A stretch of 54,393 nt of DNA, taken from positions 1 through 54,393 of the IMG/VR virus record IMGVR_UViG_3300032247_002425; one strand, written 5' to 3'. The DNA is from a virus (lineage: Duplodnaviria > Caudoviricetes). The position numbers and the translations under genes are program-made. Positions 1 to 54,393 of this stretch are shown in pieces. The notes beneath the pieces are model-generated. The model searched no databases. It saw only the letters and a program-made list of their open reading frames with translations, and had not been told where the DNA came from. The number at the start of each line of letters is the position of its first letter. Within the stretch, counting starts at the first letter, position 1.

Positions 1-651
1 ATGAGAGTGATCTTCTGCTTACCAGGACGAGAGTTCAGCGACCAATGGGTGCGTAGCTGGACTGACACCATAACCACGCTGGGACAGAACGGCATAGAGT
101 GGGCCATGAGCATGGCCTATGATCCTGTTGTCTACTATGCTCGCAACAGGGTGCTGGGTGGTAACAACGTGGATGGTCGTGGCCAAAAACCCTTTGGTGG
201 CTCTGTGGATTATGACTATCAAGTGTGGATTGACAGCGACATGGTTTGGAAGGCTGCTGACGTGCTCAAGCTTCTGCAGCTGGGTAAACCCATAGTGAGT
301 GGTTGTTATCTCATGGCCAATGCCGAAGAGTTCCCCATAGTCGAAACGCTGGATTACAATAAGTTGCTGGAGCAAGGCACGTTCAAGTTCATCAATCGGG
401 CTGAGATGCGATCGCGCACTGAACCGTTTACTGTGAGCTATGCAGGTTTTGGTTTCATGGCAGTTGCTAGGGGAGTGATGGAACGCTTGGAGTATCCGTG
501 GTTCCGCCCCCGCTGGGTTGACCAGGGCAATTTCCTGGAGTTCACAGCGGAAGACGTTGGTTTCTGTTGGTCAGCAGCCGAGATGGGTGAGCAGATCTGG
601 GTCGATCCAAATATAAGAGTAGGGCACCAGAAGAGTCTGGTCCTAGCCTAA
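1..651 (+). CDS. Glycosyltransferase-like protein (GT-A fold, phage type)
   Basis: YARN..., WIDSD (DxD) motif, GFGFM and AEDVGFC...IWVDP..VGH segments typical of GT-A/GT2-like phage proteins. Confidence 0.75.
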   Translation: MRVIFCLPGREFSDQWVRSWTDTITTLGQNGIEWAMSMAYDPVVYYARNRVLGGNNVDGRGQKPFGGSVDYDYQVWIDSDMVWKAADVLKLLQLGKPIVSGCYLMANAEEFPIVETLDYNKLLEQGTFKFINRAEMRSRTEPFTVSYAGFGFMAVARGVMERLEYPWFRPRWVDQGNFLEFTAEDVGFCWSAAEMGEQIWVDPNIRVGHQKSLVLA

Positions 652-655
652 TAAT

Positions 656-709
656 TTACTTGGAACCTTTGTTTATTATCTCGAGTTCATCTACTGTGTA
701 AGGCCACAT
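656..709 (-). CDS. Putative 17-aa micro-protein MWPYTVDELEIINKGSK (not in ORF track)
   Basis: AGGAG RBS at 718-722 overlaps the upstream stop; ATG at 709, TAA at 656-658; fills the gap exactly. Confidence 0.55.
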   Translation of the reverse strand: MWPYTVDELEIINKGSK

Positions 710-721
710 TTTGTGTTCTCC

Positions 722-910
722 TCAGTAACCAGACATGAATGGCTTGCGCTCATTCCAGCTAAGACGCTCAAATTCACGGCTGAAGTTTTCAACGTCTAGT
801 ATGGTCTGCGGATTGCGGTTCATGATGTAGCGCTCTTCTGGGGTCAGCTTGCGACCCTGTTTTTGGCTAACGACTTTCTTGCCAACCAGCTTGTTGATCC
901 ACTTGATCAT
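722..910 (-). CDS. Small hypothetical protein (weak resemblance to DUF3563-like proteins)
   Basis: GGAGAG RBS, ATG start, TAAATA promoter motif at 971-976; ERYI..RNPQT..DVE.F.REF segment. Confidence 0.65.
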   Translation of the reverse strand: MIKWINKLVGKKVVSQKQGRKLTPEERYIMNRNPQTILDVENFSREFERLSWNERKPFMSGY

Positions 911-978
911 TGTAGTCTCTCCTAATGTGTGTGTTGGTGCACGATAAACATGCTAACCATATTATATGCATATTTACG

Positions 979-1036
979 GCACTGCACAATGGTTCAGCCA
1001 TGCATTGCACAATGGTCTACCTTGCAGTGCAGCAAT
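979..1036. promoter_or_regulatory. Three phased TGC-N3-GCA-type boxes (candidate operator array)
   Basis: GCACTGCACAATGGT 979-993, GCATTGCACAATGGT 1002-1016, GCAGTGCAGCAAT 1024-1036; period 22-23 bp. Confidence 0.5.
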
Positions 1037-1106
1037 ACTTATGTCCTATTGCATGACAGTTTGATGAACCTCTGTGAGCATGCATAATTAGAGTTGGAGA
1101 TCAATC

Positions 1107-1553
1107 ATGGCCCTATACATATCAACCAAGACCTACACGCATGCAGAGGGACTCAGCTGCTGTTATCGCCAATGGCGTGCCGGAGCTGACAGCAAACTCC
1201 ACGGAGCTATGCTTAGTTTCAAGCTGGTATTTGAATGTCATCACGTTGATGACCACGGATGGACCATGGATTTCAGCCTGCTCGATCCAATCACAGCATA
1301 CATTAAAAGCCAGTTTGGCCGGACCACTATCGTGGCAGAAGATGACCCAATGCTCAGCACTTTCCAAATGTTGGCTGAGACAGGTGCCTGTGATCTGCGC
1401 ATCATGCCCATGACCAGCTGCGAGAAATTTGCAGAATCTGTGTTTGCGTTTGCCAAGCAGTGGATGACTGACCAAGGCTTGCTGACTCGCGTGACCATCC
1501 GCAGCGTCGAATGCAGCGAGCACGACGGCAACACTGCTATGTACATAGAATGA
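1107..1553 (+). CDS. queD: QueD/6-pyruvoyl-tetrahydropterin synthase-like protein with degenerate active-site motifs
   Basis: STKTYTH..GLSCCYRQWRA, LHG, W..DF, AEDDP, CEKFAE, VECSEH..N pattern; GGAG RBS. Confidence 0.75.
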   Translation: MALYISTKTYTHAEGLSCCYRQWRAGADSKLHGAMLSFKLVFECHHVDDHGWTMDFSLLDPITAYIKSQFGRTTIVAEDDPMLSTFQMLAETGACDLRIMPMTSCEKFAESVFAFAKQWMTDQGLLTRVTIRSVECSEHDGNTAMYIE

Positions 1554-1579
1554 TTGGTATGTATCCGGGTCGTCTTGGC

Positions 1580-1585
1580 TAAATA
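1580..1585 (+). promoter_or_regulatory. TAAATA late-type promoter
   Basis: GCTAAATATC just upstream of GGAG RBS and the 1612 ORF; same motif precedes other virion-like genes. Confidence 0.55.
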
Positions 1586-1611
1586 TCCTAGCATAGCCTG
1601 GAGCAAACCAC

Positions 1612-2856
1612 ATGGGTCAGAATTTTCAACCTGTTACACAGTATTATCAGATAGGGTTCGAGGGATACCAAGACAATGGTGGTCCTATAGATCCTTTCAA
1701 CAGCCTCAACTACTTCAACATGATCGCAGTGACCAGCACCAATGACGCTGCTTGGGATGCTGCGAACCCCAGCGGCGTCTACACGGGTAGCGGCGACGAC
1801 GTGATGAACATCAACGGCTATGACATAGGACCGTTCTACAACCCCATAGCTGGACGTAATATAACGCTGCAGGAATTGTGTGCATTAGTAAACGCAGCTA
1901 GCCCATGGACCGGTGTGATTGCCAACTTCTGGCGCTTCTGGGGCAACGGCGGCGCAGATGATTATTATGTACCATACATATCCCTGACCTGTGCTTATCC
2001 TAGCGTGCAGACAGCTATCACGCTGAGCAACACCGTTGGTACTCCGCTGGGCGTGCTGGGCTTGCCAGTGGGCAGCGTCACGCTGCCCAACGCCATCTAC
2101 GGCAGCAGCTTCAACACATTGGTCAATGGTTCAACCATCACGCTGAACGGAACCACTATTACCTTCACCACAGGCGGTGGATTGAATGCTGCAGGTGCAG
2201 TTAGCACCATCAACAACTTCACAGGTAGTACCAACGTGTTGGCACGCAAAGCTGGGGCATACATACAGCTCAACAGCGAGAGCCAAGCTCCGATACTGTT
2301 TGGCACCGACACTATTGGTGCCAGTGGTGCGCTTGGATTCACGGCTGGTACTGCATATGCCAGCGCGATGACATATGACAAGGCCATACTGCACGAGCAG
2401 GGCAACATGCGTTGGAATGCAGTAGCTAGCTGGATCAGCAGCAACCTCACTCCAACCTACTATGGTCAAGCTGCATGGACCAGCAACAACGGTACCTGCG
2501 GACCAGAAGGTTTAACCTGGGTGCTGGGCGTTGAGCACATTGATCAGGTTTACACTCGCGGATTGGCATCGGATGGTCTCAGCGACGACGGTGTTGAGCT
2601 CAAGGGAGCGCAAGCACTGAAGAGGTTGATATGCCGTGCGCTAGCTTTACCATACACTAGCAATCGCAACGTCTACAATCCCAACGTGGCCGTAGCAGGT
2701 AGCTCAGTGGTAGCCTACAACACCAGCCAAGTTGTGGTACAACAGATCACGGCTCCGGCATTAGATAACGTAGCTACGCTGTCCAACAGTGGCAGCGTCT
2801 GGGTATATCCCATATCACCTGGTTTTGGTCTACCTGGTCCAGAAGGCGGCTGGTAA
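1612..2856 (+). CDS. Putative virion structural protein
   Basis: 414 aa, G/T/N/A-rich beta-type composition (TITLNGTTITFT), late-type promoter, GGAG RBS. Confidence 0.6.
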   Translation: MGQNFQPVTQYYQIGFEGYQDNGGPIDPFNSLNYFNMIAVTSTNDAAWDAANPSGVYTGSGDDVMNINGYDIGPFYNPIAGRNITLQELCALVNAASPWTGVIANFWRFWGNGGADDYYVPYISLTCAYPSVQTAITLSNTVGTPLGVLGLPVGSVTLPNAIYGSSFNTLVNGSTITLNGTTITFTTGGGLNAAGAVSTINNFTGSTNVLARKAGAYIQLNSESQAPILFGTDTIGASGALGFTAGTAYASAMTYDKAILHEQGNMRWNAVASWISSNLTPTYYGQAAWTSNNGTCGPEGLTWVLGVEHIDQVYTRGLASDGLSDDGVELKGAQALKRLICRALALPYTSNRNVYNPNVAVAGSSVVAYNTSQVVVQQITAPALDNVATLSNSGSVWVYPISPGFGLPGPEGGW

Positions 2857-2859
2857 CAG

Positions 2860-2887
2860 TTGACAGCCTGCTGATATCAGCTAAACT
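2860..2887 (+). promoter_or_regulatory. Sigma70-type promoter
   Basis: TTGACA-N16-TAAACT upstream of the 2915 ORF. Confidence 0.55.
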
Positions 2888-2914
2888 TATTAGCAGTCAC
2901 AGGAGCCACTGACG

Positions 2915-4702
2915 ATGTTGACCACCTTACTCATGTTCATAGCTGCCATATCGCTCAGCGGTGTGGCAGGATATTACTCAGTCATTGGTCTAACTACTAT
3001 CTTCAGTTCAGCATTCATCCCTGTGCTGATCATGGCTGGCACGCTGGAGAGCAGCAAGGTAATCACAGCAAGCTGGCTGTATAACAACTGGCGCAAGACT
3101 CCGTGGCTTCTCAAGAGCTATCTCACAGGTGCGGTGGTGGTGTTGATGTTCATCACCAGCTTGGGCATCTTTGGATTCCTCAGCAAGGCACATGTTGAAC
3201 AGGCAGCTGCTGGCGCAGAACAGCAGGCCAAGGTGTTACATATAACCCAGAGCATTGATCAACAGAATCAGATAATTGAGCGTGCCAAGCAGAAACTAGC
3301 AAACGCTGGCAAGGGCAACGAAGCAGGCAATGCTGCTATTAACACTCGCATAGATGACGCTAATAAGGTCATAGACAGTGCCAACAAGCGTGTGCAACCA
3401 CAGATTGACGAGCAGCAGCGGATCATAGATGCTGCCAACGCCAAGATAGAACTGCGTGCCAAGAGCACACAGAGCCAGATCGATGACATTGACCGGCAGG
3501 TGGCCAACCTTGACAACATCGTCAAGAGCTTGATCGATCAAAAGAAGACCAGCCAAGCACAGGCACGCCAGCAGGAACAACAGGCTGATAGGACTCGTTT
3601 GGCCAAGTCCAAGACTGAGTTGCTCAAGCAGATTGATGCCATGCGCCAGGCGCCTGATCCTCAGACAGATGCTGCCAAGACTGAGATAGCGAGGCTGCGT
3701 GCCAAGGTTGATGATGAGATCAAGCAGGCTCGTGCTGTCATAGAACAGCTGACCAACAAGCTGGGCCAGGGCAGCGACACAGACAAGCTGCAGGCTGACA
3801 TAGATGCACAGAACGATGCTATCAAAGCTGCAGAAGCACAGATTGAACTGCTGAACGCAGACAAGTTCAAGCTGGAGACTGAAGGTCGCAAGCTGGAAGC
3901 AGAGACTGGGCCAATCAAGTACATAGCACAGGCCCTATATGGTGATACGGTTGATCAGACTCTGCTAGAGCATGCTGTGCGCTGGATCATTACGCTGATC
4001 ATCGTGGTATTTGATCCACTGGCTATTCTCATGTTAATAGCAGCAAACCAAGGTCTCGCCCAATGGCAGTGCAATAAGAACCAAAAGAGACAAGAACCAG
4101 AGACTGTGATTGAAACTGTTTTTGATCTACCGCCAGTTGCTTCCACAGCTGAATCCGAGGTGTCTGCGCCGCAGACAGTTAATCTGACCATAGACGGCAA
4201 GGACGAGCTTATCGCAGCTGTGGAGGGACTGCGTGCAGAGATGGCTGCACTCAATGCTGCTATAGCTGCTCCAACTGCGGAAAGCGTTGTCGAGACAGAG
4301 ATAATACCCGAGCCAATGATAGCAGAGCCGCAGAATCATACCATTAATTTCGATGCCAACGATGACAAGGTAACTATTTCTACTGATGATACTGATCAAC
4401 CTACCTGGGAGGATAAACTAGCTATCGAACCAGAAACTCCAGTTAGATTACCAGTAGTGGCTGATGACATAGCTGAAGAAGATATAGATAAGCTGGCATC
4501 AGTCATTGAAGATTCGGAAGATGATGCTGTTTCTAAATGGGAAATCATAGATCGATTACCAACTCCGGCGCAGTCAGATGATCAGATGCCTGTGCAGCCC
4601 GAAACTGTCCGTTCAATAGATGCATTGTTTGATCAAATGCGCGACCGCCATCAATCACGAATTGATCAACACGTTGAATCATTAAATAAAGAGCAGAGAT
4701 AA
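2915..4702 (+). CDS. Membrane-anchored coiled-coil protein
   Basis: Three N-terminal hydrophobic segments, long Q/A/K/E heptad region, another TM ([16 protein letters not shown]), acidic tail; AGGAG RBS. Confidence 0.75.
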
Positions 4703-4706
4703 TACC

Positions 4707-5963
4707 ATGGCAAAGGACACGATTAACCATTTGTTTTCATGCAGCTTTTGCAGCAAAAACCAGCGTGAAGTTACCAAGCTAATAAGCGGTAATGATGTAT
4801 ACATCTGCAATGAATGCGTGGATCTGTGCCACGGTATACTGCGCGAAGAAAAGATCCAGGCGCGACCAGACACGACTGATCTAACCCCCGCTAAGATAAA
4901 ATCATGGCTTGATGATCGCTTGGTAGGACAAGACCATGCTAAGATGGTATTAAGCGTGGCTGTTTACAACCATATCAAGCGCATCAACAATCCAGTGATA
5001 GACGGCGTAGAGATAGACAAGAGCAACGTGATGTTTGTTGGTCCTACCGGATGCGGCAAGACCTATATGATACAGCAGATAGCCAAGCTATTAGATATAC
5101 CGTTGGTGATCATCGATGCTACGAGCATCACCGAAAGTGGTTATGTTGGTTTGGACGTAGAAGAAACCATAGCCAGACTGTATCAGGCTGCTGACCAAGA
5201 TATCGCCAAGACCGAGCGCGGCATCGTGTATATAGACGAGATCGACAAGAAGAGCCGCAAGAGCGAAAGCAGCAGCATCACACGCGATGTAAGCGGCGAA
5301 GGTGTGCAACAGGGCTTGCTCAAGATACTGGAAGGCTGTGAGGTCAAGGTACCGCCCGCTGGAGGTCGCAAGAATCCACAGGGCGAATTTATAATGGTAA
5401 ACACCAAGAACATATTGTTCATACTTGGTGGTGCGTTTGTTGGATTGAAAGACATCGTAGCCAAACGCCTAGATGTTGGCGGCGGCATTGGATTTGGTGC
5501 TAAGCTAAACAAGCAAGAAAGAAACGATTCTGAAAGCTTTGAGTTGGTCAGCCAAGCCAGACAGGAAGACCTCATCACGTTCGGAATCATCCCAGAGATG
5601 ATTGGTCGCATTCCTGTGATAGTACCATTCAAAGACCTCGACGAGGATGATCTAGTTCGCATACTCACCGAACCCAAGAACGCGATAATCAAACAGTATC
5701 AAAAGATGTTTAGCGTTGATGGAGTTGATCTAGAAGTACAAACATCTGCACTGCGGCTGATAGCACAGCAGGCAAAAGCTCGCAATACAGGAGCACGTGG
5801 CTTGCGCGGTATCATAGAAAATCTACTGCTCAAGAGCCAATTTGATCTGCCCCAACTGAGCAAAGATGGTGTTAGCAAGATCATCATCACTGATGATATG
5901 GTCAACAATGGCAGTGAACCAATGCGGGTGCACAGAGCTGTACCCGAAGCTGCTAACGTCTGA
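4707..5963 (+). CDS. clpX: ATP-dependent Clp protease ATPase subunit ClpX
   Basis: C4 zinc finger CSFC...ICNECV, Walker [13 protein letters not shown] pore loop, Walker [21 protein letters not shown] loop, TGARGLR. Confidence 0.97.
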
Positions 5964-5990
5964 TATGATGCCATTTAGGATAATTAATTA

Positions 5991-6260
5991 ATGGCACGAG
6001 ATTATAAAGACACGTCTGGCGACAGGGAAAGTTGGTCAAACAAGAAAGGCCTCACCGTGCAGGTCTGGAATGGCAACCTCAATAAAGCGTTGAGCCAACT
6101 CAAGAAACGTGTAGCCACAGAAGGCATTGCCAAAGAGCTGCGCAAGCGCAAGAACTTTGAAACCAACACTGCCAAGCGTCGCAGGGCTATGGCAGAAGCC
6201 AAGAGCCGTTGGCGCAAGAAACAATCTCAGTTTGATGGGACTGATAAACGCAGGCCGTGA
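5991..6260 (+). CDS. rpsU: Ribosomal protein bS21 (phage-encoded)
   Basis: V.V.NGNLNKAL..LKKRV..EGI.KELRKRKNFE..T.KRRR pattern; basic 89-aa protein. Confidence 0.85.
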   Translation: MARDYKDTSGDRESWSNKKGLTVQVWNGNLNKALSQLKKRVATEGIAKELRKRKNFETNTAKRRRAMAEAKSRWRKKQSQFDGTDKRRP

Positions 6261-6263
6261 ATA

Positions 6264-8066
6264 TCAGAAGGTCTTGCTCAATGGTACGATAGTGCGTTGG
6301 CTGCTCTGTAATGGATTTTGATTGTTCATAGTGTTGCTAAAACTAACAGCAGACGGTGAACTGCTATTGCCCATGGAAATTGCCATGGTGGTCGTACTGG
6401 ATCCCTGGCGTATGTTTGGTCGAGCGTAGGTTTGTCCTGTGGCAGGTCGAGCACCTACCAGATAGTTTGGATATGTCATACCAGATTGGGTCTGATATAA
6501 TGCTAAGATGCTGGTACCAATTGGACTACCAATACCAGTGCAGGCGTCCCAGCCAGCAGTAGCAACATAGCCCACTGTATTGCCGCCGTGATTATCACCT
6601 ACTGTGATGTCATTGAATGCTGTAGCACTTGCCGTATACCATGTTGGATTTACAAAACCTATGCGGCTGCTGGTCATGCTGTTGAGCCTAGCCATCATGC
6701 CACCCAACAATGGGGCCACTGCACTAGTACCTAAAAACGTTCCACTAGCATTAGTGATGCCATAATAGAAAGTGTATCCAGTGGCCATGGCACTGACATC
6801 AGGAATGCTACGCCCGGTAAGAGTAACAGGGCTGCTCGGGGTAGGATAGGTCTTGCTGGTCAATCCTGTTTGCCAAGTAGGCACGCTGTATATGGTGCTT
6901 ACGCCTCCGCCGCCGGCATATGATCCGCCTGCAGTGCCCCATGCTACTTCACTGGCTATAGTATAGTCATTGTTGATTGTAACAACGGTACCACCTGCGC
7001 CTATGACATATGGACTGGAGCCAGGATATTGCAAAGTATATGTTGGAGCTCCATTTATAGCACGGACTCCAAAATCACCAGTTGCTACGAAAGTGGTAAT
7101 GCCCCTTACTATGGCAGCCTGCAGTGCAGTATCAAACTGTGTGTTGTTTCCGAACCAGTTGCTGTCGGTGGTTCCCCAGCTAATGCTTAGCACACTGGGA
7201 TTGTTGACCATGTCATTTGTAGCAGCTGTGATGCAATCAATGAAACCTTGGAAGCTGTTCGGGGCAAAATACATAGCTATGGTAGCAGCTGGAGCTACTG
7301 CTCCTACGCAATAGATGTCCAACATGACTTCGCCGCTGCTGTTGATATCAGTTGGATCATTTACTCCGCCATCGACACTGACATCAACCACAGTTGGATT
7401 TGGCTGTCCTATCCTACCAAACGTGCTGGTCAGATTCTGTGTGGTCCAACCTCCGCCAAGCTCCACGATACCAACACAGGTATTAGCACCTTGGACTAGA
7501 TCACCGCCTGCGGCTCTAGGAAATTTGTAAGCTAGTGCTAGGTCGACAGGGGTTGGGCTTGAAATCAGATTGGGATCTATGTTGGTTACCATTGCTCCAA
7601 CTGGAGGTGCATCTGGATCTAGTCTAGCATAGGATTCAAAAGTCAATGAATTATCGAGACCTAGCACCAGTTCTACCACGCTGTTGATCTCACTTGGTAT
7701 GGTGATAGTTCCAGAGTGTGTGATATAGCTTCTCGAGCCTGTGCTAACGGTTTCTAGCTTCACAGCAAACAGTTCGTTCATCTGTCCAACAGTACCTTCG
7801 GCTTTGACAGTGGCTATACCAGATCCAAACTCTATTACCACTAAATCGTTGGCGACTGCCCAATCAACTACCAGATTGATCTCATCCTCTACGCTGCCAA
7901 ATTGATACACAAACTCGTCATGATCTAGCGCAGGATGGATCCCGGCCATGACAGCATCTGCATACTCCTGCAGTGTCATGCCGTTCTCGTGACAATCTCT
8001 CCTAAGATAGATGCTGATCAACAGCCTAGCATTGACATCTGCGAAGTTTCTGACAGGTAAGCTCAT
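6264..8066 (-). CDS. Sedolisin/kumamolisin-family (S53) serine peptidase with prodomain
   Basis: GEVMLDI (catalytic E/D), SISWG, ATGD oxyanion Asp, PDVSA, GTSAVAP catalytic Ser, GWDACTGIGSP Ca-site; no signal peptide. Confidence 0.92.
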   Translation of the reverse strand: MSLPVRNFADVNARLLISIYLRRDCHENGMTLQEYADAVMAGIHPALDHDEFVYQFGSVEDEINLVVDWAVANDLVVIEFGSGIATVKAEGTVGQMNELFAVKLETVSTGSRSYITHSGTITIPSEINSVVELVLGLDNSLTFESYARLDPDAPPVGAMVTNIDPNLISSPTPVDLALAYKFPRAAGGDLVQGANTCVGIVELGGGWTTQNLTSTFGRIGQPNPTVVDVSVDGGVNDPTDINSSGEVMLDIYCVGAVAPAATIAMYFAPNSFQGFIDCITAATNDMVNNPSVLSISWGTTDSNWFGNNTQFDTALQAAIVRGITTFVATGDFGVRAINGAPTYTLQYPGSSPYVIGAGGTVVTINNDYTIASEVAWGTAGGSYAGGGGVSTIYSVPTWQTGLTSKTYPTPSSPVTLTGRSIPDVSAMATGYTFYYGITNASGTFLGTSAVAPLLGGMMARLNSMTSSRIGFVNPTWYTASATAFNDITVGDNHGGNTVGYVATAGWDACTGIGSPIGTSILALYQTQSGMTYPNYLVGARPATGQTYARPNIRQGSSTTTMAISMGNSSSPSAVSFSNTMNNQNPLQSSQRTIVPLSKTF

Positions 8067-8067
8067 G

Positions 8068-8913
8068 TTATACCTCGGTCTTTAACAGCGTCAATGTGAC
8101 AGTTATGGCCACAGAAGTATTACCAGTGTTTTGTACCTTGAGGGGTATGCTGGTAGTGGGAGGCGACTCGCTGCTGAAGCCTGCTGCTGCTGGCGTGATA
8201 AGTTGGGTCACAGCTCCTGCTGATATGATTTCAGCTATCACGCCACTGCCTGGAGTTGGATTAGTTGATTGTGCTCTGCTGGCATCTGCAGTTCGTGCTG
8301 CTGTGCTGCTATAGACCGTTACCCATGCGGCATGATCAACCTGTATGCTGTATAGATTATAGCCATTGAATCCCGTTGCAGTCACGGCAGCATTTGATCC
8401 TGCTGCTAGAGTTGTAGTTGTTACGCTGACATTATTCCTACTAGAAACGCTGCCTGCACCGGTTGCCCCAGTTGCTCCTTGTGATCCGGTTGGACCTGTA
8501 GCACCCATACCAGGACCAGTAGGACCATTCTGTCCGGTTGGACCAGTTGCCCCTGTGCCTACAGGACCAGTAGCACCTGCTGAGCCGCTAGCACCAGTTG
8601 GGCCGGTCAGTGACGATGCTGGTCCAGTTGGACCTATACCGGATGGCCCAGTTGGCCCAGTCACGGTTGATGCTGCTCCAGACGGGCCTGTGCGTCCAGT
8701 TGGGCCAGTTGACCCCGTATCACCTTTGCTGGCAGCTGTACCAGGTTGTCCAGTAGGACCAGTGATGCTTGTGCCAGTAGGCCCAGTTATACCTCTGGCT
8801 CCAGTTGGTCCCTGCGTACCAGCTGTACCGCTCTGTCCTATTGCACCTGTCGCCCCAGTAACACCTCGAGCCCCTGTGGCACCAGTTGGGCCAGTGACAT
8901 TGATGGCTGCCAT
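8068..8913 (-). CDS. Collagen-like (G-X-T) virion protein with C-terminal globular domain
   Basis: Long GPT/GAT repeats; start reassigned to ATG 8913 after AAGGAG RBS; TAAATA motif at 8937-8942. Confidence 0.85.
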
Positions 8914-8958
8914 GATGATCTCCTTTGTAGCTAAGATATTTATCGATACCTCCAGATC

Positions 8959-8987
8959 TTGACAGTGGCACACAGACGCATTAAATA
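8959..8987 (+). promoter_or_regulatory. Promoter for hsp20
   Basis: TTGACA 8959-8964 then N17 and TAAATA 8982-8987. Confidence 0.55.
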
Positions 8988-8992
8988 TGTTC

Positions 8993-9052
8993 TGCAGGTG
9001 CCTACGGGGCCTGCACTAGATAATGCTTCGCTTTAACAGGAGGTATCAAATG
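8993..9052 (+). promoter_or_regulatory. ROSE-like RNA thermometer in hsp20 leader
   Basis: UACG-loop hairpin 8993-9015, then AUGCUUC-G-CU/uuaac/AGGAGGUAU hairpin pairing the SD with a bulged G (U(U/C)GCU motif). Confidence 0.7.
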
Positions 9053-9529
9053 CGAAACCAATCTACATATCTATTGCCATCTATGGACGATTTCTTCAGA
9101 GATCTAAATCGATTCGCCATTGGATTTGAACCAATGATCACCAGGATCCACAGCCTGCATCCAAATCAAGCCGCAGGTTATCCGCCCTACAATCTTGAAA
9201 ACGATGGTTCTACCTATCGTTTAGAACTAGCGGTCGCTGGATTCAAGATGGAAGAGCTGGAGATCTATCTAACCAACGATCGTGTGCTCATGGTCAGAGG
9301 CAGCAAAAGCACTGACCAAAGTGAGAGAAATTGGATCCATCGTGGCATTGCCGGTCGTGATTTTGAGCGTCAATTCACTCTAGCAGAGCACATCAAAGTA
9401 GTCAGCGCCAAGCTGGAAGATGGCTTGCTGATCATTGAGCTGGAGCGCGAAGTGCCAGAGGCTACCAAAGGACGTGTGATCCCGATCAGCAACAGCACTG
9501 TCATTGACGTCACGTCTTCAGCAGAATGA
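9050..9529 (+). CDS. ibpA: Small heat shock protein Hsp20 (IbpA-like)
   Basis: GYPPYNL, LELAVAGF, HRGIA.RDFERQFTLAEH, A.LEDGLL.I.L; ATG 9050 after AGGAGG. Confidence 0.95.
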   Translation: MRNQSTYLLPSMDDFFRDLNRFAIGFEPMITRIHSLHPNQAAGYPPYNLENDGSTYRLELAVAGFKMEELEIYLTNDRVLMVRGSKSTDQSERNWIHRGIAGRDFERQFTLAEHIKVVSAKLEDGLLIIELEREVPEATKGRVIPISNSTVIDVTSSAE

Positions 9530-9531
9530 CC

Positions 9532-9560
9532 TTGCACGGACCTGCGATTAGCCTTATAAT
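9532..9560 (+). promoter_or_regulatory. Sigma70-type promoter for clpS
   Basis: TTGCAC-N17-TATAAT. Confidence 0.55.
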
Positions 9561-9582
9561 GTAACATAGACAGGAGGGACCA

Positions 9583-9894
9583 ATGGCCGAGACCAAGAAG
9601 CAAAATGTAGTCGCTGTGATAGAACGTGTTGCCATGGCCCCTCCTCGCATGTGGAATGTATGGTTGGTAAATGATGATCAGACAACCATGGAATTCGTGG
9701 TACTTGTGCTAATGCAGATCTTCCATCGCAGCTTTGAAGAAGCGCAGGATATCATGATGCACATCCATACTAACGGACGCGGAATAGCAGGCACTTACAG
9801 CCATGAAGTGGCCACTCAAAAGCGCGACGAGACTGTTGCTATTGCTAGATCGAGCGGATTTCCACTGGTTGCAGAGCTAAATCCAGCAGAATAA
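9583..9894 (+). CDS. clpS: Clp protease adaptor ClpS
   Basis: PP.MWNVWLVNDDQTTMEFVV.VL..IF, MMHIH..G.GIAG.Y..EVA..K, GFPL. Confidence 0.95.
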   Translation: MAETKKQNVVAVIERVAMAPPRMWNVWLVNDDQTTMEFVVLVLMQIFHRSFEEAQDIMMHIHTNGRGIAGTYSHEVATQKRDETVAIARSSGFPLVAELNPAE

Positions 9895-9898
9895 CCGG

Positions 9899-9926
9899 TT
9901 GACAGCATATAAATCGGTGCTATAGT
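9899..9926 (+). promoter_or_regulatory. Sigma70-type promoter
   Basis: TTGACA-N16-TATAGT with TGC immediately before the -10. Confidence 0.65.
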
Positions 9927-9976
9927 CATAATGCAAATGAAGCTTGTCAAACGACAATGCAACTAGGAGACTGCAA

Positions 9977-10270
9977 ATGACTGCATACGTTACACAGGCT
10001 GAGAAAGTTCTCAGCTATCTCACCAAGGGCAACACGCTCACGGCCAAGCAAGCACGCGCTCGCTTCAAGATCCAGAACCTCCGCGCTCGCATCCATGAGC
10101 TCAAGCAGGAAGGTCACAATATTGGTACCAAGCCAGTTACCTATCGTGACACGGGTGCCGACGGTGTTGCATACACGCTGGTCATGCCTAAGAAGGTTGC
10201 CAAGACCAAAGCTGCAAAAGCTCCTGCTAAGCCAGCTACCAAGCCAGCTACCAAAGGCGGCAAGAAGTAA
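9977..10270 (+). CDS. Winged HTH DNA-binding protein with Lys/Ala/Pro-rich tail
   Basis: Q.EKVLSYL..G.TLT..QA..RF.I.NLRARI.EL+.EG..I; ATG 9977 after AGGAG; histone-like KAPAKPATK tail. Confidence 0.75.
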   Translation: MTAYVTQAEKVLSYLTKGNTLTAKQARARFKIQNLRARIHELKQEGHNIGTKPVTYRDTGADGVAYTLVMPKKVAKTKAAKAPAKPATKPATKGGKK

Positions 10271-10335
10271 TCACTAAGAACTTGTTAGGGTAAGCTTACC
10301 CGAAGCGCAAAGCGTGTACAAGTCTAGGGAGGTAG

Positions 10336-10364
10336 AAGGGTTCCAGGAAACTGGGACCCTTTTT
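10336..10364 (+). terminator. Intrinsic terminator between convergent genes
   Basis: AAGGGTTCCAG-GAAA-CTGGGACCCTT followed by T-run. Confidence 0.8.
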
Positions 10365-10825
10365 CATCTATATCTGTGTTTCAGCTCAGTGATACGATCG
10401 TCTAATGCAGCGATTAACTGCTGCATGGGTATGCTGTTTTCTCGATAGCCAGTAGCAACAAAATCCACATATTCCGGTGTAGGTGGCAGATCGCTGTGAT
10501 GCTTGCCCAGCATCACGTAGGTCATGGCCTTGATTATCTTGCCGCGATATTCTATTGGTATGATCTTGTGTCTATATATCTTGTGATAACCTTCTACCCA
10601 ATCTAGCTTGTCCAGCTTCTGTACAGGGACAATCCATAAGACACCATGAACAGTGTCTCCTTTGGATTCTACCACGTTGCTGACATTTTCCAGCACGTAC
10701 CTGTGGTCTGGTAGATCAGCATGTCCTATAAGCTGGGCTTCTGGCACACGCTTGTACATCTCTTCGAGATTGGTATTGTGCCCATATGCAAAATAGGGTA
10801 TGTGTTCCCAGGCTGCCATGATCAC
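10364..10825 (-). CDS. Gamma-glutamylcyclotransferase (AIG2-like)
   Basis: YFAYG.N, V.GVLW, LD.VEG...Y motifs; ATGA overlap with upstream gene. Confidence 0.85.
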   Translation of the reverse strand: MIMAAWEHIPYFAYGHNTNLEEMYKRVPEAQLIGHADLPDHRYVLENVSNVVESKGDTVHGVLWIVPVQKLDKLDWVEGYHKIYRHKIIPIEYRGKIIKAMTYVMLGKHHSDLPPTPEYVDFVATGYRENSIPMQQLIAALDDRITELKHRYR

Positions 10826-11727
10826 TCGCTGCTGTGCTGCATCTTAGGGAATGGTTTTGTACCCATCTCCTTGCGATGATCGTACAATACCCTGTTGCTG
10901 AGTATCTCTACCCAGCACTTGTTTTGAGGATGGTTGAGATCCCAGAAGTTGAAGCTCATGTGGCTCTGCACTGGACGCACAGCAAAGGTGTTTTCGCTGG
11001 GTGTGACCATGATCTGGCTGGTGGTGCGCATCATCTTCTTTTGGTCTGTGGTGCGTAGGCAATTGAGCTGTGGGTTATCGATGTAGACACCAGCAAGTCC
11101 GTCTATCATCTCCTGAGGTGAGTTGGCAGCATTTACAACTCTTTCGGCTATGAGCTTGCGACTTTCGCTGCTGAGCCTGCTCATGGTATGCGAAGTACCT
11201 GGATTATGCTTCTGCTGACCTTCTGGCTGATAACCAGCCCAGGGCAAACCAACACCGTGATTGGTACGTACCACGGATTTATCTCTGGGTATCTCCATGA
11301 CCTTGTAGGCGTATTTTTCGTTCTCATACTCACCCGGCTCCCAGCAACCTTCTAAGAGGTAGCAAGTGTCCTTGTCAAAAATCAGCGTGTTACCAGGCAG
11401 CTTGTCCTTGATCAGGCTCATGGTCGCTGCTTTGACGTTGGGATATCGCAGTGCCTTCCTCAGCTTGGCGCCATCCTTGCTGGGCGTCTTGCTGCGCACC
11501 TGTATCTCCATCTCATCGTCCTTGACCATGAGGCTGGCACTTATGATGCTGACGCCGCCCGAATTCATGCCCTCGCAGTATTGCGTGATGTCATCCCAGA
11601 ACATCATGATCTCAACACCATCGTGTTCTTGGCGTTTGAAGCTGATCTCTGGAATATAGTTGCGGTCTCGGTTCTTGACACCGACCCAACCAACATCGGG
11701 AAAGAACTTAGCAGATACAACGCACAC
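10822..11727 (-). CDS. N-terminal nucleophile (Cys) hydrolase, C45/NRDE-like
   Basis: Begins M-C-V-V, KNRDR, EGMN..G, VRTNH; GTG start after GGAG; TAAATA motif at 11746-11751. Confidence 0.7.
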   Translation of the reverse strand: MCVVSAKFFPDVGWVGVKNRDRNYIPEISFKRQEHDGVEIMMFWDDITQYCEGMNSGGVSIISASLMVKDDEMEIQVRSKTPSKDGAKLRKALRYPNVKAATMSLIKDKLPGNTLIFDKDTCYLLEGCWEPGEYENEKYAYKVMEIPRDKSVVRTNHGVGLPWAGYQPEGQQKHNPGTSHTMSRLSSESRKLIAERVVNAANSPQEMIDGLAGVYIDNPQLNCLRTTDQKKMMRTTSQIMVTPSENTFAVRPVQSHMSFNFWDLNHPQNKCWVEILSNRVLYDHRKEMGTKPFPKMQHSSE

Positions 11728-11755
11728 AGGGATTCTCCAATATATTATTTATCTG

Positions 11756-11784
11756 TTGTACATCTTTGAATCATGTGATATAAT
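11756..11784 (+). promoter_or_regulatory. Sigma70-type promoter, probably producing leaderless mRNA
   Basis: TTGTAC-N17-TATAAT ending 5 nt before ATG 11790; no SD. Confidence 0.55.
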
Positions 11785-11789
11785 TTGCC

Positions 11790-12134
11790 ATGACTGAAGA
11801 AATCAAACACAAGATAATAGCCAATCTGCGCCAGGTTTATGATCCTGAGATCAGCACCAACATCTATGATCTTGGATTGATCTACAAGATCGATCTTGAT
11901 CACTTACCCAAAGCGCTAATAGAAATGACCTTGACTTCGGCATGGTGTCCCAGTGCAGAAGATATCATGCGTGATGCTGAAGAGGCTGGTACAGTTGAAG
12001 GTGTTGACAAGTGCGAGATAAAGATAGTATGGACACCACAATGGGGACCGCACATGATGAGCGAAGAAGCACAGCTAGAGCTCAACATGATGCAGGATTT
12101 TGATGATAGATCTGGTTGGGGACCACCCTATTGA
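11790..12134 (+). CDS. DUF59/SufT-like Fe-S cluster assembly protein
   Basis: L..VYDPEI..NIYDLGLIY, MTLTS.WCP, VW.PQW.P.MMSEEA.L.L. Confidence 0.9.
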   Translation: MTEEIKHKIIANLRQVYDPEISTNIYDLGLIYKIDLDHLPKALIEMTLTSAWCPSAEDIMRDAEEAGTVEGVDKCEIKIVWTPQWGPHMMSEEAQLELNMMQDFDDRSGWGPPY

Positions 12135-12772
12135 CCACCATACACATAGAACCAAGTTCACGTTGTACTATTGCCTGTCCGCAGTGTCCTCGTACTGAAT
12201 ACATCAGTCGTATTCACTCCAAAGACTGCGACATTCCTGCCATGGTAGCCGCATGTCGAGGATATGACGATGTGCTCATGTGTGGTAATCACGGTGATCC
12301 AATTTATCACAGGGATTTCCATTCACTGGTCAAAGCGTTGCGCAATGACTGCTCTGACAGAAGCATACGCATAATAACCAATGGTGCATTCCGCGGGCAG
12401 CAATGGTGGGAAACCACAGCTGACCTGTTGAGACATGATAGAGATAGCATAAGCTTTAGCATAGACGGATTGCCCTATAACAATCATCTGTATAGGATCA
12501 ACAGTGATTGGTCAAGCATAGAGATTGCTATCAAGACACTACAGCGAGTCAATCCCACACTGCGTCTAGCTTGGAAATGGATCGTTTTCAAACACAATGA
12601 AAATGATGCACTAGCTGCTATCTCGCTGGCTCGTGAGCTGGGCATGGACCGATTCACGCTGGTCAGCAGTGCGAGGTACGAGCAAGATCATTGGTTAACT
12701 CCAACTAAGTCTTTTTCTGAGATCAAAAGAAAGGTCATAGAATGGTATCAGTCACACCCCGTTGCAAATTGA
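12131..12772 (+). CDS. Radical SAM protein (core domain only)
   Basis: CTIACPQCPR CxxxCxxC, CGNHGDP, ITNG, FSIDG; TTG start overlapping upstream stop. Confidence 0.88.
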   Translation: MTTIHIEPSSRCTIACPQCPRTEYISRIHSKDCDIPAMVAACRGYDDVLMCGNHGDPIYHRDFHSLVKALRNDCSDRSIRIITNGAFRGQQWWETTADLLRHDRDSISFSIDGLPYNNHLYRINSDWSSIEIAIKTLQRVNPTLRLAWKWIVFKHNENDALAAISLARELGMDRFTLVSSARYEQDHWLTPTKSFSEIKRKVIEWYQSHPVAN

Positions 12773-13080
12773 AAGTGGTCGAACCATACATATCCTCGGC
12801 CCTGGACTACTATCCCTGTTGTTGGATAGCCAACGAACCTCATCTAAGTGATCTACGAGAATGGCTGGCTGATGATTTTTCACAACTTAGCCTGCTGGAG
12901 CAAAGCTTAGATGCGGTGTTGCACAGTCGTGCTATGCAGCGCATTGAATCAAGTTGGATCGAAGGCACTCTTGAACCCTGTGTCAAATTTTGCAGCGCGC
13001 CGTTTGATCAGACTGGATCTAACCGGCGTGACAAGCACATTAGCCTGTCTCTAAATGTGCACAAGATAGATGAATGGTAA
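12742..13080 (+). CDS. Stand-alone SPASM/twitch-like Cys-rich domain
   Basis: PRC...YIS....YYPCCW...CVKFC pattern, normally the C-terminal domain of the preceding radical SAM type. Confidence 0.65.
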   Translation: MVSVTPRCKLKVVEPYISSALDYYPCCWIANEPHLSDLREWLADDFSQLSLLEQSLDAVLHSRAMQRIESSWIEGTLEPCVKFCSAPFDQTGSNRRDKHISLSLNVHKIDEW

Positions 13081-13096
13081 ACAAACGGAGAATAGA

Positions 13097-14305
13097 ATGA
13101 CCAACCCAATATTAAAAATGGAACTAGCCCACGGTGATGTGCTAATCGAGTGCTATCCAGATAAAGCTCCAAATCACGTGGCGCAGATAATCCGCCAGGC
13201 CAATTCTGGACTTTATGACGACACTGACTTCCACCGGGTAATAGAAGGCTTTATGGCACAAGGCGGCTGGACCAAGCAACCTCTGCCGCAGCTTCAAGCC
13301 GAATTCAATGATGTCTCTCACACAGAAGGCATCTGCAGCATGGCGCGAACCAATGATCCTAACAGTGCCAGCGATCAGTTCTTTATCTGCTTTGGTAATG
13401 CTCAGTTCCTGGATAGACAATATACTGTATGGGGCAAGGTGATCTACGGAATGCAGCATGTGCATGCGATCACTCGCGGCGAACCGCCGCAGAATCCTAC
13501 CAAGATAGTGAAGATGCGGCAGCTGAGCATGCAGGCTGTAGAATCTCTGCAACCCATGGCTGATGGATCAGTAGTGTACAAGAATACTATCAACGGTCCG
13601 TTGATCATGTTGAAAAACGATTGGTGGATCAAGCATGGAATGGAAAACATTGATCTGATCAATCAGGAACTGCATCAGTTCGATCAATTGATCAAGCTCG
13701 CCAGGCAGCTACGTCCAGAGCTTAACAGCGTGATTGACGGTGGATCAAACATGGGATCGTGGACCATGCCTCTGGCACGGGCTAACAGGGATGTTGAATT
13801 CCATACCTTTGAAGTGCAAAAATTAGTATACTACATCAGCTGCGGTAATTTTGCGCTAAACGGCGTGACCAATGTCTATGCTAACTGGGCCGGCTTGACC
13901 GACCAAGAAGGTCTGATAGGCCTACCAATACCAAACTATGATAGCTCACAGAATTTTGGATCATTTGAAGTTGCACCTCCGTTTGCCAACAGCGATTGCG
14001 TGTTAACATATACAGGCAAGATTGACATAGTTAGGACCGTGACCATAGACAGCCTAGAGCTATCTCCGGTGCTGATCAAGCTAGACATAGAAGGCATGGA
14101 ATATCGCGCATTGAACGGCGGTATCAATACTATTGATTCGCATATACCAATAGTTTGGTGCGAAAGCCAAAAGAGTGATCCGGTTGCAGTCACAGGTTTC
14201 TTTGCTACCCGAGGTTATGTGCTCAGCATGGCTATAGAAGGTCACTGGTTGTTCATCCCACCTTGGTTGCAGGGTAATACAAGCTTAGAATCAATATTGG
14301 GATAA
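13097..14305 (+). CDS. Cyclophilin-type PPIase fused in frame to an FkbM-family methyltransferase
   Basis: N-half FHRVIEGFMAQGG, SMAR...PNSA..QFFI, FLD.QYTVWGKV; C-half IDGGSNMG, FEVQ, NFG, IKLDIEGME; ATG 13097 after GGAG. Confidence 0.85.
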   Translation: MTNPILKMELAHGDVLIECYPDKAPNHVAQIIRQANSGLYDDTDFHRVIEGFMAQGGWTKQPLPQLQAEFNDVSHTEGICSMARTNDPNSASDQFFICFGNAQFLDRQYTVWGKVIYGMQHVHAITRGEPPQNPTKIVKMRQLSMQAVESLQPMADGSVVYKNTINGPLIMLKNDWWIKHGMENIDLINQELHQFDQLIKLARQLRPELNSVIDGGSNMGSWTMPLARANRDVEFHTFEVQKLVYYISCGNFALNGVTNVYANWAGLTDQEGLIGLPIPNYDSSQNFGSFEVAPPFANSDCVLTYTGKIDIVRTVTIDSLELSPVLIKLDIEGMEYRALNGGINTIDSHIPIVWCESQKSDPVAVTGFFATRGYVLSMAIEGHWLFIPPWLQGNTSLESILG

Positions 14306-14313
14306 CACAAACA

Positions 14314-14745
14314 ATGTGGTGGGAGACTACCAAGCTTGAAGACATGGATGAGGCACAGTGGGAAAGCCTGTGCGATGGCTGCGGCCGCTGCTGCCTCACC
14401 AAAGCCTGGCAGGACGGTAAAGTAGTACAGACCAGAGTAGCCTGTAGATTGATGGATATTAAAACGGCATGCTGCACTGATTACCCCCATAGGCAAAACA
14501 AAGTACATGAGTGCATCAAGCTAGTACCCGGCAATGTAGGTCATCCTCTGTTGCCTCGCACCTGTGCGTATCTGTTAATACATGAAGGTAAGCCGCTGGA
14601 ATGGTGGCATCCATTGGTGAGCGGTAGTAAAGACACAGTGAAGCAGGCAGGTATTAGCATCATAGGTGATATCCAGCACACCGAACGTACCATGAGCTTG
14701 GCCAAGATGGCACTTTTCAAAGCATTGGACAGGGCAATACCTTGA
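14314..14745 (+). CDS. ycgN: YcgN/UPF0260 cysteine-cluster protein
   Basis: WESLCDGCGRCCL, T.VAC.L.D, C..Y..R, LP.TCAY, WHPL.SG. Confidence 0.9.
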   Translation: MWWETTKLEDMDEAQWESLCDGCGRCCLTKAWQDGKVVQTRVACRLMDIKTACCTDYPHRQNKVHECIKLVPGNVGHPLLPRTCAYLLIHEGKPLEWWHPLVSGSKDTVKQAGISIIGDIQHTERTMSLAKMALFKALDRAIP

Positions 14746-14772
14746 CAATGACACACCAAATGACTATATAAT
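14742..14772 (+). promoter_or_regulatory. Promoter for dnaK
   Basis: CTTGACA then CTATATAAT about 17 nt later; compatible with alphaproteobacterial RpoD or RpoH-style consensus. Confidence 0.55.
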
Positions 14773-14774
14773 AT

Positions 14775-14832
14775 TCATGGTCGGGCTACGGCCGGCCATG
14801 ACACAATCTTGCTTTATGAGGAGATAGAAATG
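14775..14832 (+). promoter_or_regulatory. ROSE-like RNA thermometer in dnaK leader
   Basis: UACG-loop hairpin 14775-14801, then AUCUU-G-CU/uuaug/AGGAGAU hairpin sequestering the SD with a bulged G. Confidence 0.65.
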
Positions 14833-16686
14833 AGCAAAGTGATCGGTATTGACCTTGGAACCACCAACAGCTGCGTGGCTGTGATCGAAGGTGGCAAGGC
14901 CAAAGTTCTAGAAAACGCAGAAGGTGCTCGCACCACACCCAGCATCGTGGGATTCAAGGATGGCGAGACGCTAGTCGGTGCACCTGCAAAGAGACAGGCT
15001 GTGACTAACCCTAAAAATACGCTGCATGCAGTTAAGAGATTGATCGGTCGTCGCTATGAAGACGACAGCGTGCAGAAAGACAAGAAGCTGCTGAGCTACG
15101 CAATCGTAGCAGCCGCCAACGGCGATGCCTGGGTAGAAGTCGACGGCAAGAAGATGAGCCCTAGCGAAGTAAGCGCCAAGATATTGACCAAGATGAAAGA
15201 GACAGCCGAGCGCTATCTTGGTACCACAGTTGATCAAGCAGTGATCACTGTACCAGCCTACTTCAACGATAGCCAGCGACAGGCTACCAAGGACGCAGGC
15301 AAGATCGCAGGCATGGAAGTGCTGCGCATCATCAACGAGCCAACAGCTGCTGCTTTAGCCTATGGACTGGACAAGAAGCAAGCGGGCAAGATCGCGGTTT
15401 ACGATCTCGGCGGTGGTACCTTTGACGTTTCAATACTTGAACTGGGCGATGGCGTGTTTGAAGTGCTCAGCACCAACGGTGACACACAGCTGGGCGGCGA
15501 AGACTTTGACCTGCGCATCGTGGACTTCCTAGCAGACACTTTCAAGACAGAACAGGGCATCGATCTCCGCAAGGACAACATGGCACTGCAGCGCCTCAAG
15601 GAAGCTGCAGAGAAGGCCAAGATAGAGCTGTCAAGCAGCGCAAGCACGGACATTAACCTGCCATACATCACAGCTGACAAGGATGGCCCCAAGCATCTCA
15701 CCGTCACACTGTCACGCAGCAAGCTGGAAAGCTTGGTTGATGACCTGGTCACCCGCACGCAGGGACCATGCCGCAAGGCACTGGCAGATGCAGGTTTACA
15801 GGCTGGCGATATCAGCGAAGTGATATTGGTTGGCGGCCAGACACGCATGCCCAAGGTGCAGCAGGCTGTGAAAGATATCTTCAAGCGTGATCCCAGCCAG
15901 GGCGTTAACCCAGACGAAGTGGTTGCCATGGGTGCTGCCATCCAGGGCGGGGTGCTACAGGGCGATGTCAAGGACGTGCTGCTGCTAGATGTGACTCCAC
16001 TGAGCCTGGGCATTGAAACGCTGGGTGGCGTGTTCACCAAGCTGATTGAACGCAACACCACCATACCTACCAAGAAGAGCCAAGTGTTCAGCACTGCTGC
16101 TGACAACCAGCCAGCTGTGAGCATTGCAGTGTTCCAAGGCGAACGACAGATCGCTCGGGACAACAAGAGTTTGGCCAACTTTGAACTTACTGGTATAGCA
16201 CCAGCACCTCGGGGCATGCCGCAGATCGAAGTGACCTTTGACATCGATGCCAACGGTATCGTGCATGTCAGTGCCAAGGATCAAGCCACTGGCAAGGAAC
16301 AGAAGATTGCTATCCAAAGCAGCGGTGGGCTCAGTGATGATGACATAGAACGCATGGTACGCGAAGCTGAGGAAAACGCCGAAGCTGACAAGCGTAAGCG
16401 TGAAGTCATCGAAACACGCAACGGTGCTGAGACTCAGATCCACATGGCTGAAAAGCAGCTTAAAGAACATGAAGACAAGATCCCAGCTGAACTCAAGGCT
16501 GAGGTTGAAGCAGCTATCACTGAAGCACGTACTGCCATCGCAGGTGATGATCTCGATGCTATGAAGCCAGTGTTAGAACGTTTTGGCCAAACGCTGATGA
16601 AGATCGGCGAGATCGTCTACAAGGCACAGAGCACACCTCCTAGCCCAGACGAGCCAATTGATGTAGAAGCTAAGCCAGCTGAGTGA
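14830..16686 (+). CDS. dnaK: Molecular chaperone DnaK (Hsp70)
   Basis: [55 protein letters not shown]; ATG 14830 after GAGGAG. Confidence 0.98.
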
Positions 16687-16692
16687 TAACCA

Positions 16693-17136
16693 ATGACGCG
16701 TGTGGGACGGATCGGATTTACATGCAGCACATTTGATCTGTTCCACGCAGGTCACATAGCTATGCTGGAAGAAGCCAAGCGCAGTTGTGATTGGCTGATT
16801 GCAGGCATACAGAGCGATCCAACGCTGGACAGGGCTACCAAGAACCGACCAGTACAGAGCATCGTAGAGCGTCAGATACAGGTCAGAGGTTGTAGATTTG
16901 TAGATGAAACGTGGATCTATGATACAGAACGAGACCTAGAAGATCTGTTGAACATACTGCCCATTGACGTTCGCATACTGGGAGATGAATATCGAGGCAA
17001 GCAGTTCACTGGTCTAAAGATCTGCGAGGAACGAGGCATTGATATAGTGTTCAACCAGAGGCGGCACGATTTCAGCAGCAGTGGCCTGCGAGCCAGGGTT
17101 TATGATCTAGAGCGTATGAAAAAGAAAGATCAGTAA
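16693..17136 (+). CDS. Cytidylyltransferase (TagD/glycerol-3-phosphate CT-like)
   Basis: FDLFHAGH (HxGH), R.H.FSSS.LR motifs. Confidence 0.88.
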   Translation: MTRVGRIGFTCSTFDLFHAGHIAMLEEAKRSCDWLIAGIQSDPTLDRATKNRPVQSIVERQIQVRGCRFVDETWIYDTERDLEDLLNILPIDVRILGDEYRGKQFTGLKICEERGIDIVFNQRRHDFSSSGLRARVYDLERMKKKDQ

Positions 17137-17897
17137 TGCACAGCGAAACAATCACTGAAGTAACTCATTGGACAGATAGGCTGATGAGCATACGTACCAC
17201 TCGAGGACCTGCACTGCGATTCCAATCCGGACAGTTTACCATGATCGGATTGCCAGTAGATGGCAGACCTCTGTTGCGTGCCTACAGCATCGTTAGCCCA
17301 CACTATGAAGACCATTTGGAGTTCTACAGCATCAAGGTTACAGATGGTCCGCTGACCAGCAGGTTACAGCATGTTACAGTAGGAGATCAGCTGATAGTTG
17401 GTCCAAAGCCTGTGGGCACCTTGATGTTAGATAACCTGCTGCCTGGACGCAACCTTTGGTTCTTGGCCACGGGCACAGGTATTGCCCCATTCCTCAGCCT
17501 CATGCGAGATCCCATTGCCTATGAGCGTTACGATCGTGTGGTCCTCATACATGGTTGCAGGCAAGCTGCTGAACTGGCGTATGGTGCCAAGATGGTCAAT
17601 GATCTGCGCGGCAATGAGTTGATTGCAGAATTCAATGACAAGCTGGTGTACAGAGCAATCACCACCAGAGAACCGTCCCCCGTCATGGGTCGTATAACCG
17701 ACATGATCACAGATGGTAGATTATGGGCAGCGACAGGACTGCCAGAGATAGATGCTGCTCAGGACCGCGTGATGATCTGCGGTAGTACTGCTATGACCGT
17801 TGATCTCACTGAGATCATGCTAGCGCGTGGATTTACCGAAGGCAGCGCCTTCGTTCCTGGCGGATTTGTCTACGAGAAATCCTTCGTAGATCGTTGA
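17136..17897 (+). CDS. fpr: Ferredoxin/flavodoxin-NADP+ reductase
   Basis: RAYSI.S, GPLTSRLQ, ATGTGIAPF, MICGS, EKSFV C-terminus. Confidence 0.93.
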   Translation: MHSETITEVTHWTDRLMSIRTTRGPALRFQSGQFTMIGLPVDGRPLLRAYSIVSPHYEDHLEFYSIKVTDGPLTSRLQHVTVGDQLIVGPKPVGTLMLDNLLPGRNLWFLATGTGIAPFLSLMRDPIAYERYDRVVLIHGCRQAAELAYGAKMVNDLRGNELIAEFNDKLVYRAITTREPSPVMGRITDMITDGRLWAATGLPEIDAAQDRVMICGSTAMTVDLTEIMLARGFTEGSAFVPGGFVYEKSFVDR

Positions 17898-17903
17898 TAT
17901 TGG

Positions 17904-17931
17904 TTGACAGATTGCAGAACTATGCTAAATT
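17904..17931 (+). promoter_or_regulatory. Sigma70-type promoter
   Basis: TTGACA-N16-TAAATT with TGC before the -10. Confidence 0.55.
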
Positions 17932-17959
17932 AACATGTGATCCAACGAGGAGATCTAGG

Positions 17960-18298
17960 ATGCGCAAGATTATCGCAACTGCTTTGGCTTTGACCTTGAT
18001 GACGGGCTCTGCTATGGCAGATGGATGGGGATATGGACGTGGGCCTTGCAATTTCAACGGCTGCTACGGTGGGCACGGCGGGTATCACCAACACTATCAC
18101 GGTGGCGGCGGTGGTAACTGGGCTGCACCACTGGTTGGTGGGTTGATCATCGGCGGCATGCTTGGTGCCATGAGCCAACCTCGCTACTATCAAGAACAAC
18201 CAGCTTATCATACCGAGTGCCGCTGGGAACAGATGTATGATAACTGGGGCAACTACATTGGCAACGGGCGTCGTTGCTATAACGTTCCAAACTATTGA
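17960..18298 (+). CDS. Exported Gly/Tyr-rich protein with signal peptide
   Basis: MRKIIATALALTLMTGSAMA signal, Gly-rich linker, GGLIIGGMLGA hydrophobic stretch; ATG 17960 after GAGGAG. Confidence 0.75.
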   Translation: MRKIIATALALTLMTGSAMADGWGYGRGPCNFNGCYGGHGGYHQHYHGGGGGNWAAPLVGGLIIGGMLGAMSQPRYYQEQPAYHTECRWEQMYDNWGNYIGNGRRCYNVPNY

Positions 18299-18299
18299 G

Positions 18300-18327
18300 T
18301 TGACAGATCATGCGAGCGTGCTATAGT
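18300..18327 (+). promoter_or_regulatory. Sigma70-type promoter for the arfA-like gene
   Basis: TTGACA-N16-TATAGT with TGC before the -10. Confidence 0.7.
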
Positions 18328-18354
18328 ACCTCTGTTATCATAGAGGAGGTACCT

Positions 18355-18483
18355 GTGCGCAATGCTTACGCAAAAGCTCTCGCCCATCCAGTATTCAGAC
18401 AGCGCAAGGTCGCTGCCCGCAAGGGCAAAGGCGCCTACAAGCGCACAGCCAAGCATGTCCAAAAGCCAACCCTGGACGTTTGA
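18355..18483 (+). CDS. arfA: ArfA-like alternative ribosome rescue factor, 42 aa (not in ORF track)
   Basis: GAGGAGGT RBS, GTG start; MRNAYAKALAHPVFRQRKVAARKGKGAYKRTAKHVQKPTLDV matches the ArfA core N...L..P.FRQR....KGKG(S/A)Y.R..KH. Confidence 0.8.
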   Translation: MRNAYAKALAHPVFRQRKVAARKGKGAYKRTAKHVQKPTLDV

Positions 18484-18733
18484 CAATACCTGGTGGCATG
18501 CTGAGAGCCAATCTTTGCGACGCAAGATCAACAGCTTGCCCTATGATACCAAACGCGAAATGACCAAGCTGTTTGAAGCCTGTGAGGATCAGGCCATGGC
18601 CATATGGCGCGAAGAGATAACCTGCAGATATCGCAATTCTCAAACTGAGAAACACGCTGCTCTGATGTCTAAGTTCTTGCAATCACACAGCAATCTAGAA
18701 CAGCATGTGGTTATGGCCCTGCTGATGATCTAG
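18455..18733 (+). CDS. Hypothetical protein (start reassigned to ATG 18455)
   Basis: C-terminal part of track ORF 18362-18733; upstream part is occupied by the ArfA-like frame. Confidence 0.6.
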   Translation: MSKSQPWTFDNTWWHAESQSLRRKINSLPYDTKREMTKLFEACEDQAMAIWREEITCRYRNSQTEKHAALMSKFLQSHSNLEQHVVMALLMI

Positions 18734-18745
18734 GCAAATCAGTGG

Positions 18746-18773
18746 TTGACAGACCCTAGATCTATGCTATTGT
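18746..18773 (+). promoter_or_regulatory. Sigma70-type promoter
   Basis: TTGACA-N16-TATTGT with TGC before the -10. Confidence 0.65.
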
Positions 18774-18807
18774 AACTTATCAACGGCAATATTCACGGAG
18801 AAACAGC

Positions 18808-19200
18808 ATGATCTGTGTAAACGAAGATACCAACACTACATGCAAGACTGCCAATCCTTTAGGCGCATGGCTTAACGCGAAAGAGCGCGGCGAAGTAGCC
18901 ATGAACTTACACAGAGAATTCTTTGAGAGCGACGAACACCTGGACCGATTGGAAGCCGTGGCACAGATCATCAAAGATTTCTTTGGGCATAGTCCAAACT
19001 ATTACACCCCTCGCGGTATCGGTCGCAAACCTTTTGAAAGCGTAAAGGTATCAGATTGTGGTTGGTTCCTCAGCCGCAAGAGCGTGCAGGAAAAAAGCGA
19101 ACGCTTGTATGAGCCGTTAGATGCGCTAGGTGACGTTGATTTCAAGAGCAAGAACGGTCACCTTATCGTGCGTGTGTTTCCCAAGAGCAAGCAGCCGTGA
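18808..19200 (+). CDS. Hypothetical protein
   Basis: GGAG RBS, ATG, downstream of promoter, GTGA overlap with next gene. Confidence 0.7.
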   Translation: MICVNEDTNTTCKTANPLGAWLNAKERGEVAMNLHREFFESDEHLDRLEAVAQIIKDFFGHSPNYYTPRGIGRKPFESVKVSDCGWFLSRKSVQEKSERLYEPLDALGDVDFKSKNGHLIVRVFPKSKQP

Positions 19201-19439
19201 GTGTTGGGGTCAATGTGTTCCTGCACTTGATCTGGGTGCTACTCTGCGGTGGTATTGGATACATTTTGCGCTGGAGCATGGAGGAGTTCAAGGCCATGGA
19301 TCAACAGGTAGAGCGTTTAAACCAGCCAGAACAGCCCATTTCTAAAACACAATCGTCTGTGCCAAGCGCAGCTAGTAGTCTACAAGCCAAGGCAGATCCA
19401 GCTAAACTAGCAGAACTTAAAGCCAGCCTCAAAAAGTAA
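19197..19439 (+). CDS. Small single-pass membrane protein
   Basis: N-terminal hydrophobic helix; GTGA overlap. Confidence 0.6.
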   Translation: MSVGVNVFLHLIWVLLCGGIGYILRWSMEEFKAMDQQVERLNQPEQPISKTQSSVPSAASSLQAKADPAKLAELKASLKK

Positions 19440-19467
19440 CGATATATACTGCTGGGAGGACCAGCTG

Positions 19468-19638
19468 ATGGAGATAGAAGCATATTTTGATACAGAGCAA
19501 GATTGCTATATCGTTGTGTTATGGAAGGGCGACGAAGTGATAGAAAAACATCAGTACGCAAGCATGGATGATGTAAATGCCAGCGTGAATCTGCTGCGCC
19601 GACATCATCCGCATGCCACAGTGATATATGGAGTCTAA
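19468..19638 (+). CDS. 56-aa hypothetical protein (not in ORF track)
   Basis: GGAGG RBS; MEIEAYFDTEQDCYIVVLWKGDEVIEKHQY...IYGV. Confidence 0.65.
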   Translation: MEIEAYFDTEQDCYIVVLWKGDEVIEKHQYASMDDVNASVNLLRRHHPHATVIYGV

Positions 19639-19639
19639 G

Positions 19640-19747
19640 ATGCCACTGGCTATGAGAGCTATGATATACTCAGTCGTGGTACCACAAAGCCTATGTCTCA
19701 TGGGCTTATGTTGGTACGCAGCAGGAATGAAGCACTTTCAACGCTAA
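19640..19747 (+). CDS. 35-aa hydrophobic peptide (not in ORF track)
   Basis: GGAG RBS, starts 1 nt after previous stop; MPLAMRAMIYSVVVPQSLCLMGLCWYAAGMKHFQR. Confidence 0.45.
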   Translation: MPLAMRAMIYSVVVPQSLCLMGLCWYAAGMKHFQR

Positions 19748-19763
19748 TACCGAGGTACACCAA

Positions 19764-20327
19764 ATGTACGCAGCTGATCACTTTACAGGACGCCAAGACC
19801 GAAGCTGGGGAACGCGAATCAAGCATCTCTTGATAATGAACGTCATTGGTTATTGCGTGATTCGATTAACCAGGCTGACTATGGGTCCGATCTATTGGTT
19901 GTGTATGGCGTTACCTTATTTTGGTATCTTTCTCCAGCAAAAAATCTTGCAAGATGCTAAGTTGCATCATGATGTTAGCATCACACAGTTTGGTGTAATG
20001 TCTTACGCTGATCTATACAGCTGGTTTAACATAGCTATCTTTGCAGCACTGCTACTGTTTCTTTGCGGAACGATAGGTTATGGAATAGCTGGTGGGCTAC
20101 GTGCTATCGTTTGGTATGCTCCTGTGTTGTTGATCCCAGTTGCTTACTTCTATGTTGGGCCAACTCTGCACTATCAGGGTGGCAGCCATGCTTACCTAAA
20201 GAAGTACTATTCACAGGACTGCAGCCTACAGCATGCTAACCTCATGTCACACGGCAACGTGTACAACAGCGACGGGTCATATGCTCCTTGCAGCTGGGTT
20301 TTGTCACCAGGAGCACCCGTACCTTGA
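19764..20327 (+). CDS. Multi-pass membrane protein
   Basis: About four hydrophobic segments; GAGG RBS. Confidence 0.7.
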   Translation: MYAADHFTGRQDRSWGTRIKHLLIMNVIGYCVIRLTRLTMGPIYWLCMALPYFGIFLQQKILQDAKLHHDVSITQFGVMSYADLYSWFNIAIFAALLLFLCGTIGYGIAGGLRAIVWYAPVLLIPVAYFYVGPTLHYQGGSHAYLKKYYSQDCSLQHANLMSHGNVYNSDGSYAPCSWVLSPGAPVP

Positions 20328-20410
20328 TGATTGCTATCTCTGTACTTGTGTTGATATGTGCTGCATGCACAGGCATCTATGCTCTGCTTAATTACAAGGA
20401 TCCAGCATGA
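20327..20410 (+). CDS. 27-aa single-TM peptide (not in ORF track)
   Basis: TGATG overlap upstream and ATGA overlap downstream; MIAISVLVLICAACTGIYALLNYKDPA. Confidence 0.55.
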   Translation: MIAISVLVLICAACTGIYALLNYKDPA

Positions 20411-21285
20411 AGATAATCAATTATCGCACAGGACAGAAGGGCAGCTTGCTGGCCAACTGGTTGAGCTTTGGTCGCACAGTGACCACAGATAGCACTGGCG
20501 CCAGCGTTATGATAGCTGGCACCGAAAGATTGAAATGGTGGTTCTATCACGGTGTCTATGAGCGTTTGGCAGCCTTGGGCCTACATCCTCCTGGTAACAG
20601 ACCTCCTCCGACCATAACCTGGGAGCAGCAGCGCGAATGGTTTCTCGATGATCACATAGCTGATATTGCATTTGCAGGCATGCTTGAGACCTTGGATACA
20701 GTGACAGGCACGGTGATAAGCATGCAGCATCTACCAATGCTGCGCAGGTATCACATCGATCAGTTGCGAGACCGAGGTCACGAGTTATGGGGCATCACTA
20801 CCAAGCCAGAACGAGTGAAACAGATTGAGATTGAAAATCACTTCAAGACCGCAGACAGAGATTACATAACCGAACCTCACAAGCAGCAGATCAGAGAATA
20901 TCTGGCCAGCAAGGACCTAGCTTGCCCAGAAGGGCGTCCAGAAAAAGAGATAGATGCCTACTGTGCAGAGCGCGATATGTCGCCCACAGATGAAAACCGT
21001 GTGTTGGTCATGCACAAGCTGATAGCTATGAGCAACAGGCCCAATCGTGCAGAAGGTCACACTCTGATACGCTGCAACGATCTCTATGCCAAGCTTGGCA
21101 TACCCACGGTGGATTATGACGAGCTGTTCTATCCGCCATATGATGGCATGTCTGAGATAGAACCAGATGCAGATCTCAGCAAGTGGCATGAAGAAGTACA
21201 GCGAAGCTGGGTCCCCGAAACAGTAGAGATGTTTGGAATAAACTGGAACTTAGCAGAATGTGGATATGATCCGCAGAGAAAATAG
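20407..21285 (+). CDS. Hypothetical protein (possible sulfotransferase-like N-terminal loop)
   Basis: 292-aa ORF; IINY..GQKG.LLA.WL start. Confidence 0.6.
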   Translation: MKIINYRTGQKGSLLANWLSFGRTVTTDSTGASVMIAGTERLKWWFYHGVYERLAALGLHPPGNRPPPTITWEQQREWFLDDHIADIAFAGMLETLDTVTGTVISMQHLPMLRRYHIDQLRDRGHELWGITTKPERVKQIEIENHFKTADRDYITEPHKQQIREYLASKDLACPEGRPEKEIDAYCAERDMSPTDENRVLVMHKLIAMSNRPNRAEGHTLIRCNDLYAKLGIPTVDYDELFYPPYDGMSEIEPDADLSKWHEEVQRSWVPETVEMFGINWNLAECGYDPQRK

Positions 21286-21340
21286 CCAATTACCTGCAAA
21301 ATTATCTATAATTTCAATGACATAAATGTCAACAAAACGG

Positions 21341-21368
21341 TTGACACTAGCGTATTGTGTGCTATTGT
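21341..21368 (+). promoter_or_regulatory. Sigma70-type promoter
   Basis: TTGACA-N16-TATTGT with TGC before the -10. Confidence 0.65.
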
Positions 21369-21393
21369 AATCATGTAGCACAGAGGAGCGGGC

Positions 21394-23496
21394 ATGAAGA
21401 TCGCAGACACGGCAACTACCACAGATACCAACAGCGCATTCACCATCGCTGCCACCGGCAAAGCGTTCAAGATCCTCAGCGATGGCCTATATTCAGACAA
21501 GATACGTGCTATCATCCGCGAGCTGGCCTGCAACGCTCGGGACAGCCACGTAGCGGCTGGCAATGGTGCGCCATGGAGCATGCACCTTCCAACCTATGAT
21601 GAACAATGGTTCAGCATTGAAGATTTTGGCACAGGCATGAGCCACGAGGACGTGATCAACGTCTACAGCCGCTACTTCGCCAGCACCAAGACTGCCAGCA
21701 ACGATTTCGTGGGACAGCTGGGCTTGGGCAGCAAGAGTCCATTTAGCTATACCAGAGAGTTTTGGGTAAACAGCCGCTATGCTGGCGTTGAGAATCGTTA
21801 CCGCATGTATTTCGACGACAGTGACACTCCTCGAGTGGATCACATTGCCAGCGGTCCTGCCATGGGCTCAGGCATCATGGTCCAGTTTGCTGTGATCAGC
21901 GGTATCGAGCGCTGGCACCACAAGGCTGTGGAAGTGCTGCGTTGGTTTGATCAGAAACCGACCTGCAACGTCCAAATCGAGATGGACATTGCTGAACCCG
22001 CGCGTCGTGGACAGGGTTGGCGCATCTGGGACAAGGCTCAGTGGAATGGATGGTTTATCCAGATCCTCATGGGAGGTGTGCTCTATCCTTTGGATCGCCA
22101 CAGCATCCCTGACATGGATCACCGCATTGGTTACCTCTGTGATTTTCCAATCGTGATTGACATGCCAATCGGCGACTGCGACGTGGCTGCCAGCCGTGAA
22201 GGTCTCAGCTATGATCCGCGCACTGTGAGCAACATCATTGCGCGGTTGAACGCGGTACGTGACAACATGGTTGCGATGATCAGCGATGCCATCAGCAACG
22301 CACCCACGCTCTGGGACGCACATCACCAATGGCATGTGAACTTTGCAGGCTCAGTCGGCTACTACATGCGCCGCGTGTTTGATGACGTGCAGCTGGAATG
22401 GCAAGGGCACAACATCGATCGTGGTACCATGTCAGTGGACACAAACAAGCTGTACAAGAAACCTGACAATGGCGTGCGGCTCATGCCTGCGCAGATCAAG
22501 AGCGTGCGTAAGAATGATACTTTCATGTTGAGCTGTACTCCTGCTACCAAGATCGTGTTTGACGATCTCAAGAAAGGTGGATTGGGGCGTGCACGGCAGA
22601 TGCACGCTGTGGCTGACTACAAGAACGTCACGGTGCTGTTCCCAACTCGACAGGGCGGTTGGGAAGCATTGCGTGCCGAGCTGGGTTACCCAGACGTAGT
22701 CTACGCCAGCACGCTGCCTGACGTGGTCAAGAAGACACGTAACACCGTGCAGCAGGTCTGGGAGTTACATCATCAGTCAAGGACCGGTGGCAAGTATGCT
22801 TGGCGCAGCATTGATCCCGCCACGCTGGCCACCACAGGCAAGATGATCTACGTCACGCTTAAGAACTGGGATGTTATCACTGGTCACAAGATGCTGGGTC
22901 GCTATGGCCTGGATACTCTGCGATCGGCTGCTGTACAGGCCGGATTGATCATGCAAGATACACCAATCTATGCGGTACGTCCTGCCAGCGTGCCCAAGCT
23001 TGATGCCAAGCGCTGGGTGAGCTTGCATGATCATCTGCAACCATTGGTAACGGCCATGCTGGCTGAGCCCAAGACACAAGCACTGTACAGGGTACATGCA
23101 GAACAATCGCAGGTGCAGGACGTGCTACCCACCACCATCAACAAGCTCAGCAACTGGGTTGATCAGTTGCGCAAGAAACTGCGCGATCCGGAAAGTGAAC
23201 TGATCCATTTTCTCACTGCGCTCAGCGACATGAAGACTGCCAGCAATGTGGATCTCAGTCCATATCGCACGCTGCAGAGGCACTATGAGATCCAGATGCC
23301 CGAGTTTGATGAGCGCAGCGCAGTTGGTATTGAAGCAGCACGCATCGCTCGCAAGTATGGCATGCTCAACCATGTTAACCTTGGTTATCACATTGACCCA
23401 AAGTCCATGGATGATTTGGTCAACTACATCGATGCAGTTGATACAGCTCATGTGTTCCTGTCATTGAGCAAGACAGAACCAGAATCTGAGGCATGA
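21394..23496 (+). CDS. rIIA: rIIA-like protein with N-terminal GHKL (Hsp90-type) ATPase domain
   Basis: AFKILS..LYSDK.RA.IREL.CNA.DSH, DFGTGM, YF.STK..SND..G.LGLGSKSPF.Y, SRE.LSY. Confidence 0.85.
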   Translation: MKIADTATTTDTNSAFTIAATGKAFKILSDGLYSDKIRAIIRELACNARDSHVAAGNGAPWSMHLPTYDEQWFSIEDFGTGMSHEDVINVYSRYFASTKTASNDFVGQLGLGSKSPFSYTREFWVNSRYAGVENRYRMYFDDSDTPRVDHIASGPAMGSGIMVQFAVISGIERWHHKAVEVLRWFDQKPTCNVQIEMDIAEPARRGQGWRIWDKAQWNGWFIQILMGGVLYPLDRHSIPDMDHRIGYLCDFPIVIDMPIGDCDVAASREGLSYDPRTVSNIIARLNAVRDNMVAMISDAISNAPTLWDAHHQWHVNFAGSVGYYMRRVFDDVQLEWQGHNIDRGTMSVDTNKLYKKPDNGVRLMPAQIKSVRKNDTFMLSCTPATKIVFDDLKKGGLGRARQMHAVADYKNVTVLFPTRQGGWEALRAELGYPDVVYASTLPDVVKKTRNTVQQVWELHHQSRTGGKYAWRSIDPATLATTGKMIYVTLKNWDVITGHKMLGRYGLDTLRSAAVQAGLIMQDTPIYAVRPASVPKLDAKRWVSLHDHLQPLVTAMLAEPKTQALYRVHAEQSQVQDVLPTTINKLSNWVDQLRKKLRDPESELIHFLTALSDMKTASNVDLSPYRTLQRHYEIQMPEFDERSAVGIEAARIARKYGMLNHVNLGYHIDPKSMDDLVNYIDAVDTAHVFLSLSKTEPESEA

Positions 23497-23555
23497 TTAT
23501 TTGATAGCTCTCCGATCGTGCCACATAATTACTGGTGTAACGATCGGAGACTACA

Positions 23556-24269
23556 ATGGAATTAACACAAGACATGGTCAAGGTGCTGCAAGCAGCCAGG
23601 GTTCACTTCTGTATCCCTTGCTACGGTGGCCAGATCAATGAAGGCACCTTCATCAGCATGCTGAAATACATGGCCACGGCACAGCGCCTTGGGTTGAATT
23701 TCACCATCGATACCATGGTAAACGAAAGCCTCGTTTGCCGCGCTCGCAACAGCTTGGTGGCCAAGATGCTGTACTTCGAACCCAAGAGCACACACTTGAT
23801 GTTTGTGGACGCAGACATTGGTTTCGAACCAGAAGAGATCTTCAAGTTGATCATTGCCGATCGAGATGTGGTTGGCGGTTTGTATCCCAAGAAAGCCCTG
23901 CCTATCAGCTATGTGGTCAACAAGGTCCCAGGTGCTGTCAAGGAAGGTAACTTGGTGGAAGTGGCCAATCTGGGCACTGGCTTCATGATGATCAAGCGCC
24001 ACGTGCTGGAGCAGATGATCGCCAAGCACCCAGAGCTGCACTATGTGGACAGCATTGGATTGGATCCCAAGTACGATCCGTTCAAGTATGCGCTGTTTGA
24101 CACAGAGATTGACAACGACAGCAAGGAATATCTGTCAGAAGACTACACCTTCTGCAAGCGTTGGCGGGCCATGGGCGGCAAGATCTGGGCAGACCTGACC
24201 ATCACGCTGAACCACATAGGCTACTTCACCTTCCGCGGTGATGCTACACAGCTACAGCCTCATCTCTAA
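23556..24269 (+). CDS. Glycosyltransferase-like protein (GT-A fold)
   Basis: PCYGG, ESLV.RARN, FVDADI, GTGFMMI.R, YLSEDY.FC.RW...GG.IWAD, L.H.G. Confidence 0.8.
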   Translation: MELTQDMVKVLQAARVHFCIPCYGGQINEGTFISMLKYMATAQRLGLNFTIDTMVNESLVCRARNSLVAKMLYFEPKSTHLMFVDADIGFEPEEIFKLIIADRDVVGGLYPKKALPISYVVNKVPGAVKEGNLVEVANLGTGFMMIKRHVLEQMIAKHPELHYVDSIGLDPKYDPFKYALFDTEIDNDSKEYLSEDYTFCKRWRAMGGKIWADLTITLNHIGYFTFRGDATQLQPHL

Positions 24270-24287
24270 AATGAGATACCACGGCGC

Positions 24288-25442
24288 ATGATCAGTGAAA
24301 CATTCTGTGCGGCGCCGTGGACCGTGCACTGTATCAATGCCAATGGCACAGCTGGTGTCTGCTGCGTCAACCGTGCAGCTGTGGTAGACAGCATGGATCA
24401 TTCTACGATGATGCAGGGCACAGCAGTGCAACAGATGAAACAAGACATGCTGGCAGGTAGGCCAGCCGACGGCTGTGCTAAGTGTTATGATAACGAACGC
24501 TCGGGTGTTTATAGCCTGAGGAATCTCTATAACAAGATCACCGGACATAGACTTGACAGGGATCGACTCTCTGATCCGCAATATGAAAACCGTGTTTGGT
24601 ATGACCTAAGCCTTGGAAACAAGTGCAATCAGAAATGCAGGATCTGCGGTCCACATAACAGCACTGCATGGTACAAAGATGCAAAAAATTTCCTTGACCT
24701 AGACTGGGCTCACACTGGGTGGCATAGGTACCCCAGATTGACTGACAGCATCGATGCCATACCAGGCATAATCGCCAGCATGCACAATACCAGAGATAGC
24801 TTTCGCATAGAGCTCAAGGGTGGCGAACCTCTGTACATGGACAGCAATCGAATATTGCTGGCTGAAATGATAGCTCAGGGCTTGCATGAGCGCACAGAAG
24901 AACTGCGCATCATCACCAATGGCACACAGCACGATCCCAGGCTCTTGGATATGCTGCGCCAGTTTCCACACATTGACCTTGGATTGAGCATAGATGCCAC
25001 AGGCAAGCTGCATGAATATGTTCGCGGTACCAACATGAGCTGGGATCAGTGCAGGCGCAGCTGGTCCAAGATCGTAGATCTACCAAATATCTCGCGATTG
25101 AGATTGTGCAACACTGTATATGCCTACACAGTGTTTGATCTGCCTGTGCTACGCCAATGGGCTCACCAAGAATTTGGTCGACTGGAACTGATGTCAGATG
25201 CGCTGCTGCATGAACCACGATATCTCAGCATCAGTATCTTACCAAAACATCTAAGGCAGGCTGCAGCTGAACAATTGCCTGTGCAAGATGACATGATACC
25301 AGTGTTCTTACGTGAAGCTGAATCACAAACCGACCTACTAGAGCAGCGCGAGCGTTTCAAGATCTTTACCAAGCGTTTGGATGCCATACGATCAGAAGAT
25401 CTAACAAGCTTGGTACCAGAACTGTCGGAGCTTTTGAGTTAA
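24288..25442 (+). CDS. Radical SAM protein with N-terminal twitch/SPASM-like domain
   Basis: FC.APW, CC, C.KCY..E; GNKCNQKCRIC, GGEP, TNGT, SIDA. Confidence 0.88.
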   Translation: MISETFCAAPWTVHCINANGTAGVCCVNRAAVVDSMDHSTMMQGTAVQQMKQDMLAGRPADGCAKCYDNERSGVYSLRNLYNKITGHRLDRDRLSDPQYENRVWYDLSLGNKCNQKCRICGPHNSTAWYKDAKNFLDLDWAHTGWHRYPRLTDSIDAIPGIIASMHNTRDSFRIELKGGEPLYMDSNRILLAEMIAQGLHERTEELRIITNGTQHDPRLLDMLRQFPHIDLGLSIDATGKLHEYVRGTNMSWDQCRRSWSKIVDLPNISRLRLCNTVYAYTVFDLPVLRQWAHQEFGRLELMSDALLHEPRYLSISILPKHLRQAAAEQLPVQDDMIPVFLREAESQTDLLEQRERFKIFTKRLDAIRSEDLTSLVPELSELLS

Positions 25443-25452
25443 GTGCTGGCCA

Positions 25453-25481
25453 TTGACGCTGTGCAGCTGTTACGTTACAAT
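25453..25481 (+). promoter_or_regulatory. Sigma70-type promoter, probably leaderless
   Basis: TTGACG-N17-TACAAT ending 5 nt before ATG 25487. Confidence 0.55.
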
Positions 25482-25486
25482 AGTGC

Positions 25487-25906
25487 ATGACCCATTATTA
25501 TTTTGCCTATGGGCGCAACACCAACATCAAGACCATGCAGGAACGCTGCCCGCGAGCAGTGTGTCTTGGGCCCAGCTGGGTTGATGGGTATGTGTTCCGC
25601 TGGCGCGGTGTAGCTGATTTAGATATGTCCCCAGATGACTACGTGATAGGTGTGCTCTGGGAACTCAACGATGGTGATCTGGCTGCGCTGGATTGGTACG
25701 AAGGTTTTCCGCGCAAATACTTCAGGCAGCGAGTGATAGCCAAGACCAGCCAGCAGGAATATACAAGCTGGGCCTACATGATGGTAAACCCTGGTGAGCA
25801 ATCAGCACCCAAGGACGAGTATCGCACGGCATTGTTTGAAGGTTATGCTGAAAATGACATCAGCACTGATCAGCTTGAACGCGAGCTCAAACGGCTCAAT
25901 AGTTAG
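25487..25906 (+). CDS. Gamma-glutamylcyclotransferase (second copy)
   Basis: YFAYG.N, M.ERCP.A, GVLWE, LDWYEGFP..Y. Confidence 0.88.
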   Translation: MTHYYFAYGRNTNIKTMQERCPRAVCLGPSWVDGYVFRWRGVADLDMSPDDYVIGVLWELNDGDLAALDWYEGFPRKYFRQRVIAKTSQQEYTSWAYMMVNPGEQSAPKDEYRTALFEGYAENDISTDQLERELKRLNS

Positions 25907-25910
25907 AGAG

Positions 25911-28900
25911 TTATTGTATAACGTAACCCCAATACACAGTTTTTGGTGCCCCACTGGCGTTGTTGATAGTGAAATCAAACACATTTGAAGTAGTACCCAC
26001 GCTGGGATTGCTAGAAACTATTGTGCCAGCTGTGCCAATAAACTGAGTTGGTATTGCGGTAATTTCCAACGGGGTGCCGCCCCCTGTATAGTTCCATGCA
26101 AACTGTTGTCCTATCACAGGCACGTTGGTGTTGGTCACACTAGCCGTGGCATTCCACACGATGATGCCATTTGGTATGTTCCCCCTGACCCACATAGAAT
26201 ATGTGCCAATGCCTGGAACAGTGAAACTATAGGTGTTGGATCCCACAGTCACATTCCAAGTACCTGTGGTGCGTTGATATGCAGTAGGTTGCACAGTAGC
26301 ATCCGGGAATGTCAAGCTACCGTTGCCTGTAAACATCCAAGACCCTACGGGGCTGGCAATCTCCACAAAGGTGTTGGCATTGTTGATGTCTATCAGCACA
26401 TCGCCTTCTGCGTTGGGCGTGAAGTTAATGGCATCGGCATAGGTCTCTATACCTAATCCAGATGTGATTGCCAGCTGGCTGTTGCCACTGTAGATGCCCA
26501 CACCGCCCGCAGGAGCCCTGAGGAAGATGTCAGTTCCAGACTCAATGCTTAGTGTAGTAGCGCTTGAGATGCCGGCAGTGTCTGGCAGCCTTAGGTTACC
26601 AGTGGGGCTGAATGTCCAGTCGTGATAGGTAGGGCCATCTGAGGCAGTGCGTATGCTGATGTTGCTGCCCACGGTGGTCACGTTGCCAGTGTCATAGTTG
26701 TGACTGGTTATGACAGCATTGCTTGGAAGGTATGTGGTGCCGTCTGAACCCAGGATCCAATCGTTCTTGGGCATGCCGTTGCCGGGATTGGTGATCAGCA
26801 GGATCTCTGGATGGCTGCTGTCGCCACCCGTGAACTGCGTGTTTATCACTGCCCAGTGGCCATTGTTATAGTCCTGCGTGATGATCTGGTTGCTGATGCT
26901 GTCCTGGAACAGTGCGCTGGCATTGCCGTTGTAGGCCGTGTTGAGCCACAGCCCATGTCCCGAACCATAACCATAACCAAGGTCCTGTATGGTGCTGCCA
27001 CCTGGTATGGTCGCTATGCCATCTGCGCCAAATGTCCACGTGTTGGAGTTGGTGCTGAGCACTATGTTACCGGCATTGCTGGTACCGATGGTATTATCAC
27101 TGAAAGTGATGTTACCAGTGTTCACAGCACCACCGCCTACTAGGGCATTGCTGCCATCTGACCAGTTGATGGTACCACCCTGGGGCAGCGTGAGGTTGCC
27201 TGTGTTATCAAATGTCCACAGCACGTTGAAGCCGTCGCTGGCACGCCTCAGGTCAATGTATACTTCTGGTGTGTCAATGTTGGCCAGGCACACATCTATC
27301 TTGGCCTGTGCTGGATAGAGTCCTGTGGTGCTGTCCTGAGCCAATGCCAACCAATAGCTGGCAGCCTGGCTGGTATTGGTGCTGATGTTGCCAAACGTGG
27401 TGGTTGTGCTGATGCCATTGGTACCAAACTGCTGGCTGTTGTTCACAGCACCTTCTGAACCAGTGGATATCAGCACACTGGTGGTGTCCACGTACAGCCC
27501 GTTCATGTTGTAGTTGTTGTTAAGGCTACCGATGCCAGCGATGTAGTCGCTGCTGATCAGGGTGCCACCTGGTTGCGCACCACCCAACAGGATGTTGCCG
27601 TTCTCAGAGGCTATGGCATACTGGCTGCGCACGTTGGGGTCCATGGCCACCATGCCCGTGAAGTTGGGGTTTTCAACTTCTTCTGTGCCGTAGTAGACCA
27701 GCGTGTGGCCTTCCATGTTGACCAGTATGCGTGCTTCGCCTGTGCCAGCGCTCATGTAGATCTGGCTGTTCTGTACCACGCCATTGTCGCCGTAGGTGTT
27801 GACCACCGTGCCAAACTCTGCGCTGTTGGTGTTGCCCACGCCGCCGCTGTTCATCCTGGTGTGTAACGGCATGGTCAGATAACCGTTGAGATCAAACACC
27901 CAGTTGCTGTTGGCGATGTCTGCCTGAGTCTGTATGGTAACACCTTCGTTGCTGGCAGTGACGTAGTTCTGTGTGTCAGCACTGCCTATCTGTGCGCCAA
28001 CTGTGCCAGCTGCACCCAGTCGGGTGATACCACCGTTGTTGTCCAGATATCCGCCATCTGGCAGAGTCAGCACGCCAGCCTGGTCAAACTGCCAAGCAGC
28101 AGCTGGGCCCATGGCATTGAGCCAAGTGGTCTCGGCAGCTGGGGTAATAGACAAGTTGCCGGTGGTCGTGGTTGCGGTCAGAGGCACAGCTGACAGATTG
28201 CCACCAGTGGTCACGGTGAGGTCGTTGTAGTTTTGGGTGATGCCACCAGCGATGTTGCGGTAGATCCATGGGCCATATTCGCCTCTGAGCGAACCGTCGC
28301 TGGGCACTCGCATGGTGACTTGGTTGCTGTCTGCGCCAGCCATGCCACCCGTGATGTTCAGCCAGGTGATCACCAGCGGGCTCTGCGGATCGCTGCTGTC
28401 CCAGTCCAGCGCATGAGCACTGCTGTCAAACAAGTCCATGAACTCGGCACTGTAGGGCCAGGCTGTGTTCAGCTCATTGATCCACAGGATCACGCCAGTT
28501 TCTTGGTTTATCTGGCTGACCGTGATGCCTATGCTGTTGAGATCGTAGGAGATGCCGGCCACATAGAGATTGCCCGCACCTGCCACGGCAGTGATGCCCT
28601 CAGCACCATCCAAGCCGGTGGTCCATCGCGTGGTCCAGTGTGGCGTGCCTGTGTCAGCATCCATGCTGCTCAACCATGCGTAGGTGTTGGCAGCGTAGAT
28701 TGAGCCACCTGCGAACACGTTGCCATCATCATAGGCCACTGCTGCGCCGATGGTGGTCTGGGATTGGTAGGTGAACCTGGTCAGCCAACGACCGTTGCCA
28801 TCCTCACCTACCTTGCCAACCAGCGCTGCGTTCGGTGTGTAGAAGCCAGTGCTGTTAATGTAGGCATTGTTGCTGACAATGTTCACATTGGGTTGGTATT

Positions 28901-31415
28901 CCGTGACTATGCCGCCCCCATAGCTGTTACGTGTGCCAGATTCAAAGCTGTTGCGATAGCTGCGGCTCCAGTTGATGTTACCTGTGACGGAATCCAGCTG
29001 GGTGATGGCAATGGCACGCTGCGCCACGCCATTGTAGCCATCGTGGTTGATCCACAGGTTGCCGCTGGACGCGCCCTGCTCCCGGCTGTAGGCCATGTCG
29101 TAGAGGTAAGGTCTGTAATAGCTGCCACCGTTGCCGTTGATGTTGATCTCTGTCTCCCAGACCAGCGTGCCGTCAGTGGTGCTGAGATTGCTCACGCTGA
29201 ATGTGTTGAAGTTATCATCATAGACCTGCGTGGCTGCGAACAGGCTGCGGGTGTGCGGTTCAACGCCAATGCCCTCAGCCAGCGAACCTATGGGCCAGGT
29301 CATCTCAGTCTGCCACAGCACGTTGCCCTCAGCATCATACTTGACCATGTTGTTCACAGCAGCTGTGTTGCTCTGCCCGCCGTAGCTGTATGTCTCACCC
29401 GTGGCAGCCTCTGTGGCCACTGCTGAACCGTAGCTGCCTGTGGCCAGACCGAAGCCACCGCCGTACTGGCTGATCCAACCCTGAGTGCCCAGCGCATTCA
29501 CGGTGAACGTGCTGGCACCGTTGATGCTGCGCCCCTGTAGGAATGCCGTGTTGGTCTGTAGCACGTTGCCCACTGCTACCACGTTGCTGGTCAAATATAT
29601 GCTGTCGTTCACACTGGCGATAGCACCACCAGGTGGTAGGGTGCTTGTGCCATTGTTGTCAAACTGCCAAGCGTTGTATTGGTTGAAAGGCGCGTTGCGG
29701 AAGGTCTGGAAGTTCACGCCATCGCTGTTGACATAGACCCAGGTGGCTGGGTTGTTGCCAGGGTTGTCGATGTCGCTGACCCAGCGCAGATTGGCCTGCG
29801 TGTCGCTGTTGAGACTGAGACTGGCTGTGGCCGGCGCGTTAATGTCTTGGACCACGGTGAACACACCGTTGTCATTGATGTTGACGTTGTAAACACTGTT
29901 GCTGCTGACCAAGCTGCTGCTGGTGCCTCCACCTCCACCTACCAGGGCATTGCTGCCGTCCGAGAAGTTGATGGTGCCACCTGAGGGCAGGGTGAGATTG
30001 CCAACAAGATCAAACACCCAGGTGTTGTCATTGACGTTTATGCTGATACCGTCGTGGAATATGTCCACATAATTGTTATTAGTGAGATCACCGTATCCGC
30101 CAAGGACCGGAGTAGCCTGCAGGCTCAGGCCATACGCACCCGATATGATGTGGTAGTTGCCAGCTGCTTTCTCTATGACAAGCTGTGTGTCTAATGGGTG
30201 ATAGACAGGCTCGTCTGGATGACTGAGGACCAGTGTGCCGTCAGAACTGATAGTGAGGTTAGCACTACCGTTGGCTATGAGATCAGTAACACCGCCGCCG
30301 CCCACTAGCGCATTGCTGCCGTCGCTGTAGTTAATAGTGCCGCCCGCAGGCAGGGTTAGGTTACCATTGTTATCAAATGTCCATACATTGGAGCCAGAAG
30401 CTAGTTCCATGGAACCACTGCCATTCACGCTGAGGTTGGCCAGGCCTGGCCACTCTATGCTGCTGGTGGTAGCTCGCACTGATACCACTGTGATCTCGCC
30501 GGTGCCTGTGCTGCCCTGTTGGTCAATCATCAGCTGATCACCCGGAGCATAGCCCTGTCCTGGTTGGTTGATGGCCACGCTGCTTATGCTGAAGCCATCT
30601 GCCACGATGTCCACGGTCATGCCTGCTCCCCCACCACTGTCTGTGACGGTTGGCACGTTGGTGGCCGTTGTGTAGCCCACAGCAGGTCCGCCATTGAGGC
30701 TGATCTCAGTGGGTATGCCTGACACATTAGCAGGCAGCACAACATGCCCGTCAGCTCCCAGCACGTAGCTGACTTCGCCGCTGGTGATCTGCGTGGCGCC
30801 TCTGCTCTGTAGGCTAGGCGGATAGGCAGGAGGCTCACTGGCAGCCACGTTGGCAGTCCAACCTGCGCCACCCTCTAGCACTACATCTAGCAAGGTCAGT
30901 GTTAGCGTATACCCAGGTATACCCGTGATGTCGCTGCCAAAGGCAAAGGCATCATTGCTGTCATAGCCTGGATTGACATATTCTGGGAATGGATTGTTCA
31001 ACTCCAGAGACACCACACCTTCCAGAGAATACACGAACTGTCCCTGTAGCTGCCATGGCGAGCCAGTGAGGTTCAACACAGGCTTGCCTTCAGTGGGCAC
31101 ATAGTGGCTGCTGTCCAGCGTGAACAAGAAGATGCTGCTGACAGGCGAGGGCACCAATAGGCTGCCATTTGTGGTGAACGTCCAATCTTTTGTGCCTGCT
31201 TGCAACACGATGTTGCTGCTGTTAGCTGTGGCTATGGTAGTGTCGCTAAAGGTGATGTTGCCAGTGTTGGCACTCACGGGTATGCCACCTGGTGTACCCT
31301 GCTCATCTGCCACGCTGATCTGTGCGTTGGCGTCTACTATGATGGTCCCGGGAGGTCCAACGTAGGTGTTAGCATTGCCCTCTAGGGTAGTGCTGGCATA
31401 GACTCTGATGACCAT
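25911..31415 (-). CDS. Large virion fibre/adhesin-like protein (1834 aa) with beta-propeller region
   Basis: Repeated W.F...G.L.LP modules, PQQ-like G...W repeats, N-terminal ...TPGG motif; TAAATA at 31444-31449. Confidence 0.8.
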   Translation of the reverse strand: MVIRVYASTTLEGNANTYVGPPGTIIVDANAQISVADEQGTPGGIPVSANTGNITFSDTTIATANSSNIVLQAGTKDWTFTTNGSLLVPSPVSSIFLFTLDSSHYVPTEGKPVLNLTGSPWQLQGQFVYSLEGVVSLELNNPFPEYVNPGYDSNDAFAFGSDITGIPGYTLTLTLLDVVLEGGAGWTANVAASEPPAYPPSLQSRGATQITSGEVSYVLGADGHVVLPANVSGIPTEISLNGGPAVGYTTATNVPTVTDSGGGAGMTVDIVADGFSISSVAINQPGQGYAPGDQLMIDQQGSTGTGEITVVSVRATTSSIEWPGLANLSVNGSGSMELASGSNVWTFDNNGNLTLPAGGTINYSDGSNALVGGGGVTDLIANGSANLTISSDGTLVLSHPDEPVYHPLDTQLVIEKAAGNYHIISGAYGLSLQATPVLGGYGDLTNNNYVDIFHDGISINVNDNTWVFDLVGNLTLPSGGTINFSDGSNALVGGGGGTSSSLVSSNSVYNVNINDNGVFTVVQDINAPATASLSLNSDTQANLRWVSDIDNPGNNPATWVYVNSDGVNFQTFRNAPFNQYNAWQFDNNGTSTLPPGGAIASVNDSIYLTSNVVAVGNVLQTNTAFLQGRSINGASTFTVNALGTQGWISQYGGGFGLATGSYGSAVATEAATGETYSYGGQSNTAAVNNMVKYDAEGNVLWQTEMTWPIGSLAEGIGVEPHTRSLFAATQVYDDNFNTFSVSNLSTTDGTLVWETEININGNGGSYYRPYLYDMAYSREQGASSGNLWINHDGYNGVAQRAIAITQLDSVTGNINWSRSYRNSFESGTRNSYGGGIVTEYQPNVNIVSNNAYINSTGFYTPNAALVGKVGEDGNGRWLTRFTYQSQTTIGAAVAYDDGNVFAGGSIYAANTYAWLSSMDADTGTPHWTTRWTTGLDGAEGITAVAGAGNLYVAGISYDLNSIGITVSQINQETGVILWINELNTAWPYSAEFMDLFDSSAHALDWDSSDPQSPLVITWLNITGGMAGADSNQVTMRVPSDGSLRGEYGPWIYRNIAGGITQNYNDLTVTTGGNLSAVPLTATTTTGNLSITPAAETTWLNAMGPAAAWQFDQAGVLTLPDGGYLDNNGGITRLGAAGTVGAQIGSADTQNYVTASNEGVTIQTQADIANSNWVFDLNGYLTMPLHTRMNSGGVGNTNSAEFGTVVNTYGDNGVVQNSQIYMSAGTGEARILVNMEGHTLVYYGTEEVENPNFTGMVAMDPNVRSQYAIASENGNILLGGAQPGGTLISSDYIAGIGSLNNNYNMNGLYVDTTSVLISTGSEGAVNNSQQFGTNGISTTTTFGNISTNTSQAASYWLALAQDSTTGLYPAQAKIDVCLANIDTPEVYIDLRRASDGFNVLWTFDNTGNLTLPQGGTINWSDGSNALVGGGAVNTGNITFSDNTIGTSNAGNIVLSTNSNTWTFGADGIATIPGGSTIQDLGYGYGSGHGLWLNTAYNGNASALFQDSISNQIITQDYNNGHWAVINTQFTGGDSSHPEILLITNPGNGMPKNDWILGSDGTTYLPSNAVITSHNYDTGNVTTVGSNISIRTASDGPTYHDWTFSPTGNLRLPDTAGISSATTLSIESGTDIFLRAPAGGVGIYSGNSQLAITSGLGIETYADAINFTPNAEGDVLIDINNANTFVEIASPVGSWMFTGNGSLTFPDATVQPTAYQRTTGTWNVTVGSNTYSFTVPGIGTYSMWVRGNIPNGIIVWNATASVTNTNVPVIGQQFAWNYTGGGTPLEITAIPTQFIGTAGTIVSSNPSVGTTSNVFDFTINNASGAPKTVYWGYVIQ
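27901..28070. repeat. Copy A of a ~170-bp segment shared by two fibre genes
   Basis: Encodes LTLPDGGYLDNNGGITRLGAAG..GAQIGSADTQNYVTASN.GVTIQT.AD..NSNW; second copy at ~33314-33483. Confidence 0.85.
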
Positions 31416-32020
31416 GGGTATTCCTCACTGATGTGCTGACAAGTATTTACCGTGGCCCTACTAGCGCACAGTTGGGGAGGTTCACCTTGCGCCAGCAGAT
31501 CCATATCAACTGCAGTATGGTAAGATTTAGGTATACACATTTGCAACAGCAATGCCTTGATCTGATCAGCTAGGCCCGGTGCTGAGATAGCAGCGTGGGG
31601 ATCCTGTGCCCATGCAAAATGTTCTAGATCCATCCAGAGATCGTCTACTGCACACCATGTAGTGACAGCATGGTGTGTGAGCCATTGCTCGATCTCAGCA
31701 GCGCGACGCATTGCATAATGCTCATAGTCGCCATTTACATCAGATGTGACATCTATGGGACGTGTGATAACACCCTGTGCTGCATAGTAATCACCAATAT
31801 CTGTGAGATTCTTGCTGTGTTTCCAATCACTTGTGACAACTATATCTGCAAGCGTAGTCGCAAGTATGTCATTGAGGATTGCCACACATGCGGGATCGAA
31901 AGGTTCCCAAGGTAGCCTACCTTTGAGTTCGTCACAGGTAGGCAAGCTGGTCTTGGTCCGTGATGTGCCGGGACTGGCCCGGCACATCACACCGTAGTGG
32001 TCGAGGAAGATGATCCTCAC
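31382..32020 (-). CDS. HAD-superfamily (Swiss-army-knife RNA-repair type) protein
   Basis: IIFLDHYGV, IVVTSDW+, R..EI..WL, W.AVDDL; GTG 32020 overlaps upstream TGA; C-terminal ~50 aa may be run-on. Confidence 0.7.
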   Translation of the reverse strand: MRIIFLDHYGVMCRASPGTSRTKTSLPTCDELKGRLPWEPFDPACVAILNDILATTLADIVVTSDWKHSKNLTDIGDYYAAQGVITRPIDVTSDVNGDYEHYAMRRAAEIEQWLTHHAVTTWCAVDDLWMDLEHFAWAQDPHAAISAPGLADQIKALLLQMCIPKSYHTAVDMDLLAQGEPPQLCASRATVNTCQHISEEYPWSSESMPALP

Positions 32021-35000
32021 GCAGCCAGGGCCAGCTCTGTGATCTCCAAGCTTTCCAAGCGACGCACATACCAACGGATATCATCCACGGCATAGGTCTG
32101 CTCACAGAGCCTCAGTCCGTCAATCCAGCGATCAGCTATGCCCGCAAACTCTGCGCGGTCACGCAACTGCCTGCCTGCCTTGACCCAGCGCATGTTGTCA
32201 ATCGGGTAAGCATTGCTGAACCTGCAGCTGGTCAGTATGCCGTTGGCAAACAGGTTTATGTGGCGATCAGTGATCACGTTGTAGTAGTCCACGGTCTCAG
32301 TGACTGTGCGCTTGCTGACCAACACTGCCTCTGTGCCCGCAACTGTGTGGGTTATGGTACCAAGTGGCGTGTGGTCTGTCATTGGATAGGTGAACGCGCC
32401 TGCTTGTTTGTTGAATATGCGATGCTGATCAACCGTGCGCAGCACACTGCCGTCGCTGAATACCAGCTCGTTGTAGGCCTCAGCAGTTTCGGTACGCTTG
32501 ATCCACAGTGCTCTAGCTGTGGCAAAGCCAGCTGTGTCAAAGTCCCAGACCCTGATGTGGTCGTCATAGCTGATGTCCTCGATGCGCTTGGTCGTGCCAT
32601 TGGCCATGGTGATCACAGTGCCTGCGATCAGGCAAAGTCCTGTGGTACCTGAAGCCTGAGCACTCCATATGGTGCCGGCGTCAGTGGTGATGTGAGCGTA
32701 TACTATGTATGGTTGGTCGGCATGGGGATTACCAAAGGTGCCATCAACAGTCTGTGAGCCCACTGCAGCACTGCCTGATGTGTATTGTGTGGTGCCTTGG
32801 CACACTGTCACTATGCCAGTGCTGAGCACGCTGGCTGTGTAGCTATCCGCATTATAGGTCACTCTATACGTGCCCCCACCACCTGGGTTACCTGCTGCGG
32901 TGATGTTCACGCTCTGTACCAGCGTGGTTGGATTGAAAGCCACGCTACCGCCACCTACCAAGGCATTGCTGCCATCGCTGTAGTTGATTGTACCACCTGT
33001 GGGCAGTGTGAGGTTGCCAGTTTGGTCAAAGTCCCATAATTTAGGACCGGGACCGCCATTCTGGCCCACAGCGATGCGCACAATGCCTGATCCTGGCACA
33101 GGGTTGCTGTACACTGCGGCAATGTTGCTGGTGCCAATGCCGGCATAATCTTCCACCCAGACTAATGTAGTTCCGCCGTTGACTCCGATTGACGCTGTGA
33201 TCAAGTTATGATCCGCAGATGAAATCACAGCAGCATTGCCAAAAGCAGGATCGTCTGGTATTATAGCTAGATTACCTGTGGGGAATGTTGTTGTACCATC
33301 TGTGCCAAATGTCCAGTTGCTGTTGGTGCTGTCTGCCAGCGTCTGTATGGTAACACCCACGTTGCTGGCAGTCACATAGTTCTGTGTGTCAGCACTGCCT
33401 ATCTGCGCTCCCGCATCCCCTGCTGCACCCAGGCGTGTGATACCACCATTGTTGTCCAGATATCCGCCATCTGGTAGCGTGAGGTTACCTGAGTTACCAA
33501 AGGTCCAGTTGTACTGGGCACCACTGAAGTCAGTGGTCAGCTGTATGCTCTGCGGTGCTACCTCAAGCTGCGTGGTCCTGTCATTGCCAATATCCACCTG
33601 GCGGTTTTGTACGGTGAACGTCACGCCACCTGTTGCGTTGGGATTGAACACTTTGATGTTGAGATCATTGCCTTCAGCTGCCTGCATGTTTCCTGGCACA
33701 GTGAAAGTGCCGCTGTTGTCTAGAACCCAGATGTATTCGTTTACACCGCTGTTGGTGATGAGGTTGATCACTTGGTCAGTGAAGCTGCTCTGATAACCGC
33801 CTATGTTGATGCCGCCATCGTCCGTGTAGATCACGCCGCCGCCTGGTATGGTGAGACTGCCGTCGCTGCCAAACTGCCACTGATAGCTGTTGTTGACTAT
33901 GTTACCGCTGCCTGGAAGGTTGAAATTGCCAGTGCTGTCAAAGCTCCAAGCTTCCAATGGCGTACCAAACGTCACTGACGACCCAGGAGAGAATCCAGCA
34001 GACACGTTCTGTGCCACGGTGATTATCCACTCTGTGCCACCGTCTGTGACTTCGGTGACCACGGTATTATAGCCGCCCCAGGTGGTTACCGCTGGGAATC
34101 CCACCTTGACTTGATAGCCAATGTTTGGATCAGCCACCTTGAGGATGTGTAGGTCAACGCCAGGAGGTGGCACAGTGTTCACGATGCCCACGTACTGTCC
34201 AGTGCCCACTGACACCTGTATGGTGTTGGCGCTGTTGATGCTGCCAGGTATGGTCAAGTTGCCAGTGCTGCCAAAGGTCCATGTGTTGCCGCCTATACCG
34301 TACTGCCCAACGTTAGTGCCAATGCTCATGCTGCCATCGGCGTTGGTCTTGACGAACTGCGTGTCATCCCCTAGGAATATGTCAGTGACCAGTAGGTTAC
34401 CGCTGGTGAGGTGTAGGTGGTTGCCGTCACCGGCTGTGGGATAGATAACCAGCCGCTGATCAGGATTTCCGCCGCCATATGGTGTGAGCTCAATGGTATG
34501 TACCGGTGAGCCTCCAAATATCACAGCACTGCCTTCGCCGATAGTACCACCTGCTGGCAGAACCAGATTGCCTGTGAGGTCAAAGCGCCAGGTGTAACCC
34601 TGAGCAGCAAAGCCGTTGGGGTGATTCTCTACGTGGAATCCAGCACTGTCTGTATAGACCCAGTTGTAGGCATGGTCTTGGAATCCGCTATAGGTCTGTG
34701 TGGTGATCTCTGCGTTGGCCCACATCAGCTGGCTGAATGCCTGTTGGCTGCCGTTGCCTGACCAGCTGTTCACGCTCACGCTGCCATGCTCTGTGCTGTT
34801 GATGTCCATGATGGTGGTGTTGTTGTGGCGCTGTTCGCTGATGGCACCACCTGTCTCAAAGTTCAGAGCCAGTATGTTGTTGATGCTACCCACACCCTGC
34901 TGACCGCTGCCACCTATGAGATCCAGTTCAAACTGGTTGGTGCGCACCGTGGCAGCTATGAGGTTACCCCCACCATAGAAGGTCACTGGTGTGGTTGTGA

Positions 35001-37698
35001 TACCCACCGTGCGCGGCGTTGTTGCCAAGCTGGTGGTCACACCTACTGGAGCATAGCTGGCATAGATGTAGGGACCGTAGGTGCCCTGACCTGTGCCATC
35101 CAGGGGCAGCTTCACAGCCATGGCACCTTCTGCGCCGTCCAAGGTCTGCCAGCCACCTGCGCCAAAGTGACTATCGCCTATGAGGCCGATGGTGCTGCTG
35201 TTGTTGTCCCAGAAATAGTTGCCACCGCCCATGGTTGTGGTAGTATACAGAGCGTTGCTCCACATCACGCTGCCGTCAGCGCCGCTCACGCGGCTGAACA
35301 GCATGCCTTCTGATCCATACTCGTTCCACGGACCTTGAGCCCAGCCTGAGACTATGACGTCACCGCCTGGAGTGAGCACGCCACCCTCTGAACCACCGGT
35401 GACATTGACTATCTCTGTGATCCATATACCCTCGCCCGTGGCTGCGTCCAGCTTGCTCAGCCTTGGATGTCCTACGTAATATGTGGTCACGAACAGGCTG
35501 TTGGTGCTGTCGTCTACCATAACTGCGCCGTTCCTGCCATCACTGTACAGTGGCAGTATGCTCACGCCCCAGATGGGCGTGCCAAGATCGCTGGGGGTCT
35601 TGATCACTATGTCTTCGTAGCTGCTGCCATTGTACCACTGGCCACCGGCGTAGACGTTGCCTGTGGCATCTGTGGTCACTGACTTGAACACTGCGTTGCC
35701 TGTGAAGCTGCCGTAGCCTGCGCTGCTTTGGTCCCGTAGGTTGACCAGCCAGGCATTGTCATAGCTGGCAGTTGCGGCATAACCTGCTATGTAAACGTTG
35801 CCCGTGCCTGGTGCTCCAGGTCCAACGGCAATACTGCTGGACACCAGATCAAAGTTGCTGGGACTGAACATGGTCAGTGGATAGGCAGCACTGCCGTCAA
35901 CTGTGCTGACTAAACTAACAATCGCGCCCTCATGGCCATCACCATAGTTATAGCCACTGCCCAGCACGATGAGATTGTCTGCGCCGTAGGGCTGTGCCTG
36001 TATGATCTTACCAGTCACGCCTTCTGCGCCATCATAGGTGGCCTGCTTCTGCCACAGCACAGCACCGTTTGGATCGTACTTGACCATGTAGGGTATATCA
36101 CCGTCATAGAAGTCGTCGCCCATGGCATACACGCCGCTGGCATCGCCCATCACATAGCGGAACTCGCTGTAGTGGCTGGAGCCTGTGTTGCTCACATTGC
36201 TCATGCTGCTGATCCAACCTGCGGGAGCAGTGCCACCGATGTTGAGATCGCCTGGCACAGTGGTCTGGCCATCCGTGGTCAGCGTGATGGTGCTTTCATA
36301 GTCAGCAACTGTGCCTATGGTGGTGGTTATGCTGACCACGTTGGCAGCAGGTATGGCCAGCGTGGTGAGGTCAAGTGTGCCTGCTGTGAGGTTGCCTTCA
36401 TTGTAGTGTGGAGTCAGCGTGCCAGTGGTAAATGTGTAGCTCTGTGGATAAGTGTTGGCTGACCAAGCTGGTGTGACGTCACTGTAGGTAGCTGATCCAA
36501 TTGGTCCATCCCACCTGCCAACCAGGCTGCCATCCGTGGGCACCTGCGCCGTGAAGGCCAAGGCAGGGAATGGTCCGCTGATGAAGCCTGTGATGCCTAT
36601 GCGATCCTCGTAGACGCTGCCCACTCTGAGCCCTGAGTAATATGCCTCAGCTGTGTCTTCAAATGAGTAGCCAATGGTATGGCTCCACAGCATGGTACCA
36701 GTGTCAGCTGACAGCTTGCTGATGAACAGCGCCACGTACTGAGTGGACCCATCCTGGGTGGTTCCTAGCACATACACATGTCCCGCATGGTCTGGTACCA
36801 CGTCGTAGCCGCTGGTGAGATGGCTGCCGGAGCCATCCAGCACTGTCTGCCAGATGCTGCTGCCATTGACATCCACCTTGTACACTGCTGTGCCACTGCC
36901 AGCGTCGCCGACCAGCACATAGGCATTGCCGGTACTGTCCGCGCTCACGGATTCTGCGTTGCCAAAGTCTGATATCTGCTGCTGCCAATTTATTGAGCCG
37001 CTGCCGCTGTCTAGCTGTAGCAGATAAGCACCCACTCCGTTGTAGGTGCCGCTCACCAACACATTGCTGCCGGCCCATGCCGAAGTCTGTGCTGAGAAGC
37101 TGTCGCTGCTGGTTGCCAGAGTGGTAGTCCACACCAGTGCATTGGTGCTGCTGTTGATCTTGGTGACCAGACCTTGCTCGTTAACATAGCCAGCAAAGTA
37201 CATGTTGGCTGAGTTATCCACAGCAATGTCCAATGCCCTGCCACCAGTGAGGCTGATGTAGGTTGGGCTGATGTTGCCTTCTGCGTCCATGGTGCCAGCA
37301 TACCACACGTTGGTTACACTGTCGTTGGCCATGAAGTAGAGATTGTCCATGCTATCTATGGCTATGCCGTCATTGCCACCGCAGGCAAAGCCGTTGGCAT
37401 CTGTGTAGCTCTTGCGCCACTGTAGATAGCCCTCAGAGTTGAACTTCAGCGCCAGCGTGCCGTTGCCGTTGGGAGTGTTGACCAAACCATACACATACAC
37501 GTTGCCCACGCTGTCATAGACCAGGCTCACGCCCGTGTCACTGCTGCCAAACTGTGTGTCCTGGACCACGTTCCACCAGTAGTTCCTAGCACGTAACGCA
37601 TGTAGCTCTAGGCTAGTGCCAGCTGTGCTGCTGACGTTGCCGCTGCTCAGCCCGTCTACCGTGACTGGTACCTGTGTGCCCTGTATCAAAACGCTCAT
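32017..37698 (-). CDS. Large virion fibre-like protein (1893 aa) with beta-propellers and C-terminal Hint domain
   Basis: SBBP/PQQ-like D..GN.YV.G repeats, W.F...G.L..P modules; C-terminal CLIAGT..., TVDQHRIF, YYNV...NLFANGILTSC. Confidence 0.82.
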   Translation of the reverse strand: MSVLIQGTQVPVTVDGLSSGNVSSTAGTSLELHALRARNYWWNVVQDTQFGSSDTGVSLVYDSVGNVYVYGLVNTPNGNGTLALKFNSEGYLQWRKSYTDANGFACGGNDGIAIDSMDNLYFMANDSVTNVWYAGTMDAEGNISPTYISLTGGRALDIAVDNSANMYFAGYVNEQGLVTKINSSTNALVWTTTLATSSDSFSAQTSAWAGSNVLVSGTYNGVGAYLLQLDSGSGSINWQQQISDFGNAESVSADSTGNAYVLVGDAGSGTAVYKVDVNGSSIWQTVLDGSGSHLTSGYDVVPDHAGHVYVLGTTQDGSTQYVALFISKLSADTGTMLWSHTIGYSFEDTAEAYYSGLRVGSVYEDRIGITGFISGPFPALAFTAQVPTDGSLVGRWDGPIGSATYSDVTPAWSANTYPQSYTFTTGTLTPHYNEGNLTAGTLDLTTLAIPAANVVSITTTIGTVADYESTITLTTDGQTTVPGDLNIGGTAPAGWISSMSNVSNTGSSHYSEFRYVMGDASGVYAMGDDFYDGDIPYMVKYDPNGAVLWQKQATYDGAEGVTGKIIQAQPYGADNLIVLGSGYNYGDGHEGAIVSLVSTVDGSAAYPLTMFSPSNFDLVSSSIAVGPGAPGTGNVYIAGYAATASYDNAWLVNLRDQSSAGYGSFTGNAVFKSVTTDATGNVYAGGQWYNGSSYEDIVIKTPSDLGTPIWGVSILPLYSDGRNGAVMVDDSTNSLFVTTYYVGHPRLSKLDAATGEGIWITEIVNVTGGSEGGVLTPGGDVIVSGWAQGPWNEYGSEGMLFSRVSGADGSVMWSNALYTTTTMGGGNYFWDNNSSTIGLIGDSHFGAGGWQTLDGAEGAMAVKLPLDGTGQGTYGPYIYASYAPVGVTTSLATTPRTVGITTTPVTFYGGGNLIAATVRTNQFELDLIGGSGQQGVGSINNILALNFETGGAISEQRHNNTTIMDINSTEHGSVSVNSWSGNGSQQAFSQLMWANAEITTQTYSGFQDHAYNWVYTDSAGFHVENHPNGFAAQGYTWRFDLTGNLVLPAGGTIGEGSAVIFGGSPVHTIELTPYGGGNPDQRLVIYPTAGDGNHLHLTSGNLLVTDIFLGDDTQFVKTNADGSMSIGTNVGQYGIGGNTWTFGSTGNLTIPGSINSANTIQVSVGTGQYVGIVNTVPPPGVDLHILKVADPNIGYQVKVGFPAVTTWGGYNTVVTEVTDGGTEWIITVAQNVSAGFSPGSSVTFGTPLEAWSFDSTGNFNLPGSGNIVNNSYQWQFGSDGSLTIPGGGVIYTDDGGINIGGYQSSFTDQVINLITNSGVNEYIWVLDNSGTFTVPGNMQAAEGNDLNIKVFNPNATGGVTFTVQNRQVDIGNDRTTQLEVAPQSIQLTTDFSGAQYNWTFGNSGNLTLPDGGYLDNNGGITRLGAAGDAGAQIGSADTQNYVTASNVGVTIQTLADSTNSNWTFGTDGTTTFPTGNLAIIPDDPAFGNAAVISSADHNLITASIGVNGGTTLVWVEDYAGIGTSNIAAVYSNPVPGSGIVRIAVGQNGGPGPKLWDFDQTGNLTLPTGGTINYSDGSNALVGGGSVAFNPTTLVQSVNITAAGNPGGGGTYRVTYNADSYTASVLSTGIVTVCQGTTQYTSGSAAVGSQTVDGTFGNPHADQPYIVYAHITTDAGTIWSAQASGTTGLCLIAGTVITMANGTTKRIEDISYDDHIRVWDFDTAGFATARALWIKRTETAEAYNELVFSDGSVLRTVDQHRIFNKQAGAFTYPMTDHTPLGTITHTVAGTEAVLVSKRTVTETVDYYNVITDRHINLFANGILTSCRFSNAYPIDNMRWVKAGRQLRDRAEFAGIADRWIDGLRLCEQTYAVDDIRWYVRRLESLEITELALAA
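32227..32634 (-). other. Hint (hedgehog/intein) domain, ~136 aa
   Basis: Block A Cys (C-LIAGTVITMA.G..K.IEDI), block B T..H, block F/G YYNV...FANGILTS. Confidence 0.8.
33314..33483. repeat. Copy B of the shared ~170-bp fibre segment
   Basis: Near-identical to 27901-28070, differences mostly at third codon positions. Confidence 0.85.
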
Positions 37699-37710
37699 CG
37701 CTGTGTTCCC

Positions 37711-40700
37711 TTATGTGGCATGGCTGGTCATGAACTCCGTGACCTCGTATGTGAAATAAACCGTGTCTGTGCTGCCCACGGTGGCCGTGACTACCAGCAG
37801 ATTTACATCAGGCACGATGTCGTAGTCTATTAGCACGCCAAACCCCGTGTCTGTGGCGCCTGGATTGCTCTTGACCCTGTTGCCCACGCTGTATACCAAG
37901 CCGCCCACTGCGTCATAGGCGCAGGTGATATCGGCCATCTCGAGGCAGGTGCAGGGATCATTGTGCTGTGCTCGCACGGTCATCTTGAACCCACGCACGT
38001 CGGCACTGCTGGCATGCCATATGTAGACGTTCTCACTGGGCAGTGCCCAGGCAGGATATAGGCCGCCCACCGTGGTAACCGTGCCACTGATGCTGATGTT
38101 GCCAAAGCTAGTACCAGGGAAGCTGATCTTGCCATCTGTGCTGATGCCGAGCTCTGTGCCTGCGCTGGCTATGGTAAACGGCGTGTATATCACAGTGTTG
38201 GCACTGTTGACCAACACATTGTCGCTGTCTGTGGCGCTGAGCAGGACCTGCGTGCTGAATCCTGCCACAGCTGGTGTGGTTGGCACTGATATGTTGCCGG
38301 TCACACCAGGACCCCAGGTGGCATAGAGGTTGGTGTTATCAATCTTGACGTCAGTGATCTGGCCGCCAAACACGCCGCCGTACTGTCCAGCACCTACCAA
38401 TTGGATATAGCCAGTGTAGTCATTGACGTCTACGAAGTTGTTGTAGCCCACGCCACCTTGGAGGTACGCTCCGTCCAGCCAAGCTGCGCAGCGATGCTGA
38501 TCATCCCTGGTTACCACTAGGTAGTACCAAGTGCCGAGGCTCAGCGTGCGACCAAAGCTGAATCCAGTGGCAGTGAGGGGATTGCCAGTGGTTATGATGA
38601 GATCGGCTAGGTGCTGGCTCAGCAGGTTCAGAGCGCCGTCGTAGTAGCTGCCCAGCAACACGTTGTTGTTGGCAGAGTCAGTAGGGCGGAACCATAGGCT
38701 GATGGTGTAAGCGCCCTGCCTGATGGGTGGCAGCGGCGGATTGATGTTGGCATGCTCATTGTATACTATGTTGATGCTGCCGTTGGCAGTCACCTGGCTG
38801 CTGAACGGGCTGCTGCTGTTCCAGTTGATGTCTGGGCCGCTGGCAGTGATGTCATAGGGCGTGTACTGCGTACTTGGTGCGCCGTTGAACACGCTGGTGC
38901 TGCTGAAGCCGATGATGCTGTTCTTGTTCTTGAGCAGCAGATCAATACCAACGGGTTCCAAGCTGTTGACCAGCACGTTGCTTTCAGCTATGACCTTGCC
39001 TTCGCTGCCATAGCTGGTATTGTCAGGGTTGCCACCGTAGAGATACACGCTGCCACCATCGGTGCTGGCTGACACGTTGCCTGATTCTGGCACCGTGAAC
39101 ACCCATTCGCCACCTGGGCCCCAGGCTGCTATGGGAGCATCCTGATACCAGCTCGGGTTATTGTAGGGCGTCATGGTCTGCGTACCCGAGCTGTCAGCTA
39201 GGAATGCGCCATAGAAGGCATTCATCAGCAGGCTAAAGCTGGCCTGCGATGGATCGCTGAACGCTGTGGGTATGTCTATGGTGCTGCTCAAGCTGTCGTA
39301 CAGTGCTGTGCCGTTGCTTATCAGCAGCCCTTGGAACCTGCCCTGAAAGTAGTCGGGACCACTAGCCACATCATAACCGATGGTGCGCGTGGCATCAGTG
39401 AAGTTGCCGTTGGCTCCCAGCGAGCTCACGCTGGCCACGCCGTTGAGCCACAGGGCTATACCATTGGCATCGCTGTTCACGGCCAGCCACATCCAGGTGC
39501 CAACGCCCATGGTAGGCACGGTAAAGGTGTTGCCACCGCCATTGGCATAGCCCACGGTGATCTCAGTGGGGCTGACAATGTTGATCCTGAGGCCCTGGTT
39601 GGCAAGGCTGCCAATTATGGTGCCCTGCGTGTTGTCATAGAGCTGTAACCAAAGGCTCACGGTCCACGCATTGGTGCCAAAGGTCACACCGGGGTCCATC
39701 TGTATCCACTTGTTGCCGGTAAGTTCTATGCTGCCACCCACATAACCAAATATGTTGAAGTAGAGATCCTGTGTCTGATCGCCCGAGGGTAGTATAGGTG
39801 CGCTCACGGCAAGGTTAGATAGGCCATACGCGGCCAGATTGGCGCTGTTGATCACGCTGCCAGTGCCTAGGTGGCTGATCAGCACGTTGCTGCTGGGGCT
39901 GATGTCCAGATAGCCCTTGTAATTGTAGAAGTTGGTGTTGACGGGGGCCTGGCTGGTGGTGGTCACATTGCCCTTGAAGTAGGGTGTGATACCCGTGCCA
40001 ACCACTGGGTATTCTAGGTAGGGGTCGTGGAACAGTGCCAGCCGATCACCTGGCCTAGGATACACATAGTAGTCTCGGTTGTTGAGTTCCGTGGCAGAGG
40101 TCAGATACTGTATGTAGATCTTGCCACCGTAGACCTGATTGCCCGGCACGGTCAGCGTGACCGGTGTGGTCAGGTCAATGTTGGTGATGGGCACAGTGCT
40201 GGCATAGAATGAACCTCTGCCGCCTGATATGTATATGGTTCCACCTTCGCCGCCACTCTGCGTGATGGTGTTGCCGCTGCCATAGCCAGCACGTATGTAG
40301 ATGGGACCGCCTGGTCCACCATCAGCACCAGAACCAGCTGTGACGTTGATGCTGCCGCCGGAGGCTGAACCTTCGCTTCCCGTGGCGCCGTTAACACTGA
40401 GGTACATGGCACCTTCTGATCCAGCCTGTAGCCACAGATAGGTATCAGCAGCTAGGAAGCCTTCACCGCCGTCTGCTGCCAGAAAGAGATTGGTTGGGCT
40501 GGCGATGATGCCATTGGGCGGCGTGACCAGCTTGGGTTGACCTTCGCTGCCTGGCGTGAACTGCCACGACTGCGTATTTTCCGTGACCACCACATTGTAG
40601 ACAGGCACGCCACCTTGGAACGCCGGCGTGCTACTGTTGTTGGTTATGATCTGCGTGTTGCTAGCGTCATCAAATGCCAAGTAATCAATGTAGCTGGTGC

Positions 40701-41706
40701 TCAACAGCAGTTCAGTGCCTGGTATCACGGTGGGAACGTTAGTGGGAACCGTGATATTGCCGCTGGTAGCATAGATGTTGCTGCCTATCACGGCCTGCAC
40801 GCTGCTGAAAGCTGCTTGTGCGTATGATGGACCATACCACAGATAAGCCAGCTCAGTTATTGGACCTTCTTCTTGGTGCGAGAGCATGGCATTGGCTATG
40901 GCAGGACCTGCTGGCTGGTTGTCCAACCACATGTTTAAGTTGCCATCGGCGTCTCGACATATGGCCACGTAGTACCACTGATTTTGTGCCATGGTCACTG
41001 GAAGGTCAAAGTAGTAGGGATCAACTACCAGCTGGTTGCTGTCGTTGAAGTATATGAACGGGCTTTGCGAGTTACCTTGTAGATAGCTAAACACTGGTGT
41101 CCACTGTGACACGCTTCTGCGGAATATCCAAAAGCTGAGCGTGAACGCACCTGTGCCGATGGTGATGCCAGGGCTCATGCTCACTGATTGAGTACCGGGA
41201 CTGAACCCATTGAAGTCCATGTATACAGCTTGATTGGTGTTGATCTGCTGATATGCAGGGCTGATGTTGACATTGCTGCCAGGCGTGACTGTACCTAAAG
41301 TTGTGTCTGAGAACGTGATGTTGCCAGTGACTGTGGTGATGGTGTTGCTGGTGTTTGCTATGGTGGTGTTGCCAAAGCTCAGTGTGTTGCCTTCGGACAC
41401 GCTCAGAGGCACACCGCCTAGATAGATGGTCTGACCACTCACGTACAAGCTGCGCCATTGGTTGTCTATGGTTCCAAGGTCAATGGTAGCATTACCGTTT
41501 GGCACCAACGCAGTGTCTATGACTATGTTGCCGTTGGTGCTGCCTATGATGTTGCCAGTGAAGGTTATGTCACCCGTGCTGACGTTGCTGCCGCTGCTGC
41601 TCTGGCCTACCCATTGTGTGCCATTCCAGATGTAGGAAACACCGTTGCTGCCCACATAGACGTTGCCTATCTCCTGTGGTTGGGGTGGAAAATCTAGTAC
41701 TGACAT
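37711..41706 (-). CDS. Virion protein with three LamG/concanavalin A-like domains (1331 aa)
   Basis: Three T.S.W...W..(V/L)(A/V).......W.(D/N) units each followed by SN..LY...I.VPT; TAAATA at 41736-41741. Confidence 0.78.
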   Translation of the reverse strand: MSVLDFPPQPQEIGNVYVGSNGVSYIWNGTQWVGQSSSGSNVSTGDITFTGNIIGSTNGNIVIDTALVPNGNATIDLGTIDNQWRSLYVSGQTIYLGGVPLSVSEGNTLSFGNTTIANTSNTITTVTGNITFSDTTLGTVTPGSNVNISPAYQQINTNQAVYMDFNGFSPGTQSVSMSPGITIGTGAFTLSFWIFRRSVSQWTPVFSYLQGNSQSPFIYFNDSNQLVVDPYYFDLPVTMAQNQWYYVAICRDADGNLNMWLDNQPAGPAIANAMLSHQEEGPITELAYLWYGPSYAQAAFSSVQAVIGSNIYATSGNITVPTNVPTVIPGTELLLSTSYIDYLAFDDASNTQIITNNSSTPAFQGGVPVYNVVVTENTQSWQFTPGSEGQPKLVTPPNGIIASPTNLFLAADGGEGFLAADTYLWLQAGSEGAMYLSVNGATGSEGSASGGSINVTAGSGADGGPGGPIYIRAGYGSGNTITQSGGEGGTIYISGGRGSFYASTVPITNIDLTTPVTLTVPGNQVYGGKIYIQYLTSATELNNRDYYVYPRPGDRLALFHDPYLEYPVVGTGITPYFKGNVTTTSQAPVNTNFYNYKGYLDISPSSNVLISHLGTGSVINSANLAAYGLSNLAVSAPILPSGDQTQDLYFNIFGYVGGSIELTGNKWIQMDPGVTFGTNAWTVSLWLQLYDNTQGTIIGSLANQGLRINIVSPTEITVGYANGGGNTFTVPTMGVGTWMWLAVNSDANGIALWLNGVASVSSLGANGNFTDATRTIGYDVASGPDYFQGRFQGLLISNGTALYDSLSSTIDIPTAFSDPSQASFSLLMNAFYGAFLADSSGTQTMTPYNNPSWYQDAPIAAWGPGGEWVFTVPESGNVSASTDGGSVYLYGGNPDNTSYGSEGKVIAESNVLVNSLEPVGIDLLLKNKNSIIGFSSTSVFNGAPSTQYTPYDITASGPDINWNSSSPFSSQVTANGSINIVYNEHANINPPLPPIRQGAYTISLWFRPTDSANNNVLLGSYYDGALNLLSQHLADLIITTGNPLTATGFSFGRTLSLGTWYYLVVTRDDQHRCAAWLDGAYLQGGVGYNNFVDVNDYTGYIQLVGAGQYGGVFGGQITDVKIDNTNLYATWGPGVTGNISVPTTPAVAGFSTQVLLSATDSDNVLVNSANTVIYTPFTIASAGTELGISTDGKISFPGTSFGNISISGTVTTVGGLYPAWALPSENVYIWHASSADVRGFKMTVRAQHNDPCTCLEMADITCAYDAVGGLVYSVGNRVKSNPGATDTGFGVLIDYDIVPDVNLLVVTATVGSTDTVYFTYEVTEFMTSHAT

Positions 41707-41789
41707 GCGATGTACCTCTTGGAATATGCTGATTGTATTTACCTGCGCAGGCTTTAGTTAGACACTGCGCCAAAGCAACCTAATCAAGC

Positions 41790-44700
41790 CTATGTCCAGT
41801 TACCCACTGCTAGGTTACCACTGGTGGTGTTGCCTATGGGATATATCCTCATCCAACTGCCCGGTGCCACCTGGAACACCGTGGGATCGGCACCACCGCT
41901 GAGTGTGATCTGGGGCGTCACGGTACCGCTGCCGCTCACGCCGATCACGCCCTTGATGTTGAACGCATGGTTGAACGATCCTGCACCGGGACTTGCCGTG
42001 ATGCTGACAAAGGTGTTGAATCCGGCTGTGACGTTGCTGTACATGCTGTTGGTGGCAGCTATGGTTACGTTGCTGGCTGATGTGTTGGTGTAGGCCACGT
42101 AGTTGTGCTCGGTCAGCGTGGCAGTCCCAGCCACAGCATATTGAAGGCCGCCTGGGCCAGCTCCAGCCTGTGCTCTGAGCACGCTGGCCCAGATCTCGTA
42201 AGCATAGCGAGTGTTGGCCGACACGTTGGCACTGAGCGTGAACACGTTGGCACCAGCACCAGCAGCTGCAGGTGATTGGTTGGTCAGAGGCAGCGTGCGC
42301 AGCTGTGCCAGCTCATACCACTGTTCCGCAGGCATGACGCCGCGCTGTGCGTCGCTTGGTGTTGCGTAGATGATCTTGCCATCATATTCCATGCCACCTG
42401 CAGTTGGCGTGGTCATCAAGCTGCCACTGGTGAAGTTGATGCTGGCAGTGGCTGTGGTACCAGCTGCAATGAAGAGGTTGCCTACCCAGACATTGCTTGC
42501 GAAACCTGCACCACCCTTGACGACCAGTGCACCTGTGCTGTTGCTGGTGCTGGCATTGGTTCCGTTTATCAGTAGGTTACCGGTGAAATTGCTCTGTTGC
42601 CCGCCAACATTGAGATTGCCTGCTATGCCAGCTCCGCCAAAATTAATCGCAGAACCACTAGTAGTTGAGGTGCTCACAGTGGCATTGGTGATTGTTAGAT
42701 TGCCTATGACCACAGGGCCGCTGAGGTAGCTGGCTACATTGGTGTTACCGTAGCTAATAACGCCGCCAGTTGGACCTGTTGGCCCAAGCACAGTTGACGT
42801 AGGACCAGTAGGACCAGTGACTGTGCTTGCTGCGCCAGTATAACCAGTTGGACCAGTGACTGTGCTTGCTGCGCCAGTAGGACCTGTGACACTGGGACCA
42901 GTAGGACCAGTGACTGTGCTTGCTGCGCCAGTATAACCAGTTGGACCCGTTACGGTGGAAGTTGCGCCAGTAGGACCTGTGACACTGGGACCAGTTGGAC
43001 CAGTGACTGTGCTTGCTGCGCCAGTATAACCAGTTGGACCAGTGACTGTGCTTGCTGCGCCAGTAGGACCTGTGACACTGGGACCAGTAGGACCTGTTAC
43101 AGTTGAAGTTGCACCAGTTGGACCAGTAACGCTAGGACCAGTAGGACCAGTTGGTGTGCCAGTCAATCCACTACCGTTACCATAGAAATTAGACGCATAT
43201 ATGCTGACATTAGCATTTACGCTGCTGATTACCAGATTGCCTGCACCTTGTATGGTCGAATTGCTGGTAATGCTGCCAGCGTCTAGTGCGCCAGCTAGGT
43301 TCATGCTCTGGCCGTAGATGCTGCTGTTGCTGACTACGCTCTGTGCCGTCATCACTGTAGCAGCAGTTATAGCAGTGTTACTGTAGATCTGTGCACCCCA
43401 CAGTGTGGTACTAGCGTTGATGCTAGGGGCTGTAACCGAAGTATTGCCGTTGATAGCAGGAGCCGTAACCAAGGTAGCAGCAGTCACGCTTGTGTTGCTG
43501 TAAACAGCTGCTAGCTGAGCGAGGCCCGACGTGTTGAGCGTGGCACTGAAGGTGTTGGTGTTGCTGATCGTGCTCTGGTACTGTGCAAGCCCTGTGCTGT
43601 TCAGAGTGGCTGTGGTGATGTTGACATTGCTGAGCAGGCTGTTGGTTATCAGCTGTCCAACCACGTTAAGTGTGTTGGTAGTGGTCAGCAAATTAGTGGT
43701 CATGCTGTTGACCTGTGCTGCGCCGATCACGTTGATGGTCTGGGTCTGCAGCCCCACATTGTTGACCATGCTGTTGGTTATCAGCTGTCCAACCACGTTA
43801 AGCGTGTTGGTAGTGGTCAGCAGGTTTGTGGTCATGCTGTTGACCTGTGCTGCTGCTACCACGTTCAGCGTGTTTGTCTGCAGTCCAACATTGTTGACGA
43901 TACTGTCGCTGGTTATCTGGCCTATGCTTTGTATAGCCGTGTTGGCTATGAGCCTGTCCACTCGTGCAGAGCCTGTTCCGGTGATGACACCAGTGGTCAC
44001 TGACAGGTTGCTGATGAACTGGTTGACTGTGACAGCACCTGCCACGTTAAGAGTCTGTGCAAAAGCTGCAGTGTTGGCCACGGTTTGGTCAGCATAGGCT
44101 GTCTTGCCTATGCTGACGTTGCTGGCTAGGCTGGCATCGCCACTGACCTGTAGGTTGCTCTGTATGCCCAGCTGCGTGATCTGAGCCTGGTTTGCCTGTA
44201 TCACGCTGCCAACTATGGTAGCACCAGTAATACTGCCAATTGCTGTCACGTTGCCTGCGGTGACATTGCCCGTGAACGTGCTCAGTCCAGTGACCTGAAG
44301 CTTGCTGACGCCATCGTCAACACCCAGAGGTGCCAAGATCCAGCGCTGACCGTTGATGTAACCTGCTACGTTATTGATCTGTATGCCGCCCGTGGTGAAC
44401 ACTATCTGCTTGCCCACGGTGGTGTTGGCCGTGCTTATGACCAGGTTGCTGTCGCTGCTGTAGAGGTAAGCATCCAGAGCTTGCTGTGCACTGTAAGCCA
44501 CTTGGTTATAGGTGCTAGAATTGATGCCCAGATCCACATAGTTTAGCGTGTCGCTGCCAGTGTCTGTTGTGGCAACTATGTCACTGCTGGCGTTGGGATC
44601 GCTCAGCAGGTTCTGCACAGTGATCTGCACGGTGGACGGTGCTGTGCCCGTGACCTGTAGATTGGCATTGGCGAACTGCGCGGGTGGTTCTACGCCTATC

Positions 44701-46145
44701 TGAACATTACTGCTTATGTAGGCTGTGACTGCATGCAGGTCGCCTCCGTCAGCGTCCAACCCACCTATGTACACGTTGCCCAGAGGATAGAGATCGCTGT
44801 TGAAGCGCCAGCCTGGGCTGTTCTGGAACCACAGCATGCTCTGCGCAACTTCGCTGTTGCCCAGCACGAACCCGCCGCCGTCTATGGCGCCATATGATGT
44901 GGCACCGTTGCCTGCGTAGATCACTCTGTTGGTGACCTGGAGGTCAGTGGATTGTGTGGCAGTGATGTTGCCCGTGACCAGCAGGTTGCCCACTGTGAGG
45001 TTGCCAAACTGCACGATGCTGTTGGTGGCCAAGCTCTGTGGTAGGCTCAGCGTGACGTTGCCACCTGATTGGCTCACAGCAATCTGCTGAGGTGTGCCTG
45101 TGACGCTGAGTATGGCACTGGTGGTGAGGTTGATGCCGTTATTCACAGCTGGTGAAGTTGCTAGTCCTGTGCCCACGTTCACATAGCTCACACCGGCTGT
45201 GGTGATGTTGCTGCCGTCTGAGAAGCGTATGCCTCTGAGTGCTGTGACGTTGCCACTAAACTGCGTGTCACCGTTGATCTGGCTGTTGCCGCCACTGGTT
45301 ATGATGCCTGTGCTGATCACAGAACCATAACTGACGAGATTGCCGTAGGTGACCACATTGCCATAGGTGGTGCTGGTGCCGTAGGCAATGCTGTTGCCCC
45401 AAACCGTGAGATCCGTGCCCACCAGCACGTTGGCAACCAGTGCTATGCCTGCGGTGTCAAAGCTGGCCACGCGGGCGATCACGTTGCCGCCGATCTGCGT
45501 GGTCCACACCTGAACGTTGGTGCCCTTGTTGAATTCTGTCTGGTTCTCGGTTGCTACCATGTCGATGCGAGCAGTGCTGATGCTGGCAAATCCGTTGCTG
45601 CTGAAGGGATTAGCACCCAGCCTGGCTATGATGTCGCCGCTCAGCGTCTGGAGAGGTACAGACGCAGTGCCCCTGGCTCTGCGTCCTATGAAGGCTGAGT
45701 AGGCATTGCTGCCGTAGGAATCGTTGTACAATCGTGCCGGGCTCTCATCCAAGCCTGTGAGCTGCAGCATCACGCCCGTGTTCTGTGGGTAGTTCTGGCT
45801 GCCAGTGACGTTGCCTATGATCTGCACAGCTGCGGTCAAGGGATTGATGCTGATGTTGCTGCGCACGGTCAGCACGCCCGTGGGATCCACGTACAGCGTG
45901 TTGAACAGCTGGCTCTCGCTTTGTACCTTGAAACCGCCGCGGCTAAACGTGATAGCATTACCGCTGTTGGTTATGTGTATGGGAGCAATGCTGGTGTTGG
46001 GATCGCTGATCACTATGCTGTTGCTGCCCACATAGAGGTTGCCAAACACATGGGTTGGGCTACCTAGGTTAGCAACGTTGCTGCTGGGCACTAGGTCACC
46101 TGAGACCGCGACGTTGCCTGTCAGTTGGTTGGTGATGTAGCTCAT
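41790..46145 (-). CDS. Fibre-like virion protein with beta-repeat shaft and collagen-like segment (1451 aa)
   Basis: T/N/S-rich short-period repeats, GPT collagen block ~42770-43155, GRRARGT.S.P module; starts 1 nt after upstream stop. Confidence 0.8.
43638..43901. repeat. Tandem duplication, 132-bp unit x2 (44 aa)
   Basis: GCTGTTGGTTATCAGCTGTCCAACCACGTTAAG at 43638 and 43770. Confidence 0.8.
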
Positions 46146-46146
46146 G

Positions 46147-49035
46147 TTATACGATGCTCCAAGTGTTTGCTGCGCTGAGTATGAGCGTGTAGCTGTTGTA
46201 GTTTGCGTTTATGGTTGCTGTGGTACCGCCGTCTATGGCGTCGCCTGCATAGGCCTGCACAGTTATGGGGTTCAGTGCTGCGTTACCGCCCGTGTCCTTG
46301 ACTGTCACGGTGGTACCAACTATCAGTGACGTACCCTGTGCCAGCGTGACTGTCACAGCACCTCCAGCATAGTTAACGCCCACGAACCTGTTGAGCACGC
46401 CCATGCTGTAGGTGCTATTGGTCACAGCAACCACGTTGCTGATGCCTCCTGCAGTGGTCTGCTTGCTACCGTCTGGGAAAGTTATGCCACTGCCTGCGTA
46501 GGGCAGGGTTATGCCACCAGTGTCCACGTTGGCCACGTTCTGTGCCACCAAGCTGCCGCTTGGTGCTGTGTAGAACGCTATCCTGGTTGGTAAGCTGGTG
46601 TCTGTGGCAGTGGCCAGCAGCTGTATGTCCATGTATCCAGGGCTCACGCTGCTGGGATTGAAGCCCAGGGTTGGTGTATACACTGCGCCGCTGAATCTGG
46701 CCACAGAGCCTGCAGTAGTCGTGGTTGGTGCTGCTGCGGTGCCGTTGGCCTTGCGTCCCACGAACACTGAGAACACGCTGCTGCCGTAGCTGTCGTTGAG
46801 CACTCGGCTGGTCACGCCATCGTGCCCAGTTATCTGCAGCATGCCACCCGGATTGGCTGGCACGTTGGATGCACCGCCCCAGTTGCCTATGACGTTGAGC
46901 ACGCTGCTCTTGTCTGGGTTCTGGTAACCGCTTACCACGTAGATCTGGCCCGCTGTGCTGTTGGTCAGCACCACGTTGCCCAGGCTGTCAACCACCTTGA
47001 GAGTGGTGTTGACCACCACGTTGCCCACCTGTCCAGGCACACCCAGATTGAGATTGACGGCGCTGTTGGTGAGGCTTATGGTGTTGCCCGTGAGATTGAT
47101 GTTACCTATGGTAGAACCGCCTTGACTGAAGGTGGCATTGAGAGTGCTGGTTATGCTGCCGTCTGGCACTGACCATAGTTCTATGCGCGAACCGTGAGCA
47201 CCAGGATTGAAGTTCTCGCCTGCCTTGATCAGCATGCCAGTGGCTGCTTCTGGAATGAACCCAGCACCGTCGTAGCCGTTGGCCACATAGCTACCCATGT
47301 ATTGATTGTTTAGCACTGCGGTAGGGGCTGCACTATTGCCGCCGAAGCGTCGCAGATCGACCACGCCTGCACCACCCAGCACGCCACCTGACAGGCTGTC
47401 ACCGAAGCTGTCTATGGCCAACACTGCTGCGGTCTGATCGGCTGCCTGTAACCTGAAAGTGAGATTAGGAGTGTCCAGCGGGTATGTGGTCAGGGTGCTG
47501 TTAGCCACCACATTGGTGTTGCCGATCATGGTGATCGAACCGTTGCCATTTGGTGACAACACTATGCTTTGACCGGCGTTGATGCCGCTGATGGTTTGAT
47601 CGTTGATGCTGAGGTTTCCGAGACTAGCACTGCTGCCAGTTGGACCAGTTGGACCAGTCACGGTGCTGTCAGCTCCGGTTGGTCCTTGAGTGCCTGTTGG
47701 ACCAGTGCTGCCGATTGGTCCCGTTACTGTGCTGTCAGCTCCGGTTGGTCCTTGAGTGCCTGTTGGACCAGTGCTGCCGATTGGTCCCGTTACTGTGCTA
47801 GCAGCTCCAGTTGGACCCTGTGGTCCTGTTGGACCCGCAGCAGCGGGAGCAGCGTCTACCCAGACTCCTTCGTAGTACACATACAACCTGCCAGATACTT
47901 CGTCATACCACAGTGTGCTGGTAGTTGGATCAGCTGGCGGAGATGGATACTGTATGATCGCGCCAGAGCCACCACCTACCAGCGCATTGCTGCCGTCATA
48001 CCAATTGACGGTGCCGCCCTCGGGCAGAGTTAGGTTACCGTAACGGTCAAAGGTCCACGCCACGTAGGGCGTGGTTGGTGGTGAGCTTTCGTCCACGCTC
48101 ACGGTAAAGCTGCCGTTGTAGGCTCGCACGTTGATACCACCACCTACAGTGTTGATGGTACCATTGGTGAACTGTATGCCACCATTGTAGGCTAGATTGA
48201 TGTTACCGTAGTTGTCAAACTGCCATTGTTTGGATTCGTTGTTGGTAGTAACGTAAACACCAGTCTGTTCAAGATATACTTCGCCGCCTATTGGGCCATT
48301 GTAATCCCCGCTCCAGATGTCCACCGCCCCAAACTCGCCAGGCGAGTTGATGCTGATGCTTATGTTGCTGTCACTGCTGCTGATGTTGTTGGGATCGGCG
48401 TTCGCGCCAAAGATTATGTCGCCGGTATTTGGTGTAGCCCCGGTGAAGTTCCAAGCGATGATGCTGACTCTATCACCGGCTATTGCCGGATTGTTGAGCA
48501 CCACCGTGCTGCCATTGGTAGCTGTGTAGCTGCTCACAGGCAGCAGCACACCAGCATAGTACACATCGAGGTAACCTGGTGTGTAGGTAGCTGTGAACAC
48601 GGTCTGACCGCTGCTGGCTGTAGTGTCGCTGCGCACGAAGCTGCCAGTGCCGCCAGGACCAGTGGGTCCAGTGACATCAGGTCCAGTTGGACCCGTGAGA
48701 CCAATGCTGCCAGTGGGACCAGTGACCGTGCTTGGTGCTCCGGTAGGTCCGGTGATGCCTGCAGCTGGAGCAGCATCTACCCACACGTTCTCGTAATAGA
48801 CATAGAGCCTGCCAGAAACTTCGTCATACCACAGCGTGCTGTCGTTGGCATCGGTAGGCGGAGTTGGGCTCTGTATTATGGCGCCTGAGCCACCCTGTAT
48901 AGTGACGCCGCCTGGTTTGGTGTTGTCGCTGATGCGCAGCACATAGTCATTGCCCACGAACAGGCTCAGCGAGTCTCCCACATAGGTATTGGCATTGCTA
49001 TCAAGCGTGGTGCTGCGGAAGAGTCGCATTGACAT
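46147..49035 (-). CDS. Collagen-containing fibre-like virion protein (962 aa)
   Basis: Two copies of GAIIQ.P.PP....[26 protein letters not shown] each followed by GPT repeats; TAAATA at 49069-49074. Confidence 0.8.
47660..47800. repeat. Near-exact 66-bp tandem repeat within collagen block
   Basis: Unit encodes [22 protein letters not shown]. Confidence 0.75.
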
Positions 49036-49090
49036 TTAATCGGGCCCTTTGATCTGATACTGCGCCAATATTTAGCCAGTGGCCCTGTGA

Positions 49091-50497
49091 TCAGATCTGT
49101 GTGATCTGTATGCGATTGGCGCGATTGCCGGTCACACCACCTAGGTTGCCACCAGTGGTTATGCTGGCACTGGGTGCATCTTGGTAGCACATTATGGTGA
49201 AACTGTCACCCGGCTGCATGGTAACCACCGTGGCCACAGCCTGGAAAGGCGTGGTGTTGGTGCTTAATTGGCTCACATAACCGTAGCGATTGCCAGAATC
49301 AGCCCCGTATTTCAGCCACGTGGCACGCTGGCCAACGTTGAAATACTGCCAACCTATCTGCCAAGAGACCAGCATGGTCACAGCCTGTCCACCGCTGTAG
49401 GTGAACGTGCCAGCCAGATAGCTGATGCCATCTATGTAGATGCTGGGCTGGCCCGCACTGGTATCAGCCGTATCAAACAGCAGCACAGTGTCTGTGCTAC
49501 CTGGTATGGTCTGGGCAGCACTGTTGTAGCGTGCAGTGGTTCGAGGTGTTGGCAGTGACACAGGCCCGGTAGCTCCGGTTGAACCAGTGGGTCCTGTGGT
49601 CCTGCTGGCTACGCCTGTTGGCCCAGTAGCGCCAGATGGTCCAGTGGCACCCTGCACGCCAGTTGGACCTATTGTTCCAGTTGCGCCAATGCCACTAGGT
49701 CCGGTTGGGCCAGCCAGTCCTCGGGTGCCAGTTGGGCCCGCAGCTCCTGTAGGTCCGCCATTGGGTCCAGTAGGGCCTGTGGCGCCTGTGTTAGCTGCTG
49801 TGCCAGCCGCACCAGTGTACCCCGTAGGACCCTGATTTCCCTGCTGGCCAGTTGGACCGGTTACCCCCGTAGCACCTGCTGAACCAGTAGGTCCGCCCAG
49901 CGGTCCAGTTGGACCTGTGACCATGCTGGCCACTCCTTGCAGTCCCGTGGGCCCAGTCAGACCAAATGGTCCAGTAACGCCGGCCACGCCAGTAGGTCCA
50001 GTATTACCCGTTACGCCAATCTGTCCTTGGTTTCCCGCTGGTCCCGTGGTGCCGCGTAGGCCAGTTGGGCCTGTTGGCCCTCCATAGGGACCCTGAGGTC
50101 CCATCTCTCCAGTTGGACCAGTAGGTCCACCCAGTGGTCCAGTGGGACCTGTGGCACCAGTGTGTACAGCAGAGCCTGGTGTACCCTGTGCACCAGTTGG
50201 TCCTGTAGCGCCTGTTGTGCTGGCGCCAGTTGCCCCTACGTTACCAGTTGGCCCAGTTACTGTGCTGTCTGCCCCGCTGGGACCAGTTGATCCTGTGTAA
50301 CCAGTTGGACCAGTTGGTCCGCTGGCGGGTCCAGTAGGACCAGTGACACCCACTACCGGTAAACCACCCGGTGTGATGCCGTTGTGTACTCTGACTGCGA
50401 GGCTGTTGGGATCTACAGTTAGTTCACCCTGGTATCCCACATAGACGTTACCGTCTACTCCGTAGTTCTTATTACCAATTATCCTAGTGGTATCCAA
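49091..50497 (-). CDS. Collagen-like fibre protein with C1q/BclA-like C-terminal domain
   Basis: N-terminal GELTVD....[11 protein letters not shown] motif, long G-X-T run, jelly-roll-like C-terminus; TTG start after GAGG; TAAATA at 50520-50525. Confidence 0.82.
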
Positions 50498-50607
50498 GAT
50501 GACCTCGCGCTATGAGCTGTATTTATGGAGATTTTTCAGAGCGCATCGGTGCGGCTCTGGCGCAATCAAAAGTGATCACTGGCAGATACCGCATTAAATA
50601 TCAGCTC

Positions 50608-51588
50608 ATGCTGTACAAAGATCAAATCATCGATGCAGTGGTCATGGATACCGGCACGGTCGTGATAGACTGGGCCCTGGGCAATACCTGCAATTACAGC
50701 TGCAGCTACTGCTGGCCAGAAGCCTATTCAGGCGATCAACCCATGCCCAGGCTGACACCAACCATAGTGAAAAACATACAGCATCTGGGCCAACAACTGC
50801 TGTCAAAACCCAATAATGCAGGCAAGCAGCTGGAATTCGTGCTCACGGGCGGTGAGCCCACGCTGTATCCAGATATCACTCAACTGTGTGAGCTGTTGCA
50901 CAGCCTAGGAAGGATATCACTGCTGACCAATGGCAGCCGAACGCTGGCTTGGTGGGAGAGGCATTATCAGCTGTTCGATGAGGTAATGATCAGCTATCAC
51001 GCCGGCAGAGCTGATCCAGATCACATCACAGCAGTGCTGGACCTGCTGCTGGGCAAGACCGCTGCTTTCCTGCATGTCATGCTGGATCCCACACTGTTTT
51101 CAGCGAGCATCAGCGCATATCACCGCTTTACCACGAGCTTTGATCAGAAGCCAGTTGGAATCAAGGTCAAGCTGATAGACAGCAAGAGACATGTGATAGG
51201 TTACGCTCCTGATCAGTTGACCCTGATAGATCAGTTACCTGAACACCGATCGCAGGGCCTGCATGCGCTGCTTGGTGGGCACCGCAAGCAATCCATGCTG
51301 AATCTGCGAGATGGCAGCAGCGTAGAATTCAAACCCAAGACCGTGCAGCATCTGCGTGGAGAATTCCGGGGATATCACTGCAGTGCACACCATGAGTTCC
51401 TTTCCATAGATAACTTTGGTAATCTGGGTCAGCTGAATTGCAGGCAGGCCTACGCACCTATCATCAGCTTATATTCTGACCATTTCGTGGATCAGTTCAG
51501 TCTCACGGACGATAAGCTGATCTGTGCCACGGACAGATGCGGCTGCATCGGATTGTATGCCACCAACAAGCAAAGAATTGGTTTATGA
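50608..51588 (+). CDS. Radical SAM protein
   Basis: W.LGNTCNYSCSYC, TGGEPT, TNGSRT..WW, SYH, C-terminal Cys cluster; start probably ATG 50608. Confidence 0.88.
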   Translation: MLYKDQIIDAVVMDTGTVVIDWALGNTCNYSCSYCWPEAYSGDQPMPRLTPTIVKNIQHLGQQLLSKPNNAGKQLEFVLTGGEPTLYPDITQLCELLHSLGRISLLTNGSRTLAWWERHYQLFDEVMISYHAGRADPDHITAVLDLLLGKTAAFLHVMLDPTLFSASISAYHRFTTSFDQKPVGIKVKLIDSKRHVIGYAPDQLTLIDQLPEHRSQGLHALLGGHRKQSMLNLRDGSSVEFKPKTVQHLRGEFRGYHCSAHHEFLSIDNFGNLGQLNCRQAYAPIISLYSDHFVDQFSLTDDKLICATDRCGCIGLYATNKQRIGL

Positions 51589-51631
51589 TCTAATAATAGA
51601 TATTATACTGCAGTGATTGGATAGAGTAGAC

Positions 51632-52204
51632 ATGACATCAGTAATTGCCATACACGGGGCATGGAGCGGGCCTATAAGTTTCAATTATCTGCGTTCTGCT
51701 GTTGCTGCAAGATGGACAGCACTGCAGTACGATCCCACGCTGTCAAATCTTGATACCATAATTGATAGAGTAGCTGGTGATATCCGAGAACCTTGCCTGC
51801 TAGTTGGTCACAGCCTGGGTGGCATAATAGCTCTGCGAATGCATGACCATCCAATGGTGCAGGGCGTGATAACGATAGCAAGCCCGCTTGCAGGATTACG
51901 CCTGAATCTCATACAAAAAGTCATGAGCCTCAGTGGGATATTAGCTGAGATTGCCACGGACAGCCGCTGCATACGGACCATGCATGCGGCTACCTATACC
52001 AAACCTGTTCAGCATCTCATAGCCACCGTGGGATTCAATCCCTTCATCTATGAGCCCAACGACGGAGTGCTGCCCTTGAAATCACAGACTGGGTGGACCT
52101 GCGGACCAACCGTGGACATAGCCACAAACCACTATGAGATCATGCTGCACGAACACACAGCCGCAGCACTGTCCGAGACTCTCGTTACGTTATCAGTCAA
52201 TTAA
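51632..52204 (+). CDS. Alpha/beta hydrolase
   Basis: IHGA oxyanion, GHSLGG nucleophile elbow, NDGV, NH catalytic His. Confidence 0.88.
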   Translation: MTSVIAIHGAWSGPISFNYLRSAVAARWTALQYDPTLSNLDTIIDRVAGDIREPCLLVGHSLGGIIALRMHDHPMVQGVITIASPLAGLRLNLIQKVMSLSGILAEIATDSRCIRTMHAATYTKPVQHLIATVGFNPFIYEPNDGVLPLKSQTGWTCGPTVDIATNHYEIMLHEHTAAALSETLVTLSVN

Positions 52205-52329
52205 ATCACATAACCCCGCTGCCGGCTACGGCATACCGGGCTACAGCTATGGCAAACACTCTGATTAGCTAAATAGCTGTGATTTAAGTACCTATAGTTA
52301 TTTTTTATTAATTTTTTAGGAGGTTTTCC

Positions 52330-52833
52330 ATGATTCCTATGGACCCCCGCAAGGCCCAGAAGCTGGGCGAATCATGGGGCGGCGCCATCACCGACAGCGT
52401 GTTTGGCATAGTTGACACAGTGCGCAATGCCAAGGCACAGAAAGCAGCGAACAACACTGCTGCCAGGAACAAGAACGCAGCCATAGAAGCTAACAATGCG
52501 GTAACTCGCATGAACAATCAGCTGCGCATACAGGCCATGAAAGAGCTAGCTGCAGAGCAAGAGCAAGCAGCACTGCTGCGCATGACACCCACACAGCGGC
52601 AGGCCTATTATCAAGCCAAGGCAGATGCAGCACATGCAGCACATCGCGCCAAGGTAGAAGCAGAGCGCAAGCGAGAAGAGTTCTGGGAGATATTCTGGGC
52701 ACTGTTCTCGATCTTCGTGGTGTTGCCGTTCCTGATTTGGATGGGCCTGCTGATCTGGGGCATGGCTGATGTGATGGCCTGCTATAACATGAAATCCATC
52801 ATCCCGCTGATGCGAGCGGTGTGCGGACACTGA
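52330..52833 (+). CDS. Coiled-coil protein with C-terminal TM helix
   Basis: AGGAGG RBS; TAAATA at 52270-52275; hydrophobic IFWALFSIFVVLPFLIWMGLLIW. Confidence 0.75.
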   Translation: MIPMDPRKAQKLGESWGGAITDSVFGIVDTVRNAKAQKAANNTAARNKNAAIEANNAVTRMNNQLRIQAMKELAAEQEQAALLRMTPTQRQAYYQAKADAAHAAHRAKVEAERKREEFWEIFWALFSIFVVLPFLIWMGLLIWGMADVMACYNMKSIIPLMRAVCGH

Positions 52834-53108
52834 TGGCAGAACCAGTCACCAGCCAAGACATCCAAGACCATCCATGGTTGTCTGCATGGAACACCATAGA
52901 TCAAGGTGGCAAGATAGACATATTGAGGGCCAAGGTATCAGAACTAGAAGATCTCCTGGGCACGCTGTCGGTTATCATGATCACATTGCTGACAATATTG
53001 GCAATAGTAGCTTTAGCCCTGTTGGTCACAGCGTTCACACAGGGTTCGATCAGCGCCAGCCAAGTCAATCAAATCAGTGGATTTATCAAACAGTTCTCGG
53101 GGAAATAA
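52833..53108 (+). CDS. Small membrane protein
   Basis: TGATG overlap; one long hydrophobic helix. Confidence 0.65.
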   Translation: MAEPVTSQDIQDHPWLSAWNTIDQGGKIDILRAKVSELEDLLGTLSVIMITLLTILAIVALALLVTAFTQGSISASQVNQISGFIKQFSGK

Positions 53109-53109
53109 C

Positions 53110-53508
53110 GTGCTGTCATGGAAACATGCAGCTGTTGTCTTGGTGTTGTTGTCATCAGCAACACCGGTAGCTACTGCGGTACGTAGTGTGAACTGTGACC
53201 TAGATGAGCCAGATTGGCAGCTAGGGATGCATGTGCGATCACAGCAATGTTTGGTGGACACAGCTGGGACACACATTGAGATAACCATAATTGGCAAGCA
53301 GGAACGCTGGGTCTTGGATCTGCCTCAGGCAGACAAGCGCACCATTGCCTGGAGCTGGTGGGGTGGTATCTGGCATAGGGCCTACTGGGATGACCGAATA
53401 TTATGGTCAGGCACTGCCAAGACTGATCAATTGGCCTGCAGATTTGGCGGCGTCAGCAAGGTGCGTTATGTTTTCAGCAATGACACTGCAATCTGCCTCA
53501 CACAATAG
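53110..53508 (+). CDS. Putative exported protein
   Basis: GTG start 1 nt after upstream stop; signal-peptide-like N-terminus. Confidence 0.55.
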   Translation: MLSWKHAAVVLVLLSSATPVATAVRSVNCDLDEPDWQLGMHVRSQQCLVDTAGTHIEITIIGKQERWVLDLPQADKRTIAWSWWGGIWHRAYWDDRILWSGTAKTDQLACRFGGVSKVRYVFSNDTAICLTQ

Positions 53509-53539
53509 CTGACCTGCTGGTTGCAGCGTGGTTACATGG

Positions 53540-53567
53540 TTGACAAACAGCAGCAATATGCTATGTT
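53540..53567 (+). promoter_or_regulatory. Sigma70-type promoter
   Basis: TTGACA-N16-TATGTT with TGC before the -10. Confidence 0.6.
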
Positions 53568-53595
53568 GTTTACTGTACCATGCTGGAATCATCCG

Positions 53596-54393
53596 ATGAT
53601 AGGTAGGCTGAAATTCAATATTGATAAGCTGGTTGATGAAATGTTGGACCAGCTGCCAGCACAGGTGTGGACGGACCCAGCTGTGACGTTCTGCGATCCT
53701 GCCATGGCTGGTGGACAGATGGTAAAGAACATAGAAAAACGACTGTTGGCCAACGGCCATAGCCCAGACAGCGTCAATGCCAGAGTGTTTGGTTTTGAAA
53801 CCAATCCCATGACAGTTACGTTTGCCATTATCAAGCATTCCCTGATAGGTACATACCAAACCTGCGATGTGCTAAGCGAAAGCGTGGATCGACAGTTTGA
53901 CGTGGTGATTAGCGCGCCTCCATTTGATAATAACCACGACAGCAAGCGTTGGACCAAATGGAAGGAATATGCTGATCATAACTGGAATGTGCTGTGTTCA
54001 GCAAATGGCATCTTGGCCATGGTGACTCCAATAAGCTGGCAAAGCGGTGGTGATCTATACAAGCGGTTCACTGATCATGCAGTGATGGCTAACCTCAATG
54101 TCAACAGGCATTTCAACGTTGGCAGCACATTCAGCTTTTGGGTGATGACCAAAGCCAAACCTCAGCAGGATTTTCGCATCGTGCACAGGCGCGGTCACAC
54201 TGACATAGCCAGAAACACAGGTTGGCTACCTCGCGAAATATCTCCAGAAAGCCTTGAGATCAATAGGAAAGTGTTTGCCAGTGGGCATCCCACTTTTGAT
54301 TTTAAGCGCACCACTGAATACCACACCAGCAAGAAGCATCTGTTCAACGATCGTGGTGAAAAACGGATCTTCCATACTCTGGCACAGATGCTG
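53596..54393 (+). CDS. Eco57I/TaqI-like amino-methyltransferase fold protein, truncated by window end (not in ORF track)
   Basis: Open frame MIGRLKFNIDKLVDEMLDQLP...FCDPAMAGGQ (motif I)...FDVVISAPPF (motif IV)...G.LAMVTP.SW; no stop before the end. Confidence 0.8.
   Translation, partial: MIGRLKFNIDKLVDEMLDQLPAQVWTDPAVTFCDPAMAGGQMVKNIEKRLLANGHSPDSVNARVFGFETNPMTVTFAIIKHSLIGTYQTCDVLSESVDRQFDVVISAPPFDNNHDSKRWTKWKEYADHNWNVLCSANGILAMVTPISWQSGGDLYKRFTDHAVMANLNVNRHFNVGSTFSFWVMTKAKPQQDFRIVHRRGHTDIARNTGWLPREISPESLEINRKVFASGHPTFDFKRTTEYHTSKKHLFNDRGEKRIFHTLAQML

Follow-up and report, generated by a model that had tools for sequence, protein, structure and literature searches.

RNA thermometers of the ROSE type have so far hardly been described in phages. 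Among the ibpA thermometers of Pseudomonas (ROSE_3, RF02523), the available text of PMC3669281 describes two-hairpin leaders of ~55-60 nt, located ahead of a small heat-shock gene, in which a GC-rich hairpin I is followed by a short hairpin II whose U(U/C)GCU word is imperfectly paired to the Shine-Dalgarno sequence around a bulged G, with the AUG left unpaired. For ribosome rescue the closest described system is ArfA of E. coli, of which the positively charged C-terminal part fills the empty mRNA tunnel and the N-terminal minidomain (residues 2-16 and the Leu19/Leu24/Phe25 patch) is coupled to RF2 opening, according to the text available from PMC5378476; its gene is expressed from a non-stop mRNA and repressed by tmRNA, as stated in part of PMC10107115. 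A phage ArfA is already in print as gp30 of pelagiphage HTVC027P (available text of PMC12753301). Finally, Agrobacterium phage Atu_ph07 and Sinorhizobium phage AP-J-162 have large T4-like genomes with ClpX, ClpS, other Clp proteins, DnaJ, Hsp20 and bS21; Atu_ph07, a cultured jumbo phage, has genes for ClpA, ClpP and DnaJ alongside ClpX and ClpS, and AP-J-162 has DnaJ and six Clp proteins, ClpX among them, in both cases scattered in the genome (available text of PMC6102473 and PMC11242549). That text mentions neither ArfA nor an RNA thermometer, and in the Atu_ph07 report DnaK appears solely in a reference title.

The window analysed here is the whole viral record IMGVR_UViG_3300032247_002425 (54,393 nt), with a CheckV completeness of 10, i.e. 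~10% of the genome of a phage described as large and of freshwater type; the 4707-18483 span is best explained as lying in the early or auxiliary region of a large tailed phage that bears rIIA. The seven genes named in the initial annotation (ClpX, bS21, Hsp20, ClpS, cyclophilin, DnaK and an ArfA-like factor) are real, all of them scoring above the curated Pfam cut-offs (Table 1), and they are genuine and probably functional phage copies, ArfA in a short form. We consider it likely that these chaperone and rescue genes of the phage are organized in separate sigma70-type units, with hsp20 and dnaK placed under short ROSE-type leaders and the arfA-like gene having its own promoter.

Table 1. Genes, promoter-like sites and leader hairpins in the window.
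Feature	Position	Strand	Remarks
TM/coiled-coil gene, 595 aa membrane/coiled-coil protein	2915..4702	+	no assigned function
clpX	4707..5963	+	Pfam zf-C4_ClpX 59.9 bits, AAA_2 102 bits
bS21 homologue, 89 aa	5991..6260	+	Pfam 44.9 bits, cut-off 27; phrog_21469
hsp20, 159 aa from ATG at 9050 (ORF 9023-9529)	9050..9529	+	Pfam 62.6 bits; phrog_432
clpS, 103 aa	9583..9894	+	ClpS domain 96.1 bits, cut-off 23
cyclophilin PPIase fused to FkbM-type methyltransferase	13070..14305	+	Pfam 122.8 and 40.1 bits
dnaK, 618 aa, true start 14830 (ORF 14809-16686)	14830..16686	+	HSP70 profile 898.7 bits
arfA-like gene, most likely 42 aa from GTG at 18355 (upstream start option 18310)	18355..18483	+	PF03889 35.4 bits, cut-off 25.5
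sigma70-like promoter, TM/coiled-coil gene-clpX-bS21	2860..2887	+	TTGACA, 16-nt spacer, TAAACT; 10/12 matches
sigma70-like promoter, hsp20	8959..8987	+	TTGACA, 17-nt spacer, TAAATA; kept in relatives
sigma70-like promoter, dnaK	14742..14770	+	TTGACA, 17-nt spacer, TATATA; kept in relatives
sigma70-like promoter, arfA-like gene	18300..18327	+	TTGACA, 16-nt spacer, TATAGT; 11/12 matches; kept in L002
hsp20 leader hairpin I	8994..9014	+	GC-rich, at predicted 5' end; aligned to hairpin 1 of Rfam ROSE
hsp20 leader hairpin II (predicted)	9023..9046	+	UCGCU, bulged G (9030), paired to AGGAGG (9038-9043); RNAalifold
dnaK leader hairpin I	14776..14800	+	compensatory changes in L007 or L009 at 9/10 pairs
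dnaK leader hairpin II (proposed)	14806..14825	+	AUCUU(G)CU paired to AGGAGAU, loop UUAUG; 7 pairs

ClpX joins an N-terminal C4 zinc finger to a single AAA+ module, the architecture of its class, and its translation contains what we take to be the Walker A and B, GYVG and IGF words. The copies in the relatives L004 and L020 are 74-75% identical to it, whereas ClpX of Atu_ph07 and AP-J-162 is only 51-55% identical. In relatives and sister clades alike, the gene for the membrane/coiled-coil protein keeps its place ahead of clpX or bS21. DnaK is full-length, covering positions 1-598 of the 599 in the HSP70 profile, and is 95-99% identical in L001-L006, L008 and L020, 81% in L007 and 72% in L009. 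The start of hsp20 is placed at 9050 because relatives differ in the spacing between Shine-Dalgarno sequence and ATG, so that the upstream ATG falls out of frame. Matches to the cyclophilin-FkbM fusion in L002 and L004 extend over only ~150 residues, the cyclophilin part.

Perfect TTGACA-N15-18-TAWADW sites were observed six times against 0.06 expected, a number that none of 100 shuffles reached, and they include the sites ahead of hsp20, dnaK and the arfA-like gene. Instead of the single system or operon first envisaged, sigma70-like promoters head at least four units, interleaved with unrelated genes (S53 peptidase, a collagen-like gene, GGACT, radical SAM, Fe-S, FNR and cytidylyltransferase) and with opposite-strand genes in between. 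The two units that share a special leader are hsp20(-clpS) and dnaK(-cytidylyltransferase-FNR).

The leader element lies within the 5' untranslated region of each heat-shock gene (hsp20 and dnaK), downstream of the predicted promoter and ahead of the start codon. Both leaders, 52-56 nt in length, run from a GC-rich 5' hairpin through a U(U/C)GCU word and a short loop to AGGAG, and in both, pairing between this word and the AGGAG Shine-Dalgarno sequence is possible with one G bulged out, a layout that agrees with the short ROSE-like definition as given in the available text of PMC11182007, PMC11342760 and PMC3669281. When the motif T[TC]GCT-N3-9-AGGAG-N3-12-ATG was searched on both strands of the window and 82 loci (1,282,094 bases), it matched 36 times against 3.45 expected, and the highest count among 20 simulations was 6; 21 matches lie before dnaK, 14 before hsp20 and one elsewhere, in loci that share descent, so that the 36 are not independent events. 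The motif is present at dnaK in all 18 contigs with a DnaK identity of at least 65%, and a ROSE-like word in none of the 62 other, more distant DnaK loci from viral contigs. All 18 distinct leaders are able to form the five core pairs with the bulged G. RNAalifold predicts nine pairs for hairpin II of hsp20, of which eight are kept in 7/7 sequences and the closing pair in 5/7; within the window clade the outer pairs are U-A and A-U at dnaK versus C-G and G-U at hsp20, and since the stems of hairpin II are nearly invariant they offer little covariation. Hairpin I is found in every lineage with differing sequence, and five other leaders behind TTGACA promoters of the window are without both elements.

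A ROSE family is the top Rfam match for five of six leader snippets, all below the gathering scores (ROSE 45, ROSE_2 65 and ROSE_3 43 bits). The window leaders reach 12.3 bits (hsp20, E 7.3) and 15.4 bits (dnaK, E 1.7, aligned to UUGCU/GGAGGA) with ROSE. With ROSE_3, the L013 leaders align over their full length at 32.3 bits (dnaK, E 1.3e-5) and 25.5 bits (hsp20, E 6e-4), and the L018 dnaK leader scores 16.8 bits; the L004 hsp20 snippet had no ROSE match, and an Rfam search of the whole window returned nothing at E up to 1. Compared with the Pseudomonas ibpA thermometers, the element is phage-encoded, follows a promoter that looks sigma70-type rather than sigma32-type, and also precedes dnaK; it scores 12-32 bits against gathering scores of 43-45, and its function as a thermometer is a prediction.

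That both heat-shock genes have special leaders, as the initial annotation held, is borne out; that these sequester the Shine-Dalgarno sequence is a well-supported prediction drawn from comparison and not from energy, for the energy models are equivocal. At 37 C, nearest-neighbour calculation gives hairpin II no more than -3.2 to +1.2 kcal/mol, and the predicted probability of Shine-Dalgarno pairing is ~0.22 in the window hsp20 leader and below 0.1 in dnaK leaders of the window clade, where UUGCUU (14809-14814) pairs instead with GAGCAA (14832-14837) at +4 to +9. This competing pairing, preferred by the minimum-energy folds of dnaK and invariant in 8/8 sequences, together with the weakness of hairpin II, favours a leader that is no thermometer at all: it could serve a phage or host RNA-binding protein as operator, act as a loop enclosing Shine-Dalgarno sequence and AUG through the +4 to +9 pairing or, with hairpin I, be mainly a stabilising 5' end, hairpins at the 5' terminus being known stabilisers of mRNA. 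We regard these options as rather unlikely. The L013 dnaK, L013 hsp20 and L018 hsp20 leaders have no +4 to +9 partner, yet they keep the word and its spacing to AGGAG; the L013 leaders align with the full length of ROSE_3; and the element is confined to the two heat-shock genes. As for the response to temperature, predicted Shine-Dalgarno pairing drops on warming from 0.63 to 0.40 and from 0.55 to 0.38 in the two L013 leaders; it drops in those of L005 hsp20 and L007 too, and hardly changes in those of the window, L004 and L020. If the leaders act as ROSE-type thermometers, hsp20 and dnaK would be transcribed constitutively by the host RNA polymerase from the predicted starts, translation would be throttled while the weak hairpin II is closed, and heat would open it and raise translation, which would give the phage a temperature-responsive chaperone pair of its own for which host sigma32 is not needed.

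The ArfA homologue is most likely a protein of 42 aa with a GTG start, as suggested by several features of the sequence. Counted by codon position, pairwise differences number 62/52/160 past the GTG versus 50/34/55 upstream of it, ATG or Met occupies this position in L005 and in two homologues, and in 28 of 89 representative ArfA homologues at most three residues precede its equivalent. PF03889 is carried by 16/16 close homologues. Like E. coli ArfA (PF03889; PDB 5u4i, 5mdv, 5h5u), the protein has the central and C-terminal part in alignable form (NA...P.FRQR...KGKG.Y.R..KH), and the processed active form of E. coli ArfA is close to it in size. It aligns to E. coli residues 14-48, the Pfam match covering profile positions 15-43 only, and its C-terminal stretch RKGKGAYKRTAKH aligns to E. 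coli KKGKGSYMRKGKH. The phage-carried protein starts ~11 residues later, at the likely equivalent of E. coli residue 12, so the region of the Leu19/Leu24/Phe25 patch aligns but the first ~11 residues, the tip of the minidomain, are missing. Such a protein probably binds the empty mRNA channels of stalled ribosomes and may recruit RF2. In contrast to the E. coli gene, whose non-stop mRNA is cleaved at a 3' hairpin, the phage gene has an in-frame TGA stop at 18481-18483 and a 3' region in which no hairpin was found and the fold is no better than that of shuffles (z -0.14), so that non-stop, tmRNA-repressed control should not apply. With its own promoter, a strong Shine-Dalgarno sequence (GAGGAGGT) and a real stop, it should be produced irrespective of tmRNA activity. 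HTVC027P gp30 and gp10 of Citromicrobium phage vB_CbaS-RXM (an annotated record) are likewise small phage genes with an ArfA domain, and the RXM protein also has only ~5 residues ahead of the aligned part; these, however, are small or mid-size alphaproteobacterial phages without chaperone neighbours, and their ArfA identity is ~49-53% over 37-38 residues.

A more ambitious proposal is that the phage runs a coordinated system, supplying only specificity subunits (ClpX, ClpS, DnaK, Hsp20, bS21 and ArfA) and using ClpP, ClpA, DnaJ, GrpE and RF2 of the host, with stalled ribosomes diverted from tmRNA tagging to tag-free release in aid of giant fibres. ClpP, ClpA, DnaJ, GrpE and SmpB are indeed absent from the window, where searches gave no match for ClpP, DnaJ, GrpE, SmpB or Clp_N, ARAGORN no tRNA or tmRNA and Rfam no tmRNA; relatives retain the neighbourhood, ORFs of 962-1893 aa lie near the module, and the stop codon and promoter of arfA untie it from tmRNA activity. 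Borrowing of host cores is unreadable from ~10% of a genome, however, and it is weakened by a sister clade with the bS21-DnaK-Hsp20-ClpS core that encodes ClpP 6 kb from dnaK and, elsewhere, a row of DnaJ (full), deformylase and ClpA. Atu_ph07 and AP-J-162 likewise encode cores themselves (available text of PMC6102473 and PMC11242549), and the genes of the window lie in separate units mixed with unrelated genes. As for co-occurrence, the bS21, DnaK, Hsp20 and ClpS core does recur in two more distant lineages, with clpS adjoining hsp20 in all three, whereas ArfA and ClpX were not found in sister-clade records and so do not always travel with it. An extra ClpX would, if anything, raise the capacity to degrade SsrA-tagged chains. 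We find the coordinated system improbable, and a link of the module to the making of giant fibres purely conjectural. That the genes are ordinary bacterial housekeeping genes, from a provirus flank or a mis-binned island, is suggested by the "provirus" label in IMG/VR and by the cellular homologues of all seven, but it is extremely improbable: the same contig bears RIIA (phrog_612, E 3.5e-105) and a collagen-like tail fibre, the gene order is kept in at least eight related viral contigs, the usual bacterial pairings clpP-clpX, clpS-clpA and dnaK-dnaJ are missing from the window, ARAGORN found no tRNA there, megablast gave no match among phage records, and the top DnaK identities in the phage collection, bacterial-looking records included, are ~64-67%.

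For separate units with ROSE-type leaders, a broader view can be put forward tentatively, with somewhat less confidence than would make it our expectation: widespread large aquatic T4-like phages may own a miniature heat-shock response, in which host sigma70 drives constitutive transcription of dnaK and hsp20 and short thermometers set their translation by temperature, and the window clade may add a constitutive, tmRNA-independent short ArfA that frees ribosomes in infection. If true, ROSE-type thermometers would here be seen in viruses for the first time, and on a dnaK gene too. The individual genes are known from large phages, as first noted; that their combination looks new is not supported, similar Clp, chaperone and bS21 sets having been printed for Atu_ph07 and AP-J-162, and a phage ArfA as well, in the available text of the reports cited above. 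The DnaK proteins of huge phages and Lak phages (LR756502, MK250016 and others) are likewise full-length Hsp70 proteins from very large phage genomes, and are 52-58% identical to that of the window.

The hsp20 and dnaK leaders are, in our judgement, quite probably genuine regulatory leaders of ROSE type, a group of bacterial RNA thermometers that precede heat-shock genes. Single-sequence folds drawn from the predicted starts placed the Shine-Dalgarno (SD) site inside a loop (z -1.8 and -1.2 for the two leaders), and a first judgement that SD sequestration was unsupported, based on these folds, was dropped after comparison with relatives. Both leaders are conserved far above their surroundings. 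RNAalifold on seven hsp20 sequences gave a second hairpin at 9023-9046, formed by AUGCUUC(G)CU and AGGAGGUAU with one G bulged out, and the dnaK leader is able to form an equivalent hairpin at 14806-14825 (AUCUU(G)CU with AGGAGAU). This layout resembles the short two-hairpin form of Pseudomonas ibpA, with its GC-rich hairpin I and unpaired AUG (PMC3669281). A like build precedes both dnaK and hsp20 in AT-rich sister clades, where the hairpin I sequences are quite different, while hairpin I and the U(U/C)GCU word that pairs with the SD in hairpin II are both missing from five other leaders behind TTGACA promoters in the window.

The motif T[TC]GCT-N3-9-AGGAG-N3-12-ATG occurred 36 times in 1,282,094 bases, against 3.45 expected and no more than 6 in any of 20 simulations, although these counts are not independent because the loci are related by descent. 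Twenty-one matches lie before dnaK, 14 before hsp20 and one elsewhere. At dnaK the motif is present in the window and in every one of the 20 loci (18 contigs) with a DnaK of 65% identity or higher, and in none of the remaining 62 DnaK loci. The five core pairs, counted by script since MAFFT left the variable loop unaligned, can form in 18 of 18 distinct leaders, and the hairpin II stems are near-invariant. A whole-window Rfam search returned zero matches; when six short leader snippets were submitted, a ROSE family was the best match for five. Full-length alignment to ROSE_3 scored 32.3 bits (E 1.3e-5) for the dnaK leader and 25.5 bits (E 6e-4) for the hsp20 leader of L013, a more distant sister-clade locus, every Rfam leader score being below the gathering score.

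The initial annotation had proposed that both heat-shock genes carry SD-sequestering leaders, and the conserved word, the conserved pairs and the hsp20 hairpin found by RNAalifold favour this proposal. Against it stand the weak nearest-neighbour energies of hairpin II (-3.2 to +1.2 kcal/mol) and, in the window-clade dnaK leaders, a competing structure in which UUGCUU pairs with codons 2-3 (+4 to +9) and which the energy model favours. We lean only slightly towards the leaders responding to temperature. A 9-nt perfect complement of the hsp20 SD at 8945-8953 (+), within the beginning of the divergent collagen-like gene, was rejected as a partner; being upstream of the predicted hsp20 promoter, it is probably outside the transcript.

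Published phage RNA thermometers are rare, a 2024 count naming lambda cIII, SPbeta blyA and one gut-phage fourU element (PMC11182007), and ROSE-like thermometers on phage dnaK or hsp20 were unreported in the titles and abstract openings covered by our literature search. What is new and can be tested is the ROSE-like leader that phage dnaK and hsp20 both carry and that several lineages of large aquatic phages conserve. If the leaders work, they show that a chaperone gene in a phage comes with its own regulatory RNA, and stress-responsive expression would escape the host sigma32 circuit. At about 55 nt, they are simple to assay in reporters.

Features of the window and the matches or sites that define them
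Feature	Position	Strand	Remarks
ClpX	4707-5963		Pfam: zinc finger and AAA+ module
bS21	5991-6260		Pfam
S53 pro-kumamolisin-type peptidase (600 aa) and collagen-repeat protein (301 aa)	6264-8973	(-)	between bS21 and hsp20
Hsp20	9050-9529		Pfam
ClpS	9583-9894		Pfam
Cyclophilin-FkbM methyltransferase fusion	13070-14305		Pfam
DnaK	14830-16686		Pfam, 898.7 bits
ArfA homologue	end at 18483		Pfam 35.4 bits, cut-off 25.5
RIIA homologue	21394-23496		phrog_612, E 3.5e-105
Five consecutive giant ORFs (1834, 1893, 1331, 1451, 962 aa)	25911-49035	(-)	
Collagen-like tail fibre	49091-50497		follows the giant ORFs
Perfect TTGACA-type promoter-like site	8959		before hsp20
Perfect TTGACA-type promoter-like site	9899		before winged-helix gene
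Perfect TTGACA-type promoter-like site	14742		before dnaK
Perfect TTGACA-type promoter-like site	17904		before small gene
Perfect TTGACA-type promoter-like site	18300		before arfA
Perfect TTGACA promoter-like site	21305-21332	(-)	obvious downstream gene absent
Additional good promoter-like sites	2860 and 18746		

Pfam confirmed all seven genes that the initial annotation had named and placed, from ClpX to the ArfA-like factor. Six of them also belong to PHROGs families, the cyclophilin-FkbM fusion through its methyltransferase part only, and the ArfA homologue has none. The seven genes form more than one unit. Perfect TTGACA-N15-18-TAWADW sites number six in the window against 0.06 expected. 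clpX and bS21 follow a gene for a 595-aa membrane/coiled-coil protein and have no promoter of their own. clpS begins 53 nt after hsp20, and its only promoter candidate, by our reading, combines a perfect TATAAT with a -35 hexamer matching at 3 of 6 positions. The S53 peptidase and collagen-repeat pair is conserved in relatives, and genes for GGACT, Fe-S assembly, radical SAM, YcgN-like, cytidylyltransferase and ferredoxin-NADP reductase proteins are also interspersed.

With the ArfA homologue and DnaK as queries, 82 loci were gathered from viral contigs. Eight contigs are close relatives (DnaK 81-99% identical, other proteins 35-99%) and share, so far as each extends, the order TM/coiled-coil, ClpX, bS21, S53, collagen, Hsp20, ClpS ... 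DnaK, ArfA, RIIA. In most of them DnaK is 95-99% identical (81% in L007), against 35-90% for the rest of their proteins, and the dnaK leader is near-invariant in those relatives. More distant AT-rich lineages, namely L011-L014 (mutually identical) and L018, encode a DnaK that is 66-67% identical and group TM/coiled-coil, bS21, DnaK, Hsp20 and ClpS inside 8 kb, amid heme oxygenase, bilin reductase and 2OG oxygenase genes. Hence a bS21-DnaK-Hsp20-ClpS core, kept in the window clade, L011-L014 and L018, is common to three lineages; in the records searched, ArfA and ClpX were detected in the window clade alone. The 595-aa protein (2915-4702 (+); L013 5131-6852) combines membrane segments at its N-terminus with a long coiled coil, and in all three lineages it is encoded directly upstream of clpX or bS21, at 43-73% identity. 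The P0011-holding contig measures 133,553 bases.

The suggestion that these genes form one system for rescue and proteostasis, with cores borrowed from the host, has only partial support. Searches for ClpP, DnaJ, GrpE, SmpB, the ClpA N-domain and tmRNA gave zero matches across the window, bearing out the absence of partners there. However, the sister-clade records (117 kb and 78 kb) encode ClpP 6 kb from dnaK and, at another place, DnaJ (283 aa, J domain and DnaJ_C), peptide deformylase and ClpA (748 aa) in a row. In the five records searched, neither GrpE nor SmpB turned up, and the tmRNA search yielded only a 56-nt sub-threshold match in the sister-clade record G001, which was left uncounted. 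Jumbo phage Atu_ph07 carries ClpX, ClpA, ClpB, ClpP, ClpS and DnaJ (PMC6102473), and AP-J-162 carries six Clp proteins, Hsp20, DnaJ, GroES, bS21, L7/L12, IF-3 and one tmRNA (PMC11242549). As only 10% of the genome is in hand and partners are encoded in the sister clade and in these two phages, it is rather unlikely that the phage supplies adaptors while borrowing host cores. The genes are real, but they lie in several units, and the wider claim of one integrated system is not established; that a large phage carries Clp proteins, chaperones and bS21 together is already known and not new in itself. The sister-clade DnaJ-peptide deformylase-ClpA row and chaperone module, the latter beside heme oxygenase, tryptophan halogenase, bilin reductase and ClpP, were noted at L084 (G001 22500-27800) and L013 12771-18568.

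The phage ArfA homologue aligns with E. coli ArfA residues 14-48, charged tail included, and is most likely a 42-aa protein of a widespread short form, as judged from its sequence and those of its homologues. This length is indicated by several observations: the annotated ATG at 18310 falls within the promoter; across five relatives, substitutions counted by codon position lack a third-position excess over the 45 nt leading up to GTG 18355 (50/34/55) and show a strong one after it (62/52/160); at the GTG position the DNA of one relative reads ATG, and two protein homologues have Met; and short homologues are common. Among 89 representatives outside its own cluster (90 families from a profile search over 1.84 billion representatives), 28 begin no more than three residues ahead of the GTG-equivalent position and 42 are at most 50 aa long. 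Such a start would remove the tip of the N-terminal minidomain, the folding of which is coupled to RF2 opening in E. coli ArfA (PMC5378476). Complex prediction for the 42-aa part and E. coli RF2 scored 0.11, below the mark and too low to be read either way. Unlike E. coli arfA, which is without a stop codon and repressed by trans-translation (PMC10107115), the phage gene has a real stop codon and lacks a special 3' fold. An SD-pairing leader hairpin for arfA was rejected, as it needs a start inside the -10 box and its stem is disrupted in both L001 and L002. ArfA has previously been reported in pelagiphage HTVC027P (PMC12753301) and is also annotated in a Citromicrobium phage. A short ArfA with its own stop codon would be a natural "always-on" form of a factor under tmRNA control in bacteria, and could reveal how phages handle ribosome stalling. 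A scan of genome contigs with the ArfA alignment found zero relatives, and hence gave no host clue.

We read the window as a piece of a large, distant T4-like phage. IMG/VR labels the 54,393-base record "provirus", with a CheckV completeness of 10. The closest RIIA matches are about 27-37% identical, chiefly to T4-like phages, and the sole Pfam match above cut-off among the giant ORFs is Laminin_G_3, in the 1331-aa ORF. Neither tRNA nor tmRNA was found in the window, and a megablast comparison of its full length with phage records returned zero near relatives. Two DNA runs labelled freshwater metagenome, both belonging to other studies, contain 22-24% of the words sampled from window 8900-18500, a habitat hint only; the same search listed no RNA runs.

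A 237-aa ORF at 23556-24269 (+), distantly like the window's first ORF (phrog_1574), is 99% identical in L001, L002 and L005, against 49-96% for its neighbours, reflecting either unusually strong conservation or recent exchange of the gene. Close to two GGACT (AIG2-like) genes there are radical SAM genes, with a small ORF after each (window 10364-13080 and 24288-25906; L001 2904-4748); the pair is present in two copies in L001, and the group may be a peptide-modification set.

What the first reader, a model, noticed from the sequence alone, without database searches (positions are those of the whole stretch)
18300..18483. Hidden ArfA-like ribosome rescue factor with its own promoter
Seen: a 42-aa ORF below the track cutoff and masked by an overlapping frame, with a near-perfect SD and consensus promoter, carrying P.FRQR and KGKGAY.R..KH. 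Known: ArfA recruits RF2 to non-stop ribosomes. E. coli arfA is limited by mRNA truncation, tmRNA tagging and a hydrophobic C-tail. This ORF has a normal stop right after the core and no such tail. Inference: constitutive, tmRNA-independent rescue, possibly countering mRNA/tRNA-cleaving defences or host mRNA decay.
Basis: partly seen in the sequence, partly recalled or inferred. Interest (0 to 1): 0.85.

Follow-up and report, generated by a model that had tools for sequence, protein, structure and literature searches.

The report
Phage mini-ArfA without its usual brake
A T4-like phage fragment carries a real 42-residue relative of the bacterial ribosome-rescue factor ArfA that has its own promoter and a normal stop codon, and so lacks the built-in switch that keeps bacterial ArfA off.

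Summary
It scores above Pfam's ArfA cut-off (35.9 vs 25.5 bits) and aligns to solved E. coli ArfA. Five related phage loci vary mainly at third codon positions inside the ORF (9/6/24). The 45 nt upstream show no such pattern but keep the -35, TG-extended -10 and SD. So the 57-aa form called by gene callers is probably promoter plus leader. The promoter is one of six TTGACA-N13-TGCTAnnnT sites in the window (0.2 expected).

Bacterial arfA genes carry 20-54 codons after the core over a strongly folding stretch (113 of 114 with z < -2). This clade has 14-15 codons, a polar end and no significant fold. In IMG/VR, 49 of 59 ArfA-like loci share this stripped form.

The protein also lacks the part matching E. 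coli residues 1-11, which belongs to the RF2-activating minidomain. The window is phage: rIIA, tail fibres, and also S21, ClpX, ClpS, DnaK and Hsp20.

Best reading (0.65): an early, trans-translation-independent, RF2-recruiting rescue factor. Activity and any counter-defence role are untested. Phage ArfAs are already annotated in two papers, so this is a new variant of a known kind.

The parts
18300..18305 (+). -35 hexamer TTGACA of the arfA promoter
   Evidence: 11 of 12 consensus matches, spacer 16. Invariant in 5 of 5 related loci. One of 6 TTGACA-N13-TGCTAnnnT sites in the window against 0.2 expected.
18319..18327 (+). Extended -10, TGCTATAGT; the transcript is expected to start near 18334 (inferred)
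   Evidence: TG and TAnnnT are kept in 5 of 5 loci (TATAGT in 4, TACAAT in 1), while the flanking bases vary.
18343..18349 (+). Shine-Dalgarno GAGGAGG, 5 nt before the start codon
   Evidence: GAGGAGG in 4 of 5 loci and GAGGAAG in 1. In the mis-called 57-aa proteins it appears as the conserved 'EE'.
18355..18483 (+). arfA-like CDS, 42 codons plus TGA; start GTG
   Evidence: PF03889 at 35.9 bits against a cut-off of 25.5. E. coli ArfA chains in the PDB at E 2e-4. Variable columns by codon position 9/6/24 in the part not overlapped by the next gene. ATG replaces GTG at this position in L005; P0009 has M at this position.
18455..18733 (+). Downstream CDS of 92 aa that overlaps the last 29 nt of arfA in another frame; function unknown, three-helix bundle
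   Evidence: The ATG is kept in 5 of 5 loci, and variable columns run 13/14/23 by codon position. AlphaFold2 pLDDT 91 with three helices. No Pfam, PHROG or fold match.

Best explanation
This is a real phage gene for a minimal ArfA. The protein is a 42-residue, strongly basic peptide. I infer that its C-terminal half (KGKGAY.R..KH) occupies the empty mRNA channel of a ribosome stalled at the 3' end of a truncated mRNA. I also infer that its N-terminal half (YAKAL..P.FRQRKV) sits in the decoding centre and recruits host RF2 to release the peptide. Unlike bacterial arfA, it is transcribed from its own sigma70-type phage promoter, translated from a strong SD, and ended by an ordinary stop codon. 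Its synthesis should therefore not be cancelled by tmRNA tagging, and the factor should be present from early infection whether or not trans-translation is saturated. Shown here: the gene is real, it belongs to the family, and it has the promoter/SD/stop architecture without tail or hairpin. Inferred: ribosome and RF2 binding, peptide release, and timing.
For: Family: PF03889 E 5.2e-9, 35.9 bits against 25.5, also found in the six-frame search of the record. E. coli ArfA chains 5u4i, 5mdv, 5mgp, 5h5u and 7oj0 match at E 2e-4 to 4e-4, aligning residues 3-37 to E. coli 14-48. The peptide therefore spans E. coli 12-53. The natural active E. coli form lacks its last 17-18 of 72 residues, and only 46-48 residues are ordered on the ribosome (PMC8012679 passages).

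Selection: variable columns run 9/6/24 by codon position. The invariant columns among 14 clade members include Y, A, K, A, L, P, F, R, Q, R, K of the N-terminal half. That fits a specific partner contact rather than channel binding alone.

Regulation: the -35, extended -10 and SD are kept while the spacers vary, and the site belongs to a promoter family of 6 against 0.2 expected. The 3' region has no stable fold (z +0.49 against dinucleotide shuffles) and none of 19 predicted pairs covaries. In my mononucleotide-shuffle test four of the five clade loci score z -0.2 to -1.2. Bacterial loci have a median z of -5.5, with 113 of 114 below -2 and tails of 20-54 codons. In an evenly drawn phylum sample, 23 of 25 located loci are below -2.

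Generality: 49 of 59 ArfA-like loci in IMG/VR have tails under 20 codons and z above -2. These loci form 24 clusters at 70% identity, and 15 clusters are of this kind in all members.

Context: the same phage carries ribosomal protein S21, so it carries a second ribosome-binding gene.
Against: No expression data: no RNA run is listed for this DNA.

The peptide has only two residues before the position matching E. coli N14. It therefore lacks most of the aa 2-16 minidomain, including I11, whose ordering accompanies RF2 opening (PMC5378476 passages). E. coli A18 and L19 align to K and A.

One of the five clade loci (L005) does show a moderately stable 3' fold (z -2.9).

The host and its RF2 are unknown, and ArfA/RF2 pairs are reported to be species-specific (PMC8012679 passage). 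No release-factor gene was found in the five related fragments, which are 2-10% complete.

The bacterial comparison sets are not matched to the unknown host lineage.
Confidence: 0.65

Rival explanations
1. Decoy or inhibitor. The peptide binds the vacant mRNA channel, and perhaps RF2 in its closed form, but cannot open RF2 because the N-terminal minidomain is missing. It would then block tmRNA-SmpB or host ArfA instead of releasing peptides, for example to spare phage proteins from ssrA tagging.
For: Only two residues precede the equivalent of E. coli N14. In E. coli, ordering of aa 2-16 is coupled to RF2 opening, and A18T binds RF2 without release (PMC5378476 passages; PMC8012679). The phage also encodes its own ClpX and ClpS.
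Against: The residues aligned to the RF2- and decoding-centre-contacting positions P23, L24, F25 and the RQR strand are the most conserved part of the clade. Bacterial members from an evenly drawn sample (L217-L220) also lack the enterobacterial-type N-terminus, so it is not a family-wide requirement. Trapping ribosomes would cost the phage its own translation capacity (inference).
Confidence: 0.13
2. The real product is the 57-aa protein from ATG 18310, as gene callers annotate it, and the promoter and SD are chance features inside coding sequence.
For: The frame from ATG 18310 is open in 5 of 5 loci. 11 of 13 database homologues are called that way.
Against: The 15 extra codons show no codon periodicity (8/7/9 variable of 15 each). 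Their only conserved residues are the translations of TGCTAT and GAGGAG. They add nothing to the Pfam match (profile 15-43 against 16-43). There is no SD before 18310. The ATG lies upstream of the predicted transcript start. ATG replaces GTG at 18355 in L005, and P0009 has M there.
Confidence: 0.05
3. An ArfA-derived peptide that works with a different partner, such as RF1 or a phage-encoded factor elsewhere in the unsampled ~90% of the genome, or one that has a role unrelated to non-stop rescue.
For: The window is estimated at 10% of the genome. ArfT is reported to use both RF1 and RF2 (PMC8012679 passage). E. coli L19, part of the patch that contacts RF2 W319, aligns to alanine here.
Against: No release-factor domain was found in the five fragments searched. 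The core motifs are those of RF2-dependent ArfA.
Confidence: 0.07

Closest known systems
E. coli ArfA (YhdL), solved on the ribosome with RF2 (PDB 5U4I, 5MDV, 5MGP, 5H5U, 7OJ0)
   Same: Same Pfam family. The motifs P-x-F-R-Q-R, K-G-K-G-x-Y-x-R and K-H align. Both are small basic peptides. The phage protein matches E. coli residues 12-53, almost the length of the natural active truncated form.
   Different: No equivalent of residues 1-11. No 17-18-residue hydrophobic tail. No strongly folding stretch after the core. An ordinary stop codon and an own phage promoter.
ArfA genes already annotated in phages: Citromicrobium phage vB_CbaS-RXM gp10 (OL963731; PMC8953757) and pelagiphage HTVC027P gp30 (PMC12753301)
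   Same: Phage-borne PF03889 proteins. RXM gp10 scores 29.6 bits and lies in a region of small genes beside ardA. gp30 is reported as highly expressed early and late in infection (passage).
   Different: RXM gp10 is 60 aa and has 29 residues after the tyrosine. It is only 49% identical to the window protein by tblastn. I did not see the HTVC027P sequence. Neither paper discusses stop codon, tail or regulation in the passages I read.
Unannotated 41-aa ORF in Roseobacter phage CRP-212 (MZ892988.1)
   Same: A minimal ArfA with a short N-terminus, KH, a stop 7 residues later and a polar end. PF03889 33.3 bits.
   Different: It lies out of frame inside the 3' end of the large gene gp38 rather than between genes, and no own promoter was examined.
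B. subtilis BrfA
   Same: An RF2-dependent rescue peptide with a KH motif in the mRNA channel (PMC8012679 passage). It works in the way proposed here.
   Different: Reported as unrelated in sequence apart from KH, and also made from a non-stop mRNA. Membership was not tested here.

Membership tests
ArfA (Pfam PF03889) | Profile score above the curated gathering cut-off | tested here: met
   35.9 bits against 25.5, E 5.2e-9, residues 7-34 on profile positions 16-43 of 44. 34.7 bits in the six-frame search of the record.
ArfA (Pfam PF03889) | Core motifs of solved ArfA: P-L/V-F-R-Q-R in the A site, the K-G-K-G-S/A-Y-x-R basic loop, and the K-H pocket motif | tested here: met
   HMMER alignment to PDB chains of E. 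coli ArfA, residues 3-37 to 14-48. The roles of the motifs come from PMC8012679 and PMC5378476 passages.
ArfA (Pfam PF03889) | Short, strongly basic peptide | tested here: met
   42 aa with 12 K/R and 1 D/E, counted from the translation.
ArfA (E. coli type) | N-terminal minidomain (aa 2-16) that orders when RF2 opens | tested here: not met
   Only M-R precede the residue aligned to E. coli N14, and profile positions 1-15 are unmatched. This feature is defined from E. coli. Bacterial loci L217-L220 also have a different, basic N-terminus.
ArfA (bacterial regulation) | Made from a non-stop mRNA: a stem-loop inside the ORF (RNase III site or terminator) plus a dispensable, mostly hydrophobic tail | tested here: not met
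   The tail is 14 codons after the Y and polar. Fold z is +0.49 and -0.65, with no covarying pair. Bacterial loci have tails of 20-54 codons, and 113 of 114 score z below -2.
ArfA | RF2-dependent peptidyl-tRNA hydrolysis on non-stop ribosomes; synthetic lethality with ssrA | not testable with these tools
   Needs biochemistry or genetics.
ArfA | Taxonomic range reported as Gammaproteobacteria and some Betaproteobacteria | tested here: not met
   The window is a virus record with rIIA and tail fibres. No relative of this clade was found in 185,579 species genomes with clade-specific patterns. The reported range comes from PMC11633108 and PMC8012679 passages.

The most novel reading that the evidence does not exclude
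Stripped-down ArfAs may be a widespread and mostly unannotated phage takeover or counter-defence module. They have no regulatory hairpin, no degron-like tail and a shortened N-terminus, and they occur in at least 15 sequence clusters in viral contigs. Freed from tmRNA control, they would keep ribosomes recycling, without tagging the products, when phage or defence nucleases truncate mRNAs. The shortened N-terminus would imply a way of opening RF2 that differs from the E. coli minidomain mechanism.
Probability: 0.3. Interest if true: 0.75.

Novelty: new variant of a known kind. Interest (0 to 1): 0.5.

Why it matters
Bacterial ArfA is a textbook back-up system: it is only made when trans-translation fails. 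A phage copy that keeps the working core but drops that control would show how a virus rewires ribosome rescue for its own use. It would also give a natural minimal ArfA for testing which parts are needed to open RF2. The stripped form dominates the ArfA-like genes I found in viral contigs, so many phages may carry such sub-50-codon genes that annotation pipelines miss or mis-start. With S21, ClpX, ClpS, DnaK and Hsp20 in the same fragment, this phage is a candidate system for studying viral control of translation and protein quality control.

Tried and rejected
Binding to the overlapping downstream 92-aa protein: complex prediction gave no verdict (score 0.02, mark 0.32). This is no evidence either way.

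Function of the 92-aa protein: no Pfam or PHROG family. Atlas hits reached 0.76 or less, which is a lead only. A confident three-helix model found no PDB match at E <= 0.001.

Expression: the look-up of sequencing runs listed no RNA holder.

Host or bacterial origin of the clade: clade-specific patterns found no relative in genome contigs.

Rescue partners in the phage: ARAGORN found no tRNA or tmRNA, Rfam found nothing at gathering score, and no RF-1 domain was found in the window or four related records, all 2-10% complete.

A whole-leader structure: the 227-nt fold had z -2.56. I did not pursue it.

TTGACAGATCATG as a longer repeated motif: 5 matches at up to 2 mismatches against 2.2 expected, which is not significant.

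The ArfA-like ORF in L009, inside a primase/helicase-like gene, had no Pfam support and was dropped.

A second tblastn against phages with a short homologue (P0020) found only CRP-212 again. I never saw the HTVC027P sequence.

Papers. Passages only were read from PMC12753301, PMC8953757, PMC8012679, PMC5378476 and PMC11633108. All other papers were seen only as search listings. Supplements are closed, and the pelagiphage expression tables could bear on timing. My searches found no paper that describes the stop-terminated, hairpin-less form of phage ArfA. The library lacks most subscription journals.

Full report
WHAT IS THERE. The + strand reads as follows. TTGACA lies at 18300-18305, then a 16-nt spacer, then TATAGT at 18322-18327 preceded by TG at 18319-18320. 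GAGGAGG lies at 18343-18349, and GTG at 18355 follows 5 nt later. The frame then runs 42 codons to TGA 18481-18483. The consensus scan scores the promoter at 11 of 12 with a TG extension. The product is MRNAYAKALAHPVFRQRKVAARKGKGAYKRTAKHVQKPTLDV, with 12 K/R and 1 acidic residue. My first translation started one base late and matched nothing. In the right frame the peptide matches Pfam ArfA (PF03889) at E 5.2e-9 and 35.9 bits, against a curated cut-off of 25.5. The six-frame search of the record finds the same place. Sequence search of the PDB returns only E. coli ArfA chains (5u4i, 5mdv, 5mdw, 5mgp, 5h5u, 7oj0) at E 2e-4 to 4e-4. Residues 3-37 align to E. coli 14-48, so phage position i corresponds to E. 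coli i+11.

IS IT A GENE, AND WHERE DOES IT START. A word-indexed search found 13 homologues at 74-98% identity, all with a precomputed PF03889 hit. Eleven are called as 57 aa from an ATG equivalent to 18310, one as 42 aa and one as 69 aa. IMG/VR gave four syntenic loci, L002-L005. In the DNA alignment of these four with the window, the -35 hexamer is invariant. TG-n-TAnnnT is kept (TATAGT in four, TACAAT in one), and the SD is kept (GAGGAGG in four, GAGGAAG in one). The bases between these elements vary freely.

Counting variable columns by codon position gives these results:
- The 15 'extra' codons of the 57-aa form show 8/7/9 of 15 each, so there is no periodicity.
- The arfA part that the next gene does not overlap shows 9/6/24 of 34/33/33, the signature of a protein under purifying selection.
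- The 123-aa frame that overlaps arfA from 18362 takes its changes at its own second position (6/24/8), so it is not coding there.

In L005 the start is ATG instead of GTG, and P0009 has M at that position. I conclude that the 42-aa ORF is the gene. The 57-aa form is promoter plus leader read as protein: its conserved 'CY' and 'EE' are TGCTAT and GAGGAG.

THE PROMOTER IS ONE OF A FAMILY. The pattern TTGACA-N13-TGCTAnnnT occurs 6 times in the window, all on the + strand, against 0.2 expected; 0 of 100 shuffles reach 6. The sites are at 9899, 17904, 18300, 18746, 21341 and 53540. Each lies a few tens of bases before a start codon, and the one at 21341 precedes the rIIA homologue.

WHAT KIND OF GENOME. 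The record is an IMG/VR virus record labelled provirus, with CheckV completeness 10%. The four related records are 2-10% complete. The window encodes:
- an RIIA homologue (phrog_612, E 3.5e-105);
- two tail-fibre proteins;
- a run of proteins of 962 to 1893 aa, most without family matches;
- radical SAM proteins;
- a set of translation and proteostasis genes: ClpX, ribosomal protein S21 and ClpS, Hsp20, a cyclophilin fused to an FkbM methyltransferase, and DnaK.

Synteny from cyclophilin through DnaK, a cytidylyltransferase and a small glycine-rich secreted protein to arfA and the 92-aa gene holds in the related loci. I read the window as a fragment of a large T4-like phage. I saw no integrase or host flank, but I did not examine every ORF.

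HOW IT DIFFERS FROM BACTERIAL arfA. According to the review PMC8012679 (passages), E. coli arfA encodes 72 aa. A stem-loop in the ORF causes termination or RNase III cleavage, so the message is non-stop and the product is tagged by tmRNA unless trans-translation is overwhelmed. The active product lacks the last 17-18 residues. Only 46-48 residues are ordered on the ribosome, and truncation to 40 residues kills activity. The phage peptide equals E. coli 12-53: it keeps KH plus 8 residues and ends in a polar LDV.

I compared this with bacterial genes. A degenerate pattern for FRQR-x5-KGKG-x-Y found 120 stretches in genome contigs. By title the records are mostly Enterobacterales and Pasteurellaceae. 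I dropped 5 loci cut by the locus end and one chance match (L100). The remaining 114 have 20-54 codons after the tyrosine. The 110 nt after the core fold far better than mononucleotide shuffles: median z is -5.5, and 113 of 114 fall below -2. The window scores -0.65 and L002-L004 score -0.24 to -1.22. L005 scores -2.9, a partial exception. With the tool's dinucleotide shuffles, 18430-18530 gives z +0.49, and none of 19 predicted pairs covaries.

A second, evenly drawn sample of 401 genomes of one phylum had 37 PF03889 matches. Of the 30 best loci I could place the core in 25. Their tails are 15-48 codons, and 23 of 25 score z below -2.

In E. coli, residues 2-16 are disordered while RF2 is closed and fold into a minidomain when RF2 opens. 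A18 packs against I11, and L19, L24 and F25 contact RF2 W319 (PMC5378476 passages). The phage peptide has only M-R before the residue aligned to N14. A18 and L19 align to K and A, while P23, L24 and F25 align to P, V (L in most of the clade) and F. The E. coli way of opening RF2 therefore cannot be copied exactly. Against reading this as loss of function, the N-terminal half is the most conserved part of the clade. Bacterial loci L217-L220 also have a short basic N-terminus of another kind.

IS THE STRIPPED FORM A VIRAL HABIT. Four motif variants scanned over IMG/VR gave 59 loci, four of which belong to this clade. All 59 match an HMM I built from alignment A6, though that check is not independent of the motif. 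The loci divide as follows:
- 54 have tails under 20 codons, and 49 of those have z above -2.
- 3 have the bacterial arrangement (tail of 20 or more codons and z of -2 or below).
- L140 has an 18-codon hydrophobic tail with z -3.4.

The loci are redundant. At 70% identity they form 24 clusters. Fifteen clusters are short and unstructured in every member, 2 are bacterial-like and 7 are mixed; the window clade counts as mixed because of L005/L139. One locus, L145 on a 176-kb contig, keeps an enterobacterial-type N-terminus but has only 10 codons after the core. The profile search of 1.84 billion representatives found 147 ArfA-like proteins at E <= 1e-3, of 33 to 112 aa and many under 50 aa. That library gives no origin and cannot show whether short entries are complete. 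Caveats: I relied on IMG/VR's classification as viral, and the bacterial and viral samples are not matched by lineage.

MECHANISM. Best reading (0.65): an early phage product that binds non-stop ribosomes and recruits host RF2, made independently of trans-translation because its message has a stop codon. The steps shown are gene reality, family membership and regulatory architecture. Binding, release and timing are inferred. The rivals are a decoy that binds but does not release (0.13), the 57-aa form (0.05), and another partner or role (0.07). The counter-defence idea, rescue after mRNA- or tRNA-cleaving systems act, is compatible with a T4-like setting but rests on no result here.

KNOWN OR NEW. 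Phage ArfA genes are already in print as annotations. These are Citromicrobium phage RXM gp10 (PMC8953757 passage; record annotation) and pelagiphage HTVC027P gp30, reported as highly expressed early and late (PMC12753301 passage). Surveys place bacterial ArfA in Gamma- and some Betaproteobacteria. My searches found no description of the stop-terminated, hairpin-less, N-terminally short form or of its prevalence in viruses. I rate it a new variant of a known kind, with interest 0.5.

LIMITS. There is no expression evidence and the host is unknown.

Noticed in passing
window 5991-6260 (+): An 89-aa ORF directly after ClpX matches ribosomal protein S21 (PF01165, E 9.6e-12, 44.9 bits against 27). 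It is a second ribosome-binding gene in the same phage fragment.
   Followed up: no
window 4707-5963, 9023-9529, 9583-9894, 13070-14305, 14809-16686: A proteostasis set on one strand: ClpX, Hsp20, ClpS, a cyclophilin fused to an FkbM-type methyltransferase, and DnaK. No ClpP was seen among the ORFs I scanned.
   Followed up: partly
window 9899, 17904, 18300, 18746, 21341, 53540 (+): Six copies of (G)GTTGACA-N13-TGCTAnnnT, each shortly before a start codon, against 0.2 expected. This is a phage promoter family with an extended -10. One copy precedes the rIIA homologue at 21394-23496.
   Followed up: partly
L010 2492-2617 (Roseobacter phage CRP-212, MZ892988.1, complement strand): An unannotated 41-aa ORF passes the Pfam ArfA cut-off (33.3 bits). 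It lies out of frame inside the acidic 3' end of the large gene gp38. IMG/VR loci L146, L148 and L151 encode near-identical peptides.
   Followed up: partly
L145 (IMG/VR contig of 176,021 bases), match at 12848-12892 (-): A viral ArfA that keeps an enterobacterial-type N-terminus but stops 10 codons after the core, with no stable 3' fold (z -0.4). It looks like an independent loss of the regulatory tail.
   Followed up: no
L209, L214, L216, L218, L220 (bacterial genomes of the phylum sample): Five of the 25 bacterial ArfA ORFs located end in ...MAA...QAA or ...LAA after only 15-18 codons past the core. This resembles an ssrA-type C-terminal degron (recalled, not tested). All five have stable 3' folds (z -2.3 to -7.2).
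   Followed up: no
window 18455-18483: The next gene's ATG lies inside the K-H-V codons of arfA, and the two frames overlap by 29 nt with no SD of its own in view. The invariant D-V end of ArfA coincides with the conserved W-x-F-D of the other frame.
   Followed up: partly
window 17960-18298 (+): The upstream neighbour is a small glycine-rich protein with a signal-peptide-like start (MRKIIATALAL...). It has a weak, sub-threshold DUF1190 match (21.3 bits against 22) and is conserved in all four related loci.
   Followed up: no
window 17800-19300: Five public DNA runs hold half or more of the sampled words of this stretch. One may be the source sample, and two from separate studies are labelled freshwater metagenome.
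   Followed up: no
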